Part shown: piece after piece, positions 1 to 64,000 of the stretch
How positions within the stretch are numbered: the stretch's first letter is position 1
Layout: each line of letters opens with the position of its first letter
Origin: Marinifilaceae bacterium
GTDB lineage: Bacteria > Bacteroidota > Bacteroidia > Bacteroidales > Marinifilaceae
Reading direction: 5' to 3'
Length of the DNA: 64,000 nucleotides
Assembly: GCA_041846495.1 (NCBI GenBank)
Contig: JBGZEX010000075.1
Coordinates: 1,238-65,237 of the forward strand
Notes under the pieces: model-generated
The model's input: the letters and a program-made list of their open reading frames with translations, nothing else
What the model was told of the DNA's origin: nothing
Database searches by the model: none
Program-made: the position numbers and the translations under genes

Positions 1-29
1 TGCATTGTAATTGCCCCTTTTTTAGCCAG

Positions 30-1046
30 ATGATTATCCTCTATGTTTCTCCCGCTTTTTGGATTGGAGCGAGAGGATATAACCTTTTCAGATATGATGT
101 CATCAATAAAAAATGGTCGTATTTCTCCAAATTGAAAGATAAAAAGAATGCTCTGCTGTCGTCATTTTTTTTAACAAGGAGATTGTTTCGTGCAGAGATT
201 ACCCGTTTGTACAGATTCCGGAATGATATTTGGATGTGTATTGCCAAAAAAGGTATATTCCGGTATGATGTGAAGACGAATACTTTTTTGAAATGTCGTA
301 CCGTAGATAGAGGGGCGCGTCCCATGAATTTATGTCAGGATACGATGGGAAATATTTATTATGGGGAATATTACCGTAATCCGGAACGAAAAGAAGTGCA
401 TATCTACAAAACCATGAATGACGGTGATACGTGGCAAAGAGCGTATACGTTTCCGAAAGGCACGATTAATCATATTCATGGATTGTTTAATGATCCCTAT
501 AGTGAAAAATTGTGGGTTGCAACGGGGGATGAGGATTCCGCATGTATTTTCGGTTATACGGAAGATGGGTTTCGAACATTTGTAGCACAGTATCAAGGTA
601 GCCAACAATATCGTATTTGCGTTCCGTTATTTTATAAAGATTTTATTGTTTTCGCTACCGATTCTCAATATAAGCCTAATGTTATTCGTAAGATAGATCG
701 GAAGACTGGGACTATAACGGATTTGCAGGAGATTCAAGGTTCCGGTATTTATGCTGTTCAAATAGGAAATAACGCGGCTATTTCTACGACCGTTGAACCT
801 TCGAGTATCAATACTGATAAGAATTCCTATTTGTGGTTTTCTCCTGACGGAGAACATTGGAAAGAAGTGTTGCATTATCGGAAGGATATATGGGAGAAAA
901 CTTATTTCCAGTTTGGAAGTATTCGTTTCCCCATTTACGAAGTGTCGCCTGAGTTGCCCTACGAACATCTCATTATTACCGGACGGGCATTACGTAAATT
1001 GGATGGAAAGAGTTTGGTGCTATCATTACAAAATGTACGGAGATGA
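30..1046 (+). CDS. BNR/Asp-box repeat protein (sialidase-like beta-propeller), possibly truncated at its 5' end by the window edge
   Basis: 338-aa ORF with Asp-box-like motifs NDGDTW and SPDGEHW. The frame has no stop between nt 3 and the ATG at 30. ATGA overlap with the next gene. Confidence 0.45.
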   Translation: MIILYVSPAFWIGARGYNLFRYDVINKKWSYFSKLKDKKNALLSSFFLTRRLFRAEITRLYRFRNDIWMCIAKKGIFRYDVKTNTFLKCRTVDRGARPMNLCQDTMGNIYYGEYYRNPERKEVHIYKTMNDGDTWQRAYTFPKGTINHIHGLFNDPYSEKLWVATGDEDSACIFGYTEDGFRTFVAQYQGSQQYRICVPLFYKDFIVFATDSQYKPNVIRKIDRKTGTITDLQEIQGSGIYAVQIGNNAAISTTVEPSSINTDKNSYLWFSPDGEHWKEVLHYRKDIWEKTYFQFGSIRFPIYEVSPELPYEHLIITGRALRKLDGKSLVLSLQNVRR

Positions 1047-2263
1047 GGATATTATTAATTACTCAGTATTTTTATCCGGAAAATTTTAAGAGCAATGATA
1101 TCGCTTTCGGTTTGGTTGAGCGAGGGTATGAGGTAGATGCCTTGGTAGGAATACCGAATTATCCGGTGGGGAAATATTTTAAAGGATACGGAATATTCAA
1201 AAAGCGTATCCAACGGATAAATGGAGTCAAGGTCTTCCGTTCTTTTCAGTTCCCTCGGGGTAGAGGAAATAAGTTCTTGCTGACGTTGAATTATATAAGC
1301 TATGTGATTTCGGCTTGTTGTCACATCCTTTTGTATTTTGTATGGAGAAAATACGATGCGGTAATTGTGCATGAACCTTCTCCCATATTTCAGGTATATC
1401 CTGCAATGCTTTTGAAGAAATTGAGAAAACTCCCTTTGTATTTGTGGGTGTTGGATATATGGCCGGATGCGATGATGTCCGGAGGAGGAATAAGGAATAG
1501 ATATGTTTTGTCCGTTGTAAATAAAATGGTTATAGGGATTTATAAGCATTGCGATAAAATACTTATAAGCAGCAGGCGATTTACCGAGTCTATTTTGTCG
1601 AAGGGGAATTTTGAGAATAAGATCATTTATTTCCCCAATTGGAGTGAGGATTTGTCGAAGGCGGACTCGACTTATCCTGTTCCCGGATTGCCGGAGGGGT
1701 TCGTAATTATGTTGGCAGGTAATCTGGGACGTTCCCAAAATTTGGATGCTATTATAGAAGCGATTGAGATTTTGCTGGATATAAAAGAATTGAAATGGGT
1801 GTTTGTGGGAGACGGGAGTAAAAAAGAATGGCTGGATGTCTACATAAAGGAGCGTAATTTGACCGACAGAGTTTTTACGTTAGGCCGCTTTCCGCCGGAG
1901 GCCATGCCTGCATTTTTCAGCAAAGCCGATGCCTTGCTGGTAAGTTTGAGAGGCGGATTCCCTCATTTGGGCATGGTTGTTCCCGCTCGTTTGCAAGCTT
2001 ATATGTCGGCAGGACGTCCGGTATTGGCGATGATAGGTGATGGAGGTGCGGATATTATAAGGGAATCGAATTGCGGTTATGCCGTTCCTGCAGGTGATTA
2101 TAAAGCTCTTGCAGATATAATACGGAATAAAGTAATTGCAAATAGAGAGGATTTTGAAAAAATGGGAGAAAACGGGCGTTTGTTTTTTGAAAAAGAATTT
2201 CGAAAAGATATTTGTATTGATAATTTGTGTAAAATACTTAAGAGGGGAATAAAAAATGGTTAG
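1043..2263 (+). CDS. Glycosyltransferase family 4 (WcaI/WbuB-like)
   Basis: 406 aa. N-terminus MRILLITQYFYPENFKSNDI and the C-terminal GT-B region (GRFPPE..VPARLQAYMSAGRPVLA) are typical of WcaI-type GT4 enzymes. Confidence 0.8.
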   Translation: MRILLITQYFYPENFKSNDIAFGLVERGYEVDALVGIPNYPVGKYFKGYGIFKKRIQRINGVKVFRSFQFPRGRGNKFLLTLNYISYVISACCHILLYFVWRKYDAVIVHEPSPIFQVYPAMLLKKLRKLPLYLWVLDIWPDAMMSGGGIRNRYVLSVVNKMVIGIYKHCDKILISSRRFTESILSKGNFENKIIYFPNWSEDLSKADSTYPVPGLPEGFVIMLAGNLGRSQNLDAIIEAIEILLDIKELKWVFVGDGSKKEWLDVYIKERNLTDRVFTLGRFPPEAMPAFFSKADALLVSLRGGFPHLGMVVPARLQAYMSAGRPVLAMIGDGGADIIRESNCGYAVPAGDYKALADIIRNKVIANREDFEKMGENGRLFFEKEFRKDICIDNLCKILKRGIKNG

Positions 2264-2840
2264 AAAATTGAGTTTGACCTATCGATTCCTGCGCTTTATA
2301 GGCTTGAATTATTCTGAGGAAGAATACGGGGATGTGAATATATTGAAAGTTATAGGTAAGTTTTTTGGGAATATATATCATGCTTTGTTGTTAAGTATGA
2401 TGAATTGGGTGATTTTTGAACCCTTTAATCCGAGGATGTTGAGACCCTTTTTATTGAGAAGATTGGGTTGTAAGGTGGGGAAGGGGGTATTTATCGGAGA
2501 TCATGTCATTGTTGATTTAAATCATGCAGATTGTATAATTTTAGAAGATCATGTCCATATTGCCAGTGGAAGTCGGTTATTATGTCATCAGCGAGATTTA
2601 ACAAATTATTGTGTGGGCGACGATTATGCAAAATTAGGTTATAAACTGGGGATGATTTGCATGAAAAGAGGATGCTTGATTGGTATGGAAACGATGATAA
2701 TGCCCGGAGTTACGATAGGAGAAGGTGCTATTGTGGGAGCAGGCTCTTTGGTTACAAAGGATATTCCGGCTTGGACCATTGCTTCGGGGAGGCCTGCTAA
2801 AGTCGTAAAAAATATACCGGTAAGAACGAATGAGGTATGA
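2256..2840 (+). CDS. Hexapeptide-repeat (LbH) acyl/acetyltransferase
   Basis: 194 aa. Left-handed beta-helix repeats (GVFIGDHVIVD, HVHIASGSRLL, GVTIGEGAIVGAGSLV). 8-nt overlap with the upstream gene. Confidence 0.8.
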   Translation: MVRKLSLTYRFLRFIGLNYSEEEYGDVNILKVIGKFFGNIYHALLLSMMNWVIFEPFNPRMLRPFLLRRLGCKVGKGVFIGDHVIVDLNHADCIILEDHVHIASGSRLLCHQRDLTNYCVGDDYAKLGYKLGMICMKRGCLIGMETMIMPGVTIGEGAIVGAGSLVTKDIPAWTIASGRPAKVVKNIPVRTNEV

Positions 2841-3694
2841 ATATTCTTACTTTTGATATTGAAGATTGGTATAATTGCGACTTTATTTCAGGTGAGCTGG
2901 ATTGGGATAAGTACGAGGTGCGTATTTATGAGGGGGTGGAACGTATATTGGAAGAACTCGAACGACGGGAACAAAAAGGGACATTTTTTTGCTTGGGTTG
3001 GATAGCGGAAAAACATCCTGAGGTGATTCGAGCCATATATCGGAACGGACATCATTTGGGATGCCATTCCTATCAGCATGAACTTTCTTCCGGATTTTGT
3101 CGAGAGGAATTCAAAAAAGATACCCTGAAAGCTAAGCATTTGATAGAGGATGTTATCGGGGAGGAAATAAAAGCTTTTCGTGCTCCCGGTTTTTCGATTA
3201 CCCAAAATAATGTATGGGCATTAAGGGCTTTGGTGGAGATGGGATTTGAATATGATTGTTCGATATTCCCTTCTTCGCATGATTACGGAGGTATGATGAG
3301 TTATGGAGCGGGAGTTCCCAAAAGAATAAATGTGGGAGACGGATTGTTTATCAAGGAATTTCCGATAAATATCCGTAAGCTGCTGAATAAAACCGTCGTT
3401 TTTTCCGGGGGAGGATATTTTAGATTGTTTCCCTATAGCTTGATTAAACGTTGGGGAAAGACTTCCGATTATATGATGACTTATTTTCATCCGAGAGATT
3501 TCGATACGGGACAGCCCGTTATGGAAGGTTTACCTTTGATAAGACGTTTTAAGAGTTATGTCGGTATAAAGAAGGCATTTTATAAATTTAAAATGTTTTT
3601 GGATGATTTTGCTTTTTGCAGTGTAGCAGAGGCCGATAAGGAAATAGACTGGGAAAAAGCGGATGTGATTAGTTTATTCGATTTGGAAAAATAG
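2837..3694 (+). CDS. Polysaccharide deacetylase family protein (DUF3473-type)
   Basis: 285 aa. N-terminus MNILTFDIEDWYN and the HSYQH motif are typical of the EPS-locus deacetylase subfamily. 4-nt overlap with the upstream gene. Confidence 0.7.
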   Translation: MNILTFDIEDWYNCDFISGELDWDKYEVRIYEGVERILEELERREQKGTFFCLGWIAEKHPEVIRAIYRNGHHLGCHSYQHELSSGFCREEFKKDTLKAKHLIEDVIGEEIKAFRAPGFSITQNNVWALRALVEMGFEYDCSIFPSSHDYGGMMSYGAGVPKRINVGDGLFIKEFPINIRKLLNKTVVFSGGGYFRLFPYSLIKRWGKTSDYMMTYFHPRDFDTGQPVMEGLPLIRRFKSYVGIKKAFYKFKMFLDDFAFCSVAEADKEIDWEKADVISLFDLEK

Positions 3695-3705
3695 ATTGTT
3701 TATCG

Positions 3706-4647
3706 ATGAAAGTACTTATTACAGGCATAAATGGATTTGTCGGTTCTAACTTTTCCCGTAAATGGAATGGGAAGTATATTCTGTATGGATTGGATATCAA
3801 TCCAATCTTAAATGCAGGAGTGAAAAAAATATTTGCATGGGAACAATTGAAGGATATTCCTCATACGGATGCTATTATCCATTTGGCGGGGAAAGCCCAC
3901 GATACGAAGGATAGCAGCCTTGCAAACTCTTATTTTGAGATAAATACCTGTTTGACACAAAAAGTTTTCGACTATTTTCTGCAATCGGAAGCACGGACAT
4001 TCATTTTTTTCAGTTCGGTAAAAGCGGCAGCGGACACTGTGGAAGGAGATATACTTACCGAAGAAATTATTCCGAAGCCCGTTGGCCCTTACGGCGAATC
4101 GAAAATTAAAGCTGAAGAGTATATTCTGACCCGAAGTCGGGAATTGAAAATAGGGAATAAGAGAATATTCATTCTTCGTCCGGCAATGATTTACGGACCG
4201 GGCAACAAAGGTAATCTGAACCTGTTATACAATGTGGTAAGAAAAGGTATTCCCTGGCCTTTGGGTGCCTATGAAAACAAACGTTCATTTTGCTCTGTCA
4301 ATAACATTGCTTATGTGGTGGAGCAGTTGATGGTTCGTGAAAATATAGAAAGCGGTATTTATCATATGTGCGATGACCAAGCGTTGTCGACAAACGAGTT
4401 GATTCGACTGATTGCGACATCGTTGGGGAAAAAGGCACATATCTGGAAATTCCCCCGGAACCTGGTAAATGTTTTGGCAGGTATCGGAAGTGTGCTTCAT
4501 TTGCCGCTAAACAGGGAGCGACTGAAAAAACTTACCGAAAACTATGTTGTCTCCAACGAAAAAATAAAACATGCCTTGAATATTGCGCAACTTCCGGATA
4601 GCCTGCCGGAAGGCTTGATGAGAACGTTTGACAGCTTTAGAAAATAA
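3706..4647 (+). CDS. NAD-dependent epimerase/dehydratase (extended SDR)
   Basis: 313 aa. Rossmann motif GINGFVGSN and catalytic YGESK (YxxxK). Confidence 0.8.
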   Translation: MKVLITGINGFVGSNFSRKWNGKYILYGLDINPILNAGVKKIFAWEQLKDIPHTDAIIHLAGKAHDTKDSSLANSYFEINTCLTQKVFDYFLQSEARTFIFFSSVKAAADTVEGDILTEEIIPKPVGPYGESKIKAEEYILTRSRELKIGNKRIFILRPAMIYGPGNKGNLNLLYNVVRKGIPWPLGAYENKRSFCSVNNIAYVVEQLMVRENIESGIYHMCDDQALSTNELIRLIATSLGKKAHIWKFPRNLVNVLAGIGSVLHLPLNRERLKKLTENYVVSNEKIKHALNIAQLPDSLPEGLMRTFDSFRK

Positions 4648-4652
4648 ATAAT

Positions 4653-5201
4653 ATGCAACGATTTTTCGATTTTACATTCTCGTTTTTGGGAATTCTGTTT
4701 TTGTGTCCGGTAGGTGTAGTACTGTATATCATCGGATTGTTTGATACCGGTTCGCCATTGTTTTTGCAGCAGCGTGTCGGTAAGGGCAAAAAACCGTTCA
4801 CTCTTATCAAGTTCCGTACCATGCGGAAAGGTACACAATCTGTTGCTACACACTTGACAAATCAAAATGCTATTACGAAATACGGTGCTTTTTTGCGACG
4901 TACAAAATTGGATGAACTGCCGCAGTTGTTGAATGTTTTGAAAGGTGACATGAGCTTGGTGGGTGCGCGTCCCAATCTTTTTAATCAGACGGAATTGATT
5001 GATGAGAGGGAGAAGCGGGGAGTGTATAATTATTTGCCCGGGATAACGGGTTTGGCGCAGATTAATGAAATTGATATGTCTACTCCTGTAAAATTGGCTG
5101 AGAAGGATGCTGAAATGTATGAAATATTGGATTTAAAGAAGTATTTTTATTATATTTTTGCGACTATTGGGGGTAAAGGACAGGGAGATAGGGTGAAATG
5201 A
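4653..5201 (+). CDS. Initiating sugar-phosphate transferase (bacterial sugar transferase family, PglC/WbaP C-terminal-like)
   Basis: 182 aa. One N-terminal hydrophobic helix, KFRTM, DELPQLLNVLKGDMSLVGARP. Confidence 0.85.
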   Translation: MQRFFDFTFSFLGILFLCPVGVVLYIIGLFDTGSPLFLQQRVGKGKKPFTLIKFRTMRKGTQSVATHLTNQNAITKYGAFLRRTKLDELPQLLNVLKGDMSLVGARPNLFNQTELIDEREKRGVYNYLPGITGLAQINEIDMSTPVKLAEKDAEMYEILDLKKYFYYIFATIGGKGQGDRVK

Positions 5202-5268
5202 TTCGGGAGGTGTGGTTATATTTGACTTTTATAAGTAATGATAGATTGTAAGTTAATATATTGAGGAT

Positions 5269-7644
5269 ATGAAAAAATGGTATTTAGTTCTAATCTTATG
5301 CTGTTTGGGCGGTTCGGTTTTTGCACAAATATCGGATTCGGAGGTAAAAAATATGGTGAAGCAGGCCTATGCCGAAGGAAAATCCAAAGAAGAAATTGCG
5401 GTTATGCTTTTGACAAAAGGCGTAAGTCGGGAAGATGTAGAGCGTTTAAAGGCGGATTATGAAAAAATAGGAAAGGGGAAATCCGCCGAAGATATATCGA
5501 AGAGCAATACCCGGGAACGCCTGAATATGAATTATGCAGGCGTGGAGAAGGATAGTTCCGCAATACGGAACGAAATTTCGGATGTGTTCGGGAGAGCGAT
5601 GTTCAGGAATAATAACCTTACATTCGAACCTCAACTCAATATACCTACTCCGGATAATTACGTGTTGGGGCCGGGGGATGAGATTGTCGTCGATATATGG
5701 GGAAATTCGGAAATGACATTGAGGCAGGTGATATCGCCCGAAGGTACGATTAACGTATCCAATCTCGGTCCTCTTTATTTGAACGGCAAAAATATACGGG
5801 AAGCCGCATTTTATTTGAAGACGATGTTTTCCCGCATATTTTCGGATTTATCGGGACAGAAACCCGGGACGTTTTTAAAGTTGTCGTTGGGACAAATTCG
5901 GAGTATAAGAGTGAATATTGTGGGAGAGGTCGTTATGCCGGGCACTTATACCCTCCCTTCTTTGGCGACTTTATATCACGCTCTGTATGCGGCGGGAGGA
6001 GTAAACGATATGGGAACTTTGCGGAATATATACGTATACCGGAAAGGTGTGCGTATAGCGCGGATAGATGTTTACGATTATATCCTCAATGGGGATAACA
6101 GAGGGGATATCCGTTTGGAAGACGGAGATTTGATAAGCATTGCGACCTATGATAAGCTGGTCGTTCTTAAAGGAGAATTCAAACGTCCGATGACCTATGA
6201 GATGAAAGAAGGAGAAACTCTGAGTGTAGCGTTGAATTATGCCGGAGGATTTTCCGGAGATGCATATAAGTCCTGTGTGACGGTAAGGCGTAAAGGAGAT
6301 AAGGAATTCAAACTGTTTACGGTCGAAAATAAGGATTTCGGAAATTTTGTTCTGTGGAATGGGGATAGTGTGACGGTCAATAGAATATCGGATAGGTACG
6401 AAAATAGGGTGATACTTACCGGAGCCGTGAAACGCCCCGGTGACTATGCTCTCGGAAACAAAATCCGGACTGTAAGGGATTTGATGAAAATGGCTGACGG
6501 ACCGAAAGGGGACGCTTTTCTTACTCGAGCCATACTTTATAGGGAAAAAGAGGATTTGACAAAAGAGGTCATACCTGTGGATATGGAGAAATTGCTTTCC
6601 GGAGAAATTGCAGATGTGGAACTCCGTCCGGAAGATCAACTTTATATTCCTTCGAAAAATGCAATTCGGGAAGGGTATGTAATAAATATTAAAGGAGAAG
6701 TGCGTAATCCCGGAGAATACGATTTTATGGATAATATGACTTTGGAAGATGCGGTAATACGTGCCGGAGGTTTGAACGAATCGGCCTCCGTCGTGCGCGT
6801 GGATGTTGCCAGAAGAATTAAGGATCCCAAAGGGATAAAAGAAATCGATTCGGATGCCGAGTTGTATTCTTTTGCTCTTAAGGATAATTTGGTGGTGGAC
6901 GGCATACGGGGATTCGTATTGGAACCTTTCGACGAAATTTATGTCCGCCGTTCCCCTGTTTACAGGGAACAGCAGAATGTGACGGTGAAGGGAGAGGTGT
7001 TGTATGCGGGAGTTTATGCTAAGGAGACGGTGAATTCCCGGATTTCGGAGTTGGTAAAAAGAGCCGGTGGCGTTACTTCCAAAGCTTATGTAAAAGGTGC
7101 CCGATTGATGAGGAAGATGACTCCGGAACAACGGTTTAAAATGGAAACCGCTTTGAGGTTATCGAAAACTTCCGGAAATGATTCCATCGGAGAGAATGAG
7201 ATAAAGATACCGGATAATTACATCGTCGCAATAGAATTGGAAAAAGCGTTGGCCAATCCCGGTTCGGATGATGATGTGGTGATGGAAGAAGGAGATGAAC
7301 TCATCGTTCCCGCCTATGACGGAACGGTAAGAATAAGCGGGGCGGTAATGCGGCCCAATACCGTTGTCTATAAAAAAGGAATGAAATTTTGTGATTATAT
7401 AGAAAATGCCGGAGGTTTCGGATTTAGGGCTAAAAAACGCAAAGCTTTCGTGATTTATGCGAACGGAAAAGTCGCCGTACGCAAAATAGGGAGAAATCCG
7501 AAAATCGAACCGGGATGCGAAATTATAGTTCCGATGAAAAATAAGGATAGGATGCTGAGCTTCCCGGAAGTATTGAGTATGGGAAGTTCTCTTACTTCCA
7601 TGCTGGGCATGATTACTTATATGATTAATACAACCACAAAGTGA
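5269..7644 (+). CDS. wza: Polysaccharide export outer-membrane protein (Wza-like; Poly_export plus multiple SLBB domains)
   Basis: 791 aa. Signal peptide, Poly_export motif PDNYVLGPGDEIVVDIWG, and repeated SLBB-like segments (GEV..PG.Y). Confidence 0.85.
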   Translation: MKKWYLVLILCCLGGSVFAQISDSEVKNMVKQAYAEGKSKEEIAVMLLTKGVSREDVERLKADYEKIGKGKSAEDISKSNTRERLNMNYAGVEKDSSAIRNEISDVFGRAMFRNNNLTFEPQLNIPTPDNYVLGPGDEIVVDIWGNSEMTLRQVISPEGTINVSNLGPLYLNGKNIREAAFYLKTMFSRIFSDLSGQKPGTFLKLSLGQIRSIRVNIVGEVVMPGTYTLPSLATLYHALYAAGGVNDMGTLRNIYVYRKGVRIARIDVYDYILNGDNRGDIRLEDGDLISIATYDKLVVLKGEFKRPMTYEMKEGETLSVALNYAGGFSGDAYKSCVTVRRKGDKEFKLFTVENKDFGNFVLWNGDSVTVNRISDRYENRVILTGAVKRPGDYALGNKIRTVRDLMKMADGPKGDAFLTRAILYREKEDLTKEVIPVDMEKLLSGEIADVELRPEDQLYIPSKNAIREGYVINIKGEVRNPGEYDFMDNMTLEDAVIRAGGLNESASVVRVDVARRIKDPKGIKEIDSDAELYSFALKDNLVVDGIRGFVLEPFDEIYVRRSPVYREQQNVTVKGEVLYAGVYAKETVNSRISELVKRAGGVTSKAYVKGARLMRKMTPEQRFKMETALRLSKTSGNDSIGENEIKIPDNYIVAIELEKALANPGSDDDVVMEEGDELIVPAYDGTVRISGAVMRPNTVVYKKGMKFCDYIENAGGFGFRAKKRKAFVIYANGKVAVRKIGRNPKIEPGCEIIVPMKNKDRMLSFPEVLSMGSSLTSMLGMITYMINTTTK

Positions 7645-8771
7645 TGGAGAAGGATATGGGAAAAATCCGGGAAAATCCGGGAGAAATCGAAATGGCGGAT
7701 ATTGTGCGCAAACTCTATCGCAACCGTCGTTTTATATTCAGAGTCTCGGGAATATTTTTAGTATTGGGTATATTGCATGCATTTACTTCCGCCAGTGTTT
7801 ATACGGCTCAATGTACGGTAGTTCCTCAAATAACCAAGGATGCCTCTATGGGAGGACTGAGCGGCCTGGCTGCCATGGCCGGCATTAATCTCGGTTCGGT
7901 GAATATGGCTAAGGAACTTTCGCCTTTGGTGTATCCCAAGATTATGAAAAATGTAGAATTTCGTAAAGAGTTGATGATGACTCCGTTGAAATTCAAGAAG
8001 TTCGAATATCCCGTTTCGGTTTACGACTATTGTACCGACCCGAAATACCGTTCTTTTAATCTGAAGGCTTTTGTTTGGAAATATACCGTAGGATTGCCCG
8101 GATTGATATTGAAAACCCTCTCGAAAGAAGATACGCTCCGGAAGTCTTCCGGGCCGGAAGTCGGTATATTGTATGTTTCGAAAAAGGAAATGCAGGTAGC
8201 CGATTTTTTGGAGAAGGTGCTGACTTTGAATGTAGACAGGAAGGAAGGTATCGTAACGCTCTCGGCAACTCTCCCCGATCCTCTGGCGGCAGCTGAATTG
8301 ACGGATAAAACCCTGAAGCTTTTGCAAAAATATATAACGGAGTTTAAAATTCAGAAAGTTGCTTCTAATCTTCAGTTTGTGGAAGAACGCTATCATGAAG
8401 TGAAGAAAAATTTCGAGGATAAGCAGGAAGAGTTGGCCCGGTTTAAAGATGCCAACCTGAGTTTTTCCTCTGCGACGGCTCAAATTCGGGAAGAAAAACT
8501 CCGTTCGGAATATACCCTTATCTACAGTGTATATACGGAATTGGCCAAACAATTGGAACAGTCCCGCATAGCCGTAAAAGAGACTACGCCCATATTGGGT
8601 GTGGTGGAACCGGTAGTCGTTCCCGTGAGACCTTCTGCTCCCCGTCGCATGTTTATTTTGGTCGTTTCCGTATTCCTCGGTTTTGTACTTGCCGTAGGTT
8701 ATTTGTTTACGGCTCCTTTTATTGCGGGGATAACCGGAAATAAAAGACTTCTCAAATGGTATAAAGATTAG
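7644..8771 (+). CDS. wzz: Chain-length determinant protein (Wzz family, no kinase domain)
   Basis: N- and C-terminal TM helices flank a coiled-coil periplasmic region. The ATG at 7644 overlaps the wza stop (TGATG). The ORF track begins at GTG 7641. Confidence 0.75.
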   Translation: MEKDMGKIRENPGEIEMADIVRKLYRNRRFIFRVSGIFLVLGILHAFTSASVYTAQCTVVPQITKDASMGGLSGLAAMAGINLGSVNMAKELSPLVYPKIMKNVEFRKELMMTPLKFKKFEYPVSVYDYCTDPKYRSFNLKAFVWKYTVGLPGLILKTLSKEDTLRKSSGPEVGILYVSKKEMQVADFLEKVLTLNVDRKEGIVTLSATLPDPLAAAELTDKTLKLLQKYITEFKIQKVASNLQFVEERYHEVKKNFEDKQEELARFKDANLSFSSATAQIREEKLRSEYTLIYSVYTELAKQLEQSRIAVKETTPILGVVEPVVVPVRPSAPRRMFILVVSVFLGFVLAVGYLFTAPFIAGITGNKRLLKWYKD

Positions 8772-8775
8772 ATTT

Positions 8776-9012
8776 ATGGATAATTTAAGCAGGTACCGGG
8801 AAATATTCTCCGGAAGTTTTAAAATACCGGTCGAGCGTTTACCGGGTTTGAAGTATCAGGAAATTCCTTTATGGGATTCCATAGGGCACATGGCCCTGGT
8901 TTCTGCAATCGAAGATGCTTTTGATGTGATGTTGGAAACGGATGATATTATCGATTTTTCGTCTTACGAAAAAGGGATTGAAATTTTGAAAAAATATGGA
9001 GTCGAATTCTGA
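8776..9012 (+). CDS. Acyl carrier protein (stand-alone, phosphopantetheine-binding)
   Basis: 78 aa. Carrier-protein size and the LWDSIGHMALV motif, with the Ser in a DS context. Confidence 0.75.
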   Translation: MDNLSRYREIFSGSFKIPVERLPGLKYQEIPLWDSIGHMALVSAIEDAFDVMLETDDIIDFSSYEKGIEILKKYGVEF

Positions 9013-9736
9013 ATTGTTAAAAGGGAAGGTAGCTCTTATAACGGGTTGCAACAGAGGAATAGGTAAAGCCGTTTCGGATGTATTCGTCGAGAACGGAGCT
9101 TTCGTGTATGCCGTGGCCCGCAAACCGGATTCGTTGAAATTTTACGAATCGCATCCGAATGTACATCCGGTTTATTTGGATATAACCGACAGACCTGCGG
9201 TAAGAGAACTTTTCCTTTTGATAAAAAAACAATCCGGACGTCTCGATATCCTCGTCAATAATGCCGGTGTCATGAGAGATGCCGTTTTGGGGATGATTAC
9301 CGATGACGATATGGAATATAGTTTCAGAACGAATGTATTTGCAGGTATATTGATGATGCAGTATGCGGCAAAGTCGATGCTCCGACAGAAGAGCGGTTCG
9401 ATTATCAACCTCGCTTCTATTATGGGGCGATGCGGAAATGCCGGTCAAATCGTTTATTCTGCAAGCAAAGGAGCTGTGATTGCAATGACGAAATCTGCAG
9501 CCAAAGAGCTGGCTCCGAGTTGTATAAGGGTGAACGCCATCGCTCCCGGCATTATCGAAACGGATATGTTTATGGGAGTTCCCGAAGAAAAACGGGAAGC
9601 CTTGAGAAAACGGGTAGGGATGGGACATATGGGTTCTCCTGAAGATGTGGCGAATGCGGCCCTCTTCCTTGCTTCCGATTTGTCGCTTTATGTTTCGGGA
9701 CAGATATTGGGTGTGGACGGTATGATGTCGTATTAA
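8996..9736 (+). CDS. SDR oxidoreductase, 3-oxoacyl-ACP reductase (FabG)-like
   Basis: 246 aa. TGCNRGIGKA (TGxxxGIG), NNAG, YSASKGAV (YxxxK). 17-nt overlap with the ACP gene. Confidence 0.85.
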   Translation: MESNSELLKGKVALITGCNRGIGKAVSDVFVENGAFVYAVARKPDSLKFYESHPNVHPVYLDITDRPAVRELFLLIKKQSGRLDILVNNAGVMRDAVLGMITDDDMEYSFRTNVFAGILMMQYAAKSMLRQKSGSIINLASIMGRCGNAGQIVYSASKGAVIAMTKSAAKELAPSCIRVNAIAPGIIETDMFMGVPEEKREALRKRVGMGHMGSPEDVANAALFLASDLSLYVSGQILGVDGMMSY

Positions 9737-9750
9737 AATTATTATATATT

Positions 9751-11187
9751 TTGATTTTTGAAAAACTTCCATATGACGCCTCTCGGCCGATTGCTATCGA
9801 TGATAAGGGCGATAAATTGACGACCGCCTCTTTGCAGGAGGTGACTGCCTCTTTGGAATCGATTGTCGGAGGGAATAAAGCCGTCGTTTTTTGTCTGGCA
9901 GAAAATTCCGTGGATTTTTTGGCCGGATATATCGCTTTTATGCGTTTGGGTATAGTGCCGGTTATGCTCGATTTATATAAACGGCATAGAATGCTGGATG
10001 CGTTGATGGAATGCTATCGGCCGGCTTATATATGGTTGCCGGCATCTTATGCGCCGGTTACGGGAGAGGGAGAATGTATATTTTCTTTTTTGTCTTACCG
10101 GCTTTATGCAATGCCCGGCTCTCATGTCCTGCAAAATGCGGATATTGCCGGAAATTTAGCTTTGTTGTTGACAACTTCGGGGAGTACGGGAAGCCCGAAA
10201 TTAGTACGCTTGAGTTATGAGAATGTATTGGCCAATGCCGAATCCATAGCCGAATATTTGAATATAAATGCGGAAGAACGTCCGGTGACTTCTTTGCCGA
10301 TGTTTTATTCCTACGGGCTTTCGGTCGTTCACAGTCATTTGTTGAGAGGGGCCACCCTTCTTTTGACCGATGAGCCGGTAGTTCAACGGAAGTTTTGGAA
10401 TTTCGTAAAAGAAATGCGGGCTACTTCCATGGCTGGAGTACCTTATACTTATGAAATATTGAAACGCCTGCGTATTTTTGATATGGATTTGCCGGATCTT
10501 AAAGTGTTTACTCAAGCCGGAGGAAAATTGAATGCGGAAGTGGTGAGGGAGTATATCGATTATGCGGAGCGGAACGGGAAGCGTTTTATCGTTATGTACG
10601 GACAAACGGAAGCTACTGCCCGTATGAGTTATTTGCCTTTCGAAAGGGCTGCGGAAAAATACCGGAGTATCGGTCACCCTATTCCGGGAGGACGTTTCCG
10701 GCTTGTGGATGAGGAAGGTAGGAATATAGAGGGAAGCGGAATCGATGGGGAATTGGTATACGAGGGTCCCAATGTTTCATTGGGATATGCCGAAACTCCG
10801 GAGGATTTGTCTAAAGGAGACGAAAATAACGGAGTGCTGTATACCGGAGATATTGCCCGGAGAGACGATGAGGGGTTCTATTATATAACGGGACGTAAGA
10901 AACGTTTTGTTAAAATTTTCGGAAACAGAGTGAATTTGGATGCTGTGGAACAAATGGTGAAAGAAATTACGCTTTCTACGGCTTGTATAGGAGTCGATGA
11001 TAAAATTACCGTATTTATTACCGATGCTGATAAAAGACAAGAGGTGGCGGATATGTTGAGGGAACGTACCGGTTGGCAGCATGTATTCGATGTCCTCGTC
11101 ATTGAAGAAATTCCCAAGAATACTTCCGGTAAAATACAATATACGGCACTTTACGATTGTTCGAAAGGAAATGACGGAAATGGATGA
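9751..11187 (+). CDS. AMP-dependent (ANL) acyl ligase / adenylating enzyme
   Basis: 478 aa. TTG start. Core motifs LLLTTSGSTGSPK, YGQTEA, YTGDIARRDDEGFYYITGRKK, PKNTSGKIQY. Confidence 0.85.
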   Translation: MIFEKLPYDASRPIAIDDKGDKLTTASLQEVTASLESIVGGNKAVVFCLAENSVDFLAGYIAFMRLGIVPVMLDLYKRHRMLDALMECYRPAYIWLPASYAPVTGEGECIFSFLSYRLYAMPGSHVLQNADIAGNLALLLTTSGSTGSPKLVRLSYENVLANAESIAEYLNINAEERPVTSLPMFYSYGLSVVHSHLLRGATLLLTDEPVVQRKFWNFVKEMRATSMAGVPYTYEILKRLRIFDMDLPDLKVFTQAGGKLNAEVVREYIDYAERNGKRFIVMYGQTEATARMSYLPFERAAEKYRSIGHPIPGGRFRLVDEEGRNIEGSGIDGELVYEGPNVSLGYAETPEDLSKGDENNGVLYTGDIARRDDEGFYYITGRKKRFVKIFGNRVNLDAVEQMVKEITLSTACIGVDDKITVFITDADKRQEVADMLRERTGWQHVFDVLVIEEIPKNTSGKIQYTALYDCSKGNDGNG

Positions 11188-12262
11188 CATATTCGGAATA
11201 CCGCCTTACGGATGGGGGAAGGAGGTAAAACGCCGCTTTTTCAATCGGCGTCTCAGATCGCTGACTGCCCGTCATTATGAGAACTGCGAGGCTTATAAGA
11301 GGATATTGGATGCTTTCGGATTCGATGTAAACGGGAATTACGAATATGAAGATATACCTTTTCTACCGGTACGTTTGTTTAAAGAATACGAACTGAGGAG
11401 TGTGGATAAAGGAGATGTGGTGAAGGCTCTTACTTCCTCGGGGACTTCCGGACAAAAAGTTTCCCGGATTTTTTTGGATAGGACGACTTCCATGGCGGAG
11501 ACGAAAGCACTTTCGCGTATACTGACTTCTTTTATAGGAAAGATGCGATTGCCCATGCTTGTTATAGATTCCGATACGGTGCTCGGAAACAGGAATATAC
11601 ATTCCGCCCGGGCTGCGGGAATATTGGGATTTTCAATATTTGCTTCCGATAAACTTTTCGCATTGGATGAGAATATGCAGCTTAAAACGAATGAAGTGAG
11701 AAGTTTTTTGGAAAAACATAAGGGAGAGCGTATTTTGATTTTCGGTTTTACCTTTATGATATGGCAGTATTTCCATCAGAAAATTTTGCAAATGGATTAT
11801 AAACCGGATTTATCCGGAGCTGTTTTGATTCATGGCGGAGGTTGGAAAAAACTTGAAGCGGAGTCCGTATCTTCGGACGATTTTAAAAAGGCTCTTAACA
11901 ATGCTTGCGGAGTAGAGACTTCTTGCATACACGATTACTACGGAATGGCGGAACAGGCGGGAGCTATTTGTATGGAATGCGAATACGGTTATTTGCACAC
12001 CTCGGTTTTCTCGGATATTATCGTACGTCGTTCCGACGATTTTACTCCGGCAACCTGTGGAGAGCCGGGAATTATAGAAACGGTGTCCCTCCTGCCGGAA
12101 AGTTATCCCGGACATGTATTGTTGACCGAGGATACGGGATATATTGCCGGAGAAGACGATTGCCCCTGCGGTAGATTGGGAAAATATTTTAAGATACGGG
12201 GACGATTGAGAAATGCCGAATTAAGAGGATGTAGCGATACTTATGCAGCAGGAATTCGATAA
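11171..12262 (+). CDS. LuxE-like acyl-protein synthetase
   Basis: IPFLPVRLFKEYEL and TSSGTSGQKVSRIF motifs. The start is placed at ATG 11171 (MTEMDD), overlapping the ligase stop by 17 nt. The ORF track begins at 11081. Confidence 0.7.
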   Translation: MTEMDDIFGIPPYGWGKEVKRRFFNRRLRSLTARHYENCEAYKRILDAFGFDVNGNYEYEDIPFLPVRLFKEYELRSVDKGDVVKALTSSGTSGQKVSRIFLDRTTSMAETKALSRILTSFIGKMRLPMLVIDSDTVLGNRNIHSARAAGILGFSIFASDKLFALDENMQLKTNEVRSFLEKHKGERILIFGFTFMIWQYFHQKILQMDYKPDLSGAVLIHGGGWKKLEAESVSSDDFKKALNNACGVETSCIHDYYGMAEQAGAICMECEYGYLHTSVFSDIIVRRSDDFTPATCGEPGIIETVSLLPESYPGHVLLTEDTGYIAGEDDCPCGRLGKYFKIRGRLRNAELRGCSDTYAAGIR

Positions 12263-13448
12263 TATGGAGTATGTATTTCCTTCTTCCGTCGACTGGGAGG
12301 AATGGAAAGAATGCAGAGCTTTTATGCCTTTTGAAGAGGAGGTTGTCGATTTTTTGAATGCCCTTTCCGTTTCCTTATTCAAGGATCCGGAAATAAGGCG
12401 TTATAGGGATGTTGTCGCTTTTGCATTTTTTTGCAGAAGGGCGAATATACTTTCTTATAAGCAGGAAAACGGAGATTCCGGGATACGTCTGGGGCGGGGT
12501 CTGGTTTTCCATGTTGCGGCATCCAATGTTCCGATGAATTTTGCCTATTCCCTGACAGCCGGATTATTGGGTGGAAATTACAATATCGTACGTCTGCCTT
12601 CCCGCCGTTTCGAACAGGCGGATATGCTTGTTCGTCACATTCGCCGGTTGTCGGGGAATGCCCCGTATAAGGATGTAGCAAAGCGTATAGCCCTTGTGAG
12701 ATATGATAAGGCGGATGCCGCAACGGCTTTTTTTTCTTCTTTTTGCGATGTGCGGATTGTATGGGGTGGAGACGAAACCGTACGTAGAATACGTGAACTG
12801 CCCATTCCGCCGCGGTCTTTCGATTTGAGTTTTGCCGATCGTTATTCTCTTGCAATTTTCCGTATCGTATCCTTGCCCGATGAAAAGGAGATAAGGCGTA
12901 TAGCGTCCGGTTTTTATAACGACACCTATGTTTTCGATCAGAATGCCTGTTCTTCCCCTCATCTCGTGATATGGACGGGAGATAAAGGGAATGTGGAGAA
13001 AATGAGGTATTTGTTTTGGAAAGCTTTATATGAGGAGGTCGAAAATAAATATGAGTTCCATCCGATCCTGGCGATAGATAAATTGACGGCTTTATGCCGG
13101 CAAGCGATAGAAATGCCTGTTCGAAAAACGGGTGAGTACGGAAATAAATTAGTAAGGGTGGAACTTGAAAGATTGAAGGAGGATGTCGATAGGTTTCGTT
13201 CGGCCGGCGGATATTTTTCGGAATATTATGCCGGAACGCCGGACGAAATTGTTCCGATGGTCAAGCGCTCCTATCAAACTTTGGTTTATTATGGATTCGA
13301 ATCCGAGGAATTGGCCGATTTCATAAAGAAAAATCGATTGCCGGGAATAGATCGCATCGTTCCGGTAGGGACGGCTTCCGATTTCCGATTTATATGGGAT
13401 GGGTACGATTTGCCGGCTTTATTGTCTCGAATATGCGATTTGAGATAA
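12243..13448 (+). CDS. LuxC-like acyl-CoA/acyl-protein reductase
   Basis: 401 aa. HVAASNVPMNFAYSL and FDQNACSSPHLVIW (putative catalytic Cys). An alternative ATG at 12264 lies 1 nt after the LuxE-like stop. Confidence 0.7.
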   Translation: MQQEFDNMEYVFPSSVDWEEWKECRAFMPFEEEVVDFLNALSVSLFKDPEIRRYRDVVAFAFFCRRANILSYKQENGDSGIRLGRGLVFHVAASNVPMNFAYSLTAGLLGGNYNIVRLPSRRFEQADMLVRHIRRLSGNAPYKDVAKRIALVRYDKADAATAFFSSFCDVRIVWGGDETVRRIRELPIPPRSFDLSFADRYSLAIFRIVSLPDEKEIRRIASGFYNDTYVFDQNACSSPHLVIWTGDKGNVEKMRYLFWKALYEEVENKYEFHPILAIDKLTALCRQAIEMPVRKTGEYGNKLVRVELERLKEDVDRFRSAGGYFSEYYAGTPDEIVPMVKRSYQTLVYYGFESEELADFIKKNRLPGIDRIVPVGTASDFRFIWDGYDLPALLSRICDLR

Positions 13449-13467
13449 GTTATTGTAAGAAGAGGTT

Positions 13468-14565
13468 ATGTTCAAACATATATTTACTTTTATAAAAGCC
13501 GTAGCCGTATTGGTTCATATACTGATTGGCCTGTGTTTTATCGTTTCGGCTTATAGTTATGTTTTTGATCCGAGATTATGTTGGGGACTGCCTTCCTCGG
13601 GACTTTTGTTTCCGGTCTTTCTTTTATTGGAGATTTGTTTTTTTATATTTTGGTTGGTCGTAAAAAAAAGGAATATGTGGATTTCCGTCGTTGCCGTTTT
13701 GCTTTGTTACGGACCTGTCCGTACTTTTTTCCCGCTTCATTTATGGGGAGATAAGACACCCCTCGGAGCCATAAAAATTTTATCCTACAATGTTATGGGA
13801 TGCGGAGCCGGTATCAGAGATACGACGGAATACAAAAATCCGGTGCTTAAATATATTATTGAAAGCGGAGCGGATATCGTTTGTATGCAGGAGTTCCATT
13901 TTTGGGGAGGAAGTAAACGTTTGAGTTTTTCGGAAGCCGATACGATTTTAAAAAAGAAATATCCCTATGCTTCGATTACGGATATAAAGGGAGGGAATAC
14001 CTTGGCATGTTATTCGAAATTCCCTATTTTAGAAACATTCCCTATAAAAATGTATACTAAAATGCAAAATGGGGCGGTAGGATACCGTATAGCTTGTGAA
14101 AAAGAGATTATCGTGATAAACAATCATTTGGAATCGAATCGGATTACTTATGCCGATAAGGTCGTTTATACGGAAGTTTTGCATGGCGTTGCGGATAGGG
14201 ATAAGGTTAAAGAAGTGGTGAAACGTTTGGGTATTAAGGTGAGCGAGGCTTCGAAGATACGGGCGGAACAGGCTGATAGTATAGCTGAAATCATAAGCGG
14301 GTTGGAAGGAGAGCGAATAATCGTATGCGGGGATTTTAACGATATTTCCCTGTCGTATTCTTATCGTAAAATAAGAGGTAAATTTCGAGATGCTTTTGTC
14401 GATACGGGTTTGGGATGTGGAATTTCGTTCAATCGGGATTATTTTTGGGTAAAAATTGACCATATTCTTTATGGGAATGGATTTAAAGCGTATAATTGCA
14501 ATGTCGATAAAAAAATCGATTTTTCGGATCATTACCCCATTTATTCGTCGTTTGTCCTGTTATGA
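13468..14565 (+). CDS. Membrane-anchored endonuclease/exonuclease/phosphatase (EEP) family protein
   Basis: 365 aa. About 90 aa of N-terminal TM helices, then an EEP-like domain (ILSYNV.., CMQE, C-terminal SDHYPI). Confidence 0.7.
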   Translation: MFKHIFTFIKAVAVLVHILIGLCFIVSAYSYVFDPRLCWGLPSSGLLFPVFLLLEICFFIFWLVVKKRNMWISVVAVLLCYGPVRTFFPLHLWGDKTPLGAIKILSYNVMGCGAGIRDTTEYKNPVLKYIIESGADIVCMQEFHFWGGSKRLSFSEADTILKKKYPYASITDIKGGNTLACYSKFPILETFPIKMYTKMQNGAVGYRIACEKEIIVINNHLESNRITYADKVVYTEVLHGVADRDKVKEVVKRLGIKVSEASKIRAEQADSIAEIISGLEGERIIVCGDFNDISLSYSYRKIRGKFRDAFVDTGLGCGISFNRDYFWVKIDHILYGNGFKAYNCNVDKKIDFSDHYPIYSSFVLL

Positions 14566-14723
14566 GGAGGCGAAATTATATGCGGTTATGAGAAAACTCG
14601 GTTTTTTTTCGCATGATGGCATATTTATTGTTAATTAAAAGCGTATGTATGCTAAATTTAATTATTTATTTTATGATATTGAAAAAATAGTAAAGATTCT
14701 TCTTTAAATTAGATAATTAAAAT

Positions 14724-14731
14724 TATCTTTG
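14724..14731 (+). promoter_or_regulatory. Bacteroidota -7 promoter element (TAnnTTTG)
   Basis: tatctttg, 76 nt upstream of the OmpA-family ATG. Confidence 0.5.
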
Positions 14732-14806
14732 TACAAATTGCTGTCATTAGCCGTCAGGTGTAGGCATGAAATTTGGAGAGATTATTGTTAAATTAAAAAG
14801 AAAGTT

Positions 14807-15934
14807 ATGAAAAAAGGATTGTTATTGATTGTATTGGCGATATTTTCTTATGGAGTTGCTAATGCACAGAAAACGGAAGAAAAACTGCCCGGTTACAGGA
14901 CATCATTTCAGGCGAATTCGTTTTGGGAAAATTGGTTTATAAGCGGAGGAGCCGGTTCTCAAGTTTTGTTTGCTGAAAGTTGTAAACATGCGGATTTCTT
15001 AAACCGTATGACTTTGGTCGGTTCTCTCTCCGTAGGTAAATGGTTTGCTCCCTGGTGGGGTGCCCGTTTGCAGTTTAATGGAGGAACTCTTCACGGTTTC
15101 CGGAATAAGGCGACTAAAATGGTTTCTATGCCTTATATAGGAGCTCATGCCGATTTTATGTTCGGGTTGCTTAATTTCTTCGCTCCTTACCGGGAAAATA
15201 CGGGATTTGATATCGTTCCCTTTGTCGGTGTAGGAGGACAATTTTATGATAATGAAGGAAAATGGAAAGATATTAAGGAAAAGACGTTGACGATCAATGC
15301 CGGAGCACAGTTCAAATACGATTTCTGTAAAAACTTCGGAGCATGGATTGAACTTCAGGGAGTTATTGCCGATGACGGGTATATTGTAAGAGGAGGACGC
15401 GATTATGATGGAATTGCTCATTTGACCGGAGGTATAACCTATTATTTCGGTAAGGGCAATGAGTTTGTGAAAGCCATAGATGCGGAAGAATACAATTTGT
15501 TGAAACGTCAAAACGGTGATTTGATAGATGAAATTACCGCTTTGAGAAATCGTAAGCCCGAAGTAAGGGAAGTGGTTAAGGAAGTGGTAAAGGATAATAC
15601 CGTTTACAAATCGGTTCCTACGACTATTTCTTTCTTGTTTAACAGTGCGGTTATTCAGCCTTTGCAGAAATCTTCAATATTCAATATTGCCGATTTCTTG
15701 AAAAATAACGGTAATGCCAAGATTCGTCTCTCCGGTTATGCCGATAAGGTTGGTGGAGTAGTCGTTAACCGCAAACTGTCTGAAAAACGTGCTAAGGCCG
15801 TTGCTAACGAGTTGATCAAGACTTACGGAATCGATGCCGATCGTATTATCGTTGAATTCTTCGGTAAAGATAAGGCTTATTACGGAAAAGATAATAAGTG
15901 GAATCGTTGCGTAGTTGTTGAAGTTGTTCAATAA
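14807..15934 (+). CDS. OmpA family outer-membrane protein (N-terminal beta-barrel plus C-terminal OmpA/peptidoglycan-binding domain)
   Basis: 375 aa. Signal peptide ..GVANAQ. C-terminal LSGYADKVGG..NRKLSEKRAKAV motif. Confidence 0.85.
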   Translation: MKKGLLLIVLAIFSYGVANAQKTEEKLPGYRTSFQANSFWENWFISGGAGSQVLFAESCKHADFLNRMTLVGSLSVGKWFAPWWGARLQFNGGTLHGFRNKATKMVSMPYIGAHADFMFGLLNFFAPYRENTGFDIVPFVGVGGQFYDNEGKWKDIKEKTLTINAGAQFKYDFCKNFGAWIELQGVIADDGYIVRGGRDYDGIAHLTGGITYYFGKGNEFVKAIDAEEYNLLKRQNGDLIDEITALRNRKPEVREVVKEVVKDNTVYKSVPTTISFLFNSAVIQPLQKSSIFNIADFLKNNGNAKIRLSGYADKVGGVVVNRKLSEKRAKAVANELIKTYGIDADRIIVEFFGKDKAYYGKDNKWNRCVVVEVVQ

Positions 15935-15954
15935 TTAATGAATATGAATTTTAT

Positions 15955-15986
15955 AAAAAGGTGTCTTTTATAGACACCTTTTTTTA
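15955..15986 (+). terminator. Rho-independent terminator
   Basis: 8-bp stem aggtgtct/agacacct (15959-15966 / 15972-15979), 5-nt loop, then a T-run. Confidence 0.8.
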
Positions 15987-15997
15987 ATTAAAAGAAT

Positions 15998-16573
15998 ATG
16001 AAAAAAATAATATTGATTTTTTTGTTTTTAGGAAGTTATTTATGGAGTTCCGCCCAGGGGAATATTGCTTTGGAGCGTACCGGAAATTGGTTCGCAGGAA
16101 TTCATATGGGAGCATTGGCGTTTTTCGCTGAAGGTTACGGTGATAAGTCTATGGGAGATGTTACTTCTTTTTCTATGGGATTTACAGGCGGGAATTGGAT
16201 TAAATCGTGGATGTGCCTTAGGGTGAAAGGAGCGTATAATTCCTTAAACGGGTATGAGGAAGGGAATAAGGATAAAAATTATCGCGGTTTTTTGTTGCAT
16301 ACGGATGTTATGTTCGGAATGTTCGATTTGCTTGGCGACCGTCCCGACAATCGTTTTGAAGTTTTGCCTTTTGTAGGCTTGGGCGGCTTTTTCGGTGGTA
16401 CATCATCTTATGCTCTAATCGGAGGGGTTCAATTGCTCTACTCTCTTACGGAAGTAATCGATCTCGATATGGAGTGGCAAGGTGCCGTATATAACGATAA
16501 GTTCGTTGAAAAAGGAGGTTTTGGACATGACGGGGCGATGACTCTTTCTTTAGGTATATCCTATAGATTTTGA
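15998..16573 (+). CDS. Outer-membrane beta-barrel protein (barrel-only paralogue of the preceding OmpA N-domain)
   Basis: 191 aa. Signal peptide. Segments align by eye with the upstream barrel (HTDVMFGMFDLL.. vs HADFMFGLLNFF..; VLPFVGLGG vs IVPFVGVGG). Terminal ..GISYRF. Confidence 0.65.
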   Translation: MKKIILIFLFLGSYLWSSAQGNIALERTGNWFAGIHMGALAFFAEGYGDKSMGDVTSFSMGFTGGNWIKSWMCLRVKGAYNSLNGYEEGNKDKNYRGFLLHTDVMFGMFDLLGDRPDNRFEVLPFVGLGGFFGGTSSYALIGGVQLLYSLTEVIDLDMEWQGAVYNDKFVEKGGFGHDGAMTLSLGISYRF

Positions 16574-16590
16574 AATTGTCGATCTATTGA

Positions 16591-16620
16591 GAAAGGCAGC
16601 TTGAGGGCTGCCTTTCTTTT
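16591..16620. terminator. Bidirectional rho-independent terminator between convergent genes
   Basis: aaaggcagc/gctgccttt stem flanked by A-run and T-run. Sits between the barrel gene (+) and cydB (-). Confidence 0.75.
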
Positions 16621-17731
16621 AATATTTATGTTCTTCTTTTTCGAGTTCCGATGTTGTTATCGGTTTTTTGGTAAGTGCTTTCCATGCATACCATATATAG
16701 CTCAATATAAAGGGAATTACGATGGATACATAGGCCATCGTTTTTAGAGTGTATTCGGAGGAAGAGGCGTTTTGAACGGTCAAAGACGATTGGATATCGG
16801 TCGAGGAGGGATAAAACGCTGTCCCGTTAAAGCCTGCAATGAGGAATAGGGCGGCGATGCCGATCACCGTTCCCGTTCCGGCAAACCATATTCCTTTTCT
16901 CCATGTCTTATGGAATACGGATTTTAAACTTCCGAAAATTATGCCGCTTATGCCTGTGAGGAAGAGAATCGTATTCAGCGGCATTTCGATAAGATTGCGG
17001 GCATATTTGAAGCGAACGAGTTCCACATGGCCTTCCGGATCCACGGCATAGCCTTTACCGGTGAAAATAATGACAAGAAATACCGAAAAACTAAGCAGAA
17101 AAAATAAAAATTGCGACTTTAAAGTTTTACGGCTTCTATCTCTGATGGGGCCGTCGCCTATGGCGTTTATAAAGAAGAGCAAGCCGAGTATTCTGCTTAG
17201 AAAGAATACGGCAAAGGCCATAAGGTAGTTTGTAAATACGAATAATGCATCCAATCCCCTGAAAGGAGTGTCCCAACGTACATTCATTTTTTCCCCTATG
17301 CTGAAGGGAGAACCCGTAAAAAATGTGGATACGGCTGCTCCTATAAGAATAGGGGCTAATACGCCGTTGATGATGAGGAATGTTTCATAACAACGTTTTC
17401 CCAACCAATTACCGGCTTTTGTCCGGAATTCGAAAGAAACGGCTTGTACGACGAAGGTGAAAAGCAAGAGAATCCAAACGGCATAGGCTCCTCCGAAACT
17501 GGTAGCATAAAAAAGCGGGAAAGCGGCAAAAAAAGCCCCTCCGAATACGACCAAAGTCGTAAATGTGAATTCCCATTTACGTCCTAATACATTGATGATA
17601 AGGTCTTTTTCGTCTTCGTTTTTCCCGATGCGGTACAACAGACTTTGGCCTCCCTGTACGAAAAGAAGAAATACTAAAAGTCCGGCTAATACGGATATGA
17701 TAATCCACCAGTAATATTGTAAAAATTCCAT
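16619..17731 (-). CDS. cydB: Cytochrome bd ubiquinol/menaquinol oxidase subunit II
   Basis: 370 aa polytopic membrane protein directly downstream of cydA. Typical CydB N-terminus (YWWIIISVLAGLLVFLLFVQGGQ). Confidence 0.9.
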   Translation of the reverse strand: MEFLQYYWWIIISVLAGLLVFLLFVQGGQSLLYRIGKNEDEKDLIINVLGRKWEFTFTTLVVFGGAFFAAFPLFYATSFGGAYAVWILLLFTFVVQAVSFEFRTKAGNWLGKRCYETFLIINGVLAPILIGAAVSTFFTGSPFSIGEKMNVRWDTPFRGLDALFVFTNYLMAFAVFFLSRILGLLFFINAIGDGPIRDRSRKTLKSQFLFFLLSFSVFLVIIFTGKGYAVDPEGHVELVRFKYARNLIEMPLNTILFLTGISGIIFGSLKSVFHKTWRKGIWFAGTGTVIGIAALFLIAGFNGTAFYPSSTDIQSSLTVQNASSSEYTLKTMAYVSIVIPFILSYIWYAWKALTKKPITTSELEKEEHKY

Positions 17732-17743
17732 AAGGATGTTTTT

Positions 17744-19306
17744 TTAATTGGACATATCGGTTTCTTGCGGCCCTTTTTTGATTTGGGCGAATAAAATTTT
17801 GAGTTCCGCTATTAAAAGTACGGTGAAAAGCAGAGCGAACATCCAGAAGGTGGCGATTACCCATCCGGACAGGATTTCGGTTACGGCAACCCGTGTCGGC
17901 AGCAGGTCTTTTACAACCCATGGTTGTCGTCCGACTTCCGCCACAACCCATCCGCATTGGGAAGCTATATAAGCCAAGGGTATGCATACGATGGCCAAGT
18001 AATGAAGGAATCTGAATTTCTTTTCGTCCTTTTTACGGGCATACAGGAAGGACAATACGAATAGGACTAAAAATAAGAATCCGCATCCCACCATAATCCG
18101 AAAACTGTAAAATATTAAAGGAATATGAGGTATGGTTTCGTATTCGGATTCTAAATATCCGTATCCTAAGTCTTTATAATTATCCTTGAATTTCGTTAAT
18201 GCGGAAGCGGCCTCGATTTCATTTTTATTTTTAACGGCTTCTTTGTATTCCGCTAATGCAGAAATAGCGATTTTCCCGTTTTTCATACGTTCTTCTACGG
18301 AGGGAATTTTTTCTCCTTTATGATCGATATAGCCGTCGATTATATCTTTCACTCCGGGGACGAAGGATTCGGAGTCCCTAAAGGCCATAAATGATAACAT
18401 TTTGGGAATCTTTATTTCGAATTTTATATCTCTCATCCCCGGATAGGCCGGGTTTTGGGATTCTTCGAGCAGACCGAAGACCGTAAGTCCTTGCGAATTT
18501 CCGCCTTTGTTGAGCCCTTCCATGGCAGCCAATTTCATAGGTTGTGTTTTTGCAATATCGTTAGCTCCCGTGTCGCCTGTGAGTATCGTTACGATAATGC
18601 TGAAGAAACCGAAAATACTTGCCAAGCTTATACTTTTGAAAGCAAAATCGAGATGTCGGCGTTTGAGGATATACCATCCGCTTATACCGATTACGACGCA
18701 GGCGGAGAGAGTGTAGGCCGAGGTTACCGTGTGGAAGAATTTGCTCATGGCCGTAGGCGAAAGCAGGATTGCCCAAAAATCTTCCATTTCGTTGCGGGCC
18801 AATAACGGATTGAATGTCATTCCGACGGGATTCTGCATCCAGGCATTGGCGACGAGTATCCATAAGGCGGATATGTTCGAGCCGATAAAAACCAACCATG
18901 TGGATATGAGATGGAATCGACGGCTTACCTTCTTCCAGCCGAAAAACATTACGGCTACGAACGTAGACTCCAAGAAGAAAGCAAGAATGCCTTCGATGGC
19001 AAGGGGAGCTCCGAAAATATCCCCTACGAACCAGGAATAATTGGACCAGTTGGAGCCGAATTGAAATTCCAAAATCAATCCGGTTGCAACTCCTATGGCG
19101 AAGTTTATACCGAATATCTTCATCCAGAATTTCGTGGCATTCAGCCAGGATTCGTCCCGGGTTTTCACCCAAACGGTTTCCATTACGGCCATGATAAACG
19201 ATAACCCCAAAGTCAGGGGAACAAAAAGATAGTGATAAAATGCGGTAAGTGCAAATTGTGCTCTCGACCATTCCACCAAAGACACGGATAGGGATTCTGT
19301 TATCAT
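17744..19306 (-). CDS. cydA: Cytochrome bd oxidase subunit I
   Basis: 520 aa. SRAQFALTAFYHYLFVPLTLG N-terminus, Q-loop region, EVGRQPWVV motif. Confidence 0.92.
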   Translation of the reverse strand: MITESLSVSLVEWSRAQFALTAFYHYLFVPLTLGLSFIMAVMETVWVKTRDESWLNATKFWMKIFGINFAIGVATGLILEFQFGSNWSNYSWFVGDIFGAPLAIEGILAFFLESTFVAVMFFGWKKVSRRFHLISTWLVFIGSNISALWILVANAWMQNPVGMTFNPLLARNEMEDFWAILLSPTAMSKFFHTVTSAYTLSACVVIGISGWYILKRRHLDFAFKSISLASIFGFFSIIVTILTGDTGANDIAKTQPMKLAAMEGLNKGGNSQGLTVFGLLEESQNPAYPGMRDIKFEIKIPKMLSFMAFRDSESFVPGVKDIIDGYIDHKGEKIPSVEERMKNGKIAISALAEYKEAVKNKNEIEAASALTKFKDNYKDLGYGYLESEYETIPHIPLIFYSFRIMVGCGFLFLVLFVLSFLYARKKDEKKFRFLHYLAIVCIPLAYIASQCGWVVAEVGRQPWVVKDLLPTRVAVTEILSGWVIATFWMFALLFTVLLIAELKILFAQIKKGPQETDMSN

Positions 19307-19312
19307 AACGAA

Positions 19313-19525
19313 TTATTGTTGTTTGTTTGTCAATATCTCCAAAACATGTTCGCTTTTGGCTTTGGAATCCTTGAAGTTTTTTGTTAAATAATTCGGCATA
19401 AGCAGGAATTTAAAAACAAAGAACATGATGATGAGCTTGATGAATACGATAAGCCATAGCGTTTTCCCCCATTGTGGCATGTTTTTAAATCCGCTATAAT
19501 ATAAATCCCAAATTCTTTTCAACAT
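19313..19525 (-). CDS. DUF4492-like small membrane protein of the cyd operon
   Basis: 70 aa with a single TM helix, 6 nt upstream of cydA on the same strand. This arrangement is typical of Bacteroidota cyd operons. Confidence 0.6.
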   Translation of the reverse strand: MLKRIWDLYYSGFKNMPQWGKTLWLIVFIKLIIMFFVFKFLLMPNYLTKNFKDSKAKSEHVLEILTNKQQ

Positions 19526-19667
19526 GATTAAAAGTTTGAAATTTTATCTTCCATAGCTTTTAAGCGAAAATAAAAGATTTGTTTTCTGTGTTAAATATAA
19601 ATAATTATGCCGAAATTTTATTCGACTTCCAATAAATTATTAATTTTATCGGACTAATTCGGACTTC

Positions 19668-20768
19668 ATGAAAGGAATCGGGAAATTTATAATGGGAGGA
19701 TTGATATTGGCAATCGTCGCATTTTTTTGTTGGTATTTTTCGGACATCATCATATATATATTGATTGCCGTAGTTATTTCCATATTGGGACGTCCGCTAA
19801 TGGAGCTTTTGGGATATTTGAGATTTAAAGGTATAAAACTGAGCGAAGGCTTAAAAGCTGCCATTACGCTGATTTTTATATGGACCGTATTCGCCATGCT
19901 GTTTTATTCCCTGATCCCTCTTTTGGTGAATGAGTTCTCTTCTCTGAGTAAAGTGGATTTTACGGTTGTTGCCGTACGTTTGGAAGCTCCGTTGGAGTAT
20001 ATTTCTTCCAAATTGAGAGAATTCGGAATGTTGGATGAAGGCCGGGATTTTAAAGCCTATTTGGCGGAATCCATAGCGTCCGTATTTCAACTCAATATGT
20101 TGAAATCTTTTTCGGCTTCGTTGGTGAATTTTATTTCGAATTTGGCCGTAGCCCTTTTTTCGATTACCTTTATCGCTTTTTTCTTCCTTAAGGAAAAAAA
20201 ACTTTTTCTGCGCATTTTATTGGCGATTATCCCCGAAAAGCATTCGGAGGGAGTGAGGAATACATTGAATTCCGTTCAACCTCTTTTGATCCGCTATTTT
20301 GTGGGAATCCTTATACAGACGACTTGTGTGGCCGTATTGAATACATTCGGATTGTGGATTATAGGCCTCGATTTTTCCCATGCCGTCGTAATAGGTATCG
20401 TTACGGGCATATTGAATCTCATCCCTTATATAGGACCTCTTATCGGAGCTGCTTTCGGTTTGCTGATAGGGCTTATACTTCATATCAACGATCCGATGAC
20501 GATACTTATGTCGGAATTGATTTATATGATTATCGTATTCAGCATAACGGCCTTGATCGACAATACGGTATTGCAGCCTTTAATATACGGCAACAGCGTA
20601 TACGCCCACCCTTTGGAGATATTTATCGTAATCCTTATTGCCGGAAGTTTGGCGGGGATTCCCGGTATGATATTGGCCATACCGGGATATACCGTAGTGA
20701 GGGTTATTCTAAAGGAATTCTTTGCAGACCGCCGTATCGTCAAATCGCTTACCCGCAGGCTCGATTAG
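19668..20768 (+). CDS. AI-2E family transporter (PerM/UPF0118)
   Basis: 366 aa, about 8 TM helices. LNLIPYIGPLIGA motif. Confidence 0.8.
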   Translation: MKGIGKFIMGGLILAIVAFFCWYFSDIIIYILIAVVISILGRPLMELLGYLRFKGIKLSEGLKAAITLIFIWTVFAMLFYSLIPLLVNEFSSLSKVDFTVVAVRLEAPLEYISSKLREFGMLDEGRDFKAYLAESIASVFQLNMLKSFSASLVNFISNLAVALFSITFIAFFFLKEKKLFLRILLAIIPEKHSEGVRNTLNSVQPLLIRYFVGILIQTTCVAVLNTFGLWIIGLDFSHAVVIGIVTGILNLIPYIGPLIGAAFGLLIGLILHINDPMTILMSELIYMIIVFSITALIDNTVLQPLIYGNSVYAHPLEIFIVILIAGSLAGIPGMILAIPGYTVVRVILKEFFADRRIVKSLTRRLD

Positions 20769-20772
20769 AAGA

Positions 20773-23199
20773 TTATTTATGTCGGTTGTGAAGCAGCGCA
20801 TTGTCGATTACTTCCGAGATATTGTCCACATATATGAATTTCAGTCCTTTGATGTAAGTTTTGTGGATTTCTTCTATGTCTTTGCGATTGGCCGAGCATA
20901 AGATGACAGTTTTTATTCCGGCCCGTTTGGCAGCCAATATCTTTTCTTTTATGCCTCCTACCGGCAGAATTTTTCCTTTAAGGGTGATTTCTCCCGTCAT
21001 GGCAACGGCTTTTTTTACCCGTTTCCCCGTGATTGTCGAAACCAGTGAAGTGACCATGGTGACTCCTGCCGAAGGCCCGTCTTTAGGAACGGCTCCGCTC
21101 GGTACGTGAATGTGGAAGTGTTTTTCTCCGAAGATTTTTTCGTCTATACCGAGTTCTTGTGCATGAGATTTTATATACTCCAATGCAATGGACGCGGATT
21201 CCTTCATTACTTCTCCCAAATTACCCGTAAGAGATAATTCTCCTTTTCCGGAACTTATGCTCGATTCGACAAAGAGAACTTCTCCGCCTACCGATGTCCA
21301 TGCAAGCCCGGTGACTACGCCCGGAATCTCATTGCCCTGGTATTCTTCCCGTATGAAGATGGGAGCGCCTAAATAATCTTTGATATCTTTTACGTCTATC
21401 GTTATGGCGTATTTTTTGTCGGAAGCCACTTCTCGCGCTACTTGTCGCATTATTTTTGCAAGGGTCATATCCAAATTCCGGACCCCGGATTCCCGGGTAT
21501 ATTTATCGATAATATATTCGATTGCCTCATCCGTAAGTTGCATATTTCCCGCTTTCAATCCGTGAGCTTCCAATTGTTTCGGAATGAGATGCCTTTTGGC
21601 GATTTCTCTTTTTTCGTCCATCACATAGCCTCCCACTTCTATGAGTTCCATCCTGTCGCGTAAAGGAGGCGCTATGGTGCTCAAATCGTTGGCCGTTGCG
21701 ATAAACATTACCTTGGAAAGGTCGTAGTCGATATCCAAAAAGTTGTCGTGGAAGTTGGTGTTTTGTTCCGGGTCCAATACCTCCAAAAGTGCGGATTGAG
21801 GATCTCCTCTGAAATCGCTTCCCACCTTGTCGATCTCGTCCAGCATGAATACGGGATTCGAACTTTCCGCTTTTTTGATGTTTTGGAGAATGCGTCCCAG
21901 CATGGCTCCTACATAAGTTTTGCGGTGGCCTCTGATTTCCGACTCGTCATGAAGACCGCCGAGAGACATGCGTACGAATTTTCGATTTATGGCATCGGCA
22001 ATCGAACGTCCTAAGGAGGTCTTCCCCACTCCCGGAGGTCCGTAAAGACAAAGAATGGGAGATTTCATATCCGCCCTCAGTTTAAGCACTGCCAAATATT
22101 CGATAATCCTTTTTTTTACTTTATCGAGGCCGTAATGATCTCTGTCGAGTATGCGTTGGGCATGTTTTAGGTTGAGGTTGTCTTTGGTGTAGGTTTCCCA
22201 CGGGAGTTCCAGCATTTCCCGGAGATAATTGGATTGAACGAAATAATCCGCAGCTGCAGGATTCAGACGTTTCAATTTGTTGAGCTCTTTGTCGAATATT
22301 TTCGCAACCTCTTCATTCCATTTTTTCGTTTGGGCCACTTCTTCCAATTCCCGGATCTCCTCGTCTATGGGATTCCCTCCCAACTCGTCCTGTATGGTTT
22401 TCATCTGCTGATGGAGGAAGTATTCCCGTTGCTGCTTGTCGATATCCGTTTTTACCTTTTTCTGAATATCGTGTTTTAATTCCAGAATACTCACCTGCTG
22501 GCTTAATATTTCCAAGAGTTTTAAGGCTCTCGTTTTTAAATCGTCTATTTCCAAAAGCGCCTGTTTGCTTTTATAATCCACATCGGTATTCGAGGAGATA
22601 TAGTTGATAAGGAAAAACATGTTTTCGATATTCCTTAAAGCGAAACCGGCTTCGTTGGGGATGTTGCCGGAGTATTTTATGAGTTTGGCCGTCATATCCC
22701 TTAAAGATTCGCTTATCGCTTTATAATCCGGAGAGTCCTCATCCGGACGTTCCTCGACTTTCAATACGATTTTACCGGTATTATAAGGAGCATCGTATAG
22801 AATGTCTTCGAGAAAAAAACGCCGTTTCCCCTGTAAAATAGCAGCCGTGGAACCATCGGGCATTTCCAATATCTTAATGACGGAGGCTGCCGTACCTACC
22901 CGGTATAAATCCTCTATGCCCGGTTCCTCCGCATTCAAATCTTTTTGGGCTATTACTCCTATGGGAATATTGTTTTTGTAAGCATTTTTTACAAGTACCA
23001 GAGATTTTTTCCGGCTTACGGTTACGGGTATAATGACTCCCGGAAACAAAACGGTATTCCGAATAGGTAAAATCGGTATCGTTTCGGGAATGTCCTGCTG
23101 ATTATCCATAAGGTCTTTTTCGTCTCCGATTACGGAAATAAAATCGGCCGAATCTCCGTTTGCATCCGTAAAAAGGTCTTTTATGTTGATGATGGGCAT
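20773..23199 (-). CDS. lon: ATP-dependent Lon protease (endopeptidase La)
   Basis: Walker A GPPGVGKTS. Catalytic PKDGPSAGV Ser and downstream Lys. Start placed at MPIINIK (ATG 23199). The ORF track extends to 23265. Confidence 0.95.
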   Translation of the reverse strand: MPIINIKDLFTDANGDSADFISVIGDEKDLMDNQQDIPETIPILPIRNTVLFPGVIIPVTVSRKKSLVLVKNAYKNNIPIGVIAQKDLNAEEPGIEDLYRVGTAASVIKILEMPDGSTAAILQGKRRFFLEDILYDAPYNTGKIVLKVEERPDEDSPDYKAISESLRDMTAKLIKYSGNIPNEAGFALRNIENMFFLINYISSNTDVDYKSKQALLEIDDLKTRALKLLEILSQQVSILELKHDIQKKVKTDIDKQQREYFLHQQMKTIQDELGGNPIDEEIRELEEVAQTKKWNEEVAKIFDKELNKLKRLNPAAADYFVQSNYLREMLELPWETYTKDNLNLKHAQRILDRDHYGLDKVKKRIIEYLAVLKLRADMKSPILCLYGPPGVGKTSLGRSIADAINRKFVRMSLGGLHDESEIRGHRKTYVGAMLGRILQNIKKAESSNPVFMLDEIDKVGSDFRGDPQSALLEVLDPEQNTNFHDNFLDIDYDLSKVMFIATANDLSTIAPPLRDRMELIEVGGYVMDEKREIAKRHLIPKQLEAHGLKAGNMQLTDEAIEYIIDKYTRESGVRNLDMTLAKIMRQVAREVASDKKYAITIDVKDIKDYLGAPIFIREEYQGNEIPGVVTGLAWTSVGGEVLFVESSISSGKGELSLTGNLGEVMKESASIALEYIKSHAQELGIDEKIFGEKHFHIHVPSGAVPKDGPSAGVTMVTSLVSTITGKRVKKAVAMTGEITLKGKILPVGGIKEKILAAKRAGIKTVILCSANRKDIEEIHKTYIKGLKFIYVDNISEVIDNALLHNRHK

Positions 23200-23281
23200 A
23201 ATGTATTTTACTTTAATAGAATATGTCAATATGGCATAATTGCACTTATTATCAACCCAAAACAAATATTATGCCAAAGAA

Positions 23282-24061
23282 TCACCAACTGCCACCGGCA
23301 CCTCCTCCTCCGAAAGAGCCTCCTCCGAATCCCCCGAAAGAACTCCCTCCGGAAAAACTTCCGAATCCCCCGAAGGAGCCTCCTTTGGAAGTCCTTCCGA
23401 AAGTGGGCCCCCTCCCGAAACTGATAGGGCCTTCAAATCCGCCGTTATTTCCCTTTTTCGAGAGAGTGCGAATAATATAGATGAAAACGAGGAACCCGAC
23501 GAGGATAAGCACGGTATTACCATCGGATTTGCCTTTTGTCGAATGGAATTCTCCTTTGACGGCTTCGATTATTTTATCTGTTCCGGCCTCTATTCCTTTA
23601 TAATAACTTCCGGCTTTGAATTCGGGCAGGATATGGTCTCTGATGATGCGATTGACTACGGCATCGGGCAAAGCTCCTTCGAGTCCGTAGCCGGTGGCGA
23701 TGAATATTTCTCCCTTCGATTCGGAAGTTCCCGGTTTTATAAGCATCATAATGCCGTTATCCTTCCCTTTTTGGCCGACACCCCACTCTTCGGCCAAGCG
23801 TTGGGCATAGTCGGATATGGGATAACCGTAAATGTCTTTAACGGAGACAACGGAAATTTGAGTAGAGGTGGAATCGTGGAAACGGAGTAATTTAGCCTCG
23901 ATATTATCGGCTTCTTCCTCGGATAAAATTTTTGCAAAATCGTTTACTAACCGCGGAGGTTTCATGGGAGAAGGAAAATCCTGAGAAAAAACGTATCGCG
24001 GGATAAATAATACGGATAGCGTACAAACGCAACCGAACAGGAAGGAAAATCGTTTTGTCAT
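23282..24061 (-). CDS. TPM-domain protein (YgcG-like) with TM helix and Gly-rich C-terminal tail
   Basis: Signal/TM N-terminus, TPM-like core, TM helix, and a tail GGSFGGFGSFSGGSSFGGFGGGSFGGGGAGGSW. Start chosen at ATG 24061, 1 nt after the upstream stop. Confidence 0.7.
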   Translation of the reverse strand: MTKRFSFLFGCVCTLSVLFIPRYVFSQDFPSPMKPPRLVNDFAKILSEEEADNIEAKLLRFHDSTSTQISVVSVKDIYGYPISDYAQRLAEEWGVGQKGKDNGIMMLIKPGTSESKGEIFIATGYGLEGALPDAVVNRIIRDHILPEFKAGSYYKGIEAGTDKIIEAVKGEFHSTKGKSDGNTVLILVGFLVFIYIIRTLSKKGNNGGFEGPISFGRGPTFGRTSKGGSFGGFGSFSGGSSFGGFGGGSFGGGGAGGSW

Positions 24062-24062
24062 T

Positions 24063-24500
24063 TTATTTTTCGAATGATATTTCATCGGATAATTCGTTTT
24101 TATCATCGTCCCGATACGGGAAATGGATTTTGAGTTTTTCTCCCGTAAGACCGATGGCATCGCATATACCTTCGGTTATATGTCCTTTCCGGAAGAAATC
24201 GATCATCCTTTCCTTTACGTCTTCCCAGAAATTCGCTTCTACGCATCCGTCGATACCGGAATCCCCGATAATAGCGACTTTGCGATCGTCTAACGACAGG
24301 TAAATGAGAACTCCGTTTTTAGCTTCGGTTTCGGACATCCCTAAGCGCATGAATATTTCATAGGCCTGTTCCAAAACCGGTTTCGGGCATTTATTGTCGA
24401 TATGCACCCTGATTTCCCCCGATGTCTGTTTTTCCGCATTTCGGATAGCTGACATAATGTCGGTTATCTCTTTTTTGGAAAATCTTGTTTTTGCATTCAT
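24063..24500 (-). CDS. TPM-domain protein (putative phosphatase)
   Basis: 145 aa, cytoplasmic-type TPM domain, in an operon between lemA and the YgcG-like gene. Confidence 0.65.
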   Translation of the reverse strand: MNAKTRFSKKEITDIMSAIRNAEKQTSGEIRVHIDNKCPKPVLEQAYEIFMRLGMSETEAKNGVLIYLSLDDRKVAIIGDSGIDGCVEANFWEDVKERMIDFFRKGHITEGICDAIGLTGEKLKIHFPYRDDDKNELSDEISFEK

Positions 24501-24501
24501 G

Positions 24502-25083
24502 TCAGAAATTTACTTCGGGGGCTTTTCCCGCTCCTGTTACAGTCGTAAAATACGGTTTGTTTTTAAATCCGAATACGGAGGCAAAAATATTTTGCGGGAA
24601 ACGTTTTATAAAAAAGTTGTAATTTTTTGCCGTTTCGTTGAATTTTCTCCGTTCCACTGAAATTCTATTTTCCGTTCCCTCTAACTGTGCTTGAAGTTCG
24701 AGAAAGTTCCGGTTGGCTTTGAGATCCGGATACCGCTCTACTACGACCATCAATCGAGAGAGTGCGGAGGATAATTCTTGCTGAATGCCGTTTATTTTAT
24801 TCATTGAAACTTCATCGAGACCGGAAAAATCGATTTTTGTTTGAGAGGTATTGGCTCGTGCTTCGATTACGGCCTCTAAAGTTTCTTTTTCGTGGGCTGC
24901 ATACCCTTTTACGGTATTGACTAAATTGGGAATGAGATCCAGTCGGCGCTGGTATTGATTTTCGACGTTCGACCATTGAGCCGATACGGTTTCCGCTTTT
25001 TCTACCATAGAGTTATAAGTGCTTTTACCCCATAGGAATATTCCCAAGACGATAATAATGGTAATAATCAAACTTTTTTTCAT
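24502..25083 (-). CDS. lemA: LemA family protein
   Basis: 193 aa. N-terminal TM helix. YNSMV..W.NVENQYQRRLDLIPNLV motif. Confidence 0.85.
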   Translation of the reverse strand: MKKSLIITIIIVLGIFLWGKSTYNSMVEKAETVSAQWSNVENQYQRRLDLIPNLVNTVKGYAAHEKETLEAVIEARANTSQTKIDFSGLDEVSMNKINGIQQELSSALSRLMVVVERYPDLKANRNFLELQAQLEGTENRISVERRKFNETAKNYNFFIKRFPQNIFASVFGFKNKPYFTTVTGAGKAPEVNF

Positions 25084-25109
25084 TGCTCTAATGTATTAAT
25101 TTTTATATG

Positions 25110-25117
25110 CAAAACTA
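25110..25117 (-). promoter_or_regulatory. Bacteroidota -7 promoter element (TAnnTTTG)
   Basis: The minus strand reads tagttttg, 27 nt upstream of the lemA ATG. Confidence 0.5.
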
Positions 25118-25249
25118 AATATTTTTTCGTATTAACCAATGTCGTTCGAGCAATATATGAGGGTGGCAATTTTTTGCAGGCATCGACGGCATCGCGTTAA
25201 TTTAATATTAAATAGAAAGTGTCGTATGGTTTTTTTTATTCGGCTGAGG

Positions 25250-25257
25250 TATATTTG
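25250..25257 (+). promoter_or_regulatory. Bacteroidota -7 promoter element (TAnnTTTG)
   Basis: tatatttg, 26 nt upstream of the ATG at 25283. Confidence 0.5.
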
Positions 25258-25282
25258 TTGATATTAAATCAATTTTGAAGTT

Positions 25283-25792
25283 ATGAAATTAAAGAAAATG
25301 TTTTTTATCGCTTTGATGTCCGTATTCGCATTTTCCAATATTGCGAATGCACAGCAGAGTGCGGAGTTGAAAGTCGGGGATGAATCTCCGAAATTCAGTT
25401 TCCCCGATGTAAAAGGGAATACGGTAAGTTCCGACGATTTCAAGGGCAAGTACGTATTCATCGACGTGTGGGCAAGTTGGTGTCCCCCCTGTCGCGGTCA
25501 ATTGCCCCATATGAAGGCATTGGAAGAAAAGATGCACGGGAAAAACATCGTTTTCGTGAGCATATCCGTTGATGAAAATGAGAAAGCTTGGAAAGATATG
25601 GTGGAGAAGGAATCTCTTACAGGTTATCAACTTCGTGCAAATATAGATACTCCTTTTATGAAGAAGTATAAAGTGAACGGCATTCCCCGTTTCATTCTAT
25701 TGGATAAAGAGGGTAAGATCATAAATCCGAATATGACGCGTCCTTCCCAGCCCGAGACTTTGAAAACACTCGAGGCTTTGAAGGGGATTTGA
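25283..25792 (+). CDS. TlpA-like thiol:disulfide oxidoreductase (thioredoxin fold, secreted)
   Basis: 169 aa. Signal peptide. WASWCPPC active-site CxxC. Confidence 0.8.
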   Translation: MKLKKMFFIALMSVFAFSNIANAQQSAELKVGDESPKFSFPDVKGNTVSSDDFKGKYVFIDVWASWCPPCRGQLPHMKALEEKMHGKNIVFVSISVDENEKAWKDMVEKESLTGYQLRANIDTPFMKKYKVNGIPRFILLDKEGKIINPNMTRPSQPETLKTLEALKGI

Positions 25793-25814
25793 TAAAAAAT
25801 AAGAAAAGACTTTG

Positions 25815-25847
25815 TCGGGGATAATCTTTAAGATTATCCCCGATTTT
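25815..25847 (+). terminator. Rho-independent terminator
   Basis: Near-perfect 14-nt inverted repeat tcggggataatctt/aagattatccccga followed by tttt. Confidence 0.8.
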
Positions 25848-25898
25848 GTTAGAATATTTAGTATCTTCGCCGAATTATTGAAAATTCAAACACGACTT

Positions 25899-27539
25899 AT
25901 GGAGGTTTTTCGACCGAAATTTTTTGATTTATTAAGAGACGGTTCCATTAAAAAAAGTTTTTCTAAGGACATTTTAGCCGGAATTGTCGTAGGTATCGTA
26001 GCGATACCTCTTGCGATAGCCTTTGCCGTAGCTTCGGGCGTTGCCCCGGGTAAAGGTATTATTACTGCGGTGATAGGCGGATTCATCATTTCTTTTTTGG
26101 GAGGAAGCCGTGTACAGATAGGAGGGCCTACGGGGGCTTTTATCGTAATCGTATTCGGCATTATTCAGGAATACGGTATGGGCGGAATGATGATGGCGAC
26201 GGTTATGGCCGGTATTATTCTCATATGTTTCGGACTTCTGCGATTGGGTACTTTGCTGAAATATATTCCGCATCCTCTTATCGTAGGTTTTACTTCCGGT
26301 ATTGCCGTAGTTATTCTTACGACTCAGATTCCCGCAGCTTTAGGACTTCAAACAGGGGAGCTTCCCGGTAGTTTTATAGGGAAATGGGGGGCATATTTAA
26401 AAAATGCGGGGAGTCTTAATTTTTTTGCAGCGGGGACGACCCTTCTTACGATATTGATTATTTTATTGACGCCTAAAATAACCCGTCGGATTCCGGGTTC
26501 TTTTTTGGCAATAGTATTGGTTACGCCTTTGGTGCATTTCTTGTTTCCCGGCTCGGTAGTCACTATAGGCAGTCTTTACGGAGATATAGGTTTTAGTTTT
26601 AATCCTGAGTTGCCCGCCGTCGATTGGGCGAATATCGGGAGCTATATCCAACCGGCTATAACGATAGCCATGTTAGGGGCTATAGAATCCTTGCTTTCCG
26701 CCGTCGTGGCCGATGGAATGATAGGAGACTCCCATCGTTCGAATACGGAATTGATAGCACAGGGTATCGCCAATGCGGTAGTTCCTTTTTTCGGAGGGAT
26801 TCCCGCTACCGGAGCCATAGCACGTACGGCCACCAATGTGAAAAACGGAGGACGTACGCCCCTTGCCGGAATGATGCATGCCGTTTTTTTATTGCTTATA
26901 ATGCTTTTTTTCGGGAATTGGGCTTCTCTGATACCGATGTCCTGTCTTGCCGGAATATTGATAGTCGTCGCTTATAATATGAGCGAATGGCGGAATTTCG
27001 TATCCGTATTGAAGGGATCTTTTTTCGATATAATCATATTGTTGATTACTTTTTTACTTACCGTATTGGTGGATCTTACCGTTGCAATTCAAATCGGTGT
27101 GGTTTTGGCCGCTTTGTTGTTTATGAAACGGATGGCGGATAATGCTCCGTCCGTTATAAATTCTTTGGATGAGGATGTAGCGGGAATATATAAAAATATT
27201 CCCGCCAATATCGGCATATATGAAATCAGCGGACCTTTCTTTTTTGCCTCGGCGAAGGTGTACTCGGAAACCATTCGGGAAATAGGCCTCGAATATCGAG
27301 TCGTCATCATAAGGATGCGTCACGTGCCTTTCGTAGATGCTACGGGAATCAAGAATTTGAAGGATACCGTGAAATTTCTTCGGTCCAAAGATACGAATAT
27401 AATATTGTCGGGAGTGAGAGCGGGAGTTAGAAAGGATTTGGATAAATTCGGAGTGTCTGAACTGGTGGGAGAAAACCGGATTTATTCTAAATTCGAAGAA
27501 GCTTTGGAGGCTGCTGTTCGCAGCTCGGAAGAGGTATGA
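25899..27539 (+). CDS. SulP family anion transporter with C-terminal STAS domain
   Basis: Start at ATG 25899 (MEVFRPKFFDLL). The TTG-initiated extension from 25812 would include the upstream terminator hairpin. Confidence 0.85.
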   Translation: MEVFRPKFFDLLRDGSIKKSFSKDILAGIVVGIVAIPLAIAFAVASGVAPGKGIITAVIGGFIISFLGGSRVQIGGPTGAFIVIVFGIIQEYGMGGMMMATVMAGIILICFGLLRLGTLLKYIPHPLIVGFTSGIAVVILTTQIPAALGLQTGELPGSFIGKWGAYLKNAGSLNFFAAGTTLLTILIILLTPKITRRIPGSFLAIVLVTPLVHFLFPGSVVTIGSLYGDIGFSFNPELPAVDWANIGSYIQPAITIAMLGAIESLLSAVVADGMIGDSHRSNTELIAQGIANAVVPFFGGIPATGAIARTATNVKNGGRTPLAGMMHAVFLLLIMLFFGNWASLIPMSCLAGILIVVAYNMSEWRNFVSVLKGSFFDIIILLITFLLTVLVDLTVAIQIGVVLAALLFMKRMADNAPSVINSLDEDVAGIYKNIPANIGIYEISGPFFFASAKVYSETIREIGLEYRVVIIRMRHVPFVDATGIKNLKDTVKFLRSKDTNIILSGVRAGVRKDLDKFGVSELVGENRIYSKFEEALEAAVRSSEEV

Positions 27540-27606
27540 ATCGAAGGGATTGAAGCCTACTTCTCAAATAAAATTCGATTTGTTTGGGATAAAGAGAAAA
27601 AAAACC

Positions 27607-27614
27607 TAATTTTG
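27607..27614 (+). promoter_or_regulatory. Bacteroidota -7 promoter element (TAnnTTTG)
   Basis: taattttg, 40 nt upstream of the rpmH ATG. Confidence 0.55.
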
Positions 27615-27653
27615 CAGTCCGAACTTTGGAGATAACGATAAAATGATAATACT

Positions 27654-27812
27654 ATGAAACGCACATTTCAACCCTCTAACAGAAAGAGAAGGAATAAACA
27701 CGGTTTTCGCGCCCGTATGGCAACGACGGGAGGTCGTTCGGTATTGGCAAGCAGAAGAGCCAAGGGCAGAAAGAAACTTACGGTATCCGACGAACACAGG
27801 CATAAAGCGTGA
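27654..27812 (+). CDS. rpmH: 50S ribosomal protein L34
   Basis: My own translation gives [52 protein letters not shown] (52 aa). It is below the ORF-track length cutoff. Confidence 0.92.
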
Positions 27813-27827
27813 ATTTTTAAGGTATAT

Positions 27828-27850
27828 GAGCTGCTTCGGCAGCTTTTTTA
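27828..27850 (+). terminator. Rho-independent terminator of rpmH
   Basis: gagctgc-ttcg-gcagct followed by tttttt. Confidence 0.8.
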
Positions 27851-27887
27851 ATGCTGTCATCTATCGGGCGTGAAGAATGGTGATTAT

Positions 27888-28592
27888 ATGAATGATTTCA
27901 GACGTCTTATCGGGAAGGCGAAGGATCGGTTGAATATATTGGAGGAAGAGGTCGATGTGGAAGTGTGCAAAGAGTATTTCGAGTTGGTGCGTCGAATTCC
28001 GGCCGGGAGTGACGAGTTCAAGAGGTTGAGCCGTACGTATGTTGAAAATATAAATGATCTTTTTTCCGATGACACGGGCATTGCGGAAAAGCAGCGGATG
28101 CTCGCGGTGCTTGCTCAATTGGCGGATGTTACGGTATACAGGACGTTGGAGTATTTTTCAAAACAGGATACTCCTCTGAAGGCTTGGGGTGTCGTTGCAC
28201 TTCAACAGGCCAGAATGTTGTTGTCCGCAACATTGCTCGACGAACAGGAGATATTCATATCTTCGGGATTGGGAGGTAAGGACGGTTGTTTGCGTTATTT
28301 TTGTGCATTTTCTTATAGAGAAGAGGGGGAGTTGCCCGAATTTCAGTATAAAACCCTTGTTAAAGAAACGGAATTGGCCCTTTCTTCCGCAGGAGGTGGA
28401 GCGGAGTCTTGGGAAACTATGAGCGGATTCGCTACGGTTATTGCTCTTTTGCCGGTAGATGCGGATATAAAGAGCATTTTCGATAAAATCATTTCGGAAT
28501 GTAATAATTACGGACAATTTCTTAAGGACAGAGTGATAATAACCAATGTGAAAAAACTATCCTATAAGGAATTGTCGGAAATATCGGATTAA
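27888..28592 (+). CDS. Hypothetical protein (no recognisable family)
   Basis: The ORF is about 234 aa from ATG 27888 (the track begins at GTG 27870). Coding-like composition, no motif I can assign. Its stop overlaps the obg stop in a TTAA. Confidence 0.5.
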
Positions 28593-29575
28593 TTCAGTAG
28601 TTTCCAAAGTTCGTCTTTCAGTTCGGTTATTCCGGCTCCGGTTACGGAGGATATGAATACGTAGGGAATATCCGGTAGCTCGGCTTTCATTTCTTCGATT
28701 AATTCTTTATCGGCATAATCGCTTTTGGAAATGGCGAGCATCCTTTTTTTATCCAGTAATTCGGGATTATATTGTTTTAATTCGTCGAGCAGAATATGGT
28801 ATTCCCGGCCTATGTCTTTCGAATCCGCCGGTACCATGAAGAGGAGGACGGAGTTGCGTTCGATATGCCGAAGGAAGCGTATGCCCAAACCTTTTCCGAG
28901 ATGTGCTCCTTCGATTATGCCCGGAATATCCGCCATGGCGAAAGAGCGATTGTCGCGATAGGGGATAATGCCTATGTTGGGAACCAATGTAGTGAAAGGG
29001 TAATCGGCGATTTCGGGTTTCGCAGTGGATATGACCGATAGTAATGTGGATTTTCCCGCATTGGGGAATCCGACAATACCGACGTCCGCCAGGATTTTTA
29101 ATTCCAGGATAATGCTTTTTTCGACCCGGGGTTGTCCCGGTTGGGCATATCTTGGGGTTTGATTCGTGGCGGATTTGAAATTCCAATTTCCCAATCCGCC
29201 TTTTCCCCCTTTTACGAGTATTACGGATTCGGCATCTTCGGTGATTTCACAGAGGATTTCTCCCGTTTCGGCATCCTTGGCTACCGTTCCTAAAGGAACT
29301 TCTATAACGGCATTATCTCCGTCTTTTCCCGTAGAGCGGGATTTGCTACCGGATTCGCCGTCTCCGGCAAAAACATGCCGTTTGTATTTTAGATGTATGA
29401 GAGTCCACAGATTCCGATTGCCCGATAAGATTACGTCCCCTCCTTTACCTCCGTCCCCTCCGTCGGGTCCTCCTTTGGGAGAAAGTTTATCTCTGTGAAG
29501 ATGTGTGGAACCGTTTCCGCCGGCTCCGCTTCTACAGAAAATTTTTACGTAGTCTACAAAATTTGTAACAGCCAT
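28589..29575 (-). CDS. obg: GTPase Obg/CgtA
   Basis: [19 protein letters not shown], a Gly-rich Obg fold, G1 [12 protein letters not shown] 29575 overlaps the hpt stop (TGATG). Confidence 0.92.
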
Positions 29576-30111
29576 CAGCAAATAATATATAAATCGGGGA
29601 AATTTCTTCCCAAACCGTCGTAATCCAGTCCTCTTCCCACCACAAAATCATTTTCGAGAATCATGGCGTTGTAGTCGGGAATTCTTCCCGTCTTGAGGGC
29701 TTTGGGTTTGAAAAACATGGTAGCGATGCAAATGCTTGCAGGCTCTTCGGCTTTTAAGGTGTTGATGAGATGTTCCATGGACTTGCCGGTATCGATCATA
29801 TCTTCCAAAATGACGATATTTCTTCCTTTTATCTTTTCGTTCAAACCGATGAGCGAGTTTATCCGGTCGGTGGAATTCGTGCCGCAATAAGAAGTGAATT
29901 TAATAAAACTCACTTCGGTGTTTTTTAAATCTATATGTTTCAACAAATCGGAGGTAAACATAAACGAGCCGTTCAATACGCTTAAAAATATGGGCTCCTT
30001 GTCTTTCATATCCCGGTTTATTTCTTCCGCTACTCGTTTGATTTCCTTGTCGATGAGTTCCCCTTTAATAAGAAGACGGAATTCTTTGTCATGTAGTTTT
30101 ATCGTTTTCAT
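29575..30111 (-). CDS. hpt: Hypoxanthine phosphoribosyltransferase
   Basis: 178 aa. PRPP-binding motif [12 protein letters not shown]. Confidence 0.85.
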
Positions 30112-30167
30112 AGAAAAAATAGCAATGTTTATCCCTTAATTCCCGATAGTCCGAAAAGAATTTTAAT

Positions 30168-30175
30168 TATATTTG
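30168..30175 (+). promoter_or_regulatory. Bacteroidota -7 promoter element (TAnnTTTG)
   Basis: tatatttg, 38 nt upstream of purE. An overlapping minus-strand tacatttg (30185-30178) faces hpt. Confidence 0.5.
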
Positions 30176-30212
30176 TACAAATGTATGAATTCCTATCCAA
30201 AAATCGTAAAAA

Positions 30213-30719
30213 ATGAGACCTAAAGTATCGATAATTATGGGCAGTACTTCCGACCTCGAGATAATGAATAAGGCTGCTAAGCAATTGGAGGAATTTGAGA
30301 TTCCTTTCGAACTTCTCGCCCTCTCCGCCCATCGTACTCCGGATGCCGTAGAAGAGTTTGCCCGAAATGCCGAGAACAGAGGTATTTCGGTTATTATTGC
30401 CGGGGCCGGTATGGCAGCCCATCTTCCGGGGGTTATTGCAGCCATGACTCCCATTCCCGTAATCGGAGTGCCGATAAGGTCTTCTTTCGACGGATGGGAC
30501 GCATTATTGGCTATCGTGCAAATGCCTCCCGGAATACCTGTTGCTACCGTAGCCGTGAACGGGGCACAGAATGCAGCCGTGTTGGCCGCCCAAATTATTG
30601 CCGGAGCCGATGAAAAAGTCAGGTGCACCGTAAAGAATTTCAAACGGGAATTAGGCAAGAAGATAGAGAAAGCAAACGACGAACTCAAAACGGTTTCGTA
30701 TAAATTTAAGACGAATTGA
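30213..30719 (+). CDS. purE: 5-(carboxyamino)imidazole ribonucleotide mutase
   Basis: 168 aa. IIMGSTSDL and AGAGMAAHLPGV motifs. Confidence 0.92.
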   Translation: MRPKVSIIMGSTSDLEIMNKAAKQLEEFEIPFELLALSAHRTPDAVEEFARNAENRGISVIIAGAGMAAHLPGVIAAMTPIPVIGVPIRSSFDGWDALLAIVQMPPGIPVATVAVNGAQNAAVLAAQIIAGADEKVRCTVKNFKRELGKKIEKANDELKTVSYKFKTN

Positions 30720-30767
30720 TTTAGCCGTTTTTGCCGGCTTGATACGGAAACTTAAAACAGATACGAT

Positions 30768-31634
30768 ATGCAGCAGTTGAAAATAGTTTCTAAATTTACG
30801 AGCCGAGATACTCTCTCTATGGAGTTGTATCTTGTCGAGATATCGAAGATAAGTCTGTTGACAGTGGAAGAAGAAATCGAATTGGCTACTCAGGCTCAAA
30901 AAGGCTCTAAGGAAGCCAAGAAAAAACTGGTGCTGGCCAATCTTCGTTTCGTAGTATCCGTTGCCAAACAATACCGGAATTTGGGATTGAGTATGGAGGA
31001 TTTGATAAATGAGGGAAATATCGGATTACTTAAGGCCGTGGATTATTTCGACGTGACCAAAGGGTTTAAATTTATTTCTTATGCGGTGTGGTGGATAAGA
31101 CAATCCATTCTTCAGGCTTTGGCGGATTTCCCGAGATTGATACGCTTGCCGTTGAGCAAATTGAACGTAATCAATAAAATAAACCGTTATGTGGAATATT
31201 ATGAGCAGCTTTTGGAACGTCCTCCTACTTATGAAGAAATTGCCGAAGAATTGAATCTTAAAGAGAAAGAAATTAAGGAAGCTATAGGGCATATGCTGCA
31301 TCCTATTTATCTGGATCACATTTTTTCCGAAAAGGAAGAATCTTTTGAAAAGATTGTAGAGTTGTTGATTTCCCGGCAGACGGAGGATAATCGACAATTG
31401 TTTTCCTCTCCTTCGTTCCTTTTGGAATTGGAACGTTCTTTGGAGCGGCTCCCGGAGCCGGAACGTAAGGTGTTGATATGGTATTACGGGCTTTATGGGG
31501 AGTTCCCCCATACGTTCGAAAGTATCGGACAAAAAATGAGCCGTTCTTGTGAGCGGGTACGCCAAATATATTGCGATGCCATACGGCATATGAAAGAAGA
31601 GAGTGTGAAAAAAAGGCTTCGGGAATTTCTATGA
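30768..31634 (+). CDS. RNA polymerase sigma-70 family factor, RpoD-like (short Bacteroidota type without region 1.1)
   Basis: 288 aa. Region 2 NLRFVVSVAKQY..DLINEGNIGLLKAV..FKFISYAVWWIRQSILQAL. Regions 3 and 4 are diverged. Confidence 0.85.
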   Translation: MQQLKIVSKFTSRDTLSMELYLVEISKISLLTVEEEIELATQAQKGSKEAKKKLVLANLRFVVSVAKQYRNLGLSMEDLINEGNIGLLKAVDYFDVTKGFKFISYAVWWIRQSILQALADFPRLIRLPLSKLNVINKINRYVEYYEQLLERPPTYEEIAEELNLKEKEIKEAIGHMLHPIYLDHIFSEKEESFEKIVELLISRQTEDNRQLFSSPSFLLELERSLERLPEPERKVLIWYYGLYGEFPHTFESIGQKMSRSCERVRQIYCDAIRHMKEESVKKRLREFL

Positions 31635-31760
31635 AACTTCGTACGGTATTGTTTTATTACGGCAAAAATACATCGACCGTATAGCCTTGGAAAGAGCTGT
31701 TCATGGAATTCGAGCACTATTGTTCTCGGTGGTTACGACTTTGCGCTCATACTTGAAAAG

Positions 31761-31833
<73 letters not shown>

Positions 31834-31846
31834 TTGAAATCGTGCG

Positions 31847-31854
31847 CAAATATA
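31847..31854 (-). promoter_or_regulatory. Bacteroidota -7 promoter element (TAnnTTTG)
   Basis: The minus strand reads tatatttg, 14 nt upstream of the tRNA-Thr 5' end. Confidence 0.55.
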
Positions 31855-31899
31855 AGATATTTTTATAATCTTACATAAAAAACGGGGAGGATTTTTTAT

Positions 31900-32601
31900 T
31901 TAAAGCGCATTGTCGTTTTCGATAATAAGTCTGAATCCGGAACCGTGTACGTTTTCAATGCGAATATCTTCGTTGTCTTTAAAATACTTGCGCAGTTTTG
32001 TAATATAAACGTCCATGCTTCTGGCGGTGAAATAATCGTTGGAGCCCCATATCTTCGTAAGAGCTTTTTCCCGGGTCAATAATCCGGCTCTATCGTTATA
32101 AAGCATTTCCAAAAGTTGGGATTCTTTGGGTGTCAGTTTGGTTTCTTGTCCGTTTATGCTTATGGTTCGAAGTTCGGTGTTAAAAGTATAGTCTCCGATG
32201 AGAATAATTCTGGCCTTGGCTTCTTCCGGTTCGTTTTCGCAACGCGAGAGAATGGCTTTTATTTTTAAAATAAGAAGTTCCGAATCGAAAGGTTTGCATA
32301 TATAATCGTCGGCCCCGGCTTCGTATCCGAGTTTCATATCTTCTTTTTGGTTTTTTGCCGTTATATAGATGAAAGGAATGTTGGGTGCCAATTCCCGTAT
32401 CTTATGCCCCAAGGTAATACCGTCCATCTCGGGCATCATCACATCCAAAAGACAGATGTCGTATTTGTTTTGTTTAAAAGCTTCGAGGCCTTGGGAACCG
32501 TTCGTACAAAGAGTTACTTCGTAATCGGAAAGCTCCAAATAGGATTTTAGTACGGAACCGAAACATGGGTCGTCTTCGACCAATAAGATTTTATGTGCCA
32601 T
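31900..32601 (-). CDS. OmpR/PhoB-type response regulator
   Basis: 233 aa. Receiver domain (ILLVEDD, DICLLDVMMPEMDG) plus a winged-helix output domain. Confidence 0.9.
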   Translation of the reverse strand: MAHKILLVEDDPCFGSVLKSYLELSDYEVTLCTNGSQGLEAFKQNKYDICLLDVMMPEMDGITLGHKIRELAPNIPFIYITAKNQKEDMKLGYEAGADDYICKPFDSELLILKIKAILSRCENEPEEAKARIILIGDYTFNTELRTISINGQETKLTPKESQLLEMLYNDRAGLLTREKALTKIWGSNDYFTARSMDVYITKLRKYFKDNEDIRIENVHGSGFRLIIENDNAL

Positions 32602-32622
32602 AATCGTGTATTATTATATGTT

Positions 32623-34170
32623 TTATATCAATTTAAAAACTATTTTTATCAAAGTGCCCTTCCCTTTTTTCGAGGAAAGATATATGTTGCCGTTATGCAA
32701 TTCTATAATATTCTTCACATAACTCAACCCCAAACCGAAACCTTTGACATCGTGTATATTTCCCGTACTTACACGGTAGAACCGTTTAAATACTTTTTTT
32801 TGCGCATCTTTTGAAATTCCTATTCCATGATCTTTAATTTCAATGACGATATCGTTTTTCTCTTTTTTCGTACAAACCTCGATATGAGGCGGACCTCCCG
32901 AGTATTTTATGGCATTGTCTATCAAATTGCAAATAGCATTCAATAAATGCACTTCATCTCCGTAGATGAAGTAGCTGCCTTCGGCATAAGTTTGCTCGAT
33001 AATACCTCCGGCTTCCTGTATCTGGAGGGAGAAAAGCCGTACCGCTTCCTTTGTCATCGTATTAATATCGACATCGGTTTTGTTCAGATGCAATTCTCCT
33101 TTGTCCATCTTGGCTTGCTGCAAAATCCGTTCCACATATTTATTCATGCGTTCATTTTCCGATTTGATGAGGTCGGTAAACTTATAAATTTGGTTTACGT
33201 CTTTAATGACTTTTTCTTTCCGAAGTGCGGAGGTCGCTAATGAAATCGTCGCGAGCGGCGTTTTGAATTCATGGGTCATATTGTTGATGAAATCGTTCTT
33301 TATGACCGATAATTTTTGTTGCCTCATAATGATGACGATGGTAATGATGAATACGCAAACGAGACCGATTACGCAAAATCCCGAGGCTAAAAACATCCAG
33401 TCCATGTTGTTGAGTATTTCCGGCAAAATGGAGTCGAATTGTACGCATAAAAAGAAATCTTTTTTTATGTAATCGAGAGGGAAAAGCTCGATGTAGTAGA
33501 AGTTTTTTGCCGCTCTTCTGTTTTGAAGTTCGAGGATTTGGCGTTTATTGAGAATATCGTATCTGAAAGAGAGGTTGATGCCTGCATAGGCGAAAAATTC
33601 GCTTAGAAAAGATTTTAAGTCTATATTTTTCATTCGTTTGGCAAGAGAGGCATTCTGAGGATCCGAATCTTTTAAAACTTTTATCATAAGATTGTTCATC
33701 CTTTCGTATAATTCCTGTTGAGAGGCGGTATCCGCACGATTGCTTCCGATGGAACGAATCGTTTGCATGATGAATTGTTGGTTTACGAATTTGCCTTTCC
33801 CCGATCGGGGATGCGTGTTCGGAGGGGATACGAGACTGCTTTGACCGTAAAGACGGTCCATGTCCTGCGATAGAAAATTATAGAGATATTGGGAGTTCCA
33901 ATTGCCGGAACTTTCTCTATCGGTGGTTATATGGTCGTTATAATCCTGGAGTTGTCCGAGATGTTGTTGCATTTCCCATATGTACTGGATGTAATTTATC
34001 TCGTCTATTTTGCTGACAACCCTTTCCAATGCTCCGTATACTTGGGTGGAAAATCGGTCTTCTTTTTCCTGTATGGCGTGTTCTATCCATAGCCATTGTA
34101 CGACGACTACCGATAAAAATGCGACTCCCATCAAAGCCAAAAGAATTTTTATGATTATTTTCTTTATCAT
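32623..34170 (-). CDS. Sensor histidine kinase
   Basis: 515 aa. Two TM helices flank a periplasmic domain. H-box THEFKTPL, N-box DNAIKY, G-boxes DHGIGI and GFGLGLS. Confidence 0.88.
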   Translation of the reverse strand: MIKKIIIKILLALMGVAFLSVVVVQWLWIEHAIQEKEDRFSTQVYGALERVVSKIDEINYIQYIWEMQQHLGQLQDYNDHITTDRESSGNWNSQYLYNFLSQDMDRLYGQSSLVSPPNTHPRSGKGKFVNQQFIMQTIRSIGSNRADTASQQELYERMNNLMIKVLKDSDPQNASLAKRMKNIDLKSFLSEFFAYAGINLSFRYDILNKRQILELQNRRAAKNFYYIELFPLDYIKKDFFLCVQFDSILPEILNNMDWMFLASGFCVIGLVCVFIITIVIIMRQQKLSVIKNDFINNMTHEFKTPLATISLATSALRKEKVIKDVNQIYKFTDLIKSENERMNKYVERILQQAKMDKGELHLNKTDVDINTMTKEAVRLFSLQIQEAGGIIEQTYAEGSYFIYGDEVHLLNAICNLIDNAIKYSGGPPHIEVCTKKEKNDIVIEIKDHGIGISKDAQKKVFKRFYRVSTGNIHDVKGFGLGLSYVKNIIELHNGNIYLSSKKGKGTLIKIVFKLI

Positions 34171-34535
34171 ATACCTTTAATCCTGATTATCATTTTTCTT
34201 GAGCGACATTAATGGCGATGCCTGTGTGGACAGTCTCCGGCATCCGGTTGCATTTTTTCGATTTTTAATGTCGTCCGACAATTCGTTTTTTGAGTTTATA
34301 TATTTTTCCTATTCTATACCTTGTTTTTTGTAAATACTTTTTCGGATACTTCCCGTTTTGCAGGGAAATTTTAAAACTCGATTCCCTATATATTGTTATT
34401 TTAATGCGATTTACAGCAAATTTATAATATTTTTTCTATTTCGTCGCATTTTGTCGTACGATTGTATGCGATTTATTTACCGGATGGCGTAGAATGCGAA
34501 AGTTTTCGGTAGTCGAGAGGGAGTCGTTCGGAAGT

Positions 34536-35768
34536 TTATTCTTCCGCAAGATCTTTTATTTCCGTATAGAGAAAATCGTTATAGGGAAATCTTGCGGCAT
34601 GGATTTCTTTTACGATAACATATAGTTTTTCCCTCAATTCCTCGATATTTTCTTTGTTTTTGGCGGATATATATACGGAAGGAGTCGTGTTTTTGGATAT
34701 CCACATGTTTTTTAATTCTTCCATACTGTAGTTCTTCCTTTCTTTCGGACTGAGGTCGTCGGCTTCTTTCTCTTCGTATTCGAAAGCATCGATTTTGTTG
34801 AAAACCGTTAGTTGAGGTTTTGTATTCCCGTTTAAGATTTCATTCAATGTTTCATTGACGACGTTGAGTTGCTCTTCGAAAAACGGATGAGAGATATCCA
34901 CTACGTGGACGATGACGTCGGCTTCCCGGACTTCGTCCAAAGTGGATTTGAAGGAATCGATGAGATTATGGGGGAGTTTACGGATAAATCCTACCGTATC
35001 GGATAGGAGCAGAGGAACATTCCGGATGGCGATTTTTCTTACGGTCGTATCTAAGGTTGCAAAAAGTTTGTTTTCGGCAAAAACATCCGATTTGCTCAAA
35101 AGATTCATAAGGGTGGATTTCCCGACATTGGTATAACCCACTAAAGCGACGCGCACTAAATTGCCTCTGTTCTTGCGCTGTATGCTTTTCTGACGGTCTA
35201 TTTTTTCGAGTTCCCGTTTCAGATGAGCAATCTTATCCCGTATGATTCTTCGGTCGGTTTCTATTTCCCGTTCTCCCGGACCTCTGAGGCCTATTCCTCC
35301 TTTCTGGCGCTCAAGGTGGGTCCACATCCCCGTGAGCCTGGGCAACATATATTGATATTGCGCTAATTCCACCTGTGTCTTTGCATTGGCCGTACGGGCC
35401 CTGTTGGCGAATATATCCAAAATAAGATTGGTGCGGTCCAATATTTTCAGTCCCTTGAAGCGGGAACCGATATTGCGTATTTGAGTGGGCGAGAGTTCAT
35501 CGTCGAATATGATTAAATCTACGGGATTATTCTCGATGAAGCGGCCGATTTCCTCCAATTTTCCTTTACCGATATAAGTGGACTGAACGGGGGTATCCAA
35601 ATTTTGTGTGAAAATTTTTACGGTTTCGGCTCCTGCCGTCTCCGCCAAAAAAGAGAGTTCTTCGAGATGTTCCATTATTTGCTTGGCATTCGTACTTCCG
35701 TTTTGACGAATTACGCCGATTAAAACGGCCTTTTCTTTTTCTTTGGCGGTATAATAGAATTTACTCAT
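34536..35768 (-). CDS. hflX: GTPase HflX
   Basis: 410 aa. HflX N-domain, G1 GYTNVGKSTL, DTVGF. Confidence 0.9.
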   Translation of the reverse strand: MSKFYYTAKEKEKAVLIGVIRQNGSTNAKQIMEHLEELSFLAETAGAETVKIFTQNLDTPVQSTYIGKGKLEEIGRFIENNPVDLIIFDDELSPTQIRNIGSRFKGLKILDRTNLILDIFANRARTANAKTQVELAQYQYMLPRLTGMWTHLERQKGGIGLRGPGEREIETDRRIIRDKIAHLKRELEKIDRQKSIQRKNRGNLVRVALVGYTNVGKSTLMNLLSKSDVFAENKLFATLDTTVRKIAIRNVPLLLSDTVGFIRKLPHNLIDSFKSTLDEVREADVIVHVVDISHPFFEEQLNVVNETLNEILNGNTKPQLTVFNKIDAFEYEEKEADDLSPKERKNYSMEELKNMWISKNTTPSVYISAKNKENIEELREKLYVIVKEIHAARFPYNDFLYTEIKDLAEE

Positions 35769-35835
35769 ATTCCGTTAAATACAAAACAGAGGACCGACAT
35801 TGCATGTCAGTCCTCCGTCTGCAAGCGAGCATAAA

Positions 35836-36531
35836 TCAGTAATTGTTTATTTTAAATACTACCGGAAGAGTGAAGAAAACTCTTACGGGCTTGTTGCGCT
35901 GTTTACCGGGTGTCCATTTGGGCATGCTGGATACTACGCGTACGGCTTCCTTGTCCAAGGACGGATCGACCCCCTTCAATACTTTTACATTGGATATGCT
36001 GCCGTCTTTTTCGACGACGAATTGTACGGTAACCTTGCCTTGAACACCGTTTTCTTGAGCTACCATCGGATATTTGGTGTGTTTGGCAATCCATGCCGTA
36101 ACATTTCCGAAAGGTTTCGGCATTTCTTCCACAACAACGAAAGGAGCTTCTTCTCCCGTAGACTCCGTTCCGAATCCTCCGCCGGTATAGTCCGTATTGT
36201 CTCCGAATACGCGATTATCCGTTTCGTCTTCGATATTGGTCAAATCCAGATCGTCATCCAAGGAAATCTCGTCATCTACGATATCGATCAAATCCGTTAT
36301 TTTCGGAGCAGGAGGTGGAGGTGGAGGCGGTTTCATTTGTTGTTGCGTAACCGGAATAACCTCTTCTTCTGCTATAAAGGCAGTTGTCGTTTCGATAACT
36401 TCCTTCTCTTTTACGGAGGTTTTCCATTCGAAAGCCCCGAAAATGATAGCAAGAGCAAAGATTAATCCAATCTCAAAGAACATGACTCTCTTGTTCTCCA
36501 GGTTTGCTTGTGGATTTTTCTTCGTTTCCAT
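35836..36531 (-). CDS. tonB: Energy transducer TonB
   Basis: 231 aa. N-terminal TM helix, Pro-rich spacer PPPPPPPAP, C-terminal TonB domain (GVQGKVTVQFVVEKDGSISNVKV). Confidence 0.8.
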   Translation of the reverse strand: METKKNPQANLENKRVMFFEIGLIFALAIIFGAFEWKTSVKEKEVIETTTAFIAEEEVIPVTQQQMKPPPPPPPAPKITDLIDIVDDEISLDDDLDLTNIEDETDNRVFGDNTDYTGGGFGTESTGEEAPFVVVEEMPKPFGNVTAWIAKHTKYPMVAQENGVQGKVTVQFVVEKDGSISNVKVLKGVDPSLDKEAVRVVSSMPKWTPGKQRNKPVRVFFTLPVVFKINNY

Positions 36532-36898
36532 GATTCTTGTTATGGTTAATATCGTTCTGCTTACAATTGCAGCATGTTTTTTCTGTTGTAAAGATAAGCA
36601 TTTATTTCCATAAATCCAAGAGAATGTCCTCTTTTTATTTTATGTGGCGAGAGTTTCCGGTTTAAATATCTCACATAAAGTATCCTGAGTTAATATGCAA
36701 ATAAAACGGACAGAAAGATGATGAATCGATACGGTACGTTTTTTCTTTTTACGTTAAGTTGTGTGTTATGCTTGTAAAATGGATTTCAAGGCTTGATAGA
36801 GAGAGAGGTATTTTAGGTGAAAATCACGAATAACCTGTATTTGTATGAAATAATGGGTTATCTTTGAATGCGATGAACATATGTAAATCGAATGAAAG

Positions 36899-37576
36899 AT
36901 GCTTAGGGCAATGCGGTTGTATATAGGAGGTAAGGGAATTCCGGCTTATAGTACTCTGAAGACTTATGTTTATGAGGATGAGTATAGGAATGCGCTGCTT
37001 TATCCCCATACGGGATTGAGGCATTTGGGATGGTTGGTGATGGTGCGTTCCGTATTTACGGATTTTTTCGGCTGGTCCAAGGATGATTATCGGATTTTAA
37101 AGACCGAAGCCGGCAAACCTTTTTGCGATCGAAAGGAGGGGTGGGCATTTTCCGTTTCTCACTCCGGAGATTATGTGATTGCGGTTTTTTCGGATCGAGG
37201 CGATGTGGGGGCGGATATCGAGAAACACAGAGGGGTGAGGATGCCTGTCGCTCGGCGTTATTTCTCTTCCCACGAATTGGAAATTATAAAAAACGGCGGA
37301 GAGGATGCGGAGAAATATTTTTACGATTTTTGGACAATTCGGGAGGCTTATGTAAAATATAGGGGAGGGCGTTTGGGAGAAATGATGAGGCGTTTTTACG
37401 CGGATAAGCAAGGGGTTGCCTACCGTATCCTAACCTATGAAGGAGAAAGTGAAAGTCTTTCCGTCCTCCCCTTGTATCCGGATGGGAATTTCATCGGTTC
37501 GCTTTATTCCGGATTTGTCGTATGTGCAGGCTTGCAAAAGATTGTCGAGGAGGATTTCGTTTGGGATTTCGTATAA
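36899..37576 (+). CDS. 4'-phosphopantetheinyl transferase, Sfp type
   Basis: Motifs GKPF, FSVSHSGDYV, GADIE, FWTIREAYVK. The start is uncertain (ATG 36899 or 36911). Confidence 0.75.
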   Translation: MLRAMRLYIGGKGIPAYSTLKTYVYEDEYRNALLYPHTGLRHLGWLVMVRSVFTDFFGWSKDDYRILKTEAGKPFCDRKEGWAFSVSHSGDYVIAVFSDRGDVGADIEKHRGVRMPVARRYFSSHELEIIKNGGEDAEKYFYDFWTIREAYVKYRGGRLGEMMRRFYADKQGVAYRILTYEGESESLSVLPLYPDGNFIGSLYSGFVVCAGLQKIVEEDFVWDFV

Positions 37577-37597
37577 TTCGAATCCTTTCGTATATCG

Positions 37598-38590
37598 TTA
37601 GAGGAAATTTTTTTCGTGAAGATATTCCGCTATCTGCACGGCATTGGTTGCGGCACCTTTTCGGAGGTTGTCGCTTACGATCCACATATTTACGGCATTC
37701 TTCCGGGAATAGTCTTTCCGGATTCTGCCTACGAATACTTCGTTTTTATTTTGGGCGTTTAGGGGCATGGGGTACTTAGCGGCGGCCGGTTCGTCTTCTA
37801 CGGTTATTCCGGGCGTCGCTTTCAGTAAATCGATTACGGCATTTACGGAGACCTCCCGCGAGAATTCGATATTGACGGATTCCGAATGTCCCCCTGTTAC
37901 GGGAACTCTTACGGCAGTGGCCGTAATCATGAGCGAGGCGTCGTTGAGGATTTTCCCCGTTTCGTTTATGATTTTCATTTCTTCTTTGGTATAGCCGTTT
38001 TCGAGAAAATCGTCGCATTGGGGAATACAGTTCATGTCTATGGGGTAGGGATAGGCTTTTTCGCCGATATATCCCCGGCGCTCGTTTTCCAATTGTCGGA
38101 TTGCTTTCATTCCCGTCCCGGTTACGGACTGGTAGGTGGAGACGACGATTCTTTTTATGCCGAAAGCCCGGTGGAGCGGAGCTATAACCATGACTAACTG
38201 TATGGTAGAGCAATTGGGATTTGCAATAATCTTATCCGTTTTTCGAATGAGAGAGGCATTTATTTCCGGTACGATTAATTTTTTTGAAGGATCCATTCTC
38301 CATGCGGAAGAATTATCTATGACCGTACATCCTGTGCCTGCAAATTCGGGGGCCCATTTTACGGAAACATCCGAACCTGCCGAAAACAGGGCCAGGTTGG
38401 GGCGTTTTGAAAGAGCCGCTGCACAGTCTTCTATACCGATATCTTCTCCGTTGAATTTTACGATATTTCCCAAGGAACGTTTGCTGGCTACGGGTATTAG
38501 CGTGCGAACGGGAAATTGCCGTTCTTTCAGGATTTCGATTATTTTTTGTCCTACGACGCCGGTGGCTCCGATAACTGCTAATTTATACAT
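37598..38590 (-). CDS. asd: Aspartate-semialdehyde dehydrogenase
   Basis: GATGVVGQ and active-site NPNCSTI. Start at MYKLAVIG (ATG 38590), because a -7 promoter element lies inside the longer ORF. Confidence 0.92.
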   Translation of the reverse strand: MYKLAVIGATGVVGQKIIEILKERQFPVRTLIPVASKRSLGNIVKFNGEDIGIEDCAAALSKRPNLALFSAGSDVSVKWAPEFAGTGCTVIDNSSAWRMDPSKKLIVPEINASLIRKTDKIIANPNCSTIQLVMVIAPLHRAFGIKRIVVSTYQSVTGTGMKAIRQLENERRGYIGEKAYPYPIDMNCIPQCDDFLENGYTKEEMKIINETGKILNDASLMITATAVRVPVTGGHSESVNIEFSREVSVNAVIDLLKATPGITVEDEPAAAKYPMPLNAQNKNEVFVGRIRKDYSRKNAVNMWIVSDNLRKGAATNAVQIAEYLHEKNFL

Positions 38591-38614
38591 TTTGCCTGTT
38601 TGAAAATTCATATG

Positions 38615-38622
38615 CAAATATA
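38615..38622 (-). promoter_or_regulatory. Bacteroidota -7 promoter element (TAnnTTTG)
   Basis: The minus strand reads tatatttg, 25 nt upstream of ATG 38590. Confidence 0.5.
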
Positions 38623-38773
38623 GAGTTTAATTGATAAGATTTTTTTGGAAACGATGTTTTTATTCGGTTCGAAAAGGGAGATTATGCGAGGGGAGCGGAA
38701 TTTATATCCGGTAATATTATGCAATGGGTTAAAACAGCACGTATTTTGCTGTAATATATGAAAAACGGTTTTT

Positions 38774-39295
38774 ATGATGTTTATCAGATATTGGTTTGTT
38801 TGTTTTTTGGGGATATTTGCTGCTTTCCCCTGTTTTTCTCAAATCGGAAATTCCGTTGATTCCGTCCTTTTGTACGATGAGTTCGGAAAACCCGTACAAT
38901 TACCGTTGATAGGAGAGAAGAAATTGTTGCTGTTTTATTTTGATCCCGATCATCCCGGACAAAATAGGAGATTGGTGGATTATTTGATGGGTGAAAATAT
39001 GGATTCTTCGGATATGGGTTGTTATGCCGTAGTGAATCTTTACGATGCCCCGCTTTTATCCAAAGCGCTTTTGGAAGAAGTGGTTTACGGGGAAGTGGGA
39101 AGACTCGGAATAAAAGTTTATTACGATCCCGCCAATATATTGAGTACGAATTGGAAGTTGGGAGATGTCAATAATAAGTTCGTCGTGATCTTTGTTAATA
39201 AAGAAAAATTTATAGAGTTTTATTATACGGGGGAATTGGACGAAGCCTCATTTGACGGATTGATTCGTTTGATGGGTATTTATAAAAAAGAGTGA
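38774..39295 (+). CDS. Secreted small protein, tentatively YtfJ-like / thioredoxin-fold
   Basis: 173 aa. Signal peptide ..FPCFSQ. Loose by-eye resemblance to periplasmic YtfJ in layout (..KKLLLFYF.., ..FVVIFVNKE..). The family call is weak. Confidence 0.45.
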   Translation: MMFIRYWFVCFLGIFAAFPCFSQIGNSVDSVLLYDEFGKPVQLPLIGEKKLLLFYFDPDHPGQNRRLVDYLMGENMDSSDMGCYAVVNLYDAPLLSKALLEEVVYGEVGRLGIKVYYDPANILSTNWKLGDVNNKFVVIFVNKEKFIEFYYTGELDEASFDGLIRLMGIYKKE

Positions 39296-39342
39296 ACAAA
39301 ATTATTCGTAGTTACAGCGATTTTTGTTCACTCTCGATTTTT
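39284..39342. terminator. Bidirectional intrinsic terminator (12-bp stem)
   Basis: gagtgaacaaaa (39290-39301) pairs with ttttgttcactc (39322-39333). On the minus strand it is followed by an uninterrupted TTTTTT (39289-39284), and on the plus strand by tcgattttt. Confidence 0.7.
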
Positions 39343-39413
39343 AGGATAATTAAAGGTGAAAACAGTTTGCAAGCCTGTAATCCCTGTGCTTTTATCCCGA
39401 AAGCAGGTAATTG

Positions 39414-39587
39414 AATATCCGGCAGGTCTTCTGACTTATTCCTGAAGAATGCGCCTTCCCGTTTTTAATCCGAAACAGTGGCATAATGCATTCTTTTTTC
39501 GGAAGTTACAGCAGCGGGTACTGTACGGGATTTTCACCCGTTTCCCTTTTCATTTATGCATTTTTGTGCGAATAAACACCGGATATT
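39414..39587 (-). promoter_or_regulatory. Cobalamin (B12) riboswitch aptamer
   Basis: On the minus strand: P1 AATATCCGG/CCGGATATT, GGGAAACGGGTGAAAATCCCGTACAGTACCCGCTGCTGTAA, GCCACTG, GGGAAGGC, and B12 box AGTCAGAAGACCTGCC. Confidence 0.85.
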
Positions 39588-39591
39588 ATTG

Positions 39592-39599
39592 CAAATGTA
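39592..39599 (-). promoter_or_regulatory. Bacteroidota -7 promoter element (TAnnTTTG) for the riboswitch transcript
   Basis: The minus strand reads tacatttg and ends 4 nt before the first P1 base. Confidence 0.5.
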
Positions 39600-39649
39600 C
39601 GTTCTTTATTTATCAATAACAATAGTAGAACTCGAAAATATGGAAAAAC

Positions 39650-41473
39650 TTATTCTTCCGTATTCGTTTTGGATTTTTCCATTCTTTTACGTTGGTTTTC
39701 GTCGAGGATGATTTTTCGCAATCTCATGGATTTCGGACAAACCTCCACATATTCGTCTTCCTGTATGTATTCCAAAGCTTCCTCCAAACTGAATATGACG
39801 GGAGGGGCGATATTGGTTTTTTCGTCGGAACCGCTGGCCCGCATATTGGTTAATTTTTTGGATTTGCATACATTGATTACGATGTCTTCCGAACGGGTGC
39901 TTTCCCCGATGACTTGGCCCGCATATACCTCTTCTCCCGGAGCGATAAAGAATTTTCCCCTGTCTTGGAGTTTATTGATGGCATAGGCATAGGCTTGTCC
40001 GGTTTCCATTGCAATAAGAGAACCGTTGGTACGCATTTCTATTTCGCCCTTATAGGGTTCGAATTCTTTGAATCTGTGAGATAAAATAGCTTCGCCTCCG
40101 GAGATTGTAAGCAGAGATGCGCGGAGCCCGATAATACCTCTCGAGGGAATTTCGAAGTTCATAACGGTGCGTTCGTTCCTGTTCTCCATATTCAGCAGGA
40201 CGCCCTTGCGTTTTGTCACCATCTCGATGGCTTTGCCGGAATATTCGTCCGGAATATCTATGCTCAACTCCTCTACGGGTTCGTGTTTTTTGCCCTCGAT
40301 TTCTTTTATAATGACTTTGGGCTGACCTACTTGAAGTTCATAACCCTCGCGCCGCATGGTTTCGATGAGTACGCTTAAGTGGAGCACGCCTCGTCCGTAT
40401 ACGATAAAGGAATCGGCGCTTTCGCCCGGACTTACCCTTAGGGCGAGGTTTTTTTCCAATTCTTTCTCCAAACGTTCCTTAATGTGTCTGGAGGTTACGA
40501 ATTTTCCTTCTTTCCCGAAGAAGGGAGAATTGTTTATGGTAAACAGCATGCTCATCGTAGGTTCGTCGATGGCGATGGGGGTAAGAGCTTCCGGATTTTG
40601 AAAATCGGCAATCGTATCTCCTATTTCAAAACCGTCGATGCCGACGATTGCGCAGATTTCTCCCGAATGCACTTCTTCGACTTTGGTTTTTTCCAATCCT
40701 TCGAACAGCATCAATTCTTTGATGCGTTTCTTCTCCACGGTTTTCCCGTCTCTTTTGCACAGGGTTACGGCCATGCCGGAATTCAATGTCCCCCGGGAAA
40801 GTTTGCCTACGGCAATACGCCCTATATAAGGAGAATATTCCAAAGAGGTAATAAGCATTTGAGGTGTTCCGGCTCCCGTTTGCGGAGCGGGGATGTTTTC
40901 GATTATCGTATCCAAGAGTACCGTGATATCGGTTGTGGGTTTTCGCCAATCGAGAGACATCCAGCCTTGTTTTGCACTTCCGTATACGGTCTTGAAATTC
41001 AATTGGTCTTCATCGGCTCCTAAGGAATACATGAGTTCGAATACTTCTTCCTGTACCTCGTCCGGCCGGCAATTCGGCTTATCCACTTTGTTGATGACGA
41101 CGATTGCTTTTTTGCCCAATCCCAAAGCTTTCTGAAGTACGAAGCGGGTTTGCGGCATCGTGCCCTCGAAGGCATCCACTAAGAGAAGTACTCCGTCCGC
41201 CATATTTAAAACCCGTTCCACCTCCCCTCCGAAGTCCGAGTGTCCGGGAGTATCTATAATGTTGATTTTGTAGCCGTTGTATCTTACGGATACGTTTTTG
41301 GATAAAATGGTGATTCCCCTTTCCCGTTCGAGGTCGTTATTGTCCAAAATAAGTTCTTTCCCCTGTTTTTCGTTTTCTCTGAAAAGTTTGCCTTGAAGAA
41401 TCATCTTGTCGACTATGGTCGTTTTCCCGTGGTCGACGTGCGCGATGATGGCGATGTTCCTAAGTTTTTGCAT
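39650..41473 (-). CDS. typA: Translational GTPase TypA/BipA
   Basis: 607 aa. [29 protein letters not shown]-like domains. Confidence 0.95.
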
Positions 41474-41493
41474 CTTGAATTCAATTTAGGGTG

Positions 41494-41501
41494 CAAATTT
41501 A
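41494..41501 (-). promoter_or_regulatory. Bacteroidota -7 promoter element (TAnnTTTG)
   Basis: The minus strand reads taaatttg, 21 nt upstream of the typA ATG. Confidence 0.5.
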
Positions 41502-41659
41502 CGACAATAAATTGAAAATGCGGATTATTCTAAGAATCGAATATTCTTTTTTAACATTGTTTTCAGGGGAATGCGAAAATGACGGGAATAAAATCGAAAG
41601 GTATTCGGAATTCGATGTTTTCGGGAAATGTAAAAAATATCTAAATCGGGAAAAATTCG

Positions 41660-41730
41660 AGGTCGGTAGCAGATTTGAACTGCTGTACGCGGTTTTGCAG
41701 ACCGCTGCCTAACCACTCGGCCAACCGACC
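41660..41730 (-). tRNA. tRNA-Cys (anticodon GCA)
   Basis: Manual cloverleaf GGTCGGT..GCGGT-CTGCAAA-ACCGC..AGCAG-TTCAAAT-CTGCT-ACCGACC-T. Confidence 0.9.
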
Positions 41731-41745
41731 ATCGATTATTGCTCC

Positions 41746-41753
41746 GCAAAGGT
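41746..41753 (-). promoter_or_regulatory. Bacteroidota -7 promoter element (TAnnTTTG)
   Basis: The minus strand reads tacctttg, 16 nt upstream of the tRNA-Cys 5' end. Confidence 0.55.
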
Positions 41754-41864
41754 AGGTGTTTTTTTTGAAATGCCCAAATTTTTACGTTTTTTCTCTTTGA
41801 GAAATTCGGGGCTGAAGTCCGTCGGACTCCGGTCGAATTTCCTTGTCGAAAACTCGTTTCCTTT

Positions 41865-42233
41865 TTAAATTGCGGATTTGTCGACTTCCAAACTTAGGCT
41901 TGTAGCTCCGATTTTACCTCCGAGCGGCGGATTGAGTTTGGAGATTTTTATACGGATGGATTCGGTTTGAGGAAAGTTTTTATAAAGTTCGTTTACGATT
42001 CTGTGAGCCAAATGTTCCAAAAGATTGGACGGAATAAAAATTTGTTCTTTGATGATTTTATATGCCGTCTGATAATTCAGGGCTCGATTTATGTCGTCGG
42101 TGGCTGCTGCTGCCGTACAGTCGTAGGCGATTCGTACATAGACATCGAATTTGTTTCCTACTTTTCTTTCCGCTGCAAAGCATCCGTGATAGGCAAAAAA
42201 TTCCATGTTTTCCAATTCGATAATTCCGGTCAT
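41865..42233 (-). CDS. folB: Dihydroneopterin aldolase
   Basis: 122 aa. IELENMEFFAYHGCFAAERKVGNKF N-terminus is typical of FolB. Confidence 0.85.
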   Translation of the reverse strand: MTGIIELENMEFFAYHGCFAAERKVGNKFDVYVRIAYDCTAAAATDDINRALNYQTAYKIIKEQIFIPSNLLEHLAHRIVNELYKNFPQTESIRIKISKLNPPLGGKIGATSLSLEVDKSAI

Positions 42234-42563
42234 CGTGTCGTGTTTTTTTGATTATTAATTATTGTATTTAAAGGAAAGGGTCGGAATCCCGACCCTTAAA
42301 CACTTACTAACTACTAACCTAAACCAATAAACTTATGAAAAATCTTTTTCAAAGACGACGCAAAATTAGTGTTTTTATCGGTATTTGAAATTTTTTCGAT
42401 GTTAAATTATATTCAAAATATTTATATGCTTGTTTAATACGCATTTAATGCGTGTCATTGAGACGGCTGTTTGTTTTTTTTGTGGTTTCGGGGGGAATTT
42501 TATTCGAATCATTGCCGGGTTCGTATATTTTAAGTATAATTGTCTTATGTTTCTAAGATTGTT

Positions 42564-43490
42564 ATGGAAGAAGGTTTGGTGATAAAATCGACGGGTAGTT
42601 GGTATACGGTAGTCGTTGGGGAAGGCGAGATTGTAAATGCTCGTTTGAGGGGGAAATTGCGTATGAAAGGCATACGTACGACAAATCCCGTTGCCGTCGG
42701 AGATTGGGTGAAAGTCGTTTTTGAAAGAGGAAGTTGGTCGATATGCGGGATTAAGGAGCGTCGGAATTACATTATTCGCCGTTCGGCAAATCTTTCGAAA
42801 GAAGCTCATGTGGTTGCTGCGAATTTGGATGTGGCCGTGTTGATTGCGACACTGGCGCATCCCGTTACCTCTACCGTTTTTATCGATCGTTTTTTGGCTT
42901 CCGTAGAAGCTTACGATATTCCGGCCGTTTTAATATTCAATAAGGTGGATTTGTACGATGAGGCCGAAAGAAAACGTCTGGAAGATTATACGGAACTTTA
43001 TGGGCGCATAGGATACAAAGTGTTGCACACCTCCGCGGTTACGGGAGAGGGGATTGACGAAATGAAGGAGGTGCTGAAAAACGGAATTACGGTTTTGTCC
43101 GGAATTTCGGGAGTGGGAAAATCGTCGCTTATCAATGCGGTGGAGCCGGGATTGTCCTTGAAAACGGCGATCATATCGGAAGCTTACGATACGGGTAAAC
43201 ATACGACTACGTTTGCAGAGATGTTTCGTTTGAGTTTCGGCGGATTTATAGTGGATACGCCCGGGTTGAGAAGTTTCGGGAATTTCGATATGAAAAGGGC
43301 GGAGATATCTCATTATTTTCCGGAGATGTTTAAGATTTCGGATAATTGCCGGTTTCATAACTGTATTCATGTGGACGAGCCGGGTTGTGCCGTGTTGGAA
43401 GCCGTGGGGAGGGGCGAAATCGCGGAGAGCCGTTATATGAGTTATCTCAGTATGCTGGAGGAGGAAGCGACGGGCTCCAAGTATCGTTGA
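42564..43490 (+). CDS. rsgA: Ribosome small-subunit-dependent GTPase A
   Basis: OB-fold N-terminus, circularly permuted GTPase (NKVDL .. GISGVGKSSL), zinc finger CRFHNCIHVDEPGCAV. Start at ATG 42564. Confidence 0.9.
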   Translation: MEEGLVIKSTGSWYTVVVGEGEIVNARLRGKLRMKGIRTTNPVAVGDWVKVVFERGSWSICGIKERRNYIIRRSANLSKEAHVVAANLDVAVLIATLAHPVTSTVFIDRFLASVEAYDIPAVLIFNKVDLYDEAERKRLEDYTELYGRIGYKVLHTSAVTGEGIDEMKEVLKNGITVLSGISGVGKSSLINAVEPGLSLKTAIISEAYDTGKHTTTFAEMFRLSFGGFIVDTPGLRSFGNFDMKRAEISHYFPEMFKISDNCRFHNCIHVDEPGCAVLEAVGRGEIAESRYMSYLSMLEEEATGSKYR

Positions 43491-43593
43491 TTATTCGATA
43501 TCCGGGCGATTCTTTCGGAAAAGAATGAAGGGCGGAGGTTCGCTTTGATAATAAAATAATTAGTATTTTTCTGCAGACTTACAATATTTTTTG

Positions 43594-43601
43594 TACCTTT
43601 G
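43594..43601 (+). promoter_or_regulatory. Bacteroidota -7 promoter element (TAnnTTTG)
   Basis: tacctttg, 23 nt upstream of the GTG start at 43624. Confidence 0.5.
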
Positions 43602-43623
43602 CGGAGTTTTATTGTAAACTGCC

Positions 43624-44139
43624 GTGGACAGGTTGAGAGAGTATAAAGTGGCCTTCAGGGGATTAAAGGAGGGGAAGCATGAATTTTCTTATGTGATGGA
43701 TTCTGCTTTTTTCTCTTGTTTCGAAAAGACTGTGGGGACGGAAGGGAATTTGGAAGCTCGTGTACTTATAGACAAATCCGCATTGTTGATGGAGGTGACG
43801 ATATCGATAGAGGGGGAGGTGAAGGCCGTTTGTGACAGGTGTTTGGGAGATGTGGATTTCCGGATGGCGGCTTCGATGAAGTTGTTTGTAAAGCAGGGCG
43901 ATCCGAAAGACGGGAACTCGGATGACTTTTTAGTTGTGGGGGCTGGGGATGATTATATAGATTTCAGCACATACCTCTATGAGTTGTATATGGTTAATCT
44001 TCCGGTCCGAATTGTTCATCCTGAAGGAGAATGCGATACATTCATGAATACGATATTGGATAAATATCTGCTTAAGGAAGACGAGACGTCAGAGACGGAT
44101 CCGCGGTGGAACGCACTTAAAAATATAATTAACAATTAA
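43624..44139 (+). CDS. yceD: YceD/DUF177 family protein (large-subunit rRNA accumulation protein)
   Basis: 171 aa. CDRCL motif. Conserved position directly upstream of rpmF. Confidence 0.75.
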   Translation: MDRLREYKVAFRGLKEGKHEFSYVMDSAFFSCFEKTVGTEGNLEARVLIDKSALLMEVTISIEGEVKAVCDRCLGDVDFRMAASMKLFVKQGDPKDGNSDDFLVVGAGDDYIDFSTYLYELYMVNLPVRIVHPEGECDTFMNTILDKYLLKEDETSETDPRWNALKNIINN

Positions 44140-44150
44140 ATACTATAGAG

Positions 44151-44336
44151 ATGGCACATCCTAAACGAAGACAGTCGAAGACCAGAAGAGATAAAAGAAG
44201 GACTCATGATGCAATCACCGCTCCAACGGTGGCCAAATGTTCAAATTGCGGAGCTGCTGTGAAATATCATACCGTATGTTCCGAATGCGGATATTACAGG
44301 GGTAAGCTGGCGATAGAAAAAGAAGTTGTGGCATAA
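44151..44336 (+). CDS. rpmF: 50S ribosomal protein L32
   Basis: 61 aa. MAHPKRRQSKTRRDKRR and CxxC..CxxC zinc-ribbon. Confidence 0.92.
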   Translation: MAHPKRRQSKTRRDKRRTHDAITAPTVAKCSNCGAAVKYHTVCSECGYYRGKLAIEKEVVA

Positions 44337-44425
44337 ATCCTTTTTGTTATCGGAATTTGTTTGCCCCTTGTGTCTTTACAGGGGGCATTGTGTGTATATG
44401 CATAGTTGTAATTTAATGAATACTT

Positions 44426-45433
44426 ATGGAAAGATGTAGGGCAGCAATAAAGGGAATAGGTGCTTATTGGCCTGAAGAAGTTATTACCAATGACGATTTG
44501 GCGAAAATGGTCGATACTTCGGATGAATGGATTATGACCCGAGTCGGTATTAAACAGCGTCATATCATGAAAGATCCCGCAAAAGCCACTGCTTGGATGG
44601 GAGCGCGGGCCGTAGAAGAACTTTTGAAAAAAACGGGAACTAAGCCCGAAGATGTGGATCTTTTGATTTGTTCGACGGTTACTCCCGACAGACATTTCCC
44701 CGCAACGGCAAATATCATTTCCGATATGGTGGGTATAAAAAATGCCTTTAGTTTCGATTTGAACGCCGGCTGTTCGGGATTTATTTTCGGCTTGGTTACG
44801 GCAACCCAATATGTGGAAAACGGACGGTATAAAAAGGTGATTTTGGTAGGAGCCGAAAAAATGACTACGATCGTGGATTATGAAGACAGAGCGACGTCCC
44901 CTCTTTTCGGAGACGGAGCGGCTGCCGTTCTATTGGAACCGACTACGGAAGATGTGGGAATTGTAGATCACCTTTTGCATTCCGACGGTATCGGCATCAA
45001 GTATCTTTATATGGAAGCGGGAGGTTCGCTTAATCCGCCTTCTGCCGAAACGGTGGAGAAAAGGAAACATTATATTACCCAGGACGGTCCTCATGTGTTC
45101 AAACATGCGGTTTCGAAAATGGCGGATGTCTCCTGTGAGATGATGGAACGGAATAATCTTAAGGCCGAGGATTTGGCATGGCTGATTCCTCACCAGGCGA
45201 ATCTCCGGATTATCGATGCTACCGCCAAACGTATGGGATTGGATCCGGCTAAGGTGATGATAAATATCGAGCGTTTCGGAAATACGACGGCTGCTACGAT
45301 TCCTTTATGTATTTACGAATGGGAACCTCGGCTCCGTAAGGGAGATAATATTATACTTGCCGCATTCGGAGCGGGATTTACATGGGGGTCCGTATATTTG
45401 AAATGGGCATACGACTATAAGGGATTGAATTGA
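44426..45433 (+). CDS. fabH: Beta-ketoacyl-ACP synthase III
   Basis: 335 aa. Catalytic triad contexts LNAGCSGF, IPHQAN, GNTTAATIP. Confidence 0.92.
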   Translation: MERCRAAIKGIGAYWPEEVITNDDLAKMVDTSDEWIMTRVGIKQRHIMKDPAKATAWMGARAVEELLKKTGTKPEDVDLLICSTVTPDRHFPATANIISDMVGIKNAFSFDLNAGCSGFIFGLVTATQYVENGRYKKVILVGAEKMTTIVDYEDRATSPLFGDGAAAVLLEPTTEDVGIVDHLLHSDGIGIKYLYMEAGGSLNPPSAETVEKRKHYITQDGPHVFKHAVSKMADVSCEMMERNNLKAEDLAWLIPHQANLRIIDATAKRMGLDPAKVMINIERFGNTTAATIPLCIYEWEPRLRKGDNIILAAFGAGFTWGSVYLKWAYDYKGLN

Positions 45434-45456
45434 GTGGGAATTCTATTTGATATCGC

Positions 45457-45495
45457 AACATTCGTAAGAAAAAGTTTTCTTGCGAATGTTTTTTA
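45457..45495 (+). terminator. Rho-independent terminator after fabH
   Basis: Long hairpin aacattcgtaagaaaa / ttttcttgcgaatgtt (one G-T pair) followed by ttttt. Confidence 0.7.
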
Positions 45496-45538
45496 ATCAC
45501 TGAGGTTATTATATATTCAACCCGAAATAAATACGAAT

Positions 45539-46294
45539 ATGAATACCTTGATATTGATACCGGCAAGATATGCTTCCACCCGTTTTCCGGGTAAGCCTAT
45601 TGCAGTATTGGGCGATAAAACGGTCATACAGCATGTAGTCGAAGCTGCGGAAAAATTTACCGAATATACGTATGTGGCAACGGACGATTCGGCGATTTTC
45701 GATCGGGTTCTCTCATTCGGAGGCAAGGCGATTATGACATCGGAATTTCATCGGAGCGGGACGGATAGATGCAGGGAGGCGATGCGGAAGGTCGTTCGGA
45801 AATACGGGGAAAAATATTTTGATGTGGTGGTCAATCTTCAGGGAGACGAGCCTTTTGCAAATCCCGAGGATATAGCCCGTCTTGCAGACTGTTTTTCCGA
45901 TTCGAATGTGGATATCGCTACATTGGCAAAGCGTTTCGATGGGACGGAAGACGTGACGGATCCCAATAAGGTGAAAGTGGTGACCGATATCGGAGGAAAT
46001 GCCTTGTATTTTTCGCGTTCGCCCATCCCTTATTTCCGGGGAAAGGAAAAAGCCGATTGGGTGGAAAGTGCCGATTATTATAAACATATAGGGATGTATG
46101 CTTACAGACCTCATATTTTAGAAGCCATTGCCGACCTCCCCGCAGGGAAATTGGAAACGGTCGAATCCTTGGAACAATTGCGTTGGCTCGAGAACGGCTA
46201 CCGGATTGCAGTGCGGTATACGGAGCACGAATCCGTGGGAATAGACAGCCCGGAAGACCTTGTGCGGGCAGAAAAAATATTGAAAATGAAGTAA
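45539..46294 (+). CDS. kdsB: 3-deoxy-manno-octulosonate cytidylyltransferase (CMP-Kdo synthetase)
   Basis: 251 aa. IPARYASTRFPGKP and NLQGDEP motifs. Confidence 0.92.
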   Translation: MNTLILIPARYASTRFPGKPIAVLGDKTVIQHVVEAAEKFTEYTYVATDDSAIFDRVLSFGGKAIMTSEFHRSGTDRCREAMRKVVRKYGEKYFDVVVNLQGDEPFANPEDIARLADCFSDSNVDIATLAKRFDGTEDVTDPNKVKVVTDIGGNALYFSRSPIPYFRGKEKADWVESADYYKHIGMYAYRPHILEAIADLPAGKLETVESLEQLRWLENGYRIAVRYTEHESVGIDSPEDLVRAEKILKMK

Positions 46295-46372
46295 AAACAC
46301 CGGCAGTCTCTCGATATCAAAGCAAAACACGACCGCCGGATTTCGCATCATTCGAAGATTTTATGGAAAATC

Positions 46373-46936
46373 TTATATGGTCATGATATCCTTTTCTTTT
46401 ATGACCAGCATATCGTCTACTTTTTTGTTGAATTCATCGGTAAGTTTTTGAACGGAGTCTTCGGCATCTTTTCCCATGTCCTCACCCAATCCGTCTTTTA
46501 CCATTTTTCGGAAATTTTCAATGGCATCCCGACGTGCATTTCTTATGCTTATTTTCGTATTCTCTCCGATGTTTTTGCATTGCTTGACCAAATCCTTACG
46601 TCTTTCTTCCGTAAGAACGGGAATATTGATACGTATCAAATCGCCGTTATTCTCCGGATTAAGGCCGATGTTGGCAGCCATAATAGCTTTTTCGATAACC
46701 GGAATCATATTTTTTTCCCAAGGTTGTATTGCAATCGTCCGAGGATCGGGAACGCTTATGTTTGCAACTTGTGAAAGGGGGGTGGGATTCCCGTAATAAT
46801 CGACCGTAATGCCGTTCAATATTTTGGGATTGGCCCTTCCTGCACGGATTCGGGCAAGTTCCTCCTCCAAATGAGAGATGCTGTTTTGCATCTGCTCTTT
46901 CGTATCGTCGAGATATAGTTTCACTTCCTCGTTCAT
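46373..46936 (-). CDS. frr: Ribosome recycling factor
   Basis: 187 aa. Canonical RRF sequence (LEEELARIRAGRANP, LTEERRKDLVK). Confidence 0.95.
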   Translation of the reverse strand: MNEEVKLYLDDTKEQMQNSISHLEEELARIRAGRANPKILNGITVDYYGNPTPLSQVANISVPDPRTIAIQPWEKNMIPVIEKAIMAANIGLNPENNGDLIRINIPVLTEERRKDLVKQCKNIGENTKISIRNARRDAIENFRKMVKDGLGEDMGKDAEDSVQKLTDEFNKKVDDMLVIKEKDIMTI

Positions 46937-46966
46937 AGTTGTTTGATTAAATTATTCTTCGATAAA

Positions 46967-46974
46967 CAAATATA
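46967..46974 (-). promoter_or_regulatory. Bacteroidota -7 promoter element (TAnnTTTG)
   Basis: The minus strand reads tatatttg, 31 nt upstream of the frr ATG. Confidence 0.5.
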
Positions 46975-47035
46975 GAGAAAAAGAATAAATTATACAAATA
47001 TGTCCGAACTTCATGGATGTTTTTCTTATAAAGCT

Positions 47036-47043
47036 TAACTTTG
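47036..47043 (+). promoter_or_regulatory. Bacteroidota -7 promoter element (TAnnTTTG)
   Basis: taactttg, 27 nt upstream of the ATG at 47070. Confidence 0.5.
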
Positions 47044-47069
47044 CGGAGAAATAAATCCGGGTTTTTATA

Positions 47070-48311
47070 ATGGAACGTAAATCATTCGAGCTCATGGCTC
47101 CGGTAGGTTCTTACGAATCTTTGTATGCTGCGATTCAAGGGCATGCGGATGCCGTATATTTCGGAGTCGGGGATTTGAACATGCGCTCGCGTTCGGCGTC
47201 GAACTTCGGCGTCGAAGATATAGCTGCGATAGTTGCGATATGCAGGGAGCATAACCTCAAAGCTTATCTCACGGTGAATACTATTATTTACGATAACGAG
47301 ACGGAGAAAATGCAAAATCTCGTTCAAGTGGCGAAAAAAGAAGGAGTTACTGCCGTCATCGCTTCGGATATTGCCGTTATTCTCTATGCCCGTTCCATAG
47401 GAATGGAAGTTCATATAAGCACCCAATGCAATATTACGAATTACGAATCGGTGAAATTCTACGCCCGTTATGCGGATGTGCTCGTATTGGCCAGGGAATT
47501 GACTTTGAAAAGGGTAAAGGATATATACGACAGGATAGAGGCCGACAATATTTGCGGACCTTCCGGAGAGAGGATAAAAATCGAGATGTTCGTTCACGGA
47601 GCTTTGTGTATGGCCGTATCGGGCAAATGTTATCTCAGTCTTCACGAGAAGAATCTTTCGGCAAATCGGGGTGCCTGCAATCAGATATGCCGCAGAGCTT
47701 ATACGGTGAAAGACCGGGATGAAGAAATAGAGTTGGATATAGAAAACGAATATATTATGTCGCCTAAGGACCTTTGCACCATAGGTTTTATCGACAAACT
47801 TATGGATGCGGGGGTGCGTGTGTTCAAAATAGAAGGGAGGGCCCGTTCGGCGGAATATGTGCGTACGGTTTGCGAATGCTACGATGAGGCATTGAATGCC
47901 TGTTTGGCGGGAGATTATCGTTCCGAAAATATAGAGGCTTGGAAATCCCGGTTGAGAACGGTATTCAATCGCGGTTTTTGGGATGGGTATTATCTCGGAC
48001 AAAGGCTTGGAGAATGGAGCGAAGTCTACGGTTCCAAAGCTACCCTCCGTCGGGAGTATGTGGGTAAGGTTACCAATTATTTTTCGAATCTTAAAGTAGC
48101 CGAATGTAAATTGGAGGCTTACGATCTTAAGATAGGCGATCGAATAATTGTCGTCGGACCCGCTACGGGAGTCGTGGAATGTATCGTAACGGAACTCCGT
48201 CTCGAATTGACTCCTATTCCTCGGGTCGGGAAAGGAGATGTATTTTCTCTCCCCGTATCCGGGAAAGTACGGAGGGGAGACAAAATATATAAAATGGTGG
48301 CGGCTTCCTGA
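47070..48311 (+). CDS. Peptidase U32 family protein (PrtC/collagenase-like)
   Basis: 413 aa. N-terminus ELMAPVGSYESLYAAIQGHADAVYFG and the Cys-containing central region are typical of U32. Confidence 0.85.
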   Translation: MERKSFELMAPVGSYESLYAAIQGHADAVYFGVGDLNMRSRSASNFGVEDIAAIVAICREHNLKAYLTVNTIIYDNETEKMQNLVQVAKKEGVTAVIASDIAVILYARSIGMEVHISTQCNITNYESVKFYARYADVLVLARELTLKRVKDIYDRIEADNICGPSGERIKIEMFVHGALCMAVSGKCYLSLHEKNLSANRGACNQICRRAYTVKDRDEEIELDIENEYIMSPKDLCTIGFIDKLMDAGVRVFKIEGRARSAEYVRTVCECYDEALNACLAGDYRSENIEAWKSRLRTVFNRGFWDGYYLGQRLGEWSEVYGSKATLRREYVGKVTNYFSNLKVAECKLEAYDLKIGDRIIVVGPATGVVECIVTELRLELTPIPRVGKGDVFSLPVSGKVRRGDKIYKMVAAS

Positions 48312-48325
48312 GTGTTTGCCGCAAT

Positions 48326-49099
48326 TTACAGGAGTTTCGGTGTTTTGAAATTGATGAGTTTGTAACTGATTACGAGACTGCCTCTTATATGTCTCATGCT
48401 GTAGTCGAAATATTTGTTGTTTCGCTTGAATATATCTTTAAATCCCCATGAAATCCTCAATCCGAGGTCTACCTGATTCGTTATCTTCCTCTCGTATCCG
48501 CCCATGATTCCGATATCCCAAGAGTCCATGGAGTCGGTAAAATCCATATCGGACATATAATTGGGACTTTTCGGGTCATCGGATATTATTGTTTCTACCG
48601 TGTTCTCCCGGGGCCCGTTGAAGCCTTTCCGAGGTTTGTTTACGAATTTTGTCTTTACCATAGAGGAGAAATAAGGACCGGCTAATATGCGGTCGCGTTT
48701 ATTTCTAAAATTGTATTTTACATATATCGGAATCTCCACCATCGTGAACGATAAATGAGATTCCGCCGTTCCGGTAAAAAAACTGATGGCATTTTCATCC
48801 TGGAATTTTTGATTGGTGAGCCGGGCATCCGAGTTTGTCTTCACGGTTTTATAAGTTACCTCCATACCTCCTCCCCATTTATCCGATACCGTATATGCGA
48901 ATCTCCCTCCTAAAGCGAGAGTTATTTGCGGATAAGCATTTATTTTTTCGGGGATATTCTTAAAAGGGAAAGGGATAGCGCCCCCTATATCCGTACCCAT
49001 ATGTACGCCTAAACTGCCTTTTTTTTCGATATGTTCGTTTCCTTGCCCCCATACGACGGCAGGAAAGAAAAATATGAAAAAGAGTATTGTATTTCTCAT
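48326..49099 (-). CDS. Outer-membrane beta-barrel protein (porin-family fold)
   Basis: 257 aa. Signal peptide. Alternating amphipathic strands. Last gene of the YfhO-like operon. Confidence 0.6.
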   Translation of the reverse strand: MRNTILFFIFFFPAVVWGQGNEHIEKKGSLGVHMGTDIGGAIPFPFKNIPEKINAYPQITLALGGRFAYTVSDKWGGGMEVTYKTVKTNSDARLTNQKFQDENAISFFTGTAESHLSFTMVEIPIYVKYNFRNKRDRILAGPYFSSMVKTKFVNKPRKGFNGPRENTVETIISDDPKSPNYMSDMDFTDSMDSWDIGIMGGYERKITNQVDLGLRISWGFKDIFKRNNKYFDYSMRHIRGSLVISYKLINFKTPKLL

Positions 49100-49103
49100 G
49101 TTT

Positions 49104-50459
49104 TTAATATATAAGTTCTACATTATCTACACATAGCGAGCTTCCGATAGCTCCTTTGTAAACATCTCCTTCCTTGCTGGAAGTCATCACGATGACTATA
49201 TGTGTCGGCAAGGAATCGTCGTTATAGATAATCGGGATGTCTATACGTTGCCATCTGTTGTAATCCGGGTTGTTTCCGTCGAATATCATTTCTCCTTTTC
49301 CGATAACGACGACTCCTTCCGTAGGTTTCCCGTGGTATTCCAAGGGGACGGACCCGTTATAACGGATAAGCTCGACCCATATGTGACCGTAGTCCCGAGC
49401 ATTTTTATCTTCTATATCGATTATTTTATATTTGTTTCCGTCTTTTATCGCCTGTTGCATCTTATTTCCCGATTTGTACTTGGCTTCCAGTCTTATCGAA
49501 CGGATTTTGGAGGTGAAGGGGATACCGAAATAAGTCATCGATCTCGGATCGTCGGTATTCATATTCATTTCGAAATAACCCGTATATAAAGTGCCTGCGG
49601 CGACAAATTCTCCCAATAGATTAATTTGTTTGCTGGTAGTGATTTCTACGGCTTTGCCTCCGTTATATTCTATGGGATTCGTGCCTTGAACGAAGGAATT
49701 GTTGGCGGTGGCCCATCCGCACTTCGGTTCTATGGGATCGATGTCGTCGTATTTCGTAAGAAAAGTGGATTTCTTAATCCATTTTTCAAAGTCGGAATTC
49801 GGAATTTGGGGGTTATAATTTATTTTAAACGTCCATTTTTTGGATTTTTTTCCATTTGCGGAAACTATTGTAAAAGAATGTTCCGTATTTATATCTTCAA
49901 AAACGATGGAGCGGGATATGTCGCTTTGCGCATCGGGAGATAAGTAGACTTGAAGATGCGCTCTAAAAGGGAATACGGCTTTTTCGATTATGAAATGCAC
50001 TTCCGAATTCCAATGATTGATTCTTGTCGTAATTTCTTGGCCTTCATCATTTCTGGCTTGCGCCATAAGAATATCCGCTCCCGAATCCATGGGAGAAAGT
50101 CTTATCGTGTATTTTTGCGGAACTCCGCTCGGAGCTATGGAATAGATTTCGTGGGTATCGAAGCCGTTTTTGAATTGAATGCTGTCTCCGTTTATTCCGA
50201 TAATTTTGTCGGTACCTCGTATTTTTTTTAGGTTAATACCCAAGGTTAGAGGAAAGATGTTTGTCCGGGCCTGTATTTCGATGACTATATCCTTATTGTT
50301 GATGATATTGGCATTTCCTATTTCTACATCTTCAGGTTTTATGGCTCGGACATTTACATCGTATACTCCGGATTCGTCGCTGAGCTTTTCGACTTTTTCG
50401 CATCCCGTTGCAAGGATGAGTACGAATGAGAATAAAAAGATTCGAATTAAAGGATTCAT
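49104..50459 (-). CDS. Lipoprotein with C-terminal PCMD-like (putative carbohydrate metabolism) domain
   Basis: 451 aa. Lipobox LILATGC. C-terminal half NSDFEKW..GWATANN..GIPF..IVIVMTSSKEGDVYKGAIGSSLCVDNVELIY resembles PCMD-domain proteins. Confidence 0.5.
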   Translation of the reverse strand: MNPLIRIFLFSFVLILATGCEKVEKLSDESGVYDVNVRAIKPEDVEIGNANIINNKDIVIEIQARTNIFPLTLGINLKKIRGTDKIIGINGDSIQFKNGFDTHEIYSIAPSGVPQKYTIRLSPMDSGADILMAQARNDEGQEITTRINHWNSEVHFIIEKAVFPFRAHLQVYLSPDAQSDISRSIVFEDINTEHSFTIVSANGKKSKKWTFKINYNPQIPNSDFEKWIKKSTFLTKYDDIDPIEPKCGWATANNSFVQGTNPIEYNGGKAVEITTSKQINLLGEFVAAGTLYTGYFEMNMNTDDPRSMTYFGIPFTSKIRSIRLEAKYKSGNKMQQAIKDGNKYKIIDIEDKNARDYGHIWVELIRYNGSVPLEYHGKPTEGVVVIGKGEMIFDGNNPDYNRWQRIDIPIIYNDDSLPTHIVIVMTSSKEGDVYKGAIGSSLCVDNVELIY

Positions 50460-52984
50460 AACTTTGTTTTTTTGTTTGCATTAGGATTTGTGCGGGAGTA
50501 TCCGCTTTTTCGGAAAAAGTTTCCGCCGATGATTTTTGTTTTTTTCGTCAAACACAGGGCGAGGTTTCCGATAAGGACGATAATGAGAATGAAGGAAGAT
50601 ATTCCCGATATTTTCGCTCCTTTGAAATAAGATTCCGGGCGGAATTCGAATTTAACGGAATGTTCCCCTTCGGGAAGCACGATACTTCTCAATACATAGT
50701 TTGCGCATATGATGGGAGTTTCTTTTCCGTTTACATAGGCTTTCCAGCCTTTGGGATAGAAGATCTCGCTGAATACGGCCAGTCGGGTGCCGGATGTATG
50801 TGCCTTGTATTCTATTTTATTGGGAGAATAGCTTATAAGCTTTATGTCGGATATGGTGTCGTACGCGATATCGGATAGGAATTTTTCGTATTTCCGGTCG
50901 ACCAAAGCCGTATTTTTAGGATTTATATGCATGAGGCCTGCAATTTCCTCTTGAGGGGAGGATGTAAATCCTATCTCTTTTACGAACCATGCATTTCCGA
51001 ATGCGTAAGGGTTGCGAATGGGAGACATATTGGGATTCGTAATCACGTATTTAGTATTCAGCATATTGATTATTCCCGTTTTGAGGAAGACGGAATCCGT
51101 GCCGTAGTCGGAAATATTTTTTTTAATATTCTTTATTATCTCCTCTGTCTCGGGAATAATGCAATAGTCTATCAGGTCCTGATAACGTTGGAGTTTTGCG
51201 GCACTATACCCTCCTATGGTTTTATGAAAATAGCTGGTTGTGGAGTTGTTGAAAGTATTTACGGATAGATCCAATACTCGGTAGTTCGGAGAAATGTCTT
51301 TTAATATTTCCTTATCTGCCGGCCGGAGTTGGAATGCCGTCATTATTTCTTTTTGCGTTTGGAAGTGGGAATCGTTCAAATAGCGTTTGTCGATAGTCCA
51401 CATATCGAGAAGAATCAATAGGCCTAAAATCGGGAGACCGTATTTTGGGGGTATTTTATCTTTTATAATCGAGAGGATGAGGAGAGCGGATGCGATGATA
51501 AAGCCGGCGGAGCGCCAAGCATCGGCACGGAGCAGACTTTTTCTGTCCGCAGGGAGCGTGGTACGCATCCAATCGGGGAGACGGGTATCCGCCGTATTCG
51601 TAAAATCGCCGGCTATATCGGGGAGCAGGGCGAAGAGGATGCACAGGCCTGCCGTTATTCCGGCAGCTATTTTCAGGGCTTTGAGCGACGTGTTTTTCGC
51701 ATATTTTTTTTTGTATATTTTATCGAGAGCGTAAAATCCCATAAGCGGAATCGTAAGTTGGAGGATGACTAAGGTCATGGAGGGAGCTCTGAATTTGTTA
51801 TAAAGGGGTACGTATTCGTAGAAAAAACGGGAAACGGGCATAAAGTGTTTTCCCCATGCCAAAAGGATGGCGAGAACGGAGACCCCGACTATCCACCATT
51901 TCCACGGCCCTTTTATAAGGAAAAGAGATAGTATGAAAAGGAATATGCTTACGGCACCCAAATACATGGGACCGGATGTGAAAGGTTGGGGACCCCAGTA
52001 AGCAGGCATGTTTTTTACGATATTTCCTGCTTCCGAATCCGATAAGCCCGCATTTTTTAAAGTTCGGTAGGTTTGGGAGTTCCTGTTTAGAGCTCCGTTC
52101 GATGCCCCTCCGTTGAAATTGGGAATAAGCAGGTTGGGCGTTTCCTCCACACCGTAACTCCATGCCAGGGCATAATCCGTTTCCAGTCCTTTCGTATTTT
52201 TACTTTGTAGTTCCGACCCTCCTCGTATGGAATATTTTCCGTATTCCCATGTAGACCACAAGTGGTTTGTGTTTGCTCCCAAGGCAAGAATAAAACCGAT
52301 AAACAATAAGGAGAGAGTTTTAAAATATTTTCCGAGGGTCTTTTGTTTGACGGCATTATATAATTCCGCTGCCAAATAGAAAATTACGATGATTCCGAGA
52401 TAGTATGTTATTTGAGGGTGGTTGGCAATGATTTCGAAGGTCAGGGTGATACCCGATAAGGTCGCCCCTATCCACGGATTTTTTTTGAAGGAATAGATTA
52501 TCGAGGCTAAAACCCAGGGCATGAAAGCAATGGCAATCATTTTTCCGTTATGTCCGGCTTGGATGATTTGGAAGTTATAGGAGCATAATCCGAATGCGAG
52601 AGCTCCTATAAGGGATACCCACGGAGATATGCCGATGCTGAGCATAAGGAGATAAAAGCCGACAAAAGCGAGGATGTAATAACTTGCGGGTCTTGTACCG
52701 AGAAACAGGCGGTCGTATATGTATTCGAGATGATTCCCTTTATGTCTCATGCTGATGACGGTCGTAGGCATTCCTCCGAACATGGAGTTCGTCCAAAGAG
52801 CCTCCTCGTTTGCCGTCTTCCGGTATTCGTTGCTTTCCCGGGCGGCTCCTATATGAGATGTGATATCGGATTGATCCACCCGTTTCCCCTCTATAAGCGG
52901 GAAACAGTAAATATAACTCAGAACGGAAAATAAAAGAAGTGCGAAAATATGTATTCCCCAAGAGTTTAAGTGTAGATTTTTCAT
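50456..52984 (-). CDS. YfhO-like polytopic membrane protein (GT-C-type glycosyltransferase candidate)
   Basis: 842 aa with more than 10 TM helices. N-terminal ..EALWTNSMFGGMP.. segment and overall size are typical of YfhO-family proteins. 4-nt overlap with the lipoprotein gene. Confidence 0.6.
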   Translation of the reverse strand: MKNLHLNSWGIHIFALLLFSVLSYIYCFPLIEGKRVDQSDITSHIGAARESNEYRKTANEEALWTNSMFGGMPTTVISMRHKGNHLEYIYDRLFLGTRPASYYILAFVGFYLLMLSIGISPWVSLIGALAFGLCSYNFQIIQAGHNGKMIAIAFMPWVLASIIYSFKKNPWIGATLSGITLTFEIIANHPQITYYLGIIVIFYLAAELYNAVKQKTLGKYFKTLSLLFIGFILALGANTNHLWSTWEYGKYSIRGGSELQSKNTKGLETDYALAWSYGVEETPNLLIPNFNGGASNGALNRNSQTYRTLKNAGLSDSEAGNIVKNMPAYWGPQPFTSGPMYLGAVSIFLFILSLFLIKGPWKWWIVGVSVLAILLAWGKHFMPVSRFFYEYVPLYNKFRAPSMTLVILQLTIPLMGFYALDKIYKKKYAKNTSLKALKIAAGITAGLCILFALLPDIAGDFTNTADTRLPDWMRTTLPADRKSLLRADAWRSAGFIIASALLILSIIKDKIPPKYGLPILGLLILLDMWTIDKRYLNDSHFQTQKEIMTAFQLRPADKEILKDISPNYRVLDLSVNTFNNSTTSYFHKTIGGYSAAKLQRYQDLIDYCIIPETEEIIKNIKKNISDYGTDSVFLKTGIINMLNTKYVITNPNMSPIRNPYAFGNAWFVKEIGFTSSPQEEIAGLMHINPKNTALVDRKYEKFLSDIAYDTISDIKLISYSPNKIEYKAHTSGTRLAVFSEIFYPKGWKAYVNGKETPIICANYVLRSIVLPEGEHSVKFEFRPESYFKGAKISGISSFILIIVLIGNLALCLTKKTKIIGGNFFRKSGYSRTNPNANKKTKL

Positions 52985-53008
52985 AAAATCCCATTGTATG
53001 ATGATTCA

Positions 53009-53016
53009 CAAAGTTA
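53009..53016 (-). promoter_or_regulatory. Bacteroidota -7 promoter element (TAnnTTTG)
   Basis: The minus strand reads taactttg, 25 nt upstream of the YfhO-like ATG. Confidence 0.5.
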
Positions 53017-53051
53017 CGAGATATAATCGAATAATTCAAGAGATATTTTCC

Positions 53052-53059
53052 TACCTTTG
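53052..53059 (+). promoter_or_regulatory. Bacteroidota -7 promoter element (TAnnTTTG)
   Basis: tacctttg, 34 nt upstream of the GT2 ATG. Confidence 0.5.
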
Positions 53060-53092
53060 TCCGGTACGGTTTGTTGAACGAAATTTCCCCCG

Positions 53093-54118
53093 ATGACGCA
53101 TACGCCTAAGATTTCCGTATTGGTTCCGGTTTACAAAGTATCCGCTTTTATAGAGCGGTGTGCGCATTCCCTCTTCTCCCAGACCTTTGAGGATATGGAA
53201 TATATTTTCGTGGACGATGCTTCACCGGACGACAGCATCGGAAAGTTGGAAGCCGTAGCGGCGCTTTATCCGCAGAGGCGGGATGCCGTACGTATTATCC
53301 GTCATCCTTATAACAAAGGAATATATGCGGCTCGGCGAACGGCATTCGAGGCCGCTAAAGGGATTTTTTGCATGTCCGTCGACAGCGACGATTATGCGGA
53401 ACCGGATATGGCGGAACTTATGTATGCCGAGGCTGTGCGTACCGGTGCGGATATCGTATGTTCTCATTACTATGAAGAAACTGCCGAGGGCAAGAGGTTC
53501 GAAAGGAAAGTATTTTTTTCCGAAGATAAAAAAGAGGCGATTGCCGATATCTTTTTTGTTTTCTCCGCCTTATGGAATAAACTGATAAAAAGAAGTCTTA
53601 TCGACAGGACGGCACTTCCGGATTTGGAAGGCGTGTGTATGGGAGAGGATTTGGCTTTTTCCGCCAAGTTCGTGTATTATGCGGATAAATATGCCCGGGT
53701 CGATAAACCGCTTTACCATTATGTGCGGTATAATGTTTCTTCCATAACTGCGGCATTCTCCCGTAAGAATGCGGAGGATATGGTGGCCGTAATAAAAGAT
53801 CTCGAAGTTTTTTTCAGTTCGCTACCCGATGGAGCGGAATATGAAGAAGTGTTGAATCGGTTTAAGGCTTTGAAGAAGATAAGAATCCTCCGGGGCACTT
53901 TCGCTTCGAAAGAATATATGGGGTTGTATCCGGAATTGAAACCCTTGATAAGAAAAATGGATTTGCCTTTGAAATCCGAGATTATTTTGATGTTGGCTGC
54001 CTATAAATGCCGTTTTGTATTAATCGTCTTTCTTTTTGTATTGAGATGCCTGAATTATATAAAAAACTTGAGGGTAAAAAATTATTGTTTGTTTATTCCT
54101 CTCTTTCTGTTTTCGTAA
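53093..54118 (+). CDS. Glycosyltransferase family 2
   Basis: 341 aa. ISVLVPVYKV..FVDDASPDDS and DSDD motifs. Hydrophobic C-terminal tail. Confidence 0.85.
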   Translation: MTHTPKISVLVPVYKVSAFIERCAHSLFSQTFEDMEYIFVDDASPDDSIGKLEAVAALYPQRRDAVRIIRHPYNKGIYAARRTAFEAAKGIFCMSVDSDDYAEPDMAELMYAEAVRTGADIVCSHYYEETAEGKRFERKVFFSEDKKEAIADIFFVFSALWNKLIKRSLIDRTALPDLEGVCMGEDLAFSAKFVYYADKYARVDKPLYHYVRYNVSSITAAFSRKNAEDMVAVIKDLEVFFSSLPDGAEYEEVLNRFKALKKIRILRGTFASKEYMGLYPELKPLIRKMDLPLKSEIILMLAAYKCRFVLIVFLFVLRCLNYIKNLRVKNYCLFIPLFLFS

Positions 54119-55089
54119 AACAAGATATCGAAATATTCGAGAATGCCGGAGCTGAAGTACATAGATTTCATGCGGTTGAAACATCCCGGTTGAAGTTGGT
54201 ACTTTCTCTCGTGCGGGCTTTTTTTTATCTTCTCTTCAGGATTTGGAAATTCGATGCCGTTTACATATGGTTTGCCGATTATCACTCCTGTTTGCCGATC
54301 CTATTTTCTCAAATGGCGCACAAGAAATCTTTTCTTGTCATCGGAGGATACGATGTGTCCCGGTTCAGGCAATATAAATACGGAAGCTTCACTAATCCCG
54401 TAAGAGGATATATGGCGAAATATTCGATGAAACATGCCGGTTTGAATCTATGTGTTTCGGTTTATGTACAAAGAGTTTTAAGGGCAATACTCCCCGATGC
54501 GCCCTCTGTTGTCGTGTACAATGGAATTTCTCTCGTACCGGAATTAACCGGCGATGCGAATAAGAGGGATAAGGAAAAAACGGTTTTGTGTGTAAGCCTC
54601 GTCCGGACTCGGCAAAAGTATTTTATAAAAGGTATAGATCGTTTTATCCGGGTTTGTCGCATGGCTGAAAATGTGAATTTCATAGCTATAGGAATAGAGC
54701 CCGATTTGATAAAGAAGATGGAAGGAGAATTGCCTTCGAATCTGCAACTCATACCGCCTTTGCCGCATAAAGAATTGATTTGTTATTATTTAAAAGCACA
54801 TGTTTACTGTCAATTGTCCAGAGCCGAGAGTTTTTCCCTCTCGCTTGCGGAGGCGATGCTGTACAACTGTATTCCCGTTATTTCGAATGTCGGAGGAATC
54901 CCGGAAGTTGCAGGGCCTTACGGTTATAAGGTAGGGGGGGAGGCCCCGGAAGAAATCGTTCGGGCTATTTACTCGGCATTGTCCGAAAAGACAACCGGGC
55001 ATGCCATCGGCCGGAGAATTGAAGAAATGTTTACCTGCGAAAGACGGGGAGCGGTATTATGCGAAATCGTTTCGAGGGAGTTGCAATAA
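54046..55089 (+). CDS. Glycosyltransferase family 4 (GT-B)
   Basis: Start at MPELYKKLEGKKLLFVYSS. EX7E region ESFSLSLAEAMLYNCIPVISNVGGIPEV. 73-nt overlap with the GT2 gene. Confidence 0.8.
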   Translation: MPELYKKLEGKKLLFVYSSLSVFVKQDIEIFENAGAEVHRFHAVETSRLKLVLSLVRAFFYLLFRIWKFDAVYIWFADYHSCLPILFSQMAHKKSFLVIGGYDVSRFRQYKYGSFTNPVRGYMAKYSMKHAGLNLCVSVYVQRVLRAILPDAPSVVVYNGISLVPELTGDANKRDKEKTVLCVSLVRTRQKYFIKGIDRFIRVCRMAENVNFIAIGIEPDLIKKMEGELPSNLQLIPPLPHKELICYYLKAHVYCQLSRAESFSLSLAEAMLYNCIPVISNVGGIPEVAGPYGYKVGGEAPEEIVRAIYSALSEKTTGHAIGRRIEEMFTCERRGAVLCEIVSRELQ

Positions 55090-55091
55090 GT

Positions 55092-56675
55092 TCAATTCCG
55101 TTTTCGGAATTTGAAATCCCGGCTTTTGAATTTATCCCGAATACTTCCGATTATTTCGGTTTTCATGCGGGAGGTCAGATTGCGCACACCTTTTGAGCAT
55201 GCCAGCATGAGGAGGTAGTAGGTGCAAAATATGGTTCCGCTTACGATAAGGGCGAATAGCAACCAATGCGCATAATCTTTGCAGGGGTCGACAAAAAAGA
55301 AATTTTCTATGAATTTTGTGGAAATAAACCATGCCGAGATACCGATTCCCGTATATTTTACGACGGATATCCAATATTCTCCAAGCGGAGATTTCATTCC
55401 TTCCCGATAGAGGAAATAGGGTTTCCATATGTATACGATCAGAAAAGTGCTGACGGTGGTTCCGGCAAGAACTCCGGCAATACCCCATCGACGGGCGAGC
55501 AAAACGGATAATAAAAGGTTGATGCCGGCTTCCGTACACGGAGCCCAGGTATCTTTGAAAAGTCCGAATCCGGCTATGAATACGTCCACCGTCCACCGGG
55601 TACACAGGATAAAGGCATTGAGGATGAAAAAAACGAGAATCGTTTTGTCGAGGATGTATTCCCGTCCTACCCATAATGCGATAAAGGGTTCGAGGAGATG
55701 ATAAAGAGAAAAACAAACGACGAAAGCCATAATGTAGCGTAGAGCCATGAGTTCCCAGAATATATTGCGAATGCTCTTCTTATTGCCTTCGGCAATAAGA
55801 TTGCCTACTCCGGCTCCGGTATTTCCCATAAGATTATTGAGAAAAAGAAAGACCTTGCTGACAATAAGCGTATAGTTGCCGTAGAAAGCTACCATTTTCA
55901 GGGAAACGAAGGCGAATATGATAAGCTGATCGGTTTGTTTGAGTACGAACTCCCCGATTTTATGAACGAATATCTGTTTGATACGGACGATGATCCCGGG
56001 ATAGTTTTTCAGCATTTTCCCGCCTCGGGACGCATCGGTCTGCAGCCAGGGATATATTTTATAAATCTTCCGGCGGATAATAATACTGTAGGTAATACCG
56101 TAAATCATTTCCATAAGTATCCAGAGATAATAGTTTTTCGTATAATAGGCAATGGCTGTTTGAAGGCATAGTTTTACGATATTGGATGTTTGGAAATAGG
56201 CTGTAATGACATAGTTCCTTTGATCGGCGTTCAGAAGTACGATATGATAATTGATAAAATACGCCAGAAGGGAAGAGGTTAGAAGCGAGAGATAGGAAAA
56301 ATACAATATCCCGGAAGGGAAGGGGGCATTCCGGAATATGAGCGGAATACAAATGCCTACGATGAGGCCGATTCCGCCTACGATTTGTCCGATACGGCGA
56401 TATAAAAAACCGAGTACCGAAACGATTTCATTGATTTCATTCCTTTTGTTTTCGAATATCGGTTTGTATAAGGTATAGGAAACGGCTACTCCTATTCCGA
56501 GTTCCGCCAAATTGAGAAATCCCAAAATGCTTTCCATCGTTCCCGTCAGTCCGAGGAAATCCGCACCTAAGCTGTTTAGAAAAATTCTTCGGGAGAAAAA
56601 GGCGGTTATAAGCATGAGAAAGAAGAAAAATACGTTTACTCTTGCGTTCAACATACTTTTTTTCAGTCTGCTCAT
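55092..56675 (-). CDS. Wzx-like oligosaccharide flippase (MOP superfamily polysaccharide biosynthesis protein)
   Basis: About 12-14 TM helices. Start uncertain: ATG 56702 lies only 8 nt below a -7 element, while ATG 56675 (MSRLKKS) gives a normal leader. Confidence 0.72.
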   Translation of the reverse strand: MSRLKKSMLNARVNVFFFFLMLITAFFSRRIFLNSLGADFLGLTGTMESILGFLNLAELGIGVAVSYTLYKPIFENKRNEINEIVSVLGFLYRRIGQIVGGIGLIVGICIPLIFRNAPFPSGILYFSYLSLLTSSLLAYFINYHIVLLNADQRNYVITAYFQTSNIVKLCLQTAIAYYTKNYYLWILMEMIYGITYSIIIRRKIYKIYPWLQTDASRGGKMLKNYPGIIVRIKQIFVHKIGEFVLKQTDQLIIFAFVSLKMVAFYGNYTLIVSKVFLFLNNLMGNTGAGVGNLIAEGNKKSIRNIFWELMALRYIMAFVVCFSLYHLLEPFIALWVGREYILDKTILVFFILNAFILCTRWTVDVFIAGFGLFKDTWAPCTEAGINLLLSVLLARRWGIAGVLAGTTVSTFLIVYIWKPYFLYREGMKSPLGEYWISVVKYTGIGISAWFISTKFIENFFFVDPCKDYAHWLLFALIVSGTIFCTYYLLMLACSKGVRNLTSRMKTEIIGSIRDKFKSRDFKFRKRN

Positions 56676-56709
56676 ATTTTTTCGGTTGTCTGTAATTCTC
56701 ATATAATTA

Positions 56710-56717
56710 CAAATTTA
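56710..56717 (-). promoter_or_regulatory. Bacteroidota -7 promoter element (TAnnTTTG)
   Basis: The minus strand reads taaatttg, upstream of the flippase gene. Confidence 0.45.
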
Positions 56718-56754
56718 CCTGATTTTATATAATGCGCCATTCATATGTCGGACT

Positions 56755-58455
56755 TTATTCGAATTCCATCCCGCCGACGGGAATTCTTCGTCTTGCGTTA
56801 TCGTATGAAGGAGAGAAAATAAAGAAATCCGGTCTGCTTTGCTGTATGCGTATGTCTAAAAGATCGATTAAAGCATCGCTTAAAATATCCGTCATGATTT
56901 TTTTATTTGCGGCATTGTTTATCCTTTCGACTTTGTCCGGATGGTTTTTTCGGAAATGCGAGGACATCCATATGCACATCGGCACTTGGAAAGTGCTCGG
57001 AGTGAGGATGCTTCCGTGCCCGAATTTTCCGGGAATTTCGAAAATGGATTCTCCATGGTCGGGGACATAGAGGATTAATGCATCCGTATTTTTATAGAAA
57101 TCGATGATTTCCCCGATAATATAGTCGTTATACAGTACGGAATTAAGATATTCGGATAAAATAGTAGCCTCTTCTTGACTATAGGTGTTTTCGGGAAGAT
57201 CTTCCGGTTTGAACAGGCCCCATTTTTCGGGATATCGCAGCCGGTAATATATATGGGAACCCATAAGGTGTACGATATTGAAAATTTTATTGTCTCCTGA
57301 AGATTTTTTCAAATGAGGAAGTACGGCTTCGTCGTAGGATACGAAGGCCAAATCGCCGGAAGGCCGATTCGAACAATAAGTCACATGATCGCATGAAGTC
57401 GCCAAAGCGGAAATCTCATTGACGTAAATGCCGGATTTTTCCTGGTTGGATATCCAATAGGTGTCGTATCCGGCGGCTTTCATAACGGAGGGCAGGAGGG
57501 CATAGTCGTACCAGTTGCCTTTTTTGTCGTTCGAGTAGAGGGAGAATATTCTGGATACGGCGAGGGCGGTAGACGGAGCGCAGGCTATTACGTCCGAGAA
57601 AATCACCATTTCCTTTCGTGAAATCAGAGAATCCATACAAGGGGTCGTATGCAGGGGATAGCCGTAGCAATGGAGGTATTTTTTTGTCAGGGACTCTCCT
57701 ATAATAAAGACGACGTTAGGAACATCCGAATCGTTTTTTAGGATTTTGGGCGAATGATTCCCGAAGGAACGGGCACGTTCGGATATGAGGCGAAGGGATT
57801 TCCAGGCATCGTTAAAGGAGAAAAACGCCCGTGTCGGAGAGGAAATTTGGAAATAATGCCGTATCCCCAAATGATAGGTCTTGTGATACACGTAAATATG
57901 ATATCCGGCACAACTTACCGAAGCGAATAATGCGAGTCCGAACATCCATTGCATAAGCCGGAATTTGAGAAGCCGGGGGATGAGAAAACGGTTTATCGAA
58001 AAAGAAAGGGCAAATACGGAAAACAACAGGGCTCCGTGGAAGAGAATGACTTTGATTCCCATTGTTTGACTCATTAATTCGCAGGCTTCGTTTCGATTGC
58101 TGCCTAAGATTACCGAGGCGATGAAGTTCGTCAGCAGGGTGTCGAAGGATTTCAGAAGGAAGGTTTCGGTCACGAATAAAACGGAGACGATGGTCAGTAT
58201 TATAATTTTTACCGTCGTGAGCAGACGACCTTTAAAAAGAGTGCATAAAAAGACCGATGCCATTCCGGCCAAAAGGGAGGAACAAAATCCCAAAAGCAGC
58301 TTTTTCCCGATGTCTAACGAATCGATAAATAAGATGTCCGCCCATACGAGGACGGAAAAGGAACATAAAAAGACGAACAGGAATACGAAAAACTCCGAGA
58401 AAAATTTCCGGAATGATTTTTCGAATAGGGCTTTTATAAAAGCGGTATCGGGCAT
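56755..58455 (-). CDS. Phosphoethanolamine transferase-like enzyme (N-terminal TM domain plus sulfatase-fold domain, EptA/LptA family)
   Basis: 566 aa. Five N-terminal TM helices, then VVFIIGESLTKKYLHCYGYPLHTTPCMDSL and HLMGSH / PDHGES metal-site-like motifs. Confidence 0.72.
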   Translation of the reverse strand: MPDTAFIKALFEKSFRKFFSEFFVFLFVFLCSFSVLVWADILFIDSLDIGKKLLLGFCSSLLAGMASVFLCTLFKGRLLTTVKIIILTIVSVLFVTETFLLKSFDTLLTNFIASVILGSNRNEACELMSQTMGIKVILFHGALLFSVFALSFSINRFLIPRLLKFRLMQWMFGLALFASVSCAGYHIYVYHKTYHLGIRHYFQISSPTRAFFSFNDAWKSLRLISERARSFGNHSPKILKNDSDVPNVVFIIGESLTKKYLHCYGYPLHTTPCMDSLISRKEMVIFSDVIACAPSTALAVSRIFSLYSNDKKGNWYDYALLPSVMKAAGYDTYWISNQEKSGIYVNEISALATSCDHVTYCSNRPSGDLAFVSYDEAVLPHLKKSSGDNKIFNIVHLMGSHIYYRLRYPEKWGLFKPEDLPENTYSQEEATILSEYLNSVLYNDYIIGEIIDFYKNTDALILYVPDHGESIFEIPGKFGHGSILTPSTFQVPMCIWMSSHFRKNHPDKVERINNAANKKIMTDILSDALIDLLDIRIQQSRPDFFIFSPSYDNARRRIPVGGMEFE

Positions 58456-58556
58456 GGAGGTTCAATTATCTGTGAGTGCTGTTGCGGCAGTACGTATGTC
58501 AAGTGTATTTTCCTCGGCGGTTATTCGGGTCGGAGATTCGTATGGTGCAGTAAGAT

Positions 58557-58937
58557 TTATCCTTCTTTTCGAACTGTCGAAACATTTTCCTCTTTGAGGT
58601 TTTCGAAGTTTTCGGTCATAAGTTTTTCCACCAGGCGAATAGATTCCACACAAGGGAATTTCAATTCCCCTTTGAGTTCTTTGCAGGTGATTCCTCCGGC
58701 AACGGAACGAAAACTGTTTTTTATCGAAGGCATACCGTATTGCCGTGTCAGGATTTCTCCGGCATAAAGGGCACCGCATAATCCGCCTTCGGCTTTCCCT
58801 CCTCCGCAAGGACGGTACATCTTTTCGATTTCTTCGTCGCTTAACCCCGCCTCTTTTTGAAAATGTTTTAAAATGGCTTGACAGCAATTCCATTTATTTT
58901 CTTTATTGTGAAAAAACTCTTCCGCTTTTTTAGCCAT
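58557..58937 (-). CDS. C_GCAxxG_C_C family protein
   Basis: WNCCQAIL .. GLCGALYAG .. CKELK .. CVESI cysteine pattern. Start at ATG 58937, because a -7 element (58982-58975) lies inside the longer ORF. Confidence 0.6.
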   Translation of the reverse strand: MAKKAEEFFHNKENKWNCCQAILKHFQKEAGLSDEEIEKMYRPCGGGKAEGGLCGALYAGEILTRQYGMPSIKNSFRSVAGGITCKELKGELKFPCVESIRLVEKLMTENFENLKEENVSTVRKEG

Positions 58938-58974
58938 AACCTTTGATTTTCGATTGACAATTTTTATATCTCTG

Positions 58975-58982
58975 CAAATATA
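58975..58982 (-). promoter_or_regulatory. Bacteroidota -7 promoter element (TAnnTTTG)
   Basis: The minus strand reads tatatttg, 38 nt upstream of ATG 58937. Confidence 0.5.
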
Positions 58983-59109
58983 CATGTTTTTCATGGAAAA
59001 CCGGATTTTCTCCGATTTCAAAATTAAGAGTGCCGGTATTTCGCAACTGCTAATTGAATCCGTATAATAAAAAATCGGCAGTTATTTCTTCATATTTTCA
59101 GAGATTGCA

Positions 59110-59117
59110 TATATTTG
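59110..59117 (+). promoter_or_regulatory. Bacteroidota -7 promoter element (TAnnTTTG)
   Basis: tatatttg, 50 nt upstream of the ATG at 59167. Confidence 0.5.
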
Positions 59118-59166
59118 TACCCCGTTTTTTCTTTGCGGAAAAATACGGACTTAAAAATTAAAACAT

Positions 59167-60651
59167 ATGAAGATTAATACGTATATGAAAACTATATTGA
59201 TTTCCCTTACTCTGTGTATGGGAATGAATGCCGCTCGTGCGGGAGCGGTTTGTGGGGAAATGTTCGATGGGAGAATACCGGAATCCGGATCGCTGTCGGG
59301 AACCGGAGCAAGGGTTTTTCCCTATGAACGGACTGCCGACAATGTGCTTGTCGAAAGCATTAGTATAGACCAGGACGATACCTCTGTCCCGGTGGGTAAA
59401 ACGATAGTATTTACAGCCACGGTTCTTCCGGAGACTGCGACTCAAAAAAAACTTAAATGGACTTCCGACGATGAAGAGGTAGCTGAAGTACGCGACGGAC
59501 GGGTAAGAGCTAAAAAACCGGGCTCTGCTCTTATAAGAGCGACCGCTACGGACGGAAGCGGAAAATATGCGGAGGTTCGTGTTACCGTTGTCCGGCTTAT
59601 TGAGAAAATAAAGTTGCAACTTCCCAGCAATGTCCTTGGATTGGGTTTGAAGAATTTCTATATTCCAAGAGAGGTGGAGCCGTATAATGCTACGAATCAG
59701 GTTTTTTTATGGAAATCCGATAATCCGGATATCGTTTCCGTTAATCAAAAAGGAGAAATTTCCACTCTGAAAATAGGAGAAGCTACGATTACGGCTACGG
59801 CTACGGATGGGAGTGCGGTGAGCACTTCGATACGTATTCGGGTTGTCGTACCGGTAGAAAAAATCGAGATAAAAGAAGGAGATCAAATTCTTAAGCCTTA
59901 TTCCCGGAAAAAACTTACGGTGGTTATTACTCCCGCCAATGCCGGAGTGCAGACGGTACGTTGGAATTCGAGCAATACGAAAGTGGCAACGGTCGATTCC
60001 GAAGGAGTCGTACGGACTAAGGATGCGGGGGAAACGACGATTACCGCGACTTCGGACGATGACGTTGCCGAATATCCTCAGGCTTCCGTCAACATAAAAG
60101 TAGTAAAGGACATATCTTTAACGGGCATATATTTCAAGCAATCGCATGTCACTCTCGCCGTCGGGGCTTCCGAACGGCTGATTCCCGTTGCGGAACCCGC
60201 TGAAGCAACACTTCCTTCCCTCGACTGGAAATCGGGAGATGATGCCGTCGTATCGGTAAATGCCGAAGGGGAGATAAAAGCCCATAGTTTAGGTGTCGCC
60301 GATATCGCTGCAACCACCAAGGACGGGAAATATACGGCAAGCGTACGAGTAATCGTGAACCGCTCGAAAGAAGAATTCAAAGTGCCGCATCTTTTGAATA
60401 TTTCGCGTATCGAAAAAAATCGGCCATTCCCGATTTACTGGGCGGATGTGGAAGACGAAAATACCGGATTCTCTTATCGTCTCGAAAAGACGGTGAACGG
60501 TAAAACCGTCATCGACAAATCCCTGACGGTGGACGAAGAAAAGAAAACGCTTACTTTTTCCGAGAGCGGAAACTTCCGTCTTGTCGTAACTTTGAACGGG
60601 AACGGAAAAGCCTGGCAGGAAATCTCGTATGAATTGGAGATAGCCGAATAA
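59167..60651 (+). CDS. Surface protein with four tandem bacterial Ig-like (Big_2) domains
   Basis: 494 aa. Signal peptide. Four modules of about 84 aa each contain ..W.S.D..VA.V...G.V.....G.A.I.AT..DGS... Unique 97-aa C-terminal domain. Confidence 0.75.
   Translation: MKINTYMKTILISLTLCMGMNAARAGAVCGEMFDGRIPESGSLSGTGARVFPYERTADNVLVESISIDQDDTSVPVGKTIVFTATVLPETATQKKLKWTSDDEEVAEVRDGRVRAKKPGSALIRATATDGSGKYAEVRVTVVRLIEKIKLQLPSNVLGLGLKNFYIPREVEPYNATNQVFLWKSDNPDIVSVNQKGEISTLKIGEATITATATDGSAVSTSIRIRVVVPVEKIEIKEGDQILKPYSRKKLTVVITPANAGVQTVRWNSSNTKVATVDSEGVVRTKDAGETTITATSDDDVAEYPQASVNIKVVKDISLTGIYFKQSHVTLAVGASERLIPVAEPAEATLPSLDWKSGDDAVVSVNAEGEIKAHSLGVADIAATTKDGKYTASVRVIVNRSKEEFKVPHLLNISRIEKNRPFPIYWADVEDENTGFSYRLEKTVNGKTVIDKSLTVDEEKKTLTFSESGNFRLVVTLNGNGKAWQEISYELEIAE
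59350..60357 (+). repeat. Four tandem Big_2-domain coding repeats, about 252 nt each (protein-level repeat, diverged at DNA level)
   Basis: Module boundaries read from the translation: aa 62-397, each module ending in ..V(R/N)I(K/R)VV-like strands. Confidence 0.6.
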
Positions 60652-60705
60652 TCATAGAAAATACCCATAATTATTTCCGGACTACCGGAGAAATGAAATA
60701 GAAAA

Positions 60706-61353
60706 ATGAAACGAATATTACAAACCCTATTTGCAGGACTGATTATACTGAACTTGAGCAATTGTAAGAAAGACGAGAATTCCGGACCGCTTCCCCTTGC
60801 AAAGTTCGAATTGGAGAAAACGTCGATAAGCGTCGAAGAAGGAAAAACCGATACCGTAGCGATAAAAAACGGAGGAGGGAATTATAGCGTTAGCCCGAAT
60901 TCCGCTTTTGCCGAAATTCTCTTTGAAGGAGAGAAAATCGTAGTAAAAGCTTTGAAGCCCGGAGAGGTGGTGTTTACGATACGTTCGGATTCCCGTCAGG
61001 CGACTCTTGAAGTGAAGGTAACCGCCAAACCCGTGCAACCTCTCGAAGGAGAGGCGGGACTATACGACGAATCCGGGAAGAATATGATGAAGGCCAAGTA
61101 TAAGGCGAGAAAAGCCGATTTGATTTGGCTTTCGGACGATATCAAATCGCCTTACGCAAAATATCTTATGATGCATGCCGTATCGGATAAGCTCAAACCG
61201 GGAGAAAAAGCGGATATCGGCATAAAATCCCGGGGAATTCCGGAACTCGAAGGAAAAACTTCCGTATCCGCAACATTGGAATTGAGGAACGGGAATATGG
61301 CCCAGTTGAAAATAGAGGGCGGATTACGTCTTCTTTGCCCTGTGAAAAATTGA
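60706..61353 (+). CDS. Lipoprotein with N-terminal Ig-like domain (hypothetical)
   Basis: 215 aa. Lipobox LNLSNC. N-terminal ..ISVEEGKTDTVAIKNGGGNYSV..GEVVFTIRSD.. resembles an Ig-like fold. Confidence 0.5.
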   Translation: MKRILQTLFAGLIILNLSNCKKDENSGPLPLAKFELEKTSISVEEGKTDTVAIKNGGGNYSVSPNSAFAEILFEGEKIVVKALKPGEVVFTIRSDSRQATLEVKVTAKPVQPLEGEAGLYDESGKNMMKAKYKARKADLIWLSDDIKSPYAKYLMMHAVSDKLKPGEKADIGIKSRGIPELEGKTSVSATLELRNGNMAQLKIEGGLRLLCPVKN

Positions 61354-61380
61354 GGTCTGAATGGCGGGAAAAATTCCGCT

Positions 61381-62175
61381 TTATGAATTCTCCTTCATTT
61401 TCACGATATAAAAGCAGGAGGTGGATAAAAAATTCCGGATATAACGGATTTTCGAAATATACGGATTGAGTTTCCGGGGCTTCAGATGGAATTTTTGGCG
61501 ATAGTGCGGGTTTATAAACCACAGACGGCGGTCGATAATGATGCAGTCGTTTTTCTTCAGAAGTTTTTCGAATTTTTCTATGGTCACCCTGTCCCGTTTC
61601 GTTTCTATCAAAGCCCGGATGCAATCCGGATTTTCTCCTAATATTTTCAGTGTAAAAGCATAGGCCGCCTTAGGAAGAAGATGAAAAAAGGGGAGACGGG
61701 AACCGATTTTGCTGCGACACATCTGCTGATGACCTCCGAATGGCATCTGCCATGCGGGAAATGCCCAGAACATGATTCCGTCTGCTTTTAGGAATGCTTT
61801 GGCATGTCTTATAAAGGCTTCTTTTTCGGATAGGGGAATATGCTCGATAACATCGTGTATCAACAGCAAATCGTATTTTTCGGAAGGGATTTCCATTTTC
61901 AGAAAATCCATGGCGATGAATATGCCCGGATATCCCGATGCGGAGAAAAAATTGCGGGCATTGATGATTTTATGCTCCGCAATATCTACGCCCCTTATTT
62001 CACAACCGCTTTCTGCAAAAGGCAGGAGATTGCCTCCTTCTCCGCATCCGATTTCCAATACCCTGCATCCCTTGGCTACAGATACGAAACGGCGGATATA
62101 GTCCACATAAAATTCCCGCGAGGTATTGGCTAATTCCTTAAAATAAATGCTTCGATCCAAATGTCTTTTTTGCAT
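61381..62175 (-). CDS. Class I SAM-dependent methyltransferase
   Basis: 264 aa. Motif I VLEIGCGEGGN and motif II LLLIHDVIEH. Confidence 0.8.
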   Translation of the reverse strand: MQKRHLDRSIYFKELANTSREFYVDYIRRFVSVAKGCRVLEIGCGEGGNLLPFAESGCEIRGVDIAEHKIINARNFFSASGYPGIFIAMDFLKMEIPSEKYDLLLIHDVIEHIPLSEKEAFIRHAKAFLKADGIMFWAFPAWQMPFGGHQQMCRSKIGSRLPFFHLLPKAAYAFTLKILGENPDCIRALIETKRDRVTIEKFEKLLKKNDCIIIDRRLWFINPHYRQKFHLKPRKLNPYISKIRYIRNFLSTSCFYIVKMKENS

Positions 62176-62253
62176 TTTCGGATATCGTATTTTTATATTA
62201 TCCCGATAAGATTGAGTTGAGGCGAATGATATTTTACTTTAACTATATGTTAA

Positions 62254-62901
62254 TTATTTGTTTGTCTGTGTGGGTATATCATCGCTCATCAAGTCCGGTT
62301 CGGCAGCGGAAAACAAATGGGTTTCATAAAATTTATTTGCCATCTCGAGAGCATTTCCGGCCGATTCTTTAGTGCACGACAATGTATACCACGAAGGTAT
62401 GTTTCGGTTATTTCCGAGGATTTCCACCTTATTGACGGAAGCTGTCTTTTGCAGTTGGGATAAATCTCCGGTATTTTTTAATTTCACATAAAAGAGATGA
62501 CTTAATGTCAATTCCTTACCTTCTTTCGAGATAAAACAAGGCCCATCGTAAATGATTTCCGGTATGCTTTTCTGCATATTCCGGTCCTCTACAATCATCC
62601 ATTTCCATTCTGCCTGCTCTTTTTCGCTCTCCGGATTTAGAAAATTTAATGCTAAAACGACTTTCCCGGATATGTAGGAGGTGTTGTTTTTCAGAGAGGC
62701 TCTGACAGCTTGTTCATCCCCCGTTTTAAATAAAATATATTTTTTGCTCCGGGATTTCGATAATTCGATTTTTTCCCCTTTGTACCAGTAATAATCCGTG
62801 GATAATGTTATTTCTTTATTTTTATCGACATGTTTTGAGCATCCTGTAAAACAAAAAGTTACGATGAAAATAATGCCGGATAAGAATATGTTTTTTTTCA
62901 T
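62254..62901 (-). CDS. Lipoprotein (hypothetical)
   Basis: 215 aa. Lipobox FCFTGC. No recognisable domain. Confidence 0.5.
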   Translation of the reverse strand: MKKNIFLSGIIFIVTFCFTGCSKHVDKNKEITLSTDYYWYKGEKIELSKSRSKKYILFKTGDEQAVRASLKNNTSYISGKVVLALNFLNPESEKEQAEWKWMIVEDRNMQKSIPEIIYDGPCFISKEGKELTLSHLFYVKLKNTGDLSQLQKTASVNKVEILGNNRNIPSWYTLSCTKESAGNALEMANKFYETHLFSAAEPDLMSDDIPTQTNK

Positions 62902-63123
62902 TTCAAAGCGATTTAAAGTGTATATCGAGTGTTGTTTATATTTTTTCGGTTCGTCAATTGTTGCTGTAAGGACTTAATTGTGGCGATATCATTTTCTTCT
63001 CTGTCTGTAGCGACTTTTATGCAAGTATAAGGGGAAAAATAAAAAAATACAAATAGTTCGGCGCAATATTTAAAATATCGGGAATAAAATATTATGTCGG
63101 TTTTTATTATTGTTTTACTTTTA

Positions 63124-63131
63124 TAAGTTTG
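63124..63131 (+). promoter_or_regulatory. Bacteroidota -7 promoter element (TAnnTTTG)
   Basis: taagtttg, 26 nt upstream of the ATG at 63157. Confidence 0.5.
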
Positions 63132-63156
63132 TATGCAAATATGAAAAATATGCGAT

Positions 63157-64000
63157 ATGTTGTTTAATTCCTTCGATTTTGCCGTATTCCTTCCCCTCGT
63201 ATTTTTACTGTACTGGTTGGTGTTTTCGAAAAATATCAGGTGGCGGAACATTTTTCTTTTGGCGGCAAGTTATGTCTTCTACGGATTTTGGGATTGGCGT
63301 TTTTTGGGATTGATTGCGCTTACTTCCGTTTCGGATTTTTTTCTGGCGCATTTCATACATCTTACGCCCGGCGAAAATGTCAAAAGGCGGAAATTATTGT
63401 TGATACTGAGCTTTGCGGTAAATCTTTCGGTTCTCGTTTTTTTCAAATATTGTAATTTCTTTATAGAGAGTTTCGTTTCCGTATTTCGTTTTTTAGGAAG
63501 GGATATCGACTGCGGAACGTTGGATATCATTCTTCCCGTGGGAATTAGTTTTTATACTTTTCAATCGCTTAGCTATACCCTCGATGTATATTATAAGCGT
63601 TTGGAACCCACGGGAAAATTGTTCGATTTCATGGCTTTCGTCGCCTTTTTCCCTCAGTTGGTAGCCGGGCCGATTGAGAGAGCGAGAAACCTTTTGCCGC
63701 AGTTTGCTTCTCCCAAAGTATTCGATTACGACGATGCGAGATACGGATTGATATTGATGGTTTCCGGTTTTTTCAAAAAAATCGTCGTGGCGGACAGGCT
63801 TGGAATTTATGTGGACGGAGTTTATGCAAATCCGGCGGAAGCTGCGGGACTTCCCGCTCTTATGGGAGTTCTCTTTTTTGCTTTCCAGTTGTATCTGGAT
63901 TTCTCGGCTTATTCCGAAATAGCCATAGGCACGGCCCGGCTTTTCGGATTCCGGTTGACGCTTAATTTTCGGAGACCTTATCTTTCGGGCTCGTTCAAAG
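63157..64000 (+). CDS. MBOAT family O-acyltransferase (AlgI/DltB-like), truncated at its 3' end by the window edge
   Basis: My own translation gives MLFNSFDFAVFLPLVFLLYWLV...ILPVGISFYTFQSLSYTLDVYY...FVAFFPQLVAGPIERA. The frame stays open to the window end. Not in the ORF track because no stop is reached. Confidence 0.85.
   Translation, partial: MLFNSFDFAVFLPLVFLLYWLVFSKNIRWRNIFLLAASYVFYGFWDWRFLGLIALTSVSDFFLAHFIHLTPGENVKRRKLLLILSFAVNLSVLVFFKYCNFFIESFVSVFRFLGRDIDCGTLDIILPVGISFYTFQSLSYTLDVYYKRLEPTGKLFDFMAFVAFFPQLVAGPIERARNLLPQFASPKVFDYDDARYGLILMVSGFFKKIVVADRLGIYVDGVYANPAEAAGLPALMGVLFFAFQLYLDFSAYSEIAIGTARLFGFRLTLNFRRPYLSGSFK

What the first reader, a model, noticed from the sequence alone, without database searches (positions are those of the whole stretch)
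8776..13448. Carrier-protein module (ACP, FabG-like SDR, ANL ligase, LuxE-like, LuxC-like) attached to the 3' end of a capsule export operon
Five same-strand genes overlap or abut one another and follow directly behind wza-wzz. They are a 78-aa ACP (Ser in LWDSIGH), an SDR (TGCNRGIG, YSASK), an adenylating ligase (TSGSTGSPK, GKIQY), a LuxE-like acyl-protein synthetase (IPFLPVRLFK, SSGTSGQ) and a LuxC-like reductase (FDQNACSSP, candidate catalytic Cys). By established knowledge, LuxC/LuxE form the fatty-acid reductase that makes aldehyde for bioluminescence. From memory, an ACP + ligase + LuxC/E-like set (rfbK-O) was proposed to build the tetronate N-acyl group on perosamine in the V. cholerae O1 antigen. 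Two features are unusual. The module has two separate carboxylate-activating enzymes, the ANL ligase and LuxE. It also contains no transferase or aminotransferase. My inference is that it makes a non-standard (hydroxy)acyl or aldehyde-derived substituent that decorates a capsule sugar, possibly transferred by the hexapeptide acyltransferase at 2256-2840. The chemistry and acceptor cannot be read from the sequence.
Basis: partly seen in the sequence, partly recalled or inferred. Interest (0 to 1): 0.72.

Follow-up and report, generated by a model that had tools for sequence, protein, structure and literature searches.

The report
Mobile acyl-tailoring cassette beside capsule export genes
Five overlapping genes behind the capsule export genes are a real, widely shared but biochemically untested cassette (carrier protein, reductase, two acid-activating enzymes, aldehyde-forming reductase) that most likely builds a small hydroxy-acyl decoration for surface sugars, as the cholera O1 antigen genes are thought to do.

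Summary
Window 8776-13448 encodes ACP, a FabG-like SDR, an ANL ligase, a LuxE-like enzyme and a LuxC-like enzyme. All five are co-directional, overlapping or near-abutting, and start 4 nt after wzz. Catalytic residues are present and invariant across about 70-85 homologues.

This is not a one-off. The ligase-LuxE-LuxC triad plus ACP recurs in species-representative genomes of at least seven phyla (497 confirmed hits). It nearly always lies in glycan loci, next to amino-sugar aminotransferases and N-acyltransferases. The same five genes in the same order are already described, as "fatty-acid genes", in Aeromonas flagellin glycosylation islands. V. cholerae O1 wbeK-N is the only homologue set tied to a chemical product.

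The two activating enzymes are a conserved design, and ligase-LuxE and LuxE-LuxC-ligase fusions exist. Best model (inferred): LuxE/LuxC reduce one carboxyl of a small dicarboxylic acid, the SDR makes the alcohol, and the ligase loads the other carboxyl on the ACP.

The proposed hexapeptide acyltransferase link is not supported. In this lineage the cassette belongs to the conserved wza-wzz backbone, is shared by three capsule types and is under purifying selection. Acceptor and transferase are unknown. New member of a known, uncharacterised kind; moderate interest.

The parts
8776..9012 (+). Dedicated 78-aa acyl carrier protein with a WDSxGH motif; Ser35 is the predicted phosphopantetheine attachment site.
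   Evidence: Marginal Pfam PP-binding hit at the correct position. A profile of 22 homologues hits ACPs in the PDB. W33, D34, S35 and H38 are invariant in 68/68 homologues. Homologues are 53-67% identical across phyla.
8996..9736 (+). Classical SDR, FabG-like and NADPH-type (TGxxRGIG; catalytic YxxxK at 154-158). It is proposed to reduce the aldehyde or oxo group of the intermediate.
   Evidence: adh_short 2e-53. The best NCBIfam match is 3-oxoacyl-ACP reductase at 218 bits, below the equivalog cutoff of 297. Orthologues at 51-59% identity occur in the 13 loci that have the ACP, this SDR type, ligase, LuxE and LuxC (two also carry transketolase genes).
9751..11187 (+). ANL-superfamily adenylating ligase. 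It is proposed to load the finished acid onto the ACP.
   Evidence: AMP-binding 4e-43. The A3 motif TSGSTGSPK and the A10 Lys461 (84/84) are conserved. The nearest solved relatives are ACP- or carrier-loading ligases and small-dicarboxylate ligases (VinN/CmiS6-type, MatB, DltA, oxalate-CoA ligase). The ACP gene lies directly upstream of the ligase in 27 loci, against 1 locus where it is upstream of LuxE.
11180..12262 (+). LuxE-like acyl-protein synthetase. It adenylates a carboxylate and carries it as a thioester on a C-terminal Cys (Cys351 in the 360-aa numbering).
   Evidence: PF04443 2.5e-57. It aligns full length with P. phosphoreum LuxE, 7XC6_E, E=1.3e-16. In that alignment RGCSDTY pairs with the C-terminal KGCSLSM of LuxE, which from my memory of the Lux literature is the acylation site. 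The Cys is invariant in 77/77 homologues.
12243..13448 (+). LuxC-like acyl-thioester reductase with an ALDH fold and catalytic Cys236. It forms an aldehyde.
   Evidence: PF05893 2.7e-28. FDQNACSSP aligns with YDQQACFST of LuxC 7XC6_A. Cys236 is invariant in 83/83 homologues. The AlphaFold model has pLDDT 86.5, and its best PDB fold match is LuxC 7XC6_A, E=8e-15, TM 0.69.
5269..8771 (+). wza (5269-7644) and wzz (7641-8771). These export and chain-length genes form one conserved block with the cassette in this lineage.
   Evidence: Pfam Poly_export/SLBB and Wzz/GNVR. The block is conserved and contiguous with the cassette in strains with three different upstream regions.
5202..5268 (.). Intergenic region between the phosphoglycosyl transferase and wza. 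It is the left boundary of the conserved block and the right end of the swappable serotype region.
   Evidence: Homology to sister strains with other capsule types starts at window 5203-5213.
2256..3694 (+). WcaF/Maa-like hexapeptide acyltransferase (2256-2840) overlapping an XrtA-type polysaccharide deacetylase (2837-3694). I considered this pair as transferase and acceptor-preparing enzymes. They are probably not dedicated to the cassette.
   Evidence: Pfam and NCBIfam. The same block, with 86% and 70% identical proteins, occurs in Bacteroides loci without the cassette. The deacetylase family does occur next to the cassette in 2 other loci and in P. distasonis.
36899..37576 (+). Sfp-type 4'-phosphopantetheinyl transferase, a candidate activator of the ACP. 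It lies 23 kb away and no linkage is shown.
   Evidence: Pfam ACPS 6e-13 plus AASDHPPT_N.

Best explanation
Window 8776-13448 is one copy of a widespread, horizontally mobile glycan-tailoring cassette. Its core is ACP + ANL ligase + LuxE-like + LuxC-like. This copy is the minimal form, with one FabG-like SDR.

Proposed mechanism:
1. LuxE adenylates one carboxyl group of a small dicarboxylic acid (L-malate is the precedent) and holds it as a thioester on its C-terminal Cys.
2. LuxC takes the acyl group onto Cys236 and reduces it with NAD(P)H to the semialdehyde.
3. The SDR reduces the aldehyde to an alcohol.
4. The ANL ligase adenylates the remaining carboxyl and loads the omega-hydroxy or dihydroxy acid onto Ser35 of the dedicated ACP.
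5. An acyltransferase encoded elsewhere moves the acyl group onto an amino group (or hydroxyl) of a surface-glycan sugar.

Whether reduction happens before or after loading on the ACP is open.

Shown here:
- Gene identities and catalytic residues.
- Operon-like packing behind wza-wzz.
- Conservation of the cassette, and its glycan or amino-sugar neighbourhood in other genomes.
- Purifying selection.

Inferred:
- The dicarboxylate substrate.
- The order of steps.
- The role of the SDR.
- The final transfer.

In this lineage the cassette is part of the conserved export backbone and is shared by at least three capsule types. Its product is therefore probably used irrespective of the repeat unit. 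The acceptor and the transferase are not identified.

Conserved unit:
- In 82 non-redundant loci from Bacteroidota, Spirochaetota, Bacillota, Melainabacteria, Planctomycetota, Saccharibacteria and Proteobacteria, the counts are ligase 80, LuxC 77, LuxE 73 and ACP 66.
- LuxE is directly followed by LuxC in 70 loci, and the ligase by LuxE in 54.

Physical coupling of the two activators:
- Natural fusions exist: ligase-LuxE (5 representatives), LuxE-LuxC (several), LuxE-LuxC-ligase (1279 aa), and Fe-ADH-LuxE, which links aldehyde formation to alcohol formation.

Glycan N-acylation context:
- A WecE/DegT aminotransferase is present in 32 loci, an acyltransferase family in 41, and one or the other in 52 of 82 loci, many of which are truncated.
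- P. distasonis has PGT, PglD-like AT..., ACP, MBL, ligase, LuxE, LuxC, DegT and a PglF-like dehydratase.
- L110 has FdtA, DegT, Wzx, GNAT, SDR, ACP, ligase, TE-LuxE and LuxC.
- A Rhizobium plasmid has an AT that PGAP names as LpxA-type (acyl-ACP-dependent) directly upstream of the ACP.
- Dickeya has vioA, maa, acpP, fabG..., fadD, luxE and luxC.

Chemical precedent:
- V. cholerae O1 wbeK-N (ACP, ligase, Fe-ADH, LuxC/LuxE fusion) are the genes assigned to the 2,4-dihydroxybutanoyl (tetronate) N-acyl group of perosamine. RfbL is said to load 2,4-dihydroxybutanoate on RfbK.
- A. piscicola AH-3 is described as carrying the same five genes in the same order. Its flagellin glycan has a 376.14-Da pseudaminic acid derivative and an unexplained 102-Da moiety.
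- Both masses fit a C4H6O3 acyl residue: 316.13 - 42.01 + 102.03 = 376.15. This arithmetic is my own inference.

Accessory enzymes in larger variants use aldehyde or oxo electrophiles or small hydroxy acids: split transketolase, NeuB-like aldolase, ALS-like carboligase, and an LDH/MDH-like gene directly after LuxC in 12 loci.

Functional in this lineage:
- dN/dS is 0.04-0.16 for all five genes against strains of three capsule types.
Against: - No enzyme of this cassette has been assayed, here or in the papers I found. The V. cholerae pathway itself is a sequence-based proposal from 1995.
- I could not retrieve V. cholerae or Aeromonas sequences. Orthology to those systems rests on annotations and gene order in papers.
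- Type II thioesterases lie between the ligase and LuxE in 8-9 loci, and one TE-LuxE fusion exists. This mimics the LuxD-LuxE-LuxC flow and favours a route in which the ACP-bound acid is released and the same carboxyl is reduced.
- The SDR is most similar to 3-oxoacyl-ACP reductases, so it may reduce a 3-oxo group on the ACP rather than a free aldehyde.
- No acyltransferase can be tied to the cassette in the window lineage. The nearest one is shared with cassette-free Bacteroides loci.
- Ligase similarity to long-chain fatty-acid ligases and Aas is as strong as its similarity to dicarboxylate ligases.
Confidence: 0.5

Rival explanations
1. Same-carboxyl route with an aldehyde end product. The ligase loads a small oxo acid on the ACP and the FabG-like SDR reduces it there. 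The acid is then released, by a thioesterase where one is present, re-activated by LuxE and reduced by LuxC. The resulting hydroxy-aldehyde is the building block. It could serve as an electrophile for transketolase, NeuB or ALS in larger variants, or be joined to an amino sugar by imine formation and reduction.
For: - A type II TE sits between the ligase and LuxE in 8-9 loci. A glyoxalase-II-like MBL sits before the ligase in 7.
- A TE-LuxE fusion exists, which copies the LuxD-LuxE-LuxC logic.
- The SDR's best match is 3-oxoacyl-ACP reductase.
- The accessory C-C bond-forming enzymes need an aldehyde.
Against: - The minimal cassette in the window has no thioesterase.
- Loading on an ACP only to hydrolyse and re-adenylate costs two ATP for one ketoreduction.
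- The strong co-occurrence with N-acyltransferases, including PglD-like and PGAP-named LpxA-type enzymes, argues that the product is an acyl thioester rather than an aldehyde.
- The V. cholerae product keeps its carboxyl as an amide.
Confidence: 0.2
2. Fatty-acid reductase for a lipid. As in bioluminescent bacteria, LuxE/LuxC reduce a long-chain fatty acid to a fatty aldehyde, and the SDR then makes the alcohol. The ligase and ACP act as an acyl-ACP synthetase. The product would be a lipid anchor or 'liposugar' for the capsule.
For: - Homology to the LuxC-LuxE fatty acid reductase.
- Ligase hits to long-chain fatty-acid-CoA ligase and to the Aas acyl-ACP synthetase domain.
- The authors of the Aeromonas and Enterobacteriaceae papers suggested a lipid component.
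- Its position in the serotype-independent export block would suit a common anchor.
Against: - The scores are far below the bioluminescence equivalog cutoffs: LuxE 71 bits against 550, LuxC 36 against 750.
- The neighbours across 80 loci are amino-sugar enzymes and enzymes of small hydrophilic acids (transketolase, NeuB, LDH/MDH), not lipid enzymes.
- The one homologous system with a known product makes a C4 dihydroxy acid.
- The unexplained masses in Aeromonas are 60 and 102 Da, not fatty-acyl sized.
Confidence: 0.1
3. The cassette is merely adjacent to the capsule genes in this lineage. It serves another acceptor, such as LPS, a glycoprotein or another polysaccharide encoded elsewhere, or it is used by only some capsule types.
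For: - It lies outside the swappable serotype region and is retained with three different regions.
- No dedicated transferase lies in the visible locus.
- In Paludibacteraceae the cassette sits next to ribosomal-protein genes rather than in a capsule operon.
Against: - There is a 4-nt gap after wzz and no terminator before 16589.
- Elsewhere the cassette is nearly always inside glycan loci.
- Capsule types B and C carry a DegT aminotransferase and a phosphoglycosyl transferase right next to wza, so they make a potential amino-sugar acceptor.
Confidence: 0.15
4. One reading: the hexapeptide acyltransferase at 2256-2840 transfers the cassette's acyl group to a capsule sugar. A refinement is that this follows de-N-acetylation by the overlapping deacetylase at 2837-3694, in LpxC/LpxD style.
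For: - The AT and deacetylase genes overlap by 4 nt.
- XrtA-type deacetylases lie beside the cassette in L019, L040 and P. distasonis. PIG-L-type deacetylases do so in 3 loci.
- A 33%-identical hexapeptide protein directly follows LuxC in Paludibacteraceae.
Against: - An 86%-identical AT and a 70%-identical deacetylase occur in the same block in Bacteroides capsule loci with no cassette within 10 kb.
- Sister strains of types B and C keep an intact, selected cassette without this block.
- The AT is WcaF/Maa-like, a family of acetyl-CoA O-acetyltransferases.
Confidence: 0.1

Closest known systems
Vibrio cholerae O1 tetronate genes wbeK-O / rfbK-O (VC0248-VC0252)
   Same: - ACP, ANL ligase (471 aa), an alcohol-forming dehydrogenase and LuxC + LuxE domains, all in a polysaccharide locus.
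- They are assigned to the N-acyl group (2,4-dihydroxybutanoyl) of a 4-amino-4,6-dideoxyhexose.
- Two carboxylate activators are present there too.
   Different: - LuxC and LuxE are one 825-aa protein there and two proteins here.
- The dehydrogenase is an iron ADH there and an SDR here.
- I recall an acyltransferase (rfbO) adjoining the V. cholerae genes (my memory, not checked here); none adjoins the cassette in the window.
- The context there is an ABC-transporter O-antigen of perosamine; here it is a Wzx/Wzy-type capsule.
- Sequence orthology could not be tested.
ACP-FabG-ligase-LuxE-LuxC set of Aeromonas group II polar flagellin glycosylation islands, and the Acp/FabG/CaiC/LuxE/LuxC sets of Enterobacterales islands (Dickeya, Pectobacterium, Kosakonia)
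   Same: - The five annotated functions are the same, and in Aeromonas the order is the same.
- Enterobacterial LuxE proteins are about 56% identical to the window's (L075 and L082).
- The biochemistry is uncharacterised in both.
   Different: - Those islands glycosylate flagellin and sit among pse or vioA genes. This copy sits behind capsule export genes.
- The enterobacterial form carries an extra split transketolase and a second SDR.
LuxCDE fatty acid reductase of luminous bacteria (PDB 7XC6)
   Same: LuxE fold and C-terminal acyl-Cys. LuxC ALDH fold and catalytic Cys. Adjacent, overlapping genes.
   Different: - About 17% identity for LuxC. The scores are far below the equivalog cutoffs.
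- LuxC is 76 residues shorter.
- No luxA, luxB or luxD is present.
- There is an extra ANL ligase and a dedicated ACP.
- The context is glycan synthesis.
Pseudomonas syringae viosamine 3-hydroxybutyryl module (KAS III + ACP + reductase + VioB acyltransferase); named from my own knowledge
   Same: A dedicated ACP-bound short hydroxyacyl group is made beside an amino-sugar aminotransferase and a NeuD/VioB-type N-acyltransferase. The same sub-module (FabH, second ACP, SDR, NeuD-AT) lies next to the cassette in several loci.
   Different: It builds the acyl chain by Claisen condensation. It has no ligase, no LuxE and no LuxC.
XrtA/PEP-CTERM exopolysaccharide-associated acyl-CoA ligase (TIGR03098) and deacetylase (TIGR03006)
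   Same: The best NCBIfam hits are these two families: the ligase at 1.4e-48 and the upstream deacetylase at 5e-70.
   Different: Both score below the family cutoffs (166 against 592; 236 against 276). No exosortase or PEP-CTERM genes were seen.

Membership tests
Pfam LuxE (PF04443) acyl-protein synthetase family | Profile match above the gathering score over the full length | tested here: met
   195 bits against a cutoff of 24.9, covering residues 33-387 of the 393-aa ORF.
Pfam LuxE (PF04443) acyl-protein synthetase family | Adenylation P-loop and a C-terminal Cys that carries the acyl group | tested here: met
   SSGTSGQ is present and RGCSDTY aligns with the C-terminal KGCSLSM of 7XC6_E. That this Cys is the acylation site is from my memory of the Lux literature. 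The Cys is invariant in 77/77 homologues.
Bioluminescence LuxE (NCBIfam NF052244 equivalog) | Score above the equivalog cutoff | tested here: not met
   71 bits against a cutoff of 550.
Pfam LuxC (PF05893) acyl-CoA / acyl-protein reductase family | Profile match above the gathering score, ALDH fold and catalytic Cys | tested here: met
   99 bits against a cutoff of 21, although only residues 56-275 are matched. Cys236 aligns with the LuxC Cys and is invariant in 83/83 homologues. The best PDB fold match of the model is 7XC6_A.
Bioluminescence LuxC (NCBIfam NF052251 equivalog) | Score above the equivalog cutoff | tested here: not met
   36 bits against a cutoff of 750.
lux operon (luxCDABE) | Luciferase luxA/luxB and acyltransferase luxD adjacent | tested here: not met
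   The neighbours are wza, wzz, ACP, SDR, ligase, an EEP-family protein and an OmpA-like protein. I ran no dedicated luciferase search of the whole window.
ANL superfamily (AMP-binding, PF00501) | Profile match, A3 motif and A10 lysine | tested here: met
   148 bits against a cutoff of 29.9. TSGSTGSPK is present and Lys461 is invariant in 84/84 homologues.
Acyl carrier protein (PP-binding, PF00550) | Profile match above the gathering score | tested here: not met
   17.9 bits against a cutoff of 20.8.
Acyl carrier protein (PP-binding, PF00550) | About 80 aa, a conserved Ser at the start of helix 2, and similarity to solved ACPs | tested here: met
   Ser35 is invariant in 68/68 homologues. With the family profile, 32 of 34 PDB hits are acyl or D-alanyl carrier proteins; the best E-value is 1.5e-4. 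Phosphopantetheinylation itself is not testable here.
FabG 3-oxoacyl-ACP reductase (TIGR01830 and related equivalogs) | Score above the equivalog cutoff | tested here: not met
   218 bits against cutoffs of 297-332. It is a classical SDR with the YxxxK and TGxxRGIG motifs.
V. cholerae O1 tetronate module (wbeK-O) | ACP + ANL ligase + LuxC/LuxE reductase together in a polysaccharide locus | tested here: met
   for the window. for V. cholerae, from the literature.
V. cholerae O1 tetronate module (wbeK-O) | Iron-containing alcohol dehydrogenase (wbeM) and a fused LuxC-LuxE (wbeN) | tested here: not met
   The window has an SDR and separate LuxE and LuxC genes. Fe-ADH-LuxE and LuxE-LuxC fusions exist in other members of the family.
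V. cholerae O1 tetronate module (wbeK-O) | Adjacent acyltransferase (wbeO) and perosamine pathway genes | tested here: not met
   None lies in 8776-16573. No DegT-family gene was found in the window by tblastn with the family representative. That wbeO is an acyltransferase adjacent to wbeN is from my memory, not checked here.
V. cholerae O1 tetronate module (wbeK-O) | Sequence orthology of each protein; 2,4-dihydroxybutanoyl product | not testable with these tools
   V. cholerae sequences could not be fetched, and product chemistry needs experiments.
Flagellin-glycosylation-island ACP/FabG/ligase/LuxE/LuxC cassette (Aeromonas group II, Enterobacterales) | The same five gene functions, contiguous | tested here: met
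   Gene order in the window against the published order orf1 ACP, orf2 reductase, orf3 AMP-synthetase, luxE, luxC. Kosakonia and Symbiopectobacterium loci were retrieved as relatives.
Flagellin-glycosylation-island ACP/FabG/ligase/LuxE/LuxC cassette (Aeromonas group II, Enterobacterales) | Location among flagellin, pse or vioA genes | tested here: not met
   The window copy follows wza-wzz of a capsule locus.

The most novel reading that the evidence does not exclude
The ligase-LuxE-LuxC-ACP unit is a universal platform for making aldehyde-derived, sugar-like acyl building blocks, and it moves horizontally between phyla. It would turn central-metabolism acids into reactive semialdehydes. Plug-in enzymes (SDR, transketolase, NeuB-type aldolase, ALS-type carboligase, LDH/MDH) would then diversify these into a large, unexplored family of glycan N-acyl groups.

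In this lineage the unit is hard-wired to the capsule export genes rather than to a serotype region. It would therefore add a capsule-type-independent modification, for example on the initiating amino sugar or at a terminus. The transferase would be of an unrecognised kind, possibly one of the adenylating enzymes itself forming the amide.
Probability: 0.2. Interest if true: 0.75.

Novelty: new member of a known kind. Interest (0 to 1): 0.45.

Why it matters
Unusual N-acyl groups on surface sugars shape serotype, phage receptors and immune recognition. The V. cholerae tetronate group is part of the protective O1 antigen. Its pathway has remained a sequence-based proposal since 1995.

This work shows that the same enzyme logic is common. 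It gave 497 confirmed hits in species-representative genomes. It is present in prevalent gut species such as Parabacteroides distasonis, in Lachnospiraceae and Treponema, and in plant and fish pathogens. It is under selection and is still annotated as "bioluminescence" or "fatty-acid" genes.

A single in vitro reconstitution would re-annotate thousands of genes. It could also explain unexplained masses in flagellin glycans, such as the 102-Da moiety of Aeromonas.

Tried and rejected
- I looked for the window's own contig upstream. The first ORF (30-1046) is not on record. The GT1 and ACP proteins were on record and gave sister contigs.
- I tried to name the organism through exact-sequence cluster look-ups of nine and then five proteins. 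No member carries a name except the hexapeptide AT cluster, which is Bacteroides. Taxonomy stays "probably Bacteroidales", unverified.
- I tried to reach Aeromonas and V. cholerae sequences through a second homologue search seeded with Kosakonia LuxE. It returned only Enterobacterales and unnamed proteins.
- An E. coli complete-genome search with the Kosakonia cassette DNA gave no match.
- Literature searches for PF04443, PF05893 and LuxE-like found nothing relevant. I found no biochemical study of the cassette.
- My crude ORF picker dropped the window's SDR and LuxE, because of a longer antisense ORF and an overlap. I corrected this with tblastn.
- The EEP-family gene at 13468-14565 is rejected as part of the cassette. 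It has no homologue in any of the 85 related loci.
- The LpxC/LpxD-style swap by the deacetylase and HexAT is rejected as the main model.
- The poly-A tract near 13662 is invariant among strains, so it does not explain the different EEP gene calls.

Full report
**1. Observation**

The five genes are real and tightly packed on the + strand.
- ACP 8776-9012.
- SDR 8996-9736, with a 17-nt overlap.
- ANL ligase 9751-11187, with a TTG start. The 478-aa length matches public gene calls.
- LuxE-like 11180-12262.
- LuxC-like 12243-13448, with a 20-nt overlap.

wzz ends 4 nt before the ACP gene.

Pfam places the SDR, ligase, LuxE and LuxC proteins well above the gathering scores. The ACP scores just below the gathering score. 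It is nevertheless supported by a family profile that hits almost only carrier proteins in the PDB and by an invariant WDSxGH serine.

That test is passed.

**2. Are the enzymes competent?**

- The LuxE-like protein aligns end to end with P. phosphoreum LuxE of the solved LuxC-LuxE complex (7XC6_E, E=1.3e-16). It keeps a C-terminal cysteine at the aligned position, which I recall to be the acylation site.
- The LuxC-like protein keeps the catalytic cysteine.
- Its AlphaFold model (pLDDT 86.5) finds LuxC 7XC6_A as the best fold match in the PDB, ahead of hundreds of aldehyde dehydrogenases.
- Both cysteines, the ligase A10 lysine and the ACP serine are invariant in 68-84 homologues.
- Both Lux-like proteins score far below NCBI's bioluminescence equivalog cutoffs. 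They are family members, not luminescence orthologues.

**3. The cassette is widespread and mobile**

- The best 80 are 54-63% identical to the window protein. They come from Bacteroidota, Spirochaetota, many Bacillota, Melainabacteria, Planctomycetota, Saccharibacteria and Proteobacteria.
- Among 1.84 billion 50%-identity cluster representatives, 422 match at E<=1e-30.
- In 82 non-redundant loci the counts are ligase 80, LuxC 77, LuxE 73, ACP 66 and an SDR 59. LuxE directly precedes LuxC in 70 loci, and the ligase directly precedes LuxE in 54.
- Two carboxylate activators are therefore the conserved design, not an oddity.
- Nature has also fused them: ligase-LuxE, LuxE-LuxC, LuxE-LuxC-ligase, Fe-ADH-LuxE and TE-LuxE proteins exist.

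**4. Forms of the cassette**

- **Minimal form.** The window's SDR has 51-59% identical orthologues in 13 loci that carry the ACP, this SDR type, ligase, LuxE and LuxC. Examples are Bacteroides faecichinchillae, B. cutis, two flavobacteria and several Clostridia.
- **Transketolase form.** About 40 loci add a split transketolase. This is the form published for Dickeya zeae flagellar clusters.
- **Third form.** It adds FabZ, an ALS-like ThDP enzyme, a NeuB-like aldolase and an MBL hydrolase, often with an LDH/MDH-like gene directly after LuxC. Parabacteroides distasonis carries this form on thousands of contigs.

**5. Context elsewhere**

The commonest neighbours are as follows.
- WecE/DegT sugar aminotransferases, in 32 loci.
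- NeuD/PglD-type, GNAT or other acyltransferases, in 41 loci.
- PglC-like phosphoglycosyl transferases.
- RmlA, RmlB and FdtA.
- ArnC-like Und-P glycosyltransferases with split EamA flippase genes.

Three loci are especially telling.
- In P. distasonis the cassette is embedded between a PglD-like N-acyltransferase and a PglE/PglF-like aminotransferase and dehydratase.
- In L110 it follows FdtA, DegT, Wzx and a GNAT.
- On a Rhizobium plasmid, an acyltransferase that PGAP names as LpxA-type (acyl-ACP-dependent) directly precedes the ACP.

This pattern is what one expects if the cassette supplies an acyl thioester for N-acylation of an amino sugar.

**6. What is already known**

- The same five functions in the same order are described in Aeromonas group II polar flagellin glycosylation islands. 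Acp/FabG/CaiC/LuxE/LuxC sets are described in Enterobacteriaceae islands. In both cases they are read as fatty-acid synthesis genes that might add a lipid.
- I found no biochemical study.
- The only homologous system linked to a structure is V. cholerae O1. [quoted passage not shown] RfbL is described as loading 2,4-dihydroxybutanoate onto RfbK.
- A. piscicola AH-3 carries the cassette. Its flagellin glycan contains a 376.14-Da pseudaminic acid derivative and an unexplained terminal 102-Da moiety.
- Both numbers fit a C4H6O3 residue. Dihydroxybutanoyl is 102.03 Da, and di-N-acetyl Pse at 316.13, minus acetyl at 42.01, plus 102.03, gives 376.15. This is my arithmetic, not the authors' claim. 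A tetrose residue has the same mass.

**7. Mechanism proposed**

The steps are as follows.
1. LuxE and LuxC reduce one carboxyl of a small dicarboxylic acid to the semialdehyde.
2. The SDR plays the role of the V. cholerae iron ADH and makes the alcohol.
3. The ligase loads the other carboxyl on the ACP.
4. An acyltransferase delivers the hydroxyacyl group to a sugar amine.

This model gives each of the five genes one job. It explains the two activators and their fusions. It also explains the Fe-ADH-LuxE fusion and the MDH-like neighbour. Finally, it explains why the add-on enzymes of the larger forms are all enzymes that attack aldehyde or oxo electrophiles.

The model remains an inference. 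The main rival is a same-carboxyl route (load, tailor, release, reduce) ending in an aldehyde. That rival is suggested by thioesterases between the ligase and LuxE and by a TE-LuxE fusion. The minimal form in the window has no thioesterase.

**8. The window's own lineage**

Exact-protein look-ups recovered sister contigs.
- The stretch wza, wzz, ACP, SDR, ligase, LuxE, LuxC, EEP, OmpA-like and a 191-aa ORF is conserved.
- The region upstream of wza comes in at least three types.
  - Type A, as in the window: FnlABC-like genes, GT1, HexAT, deacetylase, epimerase and a 182-aa PGT.
  - Type B: two GT2 genes, a pyruvyl transferase, an FrhB-like gene, a 202-aa PGT and DegT.
  - Type C: Acyl_transf_3, a dehydratase, UGDH, a GT2, a 202-aa PGT and DegT.
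- Homology starts at window 5203-5213, in the PGT-wza spacer.
- All five cassette genes are intact in all three types, with dN/dS of 0.04-0.16.

The cassette is therefore part of the export backbone, not of a serotype cassette.

The hexapeptide acyltransferase at 2256-2840 is 86% identical to a Bacteroides cellulosilyticus protein. That protein sits in the same GT1-HexAT-deacetylase-epimerase block in loci with no cassette within 10 kb. It is very unlikely to be the dedicated transferase.

Acceptor and transferase in this lineage remain unknown. Types B and C at least encode an amino sugar next to wza.

**9. Verdict**

The locus is a new member, in a capsule-backbone setting, of a known but uncharacterised kind of glycan acyl-tailoring cassette. 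Interest is moderate. The individual locus is ordinary for its class. The class itself is large, mis-annotated and experimentally open.

Noticed in passing
window 5202-5268 (with L090, L098, L100, L102): The capsule locus of this lineage has a swappable serotype region. Its right-hand recombination boundary falls in the 67-nt spacer between the phosphoglycosyl transferase and wza. At least three region types share the same downstream backbone.
   Followed up: yes
L106 7363-10047 (Parabacteroides distasonis-type contig): In one contig the LuxE gene is split by an IS element (DDE_Tnp_1 transposase). Sister contigs have it intact. This is a natural knockout that could be compared phenotypically.
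   Followed up: no
P0461, P0462, P0487, P0550, P0567, P0471, P0523, P0304 (representative proteins): Natural domain fusions exist: ligase-LuxE, LuxE-LuxC-ligase (1279 aa), Fe-ADH-LuxE and thioesterase-LuxE. They may guide reconstitution and show that the three core enzymes work as a unit.
   Followed up: partly
literature, PMC7874193 (A. piscicola AH-3): The unexplained 102-Da terminal moiety and the 376.14-Da pseudaminic acid derivative both fit a C4H6O3 (dihydroxybutanoyl/tetronate-type) residue. This strain carries the same cassette.
   Followed up: partly
L111 10019-11272 and L112 12352-13596 (Rhizobium and Ponticoccus plasmids): RefSeq attaches the GO term 'bioluminescence' to the LuxC-like genes of these non-luminous bacteria. 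It names the Rhizobium LuxE-like gene 'long-chain fatty acid--CoA ligase'. These look like propagated mis-annotations.
   Followed up: no
window 36899-37576 (+): A Sfp-type 4'-phosphopantetheinyl transferase (ACPS + AASDHPPT_N) lies 23 kb from the cassette. It is a plausible activator of the dedicated ACP.
   Followed up: partly
window 50456-55089: A second glycan-related cluster: a YfhO-like large membrane protein (842 aa, - strand) next to a GT2 (53093-54118) and a GT1 (54007-55089).
   Followed up: no
window 13468-14565 (+): A membrane-anchored endonuclease/exonuclease/phosphatase-family protein (public calls add DUF8431) follows luxC by 20 nt. It is conserved in the lineage but absent from all 85 related cassette loci. 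Its 5' end and the luxC spacer differ between strains (365-aa against 296-aa gene calls).
   Followed up: partly
L086 5506-8910 (upstream of the window start in a sister contig): Three genes resembling the FnlA/FnlB/FnlC pathway for UDP-L-FucNAc precede the window's first ORF, so capsule type A probably contains L-FucNAc. A Wzx flippase and a GFO/IDH/MocA oxidoreductase lie further upstream.
   Followed up: no
L001-L003 5815-13911 (Paludibacteraceae): Here the cassette (with transketolase, a hexapeptide protein and a 367-aa unknown) lies right after the rpoA-rplQ ribosomal gene cluster, not in a recognisable capsule operon.
   Followed up: no

Follow-up and report, generated by a model that had tools for sequence, protein, structure and literature searches.

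B12 and other corrinoids are central, shared and contested nutrients of the gut. The B12 riboswitches of Bacteroidota in the papers that we found are leaders of transport or metabolic genes. What, then, is the role of a cobalamin riboswitch with no gene behind it? Such a riboswitch is found in the stretch of DNA analyzed here (the window, 64 kb in length), where it lies on the minus strand and points toward the 3' end of a plus-strand gene that we refer to as ytfJ-like.

The window contains a single cobalamin match according to Infernal analysis with the Rfam models, at 39598-39404 of the minus strand. This match to RF00174 has a score of 118.4 bits (E 4.5e-29), compared to a gathering score of 31.5 bits, and it is not truncated, covering model positions 1-189 of 189. 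An earlier note on this DNA had recognized a cobalamin riboswitch here by eye and had called for the RF00174 comparison, which bears it out; its coordinates for the aptamer, the -7 box and the hairpin downstream all agree with the sequence. The features of the promoter box and aptamer are as follows:

39592-39599, minus strand: Bacteroidetes-type -7 box TACATTTG (TAnnTTTG), predicted from sequence and conservation
39404-39598, minus strand: aptamer, RF00174, 118.4 bits
39587-39579 with 39422-39414, minus strand: P1, 5' strand AATATCCGG and 3' strand CCGGATATT, read from the sequence
39546 onward, minus strand: aptamer core, beginning GGGAAACGGGTGAAAATCCCG, read from the sequence
39520-39515, minus strand: L5, UACCCG
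39436-39421, minus strand: B12 box AGTCAGAAGACCTGCC, read from the sequence

The full conserved core is present, consisting of the closing P1, the GGUGAAAAUCC loop (L4), a CCC-containing L5, the GCCACUG motif and the B12 box AGUCAGAAGACCUGCC. P1 exhibits a compensatory change between the window (AUAUCCGG/CCGGAUAU) and Odoribacter (GUAUUUGG/CCAAAUAC). Homologous aptamers with scores of 105.9-116.6 bits were found at the loci L009, L010, L013, L015-L021, L027, L030 and L061. Based on its sequence the aptamer is a bona fide cobalamin riboswitch, and is predicted to bind corrinoids.

The riboswitch had been described as gene-less, and this description holds. No minus-strand ORF of at least 60 aa lies between the aptamer and asd, the longest being of 56, 38 and 29 aa, all of them antisense to, or beyond, the plus-strand gene; there is no usable ORF before asd and no conserved small ORF. 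The riboswitch does not lie in the 5' leader of a coding gene, since its terminator precedes any ORF. Small ORFs within the platform vary between clades in frame and start codon, and the platform of L009 has no ORF of at least 8 codons, with UUG directly before UAG. A conserved leader peptide was considered and rejected, the 12-codon ORF MSAFGIKAKDHI being limited to L010, L016, L018, L020 and L021, with a stop codon or another frame in the other clades. No B12-related gene was found within about 15 kb on either side of the riboswitch. The mechanical ORF call for asd begins at TTG 38617; the ATG at 38590, given as the start in the earlier note, is the more plausible because a TATATTTG box sits just upstream of it.

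It might be argued that the riboswitch acts as a very long leader, controlling the sense minus-strand genes that lie beyond the ytfJ-like gene, these being Omp85 and sulfatase genes in Odoribacter and asd in the window. The minus-strand order at L010 and L011 (riboswitch, antisense ytfJ-like, Omp85, sulfatase and asd, with the last three about 30 nt apart) is compatible with such an arrangement, as is the occurrence of the ytfJ-like, Omp85 and sulfatase genes in one operon in other taxa. We consider it very improbable, however, because a strong terminator and a full convergent gene (>600 nt) intervene, and because the RNA is kept in the window despite the lack there of the Omp85 and sulfatase genes that in Odoribacter lie between the ytfJ-like gene and asd. 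In addition, asd of the window has the TATATTTG box of its own directly upstream, and at L009 plus-strand genes split the sulfatase gene from asd.

We also examined the DNA at the 5' end of the RNA. All 9 variants of alignment A2 have the TAnnTTTG box, unchanged and equally distant from P1, and it is found at the matching place in L061 and in three further variants outside A2, being present in all 12 upstream regions inspected (L061 included). The DNA 5' of the box is unalignable, its identity between the window and Odoribacter (26%) being at the random level. The promoter element that had been proposed just 5' of P1 is thus real as a conserved sequence and probably active as a promoter, with a predicted transcription start at about 39586, at the first bases of P1. 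Clear intrinsic terminators lie upstream of this putative promoter in L009/L027, L061, L019, L016 and L017. Because of the invariant TAnnTTTG and these upstream terminators, we consider the RNA to be an independent transcription unit. Most likely it is a complete non-coding RNA with a cobalamin riboswitch, transcribed on its own, approximately 300 nt in length, and predicted to start near 39586 on the minus strand and to end at 39289-39284.

A potential concern is whether the RNA is instead part of the 3'-UTR of typA, such that typA transcripts end at the riboswitch terminator and the aptamer modulates 3'-end formation or stability of the typA mRNA. The typA stop codon lies 30-50 nt before the -7 box with no good terminator between them in the window, L018 and L020. 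At L009/L027, L016 and L061, however, other genes lie upstream and are set off by strong terminators, and at L009 five genes separate typA from the RNA. The invariance of the -7 box also speaks against the 3'-UTR interpretation, as does the fact that the constant neighbor of the RNA is the ytfJ-like gene and not typA, leaving it only a slim chance of being correct.

The approximately 300-nt RNA is represented by 13 sequence variants, from O. laneus, O. lunatus, uncultured Odoribacter genomes and gut metagenomes, and the unit as a whole, from promoter box to terminator, is retained by Odoribacter species and related Bacteroidales. It is convergent with the ytfJ-like gene in 13 of 13 variants, lying on the opposite strand 108-225 nt past the ytfJ-like stop codon in each of them, also where the flanking genes are different. 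Conversely, all ytfJ-like homologues of at least about 42% identity carry the riboswitch (O. laneus, O. lunatus, Odoribacter metagenome-assembled genomes, gut metagenome contigs and L061). L061 belongs to a further lineage. Insertions and deletions are found on both outer sides of the pair, whereas none separates the RNA from the ytfJ-like gene. When the window is compared with Odoribacter, the aptamer is 65% identical, the platform 50% and the ytfJ-like CDS 54-57%, as against the random level upstream of the -7 box. Part of the linkage could be inherited synteny, since the whole region from asd to typA is syntenic.

These data bear on an alternative raised in the earlier note, that the riboswitch is the decaying relic of a rearrangement that removed the gene once under its control, such as a transporter. 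The absence of a downstream gene, and of any B12-related gene in the approximately 15 kb to either side, is what a relic would leave behind. The relic interpretation is effectively refuted because the whole unit is conserved across species whose neighboring protein is merely 42-47% identical, a level that excludes a single recent clone. The aptamer scores 105.9-118.4 bits in every lineage, and promoter box, P13, HP2 and terminator are all kept, with compensatory changes. Furthermore, the platform is as conserved as the neighboring CDS while the upstream DNA is at the random level, and none of the relatives carries a B12-related CDS downstream.

The RNA was also analyzed for structure between the aptamer and its 3' end, where the following features were located:

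39388-39404, minus strand: P13 hairpin, GCUUU-CGGGAUA-AAAGC, invariant, with loop complementary to L5
39354-39385, minus strand: HP2, an extended hairpin (ACAG/CUGU plus GGGAU/UC.ACC) with apical loop GCUUGCAAA, topology conserved
39336-39353, minus strand: segment 2, UUAAUUAUCCUAAAAAUC, 3' strand of helix B, from fold and duplex tests
39284-39335, minus strand: intrinsic terminator, 14-bp stem followed by U6 (39289-39284), from fold and covariation
39333-39322 with 39301-39290, minus strand: terminator core stem, read from the sequence
39317-39310, minus strand: invariant terminator loop motif CUGUAACU, from the alignment

The terminator had been proposed as a 12-bp hairpin, and counting the A-U and G-U pairs at 39335/39334 brings its stem to 14 bp. 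The folding energy of the hairpin on the minus strand is -17.0 kcal/mol (z -4.6; 0 of 200 shuffles as good), and 8 of the 10 stem pairs are changed on both sides across the 13 variants, with 95% of cells paired and stems of -17.5 to -25 kcal/mol. A simple terminator scan missed it solely because the loop is longer than 8 nt; loop length is 16-20 nt among the variants, and CTGTAACT within it is invariant. The plus-strand complement folds at -18.0 kcal/mol (z -4.3) and is followed by CGAUUUUU; the fold on this strand being equally good, the window hairpin can therefore terminate both convergent transcripts. The stop codon of the plus-strand ORF (TGA 39293-39295) falls within the 3' arm of the terminator, as had been noted.

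Covariation extends over the platform as a whole, for which 88.8% of cells are paired with 12 double-changed pairs; 0 of 500 shuffles reach this, and slid controls give 46-63%. A platform model trained without L061 scores L061 at 79.5 bits and has no match in riboswitch-free loci. A permissive Rfam scan of 39240-39420 for other RNA families gave chance-level matches far below the gathering scores. RNAalifold analysis of MAFFT alignments recovered P13 and the terminator but missed HP2 due to differences in loop length, and a covariance-model alignment was used instead. In this model-fitted alignment 4 of the 10 HP2 pairs are changed on both sides, and the HP2 topology is common to six representative variants despite their different stem sequences (z -1.0 to -2.6). 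The HP2 loop takes the forms CCUGCA, CCUGCCAU and GCUUGCAAA, with the motif C(C/U)UGC kept in every variant. The 3' arm of HP2 includes TTTTCACC (39362-39355), for which a ligand-sensitive alternative pairing with GGTGAAAA of the aptamer core had been suggested. This complementarity is real but confined to the window copy, the L4 match being missing from every other variant, and the pairing was rejected.

P13 is invariant as GCTTTCGGGAyAAAAGC in alignments A2/A3, with all five pairs kept in 13 of 13 variants of alignment A7. The hairpin alone is weak (-3.8 kcal/mol), as would be expected of one that depends on a kissing loop. The CGGG of the P13 loop is complementary to the CCCG of L5, both invariant in the 13 variants. 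This complementarity, together with the published model (PMC10653944), makes an L5-L13 kissing loop a candidate for the regulatory interaction. The alternative to P13 is helix B, in which UUU.GGGAUAA (5' strand, loop and 3' strand of P13) pairs with UUAUCCU.AAA of segment 2, thereby excluding P13. Helix B is found in both the MFE and the centroid structure of the window platform, and the duplex of segment 1 with segment 2 has energies of -7.7 to -11.2 kcal/mol (z -2.2 to -3.6) in 9 of 9 variants tested. In Odoribacter helix B consists of UUUCGGG with CCCGAAA, the register and sequence differing from those of the window; as judged by sequence comparison, helix B is conserved as a pairing and not as a sequence. 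Folding and sequence comparison together identify the exchange of P13 with helix B, formed with the segment just 5' of the terminator, as the conserved switch, which has no overlap with the terminator stem.

The platform formed by L5-L13, P13 and the terminator has been dissected for the metE riboswitch of P. megaterium (PMC10653944), with which the RNA shares its aptamer family, a P13 loop complementary to L5, the alternative between P13 and another helix, and a downstream intrinsic terminator. The alternative partner of P13 in metE is the terminator 5' arm, yielding an antiterminator, whereas here it is the segment just 5' of the terminator, with the stem left intact. Unlike metE, the RNA has no ORF behind it and has about 65 nt, including HP2, between P13 and the terminator.

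Modeling yielded a candidate antiterminator built from ligand-sensitive strands in each lineage. The P1 5' strand would pair with the terminator 5' arm at -10.7 to -14.1 kcal/mol in L010, L016, L018, L020 and L021 and at -8.8 kcal/mol in L061 (0.8%-7% of shuffles equal), and the P13 5' strand would do so at -9.1 kcal/mol in the window and about -10 kcal/mol in L009, L015, L019 and L027. No conserved antiterminator was found, as the partner of the 5' arm in MFE structures of the nascent RNA varies between clades. The energy gained by the 5' arm from alternative partners (-1.3 to -8.4 kcal/mol) was not above that of shuffled arms in 10 of 12 variants, and is small beside the -17.5 to -25 kcal/mol of the terminator stems. 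A constitutive terminator is a real possibility because no antiterminator is conserved in position and the gain is small compared to shuffles. A four-segment 'ON' attenuator, with P13-segment 2, segment 2-terminator 5' arm and terminator as its pairings, was rejected, as segment 2 forms only weak duplexes with the 5' arm (-1.4 to -7.2 kcal/mol) that are no better than shuffles, with cognate pairs no better than non-cognate ones.

We also characterized the gene toward which the RNA is directed:

38774-39295, plus strand: ytfJ-like gene, 173 aa, signal peptide, thioredoxin fold without CxxC, from homology and an AF2 model
38736-38754, plus strand: 19-nt conserved block AGCACGTATTTTGCTGTAA, 20-38 nt before the ytfJ-like start codon

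The RNA indeed faces, in antisense, the 3' end of a real gene for a secreted protein, as had been claimed; the protein has 297 homologues, those of Odoribacter, Alistipes and Rikenellaceae being labeled 'YtfJ family protein' at NCBI. Database entries start at the second ATG, giving 172 aa (P0001). The window protein has no match to PF09695 or TIGR01626 even at E of 1-10 or less, and the homologues P0003 and P0037 score 23.6 and 27.1 bits against PF09695 (cut-off 24) and 22.1 and 18.4 bits against TIGR01626 (cut-off 151.1), so the name ytfJ-like is borderline, being given by transitive homology. The AF2 model (pLDDT 77) has as its best PDB folds TlpA/ResA-type thioredoxin-like domains (E about 4e-8). 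These are generic folds with no corrinoid-binding relative among them, and no link of YtfJ-like proteins to B12 was found in the searched literature. In block AGCACGTATTTTGCTGTAA an inverted repeat (AGCA..TGCT) lies over a near -7 box, and the block probably represents the promoter or operator of the ytfJ-like gene. It is identical at 19 of 19 positions in the window, L016, L018, L021 and L030, is found within 3 mismatches in the riboswitch loci that include the upstream region, except for the L060/L061 lineage, and is missing from 37 of 37 riboswitch-free loci.

Sequence and analogy to AspocR lead us to favor, tentatively and at somewhat less than an even chance, a B12-responsive non-coding RNA that acts on the convergent ytfJ-like gene. 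The first step would be binding of B12 to the aptamer, after which the L5-L13 kissing loop would lock P13, a weak hairpin by itself; when B12 is absent, the strands of P13 would instead pair with the segment just 5' of the terminator to form helix B. This switch would set the fate of the 3' domain, the part of the RNA that overlaps the ytfJ-like transcription unit at its 3' end. Two versions can be envisaged within this explanation. According to the first, to which we give the somewhat larger share, the switch would tune termination against read-through by the logic of AspocR, with a long antisense RNA across the ytfJ-like gene in the absence of B12 and a short RNA in its presence; if so, ytfJ-like expression would rise with B12. 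According to the second, which takes the smaller share, termination would be constant and B12 would gate the pairing of the 3' domain with the 3' end of the ytfJ-like mRNA. A pure read-through antisense RNA would have no need of an invariant terminator loop (CUGUAACU) or of a conserved HP2 loop, and both hint at a sequence-specific partner.

A further reading is that the RNA is constitutively made and terminated, and that B12, by way of the L5-L13 kissing loop and the exchange of P13 with helix B, exposes or hides segment 2 beside the shared terminator, deciding whether the RNA can invade the 3'-terminal hairpin of the ytfJ-like mRNA. We regard this reading as doubtful. At its 3' end and U-tail the ytfJ-like mRNA has complementarity to segment 2 (39353-39336), the A-run of which would pair with the U-tail of the plus-strand terminator. 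Loop CUGUAACU would then serve as a kissing site or a protein-recognition site, and the riboswitch would have no control over elongation or translation of the transcript that carries it.

AspocR of Listeria monocytogenes, the precedent for the favored reading, is an antisense RNA to pocR under control of a B12 riboswitch (Mellin et al. 2013, summarized in PMC8079631). The two RNAs are alike in that each is a non-coding transcript that begins with a cobalamin riboswitch and is directed against a coding gene from its own promoter (here a putative one), and in having an intrinsic terminator after the aptamer, with a short form of about 230-300 nt. They differ in host, AspocR being from Firmicutes and the RNA described here from Bacteroidota, and in partner, PocR controlling B12-dependent propanediol use whereas the ytfJ-like protein has no known B12 link. 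In addition, the terminator here is at the 3' end of the partner gene, with which it is apparently shared, and the RNA described here has one more conserved hairpin as well as a terminator loop that is invariant. Unlike for AspocR, B12-dependent read-through is here a proposal, no conserved antiterminator having been found.

A near competitor of the cis antisense reading is a terminated stand-alone B12-sensing sRNA that acts in trans, or titrates a protein or RNA partner, with the adjacency to the ytfJ-like gene being inherited synteny; we judge it possible but on balance unlikely. The RNA is indeed a discrete unit with its own promoter box, a strong terminator (-17.5 to -25 kcal/mol) and, at many loci, a terminator upstream; an antiterminator is convincing nowhere, and the terminator is untouched by the exchange of P13 and helix B. 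Both the terminator loop (8 nt, invariant) and the conserved loop of HP2 are carried by wholly turned-over stems, as is typical of recognition sites presented in loops. The mode of action envisaged, which we hold to be unlikely to the same degree, is that B12 toggles P13 and helix B and so alters the presentation of segment 2, the HP2 loop and the terminator loop. Segment 2, however, is the only part with a clear change in accessibility, and it differs in sequence between the window and Odoribacter, which argues against a trans-acting seed. Nor was a loop-complementary site found near the locus in the approximately 12-64 kb searched per genome, in which no GTTACAG site other than the loop itself is conserved. 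RNAduplex analysis, in which the platform was paired with the 5' region of the ytfJ-like gene, was uninformative, yielding just long interrupted duplexes. Against a trans-acting role also stands the fact that the RNA and the ytfJ-like gene are never separated by insertions.

Known trans-acting riboswitch RNAs differ from the RNA in several respects. In EutX and Rli55 (of Enterococcus faecalis and Listeria, respectively) the B12 riboswitch is part of an sRNA by which the ANTAR regulator EutV is sequestered; an ANTAR substrate has a pair of hexaloops in which position 1 is A and position 4 is G. The RNA resembles EutX/Rli55 in being a small RNA with a gene-less cobalamin riboswitch whose function would reside in hairpins outside the aptamer. 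The ANTAR-binding hairpins of EutX/Rli55, however, are downstream of the riboswitch terminator and are lost on B12 binding, whereas the conserved hairpins here are upstream of the sole terminator. Unlike in EutX/Rli55, neither the HP2 loop nor the terminator loop matches the ANTAR pattern, a further point against a trans-acting sRNA, as is the finding of no eut or ANTAR gene nearby, in the window's annotated stretches (24-36.5 kb and 39.6-54 kb). SreA and SreB of Listeria are terminated SAM riboswitch transcripts that act in trans on prfA, and share with the RNA described here a proposed regulatory role for a terminated riboswitch RNA; they remain leaders of downstream operons, whereas here there is no downstream gene.

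No description of an Odoribacter-type gene-less B12 riboswitch RNA was found in the searched literature, which was uninformative on Odoribacter riboswitches. If the reading as a B12-responsive regulator of the ytfJ-like gene is correct, this would be the first described riboswitch-driven regulatory RNA found for Bacteroidota, the known cases (AspocR, EutX/Rli55 and SreA) all being from Firmicutes. The invariant terminator loop and a switch that spares the terminator may reveal a different coupling of ligand to output, and a ligand-gated 3'-end antisense RNA, if that reading is true, would be a hitherto undescribed mode of riboswitch output. The carriers include the named species O. laneus YIT 12061 and O. 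lunatus DSM 112344, so that the prediction should be directly testable. For the biology of these gut bacteria, it would mean that B12 sensing is tied to a gene for an envelope protein without obvious B12 function.

The gene-less element on the minus strand is a cobalamin riboswitch aptamer. An Rfam scan of the whole window gave a sole cobalamin match (RF00174), at 39598-39404 (minus strand), which scored 118.4 bits (gathering score 31.5; E 4.5e-29) and spanned model positions 1-189 of 189, as the earlier note had anticipated. Every element named in that note was found in its place when read from the sequence. The features of the locus are the following.

41473-39650, minus strand: typA/bipA, directly upstream of the riboswitch
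39599-39592, minus strand: promoter box TACATTTG
39598-39404, minus strand: aptamer (RF00174)
39587-39579 with 39422-39414, minus strand: P1
Within the aptamer, minus strand: core motifs (GGUGAAAAUCC loop, L5, GCCACUG and B12 box)
39404-39388, minus strand: P13 (GCUUU-CGGGAUA-AAAGC), invariant
39385-39354, minus strand: HP2, an extended hairpin; its stem sequence differs per clade and its loop keeps C(C/U)UGC
39353-39336, minus strand: segment 2, which pairs with the P13 strands (helix B), excluding P13
39335-39284, minus strand: terminator hairpin and U6
39293-39295, plus strand: TGA of the plus-strand ORF, within the 3' arm of the terminator hairpin
38774-39295, plus strand: ytfJ-like ORF, 173 aa with signal peptide, convergent with the riboswitch
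Start at 38617 or 38590, minus strand: asd, beyond the ytfJ-like ORF

No gene is carried by the riboswitch before asd, in agreement with what had been proposed; the minus-strand ORFs there are all 56 aa or shorter. None of the annotated genes at approximately 24.5-54 kb of the window, about 15 kb to each side of the riboswitch, is B12-related. These genes are housekeeping or generic (hflX, obg, rsgA, yceD, fabH, kdsB, frr), and include TonB, two-component system, sulfate permease and envelope genes. By every testable criterion the RNA belongs to RF00174, and it does so without being an mRNA leader. The window also contains two tRNA genes, at 31761-31833 and 41660-41730 (both minus strand; 66.9 and 62.0 bits), the second flanked by typA and folB, an order shared with the related loci L001 and L002.

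The convergent plus-strand ORF is a real gene. It has 297 homologues, of which the Odoribacter, Alistipes and Rikenellaceae members are 'YtfJ family protein' according to NCBI; the window protein falls below PF09695 and TIGR01626, to both of which the homologues are borderline. An AlphaFold model (pLDDT 77) has a thioredoxin-like fold nearest to TlpA/ResA domains, with an invariant FYxDPDxP in place of CxxC. In other taxa the gene adjoins an Omp85-family gene and a sulfatase/EptA-like gene and sometimes shares an operon with them; these neighbors point to an envelope function. Adjacency to the Omp85-family (PF01103) and sulfatase/EptA-like (PF00884) genes is nearly constant (L009, L010, L014, L060, L062 and L064, L-numbers denoting loci of other genomes or metagenomes that encode homologues); the arrangement is divergent in Odoribacter and a single operon in L062, L064 has the sulfatase gene only, and in the window lineage both partner genes have been lost or moved from the locus. 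In Odoribacter the 5' end of the ytfJ-like gene has a conserved block, TTACGGCAATAATGATGCCAATGTTT (L016 5895-5920, plus strand, and the equivalent place in L009, L010, L015 and L017-L021), that is missing from the window copy. This block can fold as a GGCA/UGCC hairpin around AUGAUG, some gene calls begin there (MMPMF...), and it may act in translational control or just represent the genuine N-terminus. A SAM-II riboswitch (RF01726, 62.4 bits) occurs in a Rikenellaceae MAG at L023 3616-3675 (minus strand), approximately 2.3 kb from its ytfJ-like gene.

Loci encoding ytfJ-like homologues were gathered from assemblies, from a set of one genome per species, and from metagenomes. An RF00174 match accompanied all homologues of at least approximately 42% identity; it scored 105.9-118.4 bits and lay 108-225 nt past the ytfJ-like stop codon, on the opposite strand. 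Riboswitch-bearing loci come from O. laneus YIT 12061, O. lunatus DSM 112344, several uncultured Odoribacter genomes, gut-metagenome contigs, L061 (a further lineage) and the window's own lineage, with 13 distinct RNA sequences. No riboswitch was present at the loci of homologues with 23-38% identity, a set made up of Alistipes, Rikenellaceae and loci with the gene at the head of a ytfJ-Omp85-sulfatase operon. In every carrier the RNA and the ytfJ-like gene stay next to each other, though the outer flanks vary: in the window, L017, L018, L020 and L021 the riboswitch directly follows typA, whereas L009/L027 have five other genes in between and L016, L010 and L061 have different DNA there. Omp85 and sulfatase genes lie between the ytfJ-like gene and asd in Odoribacter, and none lie between them in the window. 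That the RNA is a long leader for Omp85, sulfatase or asd, the last of which shares its strand beyond a terminator and the whole ytfJ-like ORF, is very unlikely. Identity between the window and Odoribacter is 65% for the aptamer, 50% for the platform (the part 3' of the aptamer) and 54-57% for the ytfJ-like CDS, and drops to 26%, the random level, upstream of the promoter box. Judged from these sequence comparisons the whole unit is conserved, being kept across Odoribacter and other lineages, and is not a relic; the rearrangement relic offered as an alternative in the earlier note is scarcely credible.

The predicted promoter box reads TAnnTTTG at an equal offset from P1 in nine aligned variants, and was found at its P1-proximal place in 12 of 12 upstream regions inspected. 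Clear intrinsic terminators precede it in L009/L027, L061, L019, L016 and L017, indicating that the RNA is an independent transcription unit in most lineages. There is no convincing terminator between the typA stop and the box in the window (39600-39652, minus strand), and likewise in L018 and L020; only a weak hairpin over the typA stop codon precedes the box in the window, so that read-through from typA is possible there. In these three cases transcripts from typA may continue across the riboswitch as far as its terminator. Such read-through would suit a typA 3'-UTR element, a reading that the independent units and differing upstream DNA of other lineages render highly improbable.

Within the platform, the CGGG of P13 is complementary to the CCCG of L5, a layout equal to that of the regulatory L5-L13 kissing loop dissected in PMC10653944, and by analogy such a loop may form here. 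P13 alone folds at just -3.8 kcal/mol. Its alternative, helix B, appears in both the MFE and centroid structures of the window platform and is stronger than in shuffled sequences for each of the nine variants tested (-7.7 to -11.2 kcal/mol, z -2.2 to -3.6), with differing sequence, GGGAUAA with UUAUCC in the window and UUUCGGG with CCCGAAA plus AAAA with UUUU in Odoribacter. For the window terminator hairpin the folding energy is -17.0 kcal/mol (z -4.6), a value that none of 200 shuffles matched. Its complement on the plus strand is just as stable and has CGAUUUUU after it, so that the hairpin can terminate both convergent transcripts. Compensatory changes occur at 8 of 10 stem pairs, and the loop CUGUAACU (39317-39310, minus strand) is invariant in 13 of 13 variants although the stem has turned over completely. 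In the platform alignment, which was fitted to a covariance model and thus favours structure somewhat, 88.8% of cells were paired with double changes at 12 pairs; 0 of 500 shuffles reached these values, and slid controls were 46-63% paired. The model scored L061, outside the training set, at 79.5 bits and found nothing in riboswitch-free loci. No conserved small ORF and no match to other Rfam families was found in the platform. A 12-codon ORF, MSAFGIKAKDHI, begins 5 nt before P13, covers P13 and ends in HP2 (with a TTG start in L021); it is confined to the L010/L016/L018/L020/L021 clade and is elsewhere absent or out of frame.

How ligand binding, which the aptamer predicts, would reach the terminator is less uniform. 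The alternative pairing of TTTTCACC with GGTGAAAA suggested in the earlier note proved window-specific, and TTTTCACC belongs to HP2. An antiterminator of segment 2 with the terminator 5' arm was not supported by the pairing test. The P1 5' strand can pair with this arm in L010/16/18/20/21 (-10.7 to -14.1 kcal/mol; 3-7% of shuffles as good) and L061 (-8.8; 0.8%), a pairing absent in the window and weak in L009/L015 types. The P13 5' strand can do so in the window (-9.1; GCUUUCG with CGAGAGU) and in L009/15/19/27 (approximately -10; 7-14% of shuffles as good), and not in the clade with the P1-based pairing. In each lineage, then, the arm can pair with some strand that would be sequestered on B12 binding. 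No single partner is kept across lineages and significance is only marginal in each case, the gain of the arm from alternative partners did not exceed that of shuffled arms in 10 of 12 variants (MFE-difference test), and terminators of -17.5 to -25 kcal/mol are predicted thermodynamically to form alongside helix B in every full-length variant. Control of termination by the ligand is thus no more than plausible, and on these models constitutive termination has to be taken seriously as an alternative.

A 19-nt block, AGCACGTATTTTGCTGTAA, lies at 38736-38754 (plus strand), 20-38 nt before the ytfJ-like start codon. The block is identical in the window and several Odoribacter loci, was located at L016 5840, L018 5857, L021 5848, L009 5910, L010 5925 and L019 5888, and is confined to riboswitch-bearing loci, being absent in 37 of 37 loci without a riboswitch. 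It has an inverted repeat (AGCA..TGCT) lying over a near -7 box and probably serves as a promoter or operator. The block and, on the other strand, the invariant terminator loop have GCTGTAA in common; the CUGUAA of the block would complement the terminator loop of the plus strand and match that of the riboswitch RNA, and GCUGUAA recurs in the aptamer (P6 5' strand). On the minus strand (38732-38757) its complement folds as ACAGCA-AAAUACG-UGCUGU followed by UUUU, a weak terminator-like hairpin with a window-specific U-run, which would halt read-through antisense transcription shortly after it has crossed the ytfJ-like start codon. Loops so well kept would suit a terminated sRNA that acts in trans or titrates a partner through them; our searches near the locus found no partner for CUGUAACU or the HP2 loop, and the RNA never leaves the ytfJ-like gene. 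We regard this reading as somewhat less likely than the best explanation below, and as its closest rival.

The best explanation, offered tentatively, is a non-coding RNA that responds to B12 and whose dedicated target would be the convergent ytfJ-like gene. The gated sRNA or antisense RNA of the earlier note is supported to this extent, and the observation beneath it is borne out. Within this explanation we lean towards an AspocR-like scheme, with read-through antisense made without B12 and a short RNA with B12; somewhat less favored, B12 would gate pairing of the 3' domain of the terminated RNA with the 3' end of the ytfJ-like mRNA. The RNA does not fit the EutX/Rli55 design and would work most like AspocR, the B12 riboswitch-controlled antisense RNA of Listeria (PMC8079631), from which it differs in its phylum, in a partner gene without a B12 link, in a terminator at the 3' end of that gene, in its extra conserved hairpins and in lacking a clear antiterminator. 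The literature searched in full text contained no prior description of it. The locus encodes a conserved, gene-less B12 riboswitch RNA of the riboswitch-controlled non-coding kind.
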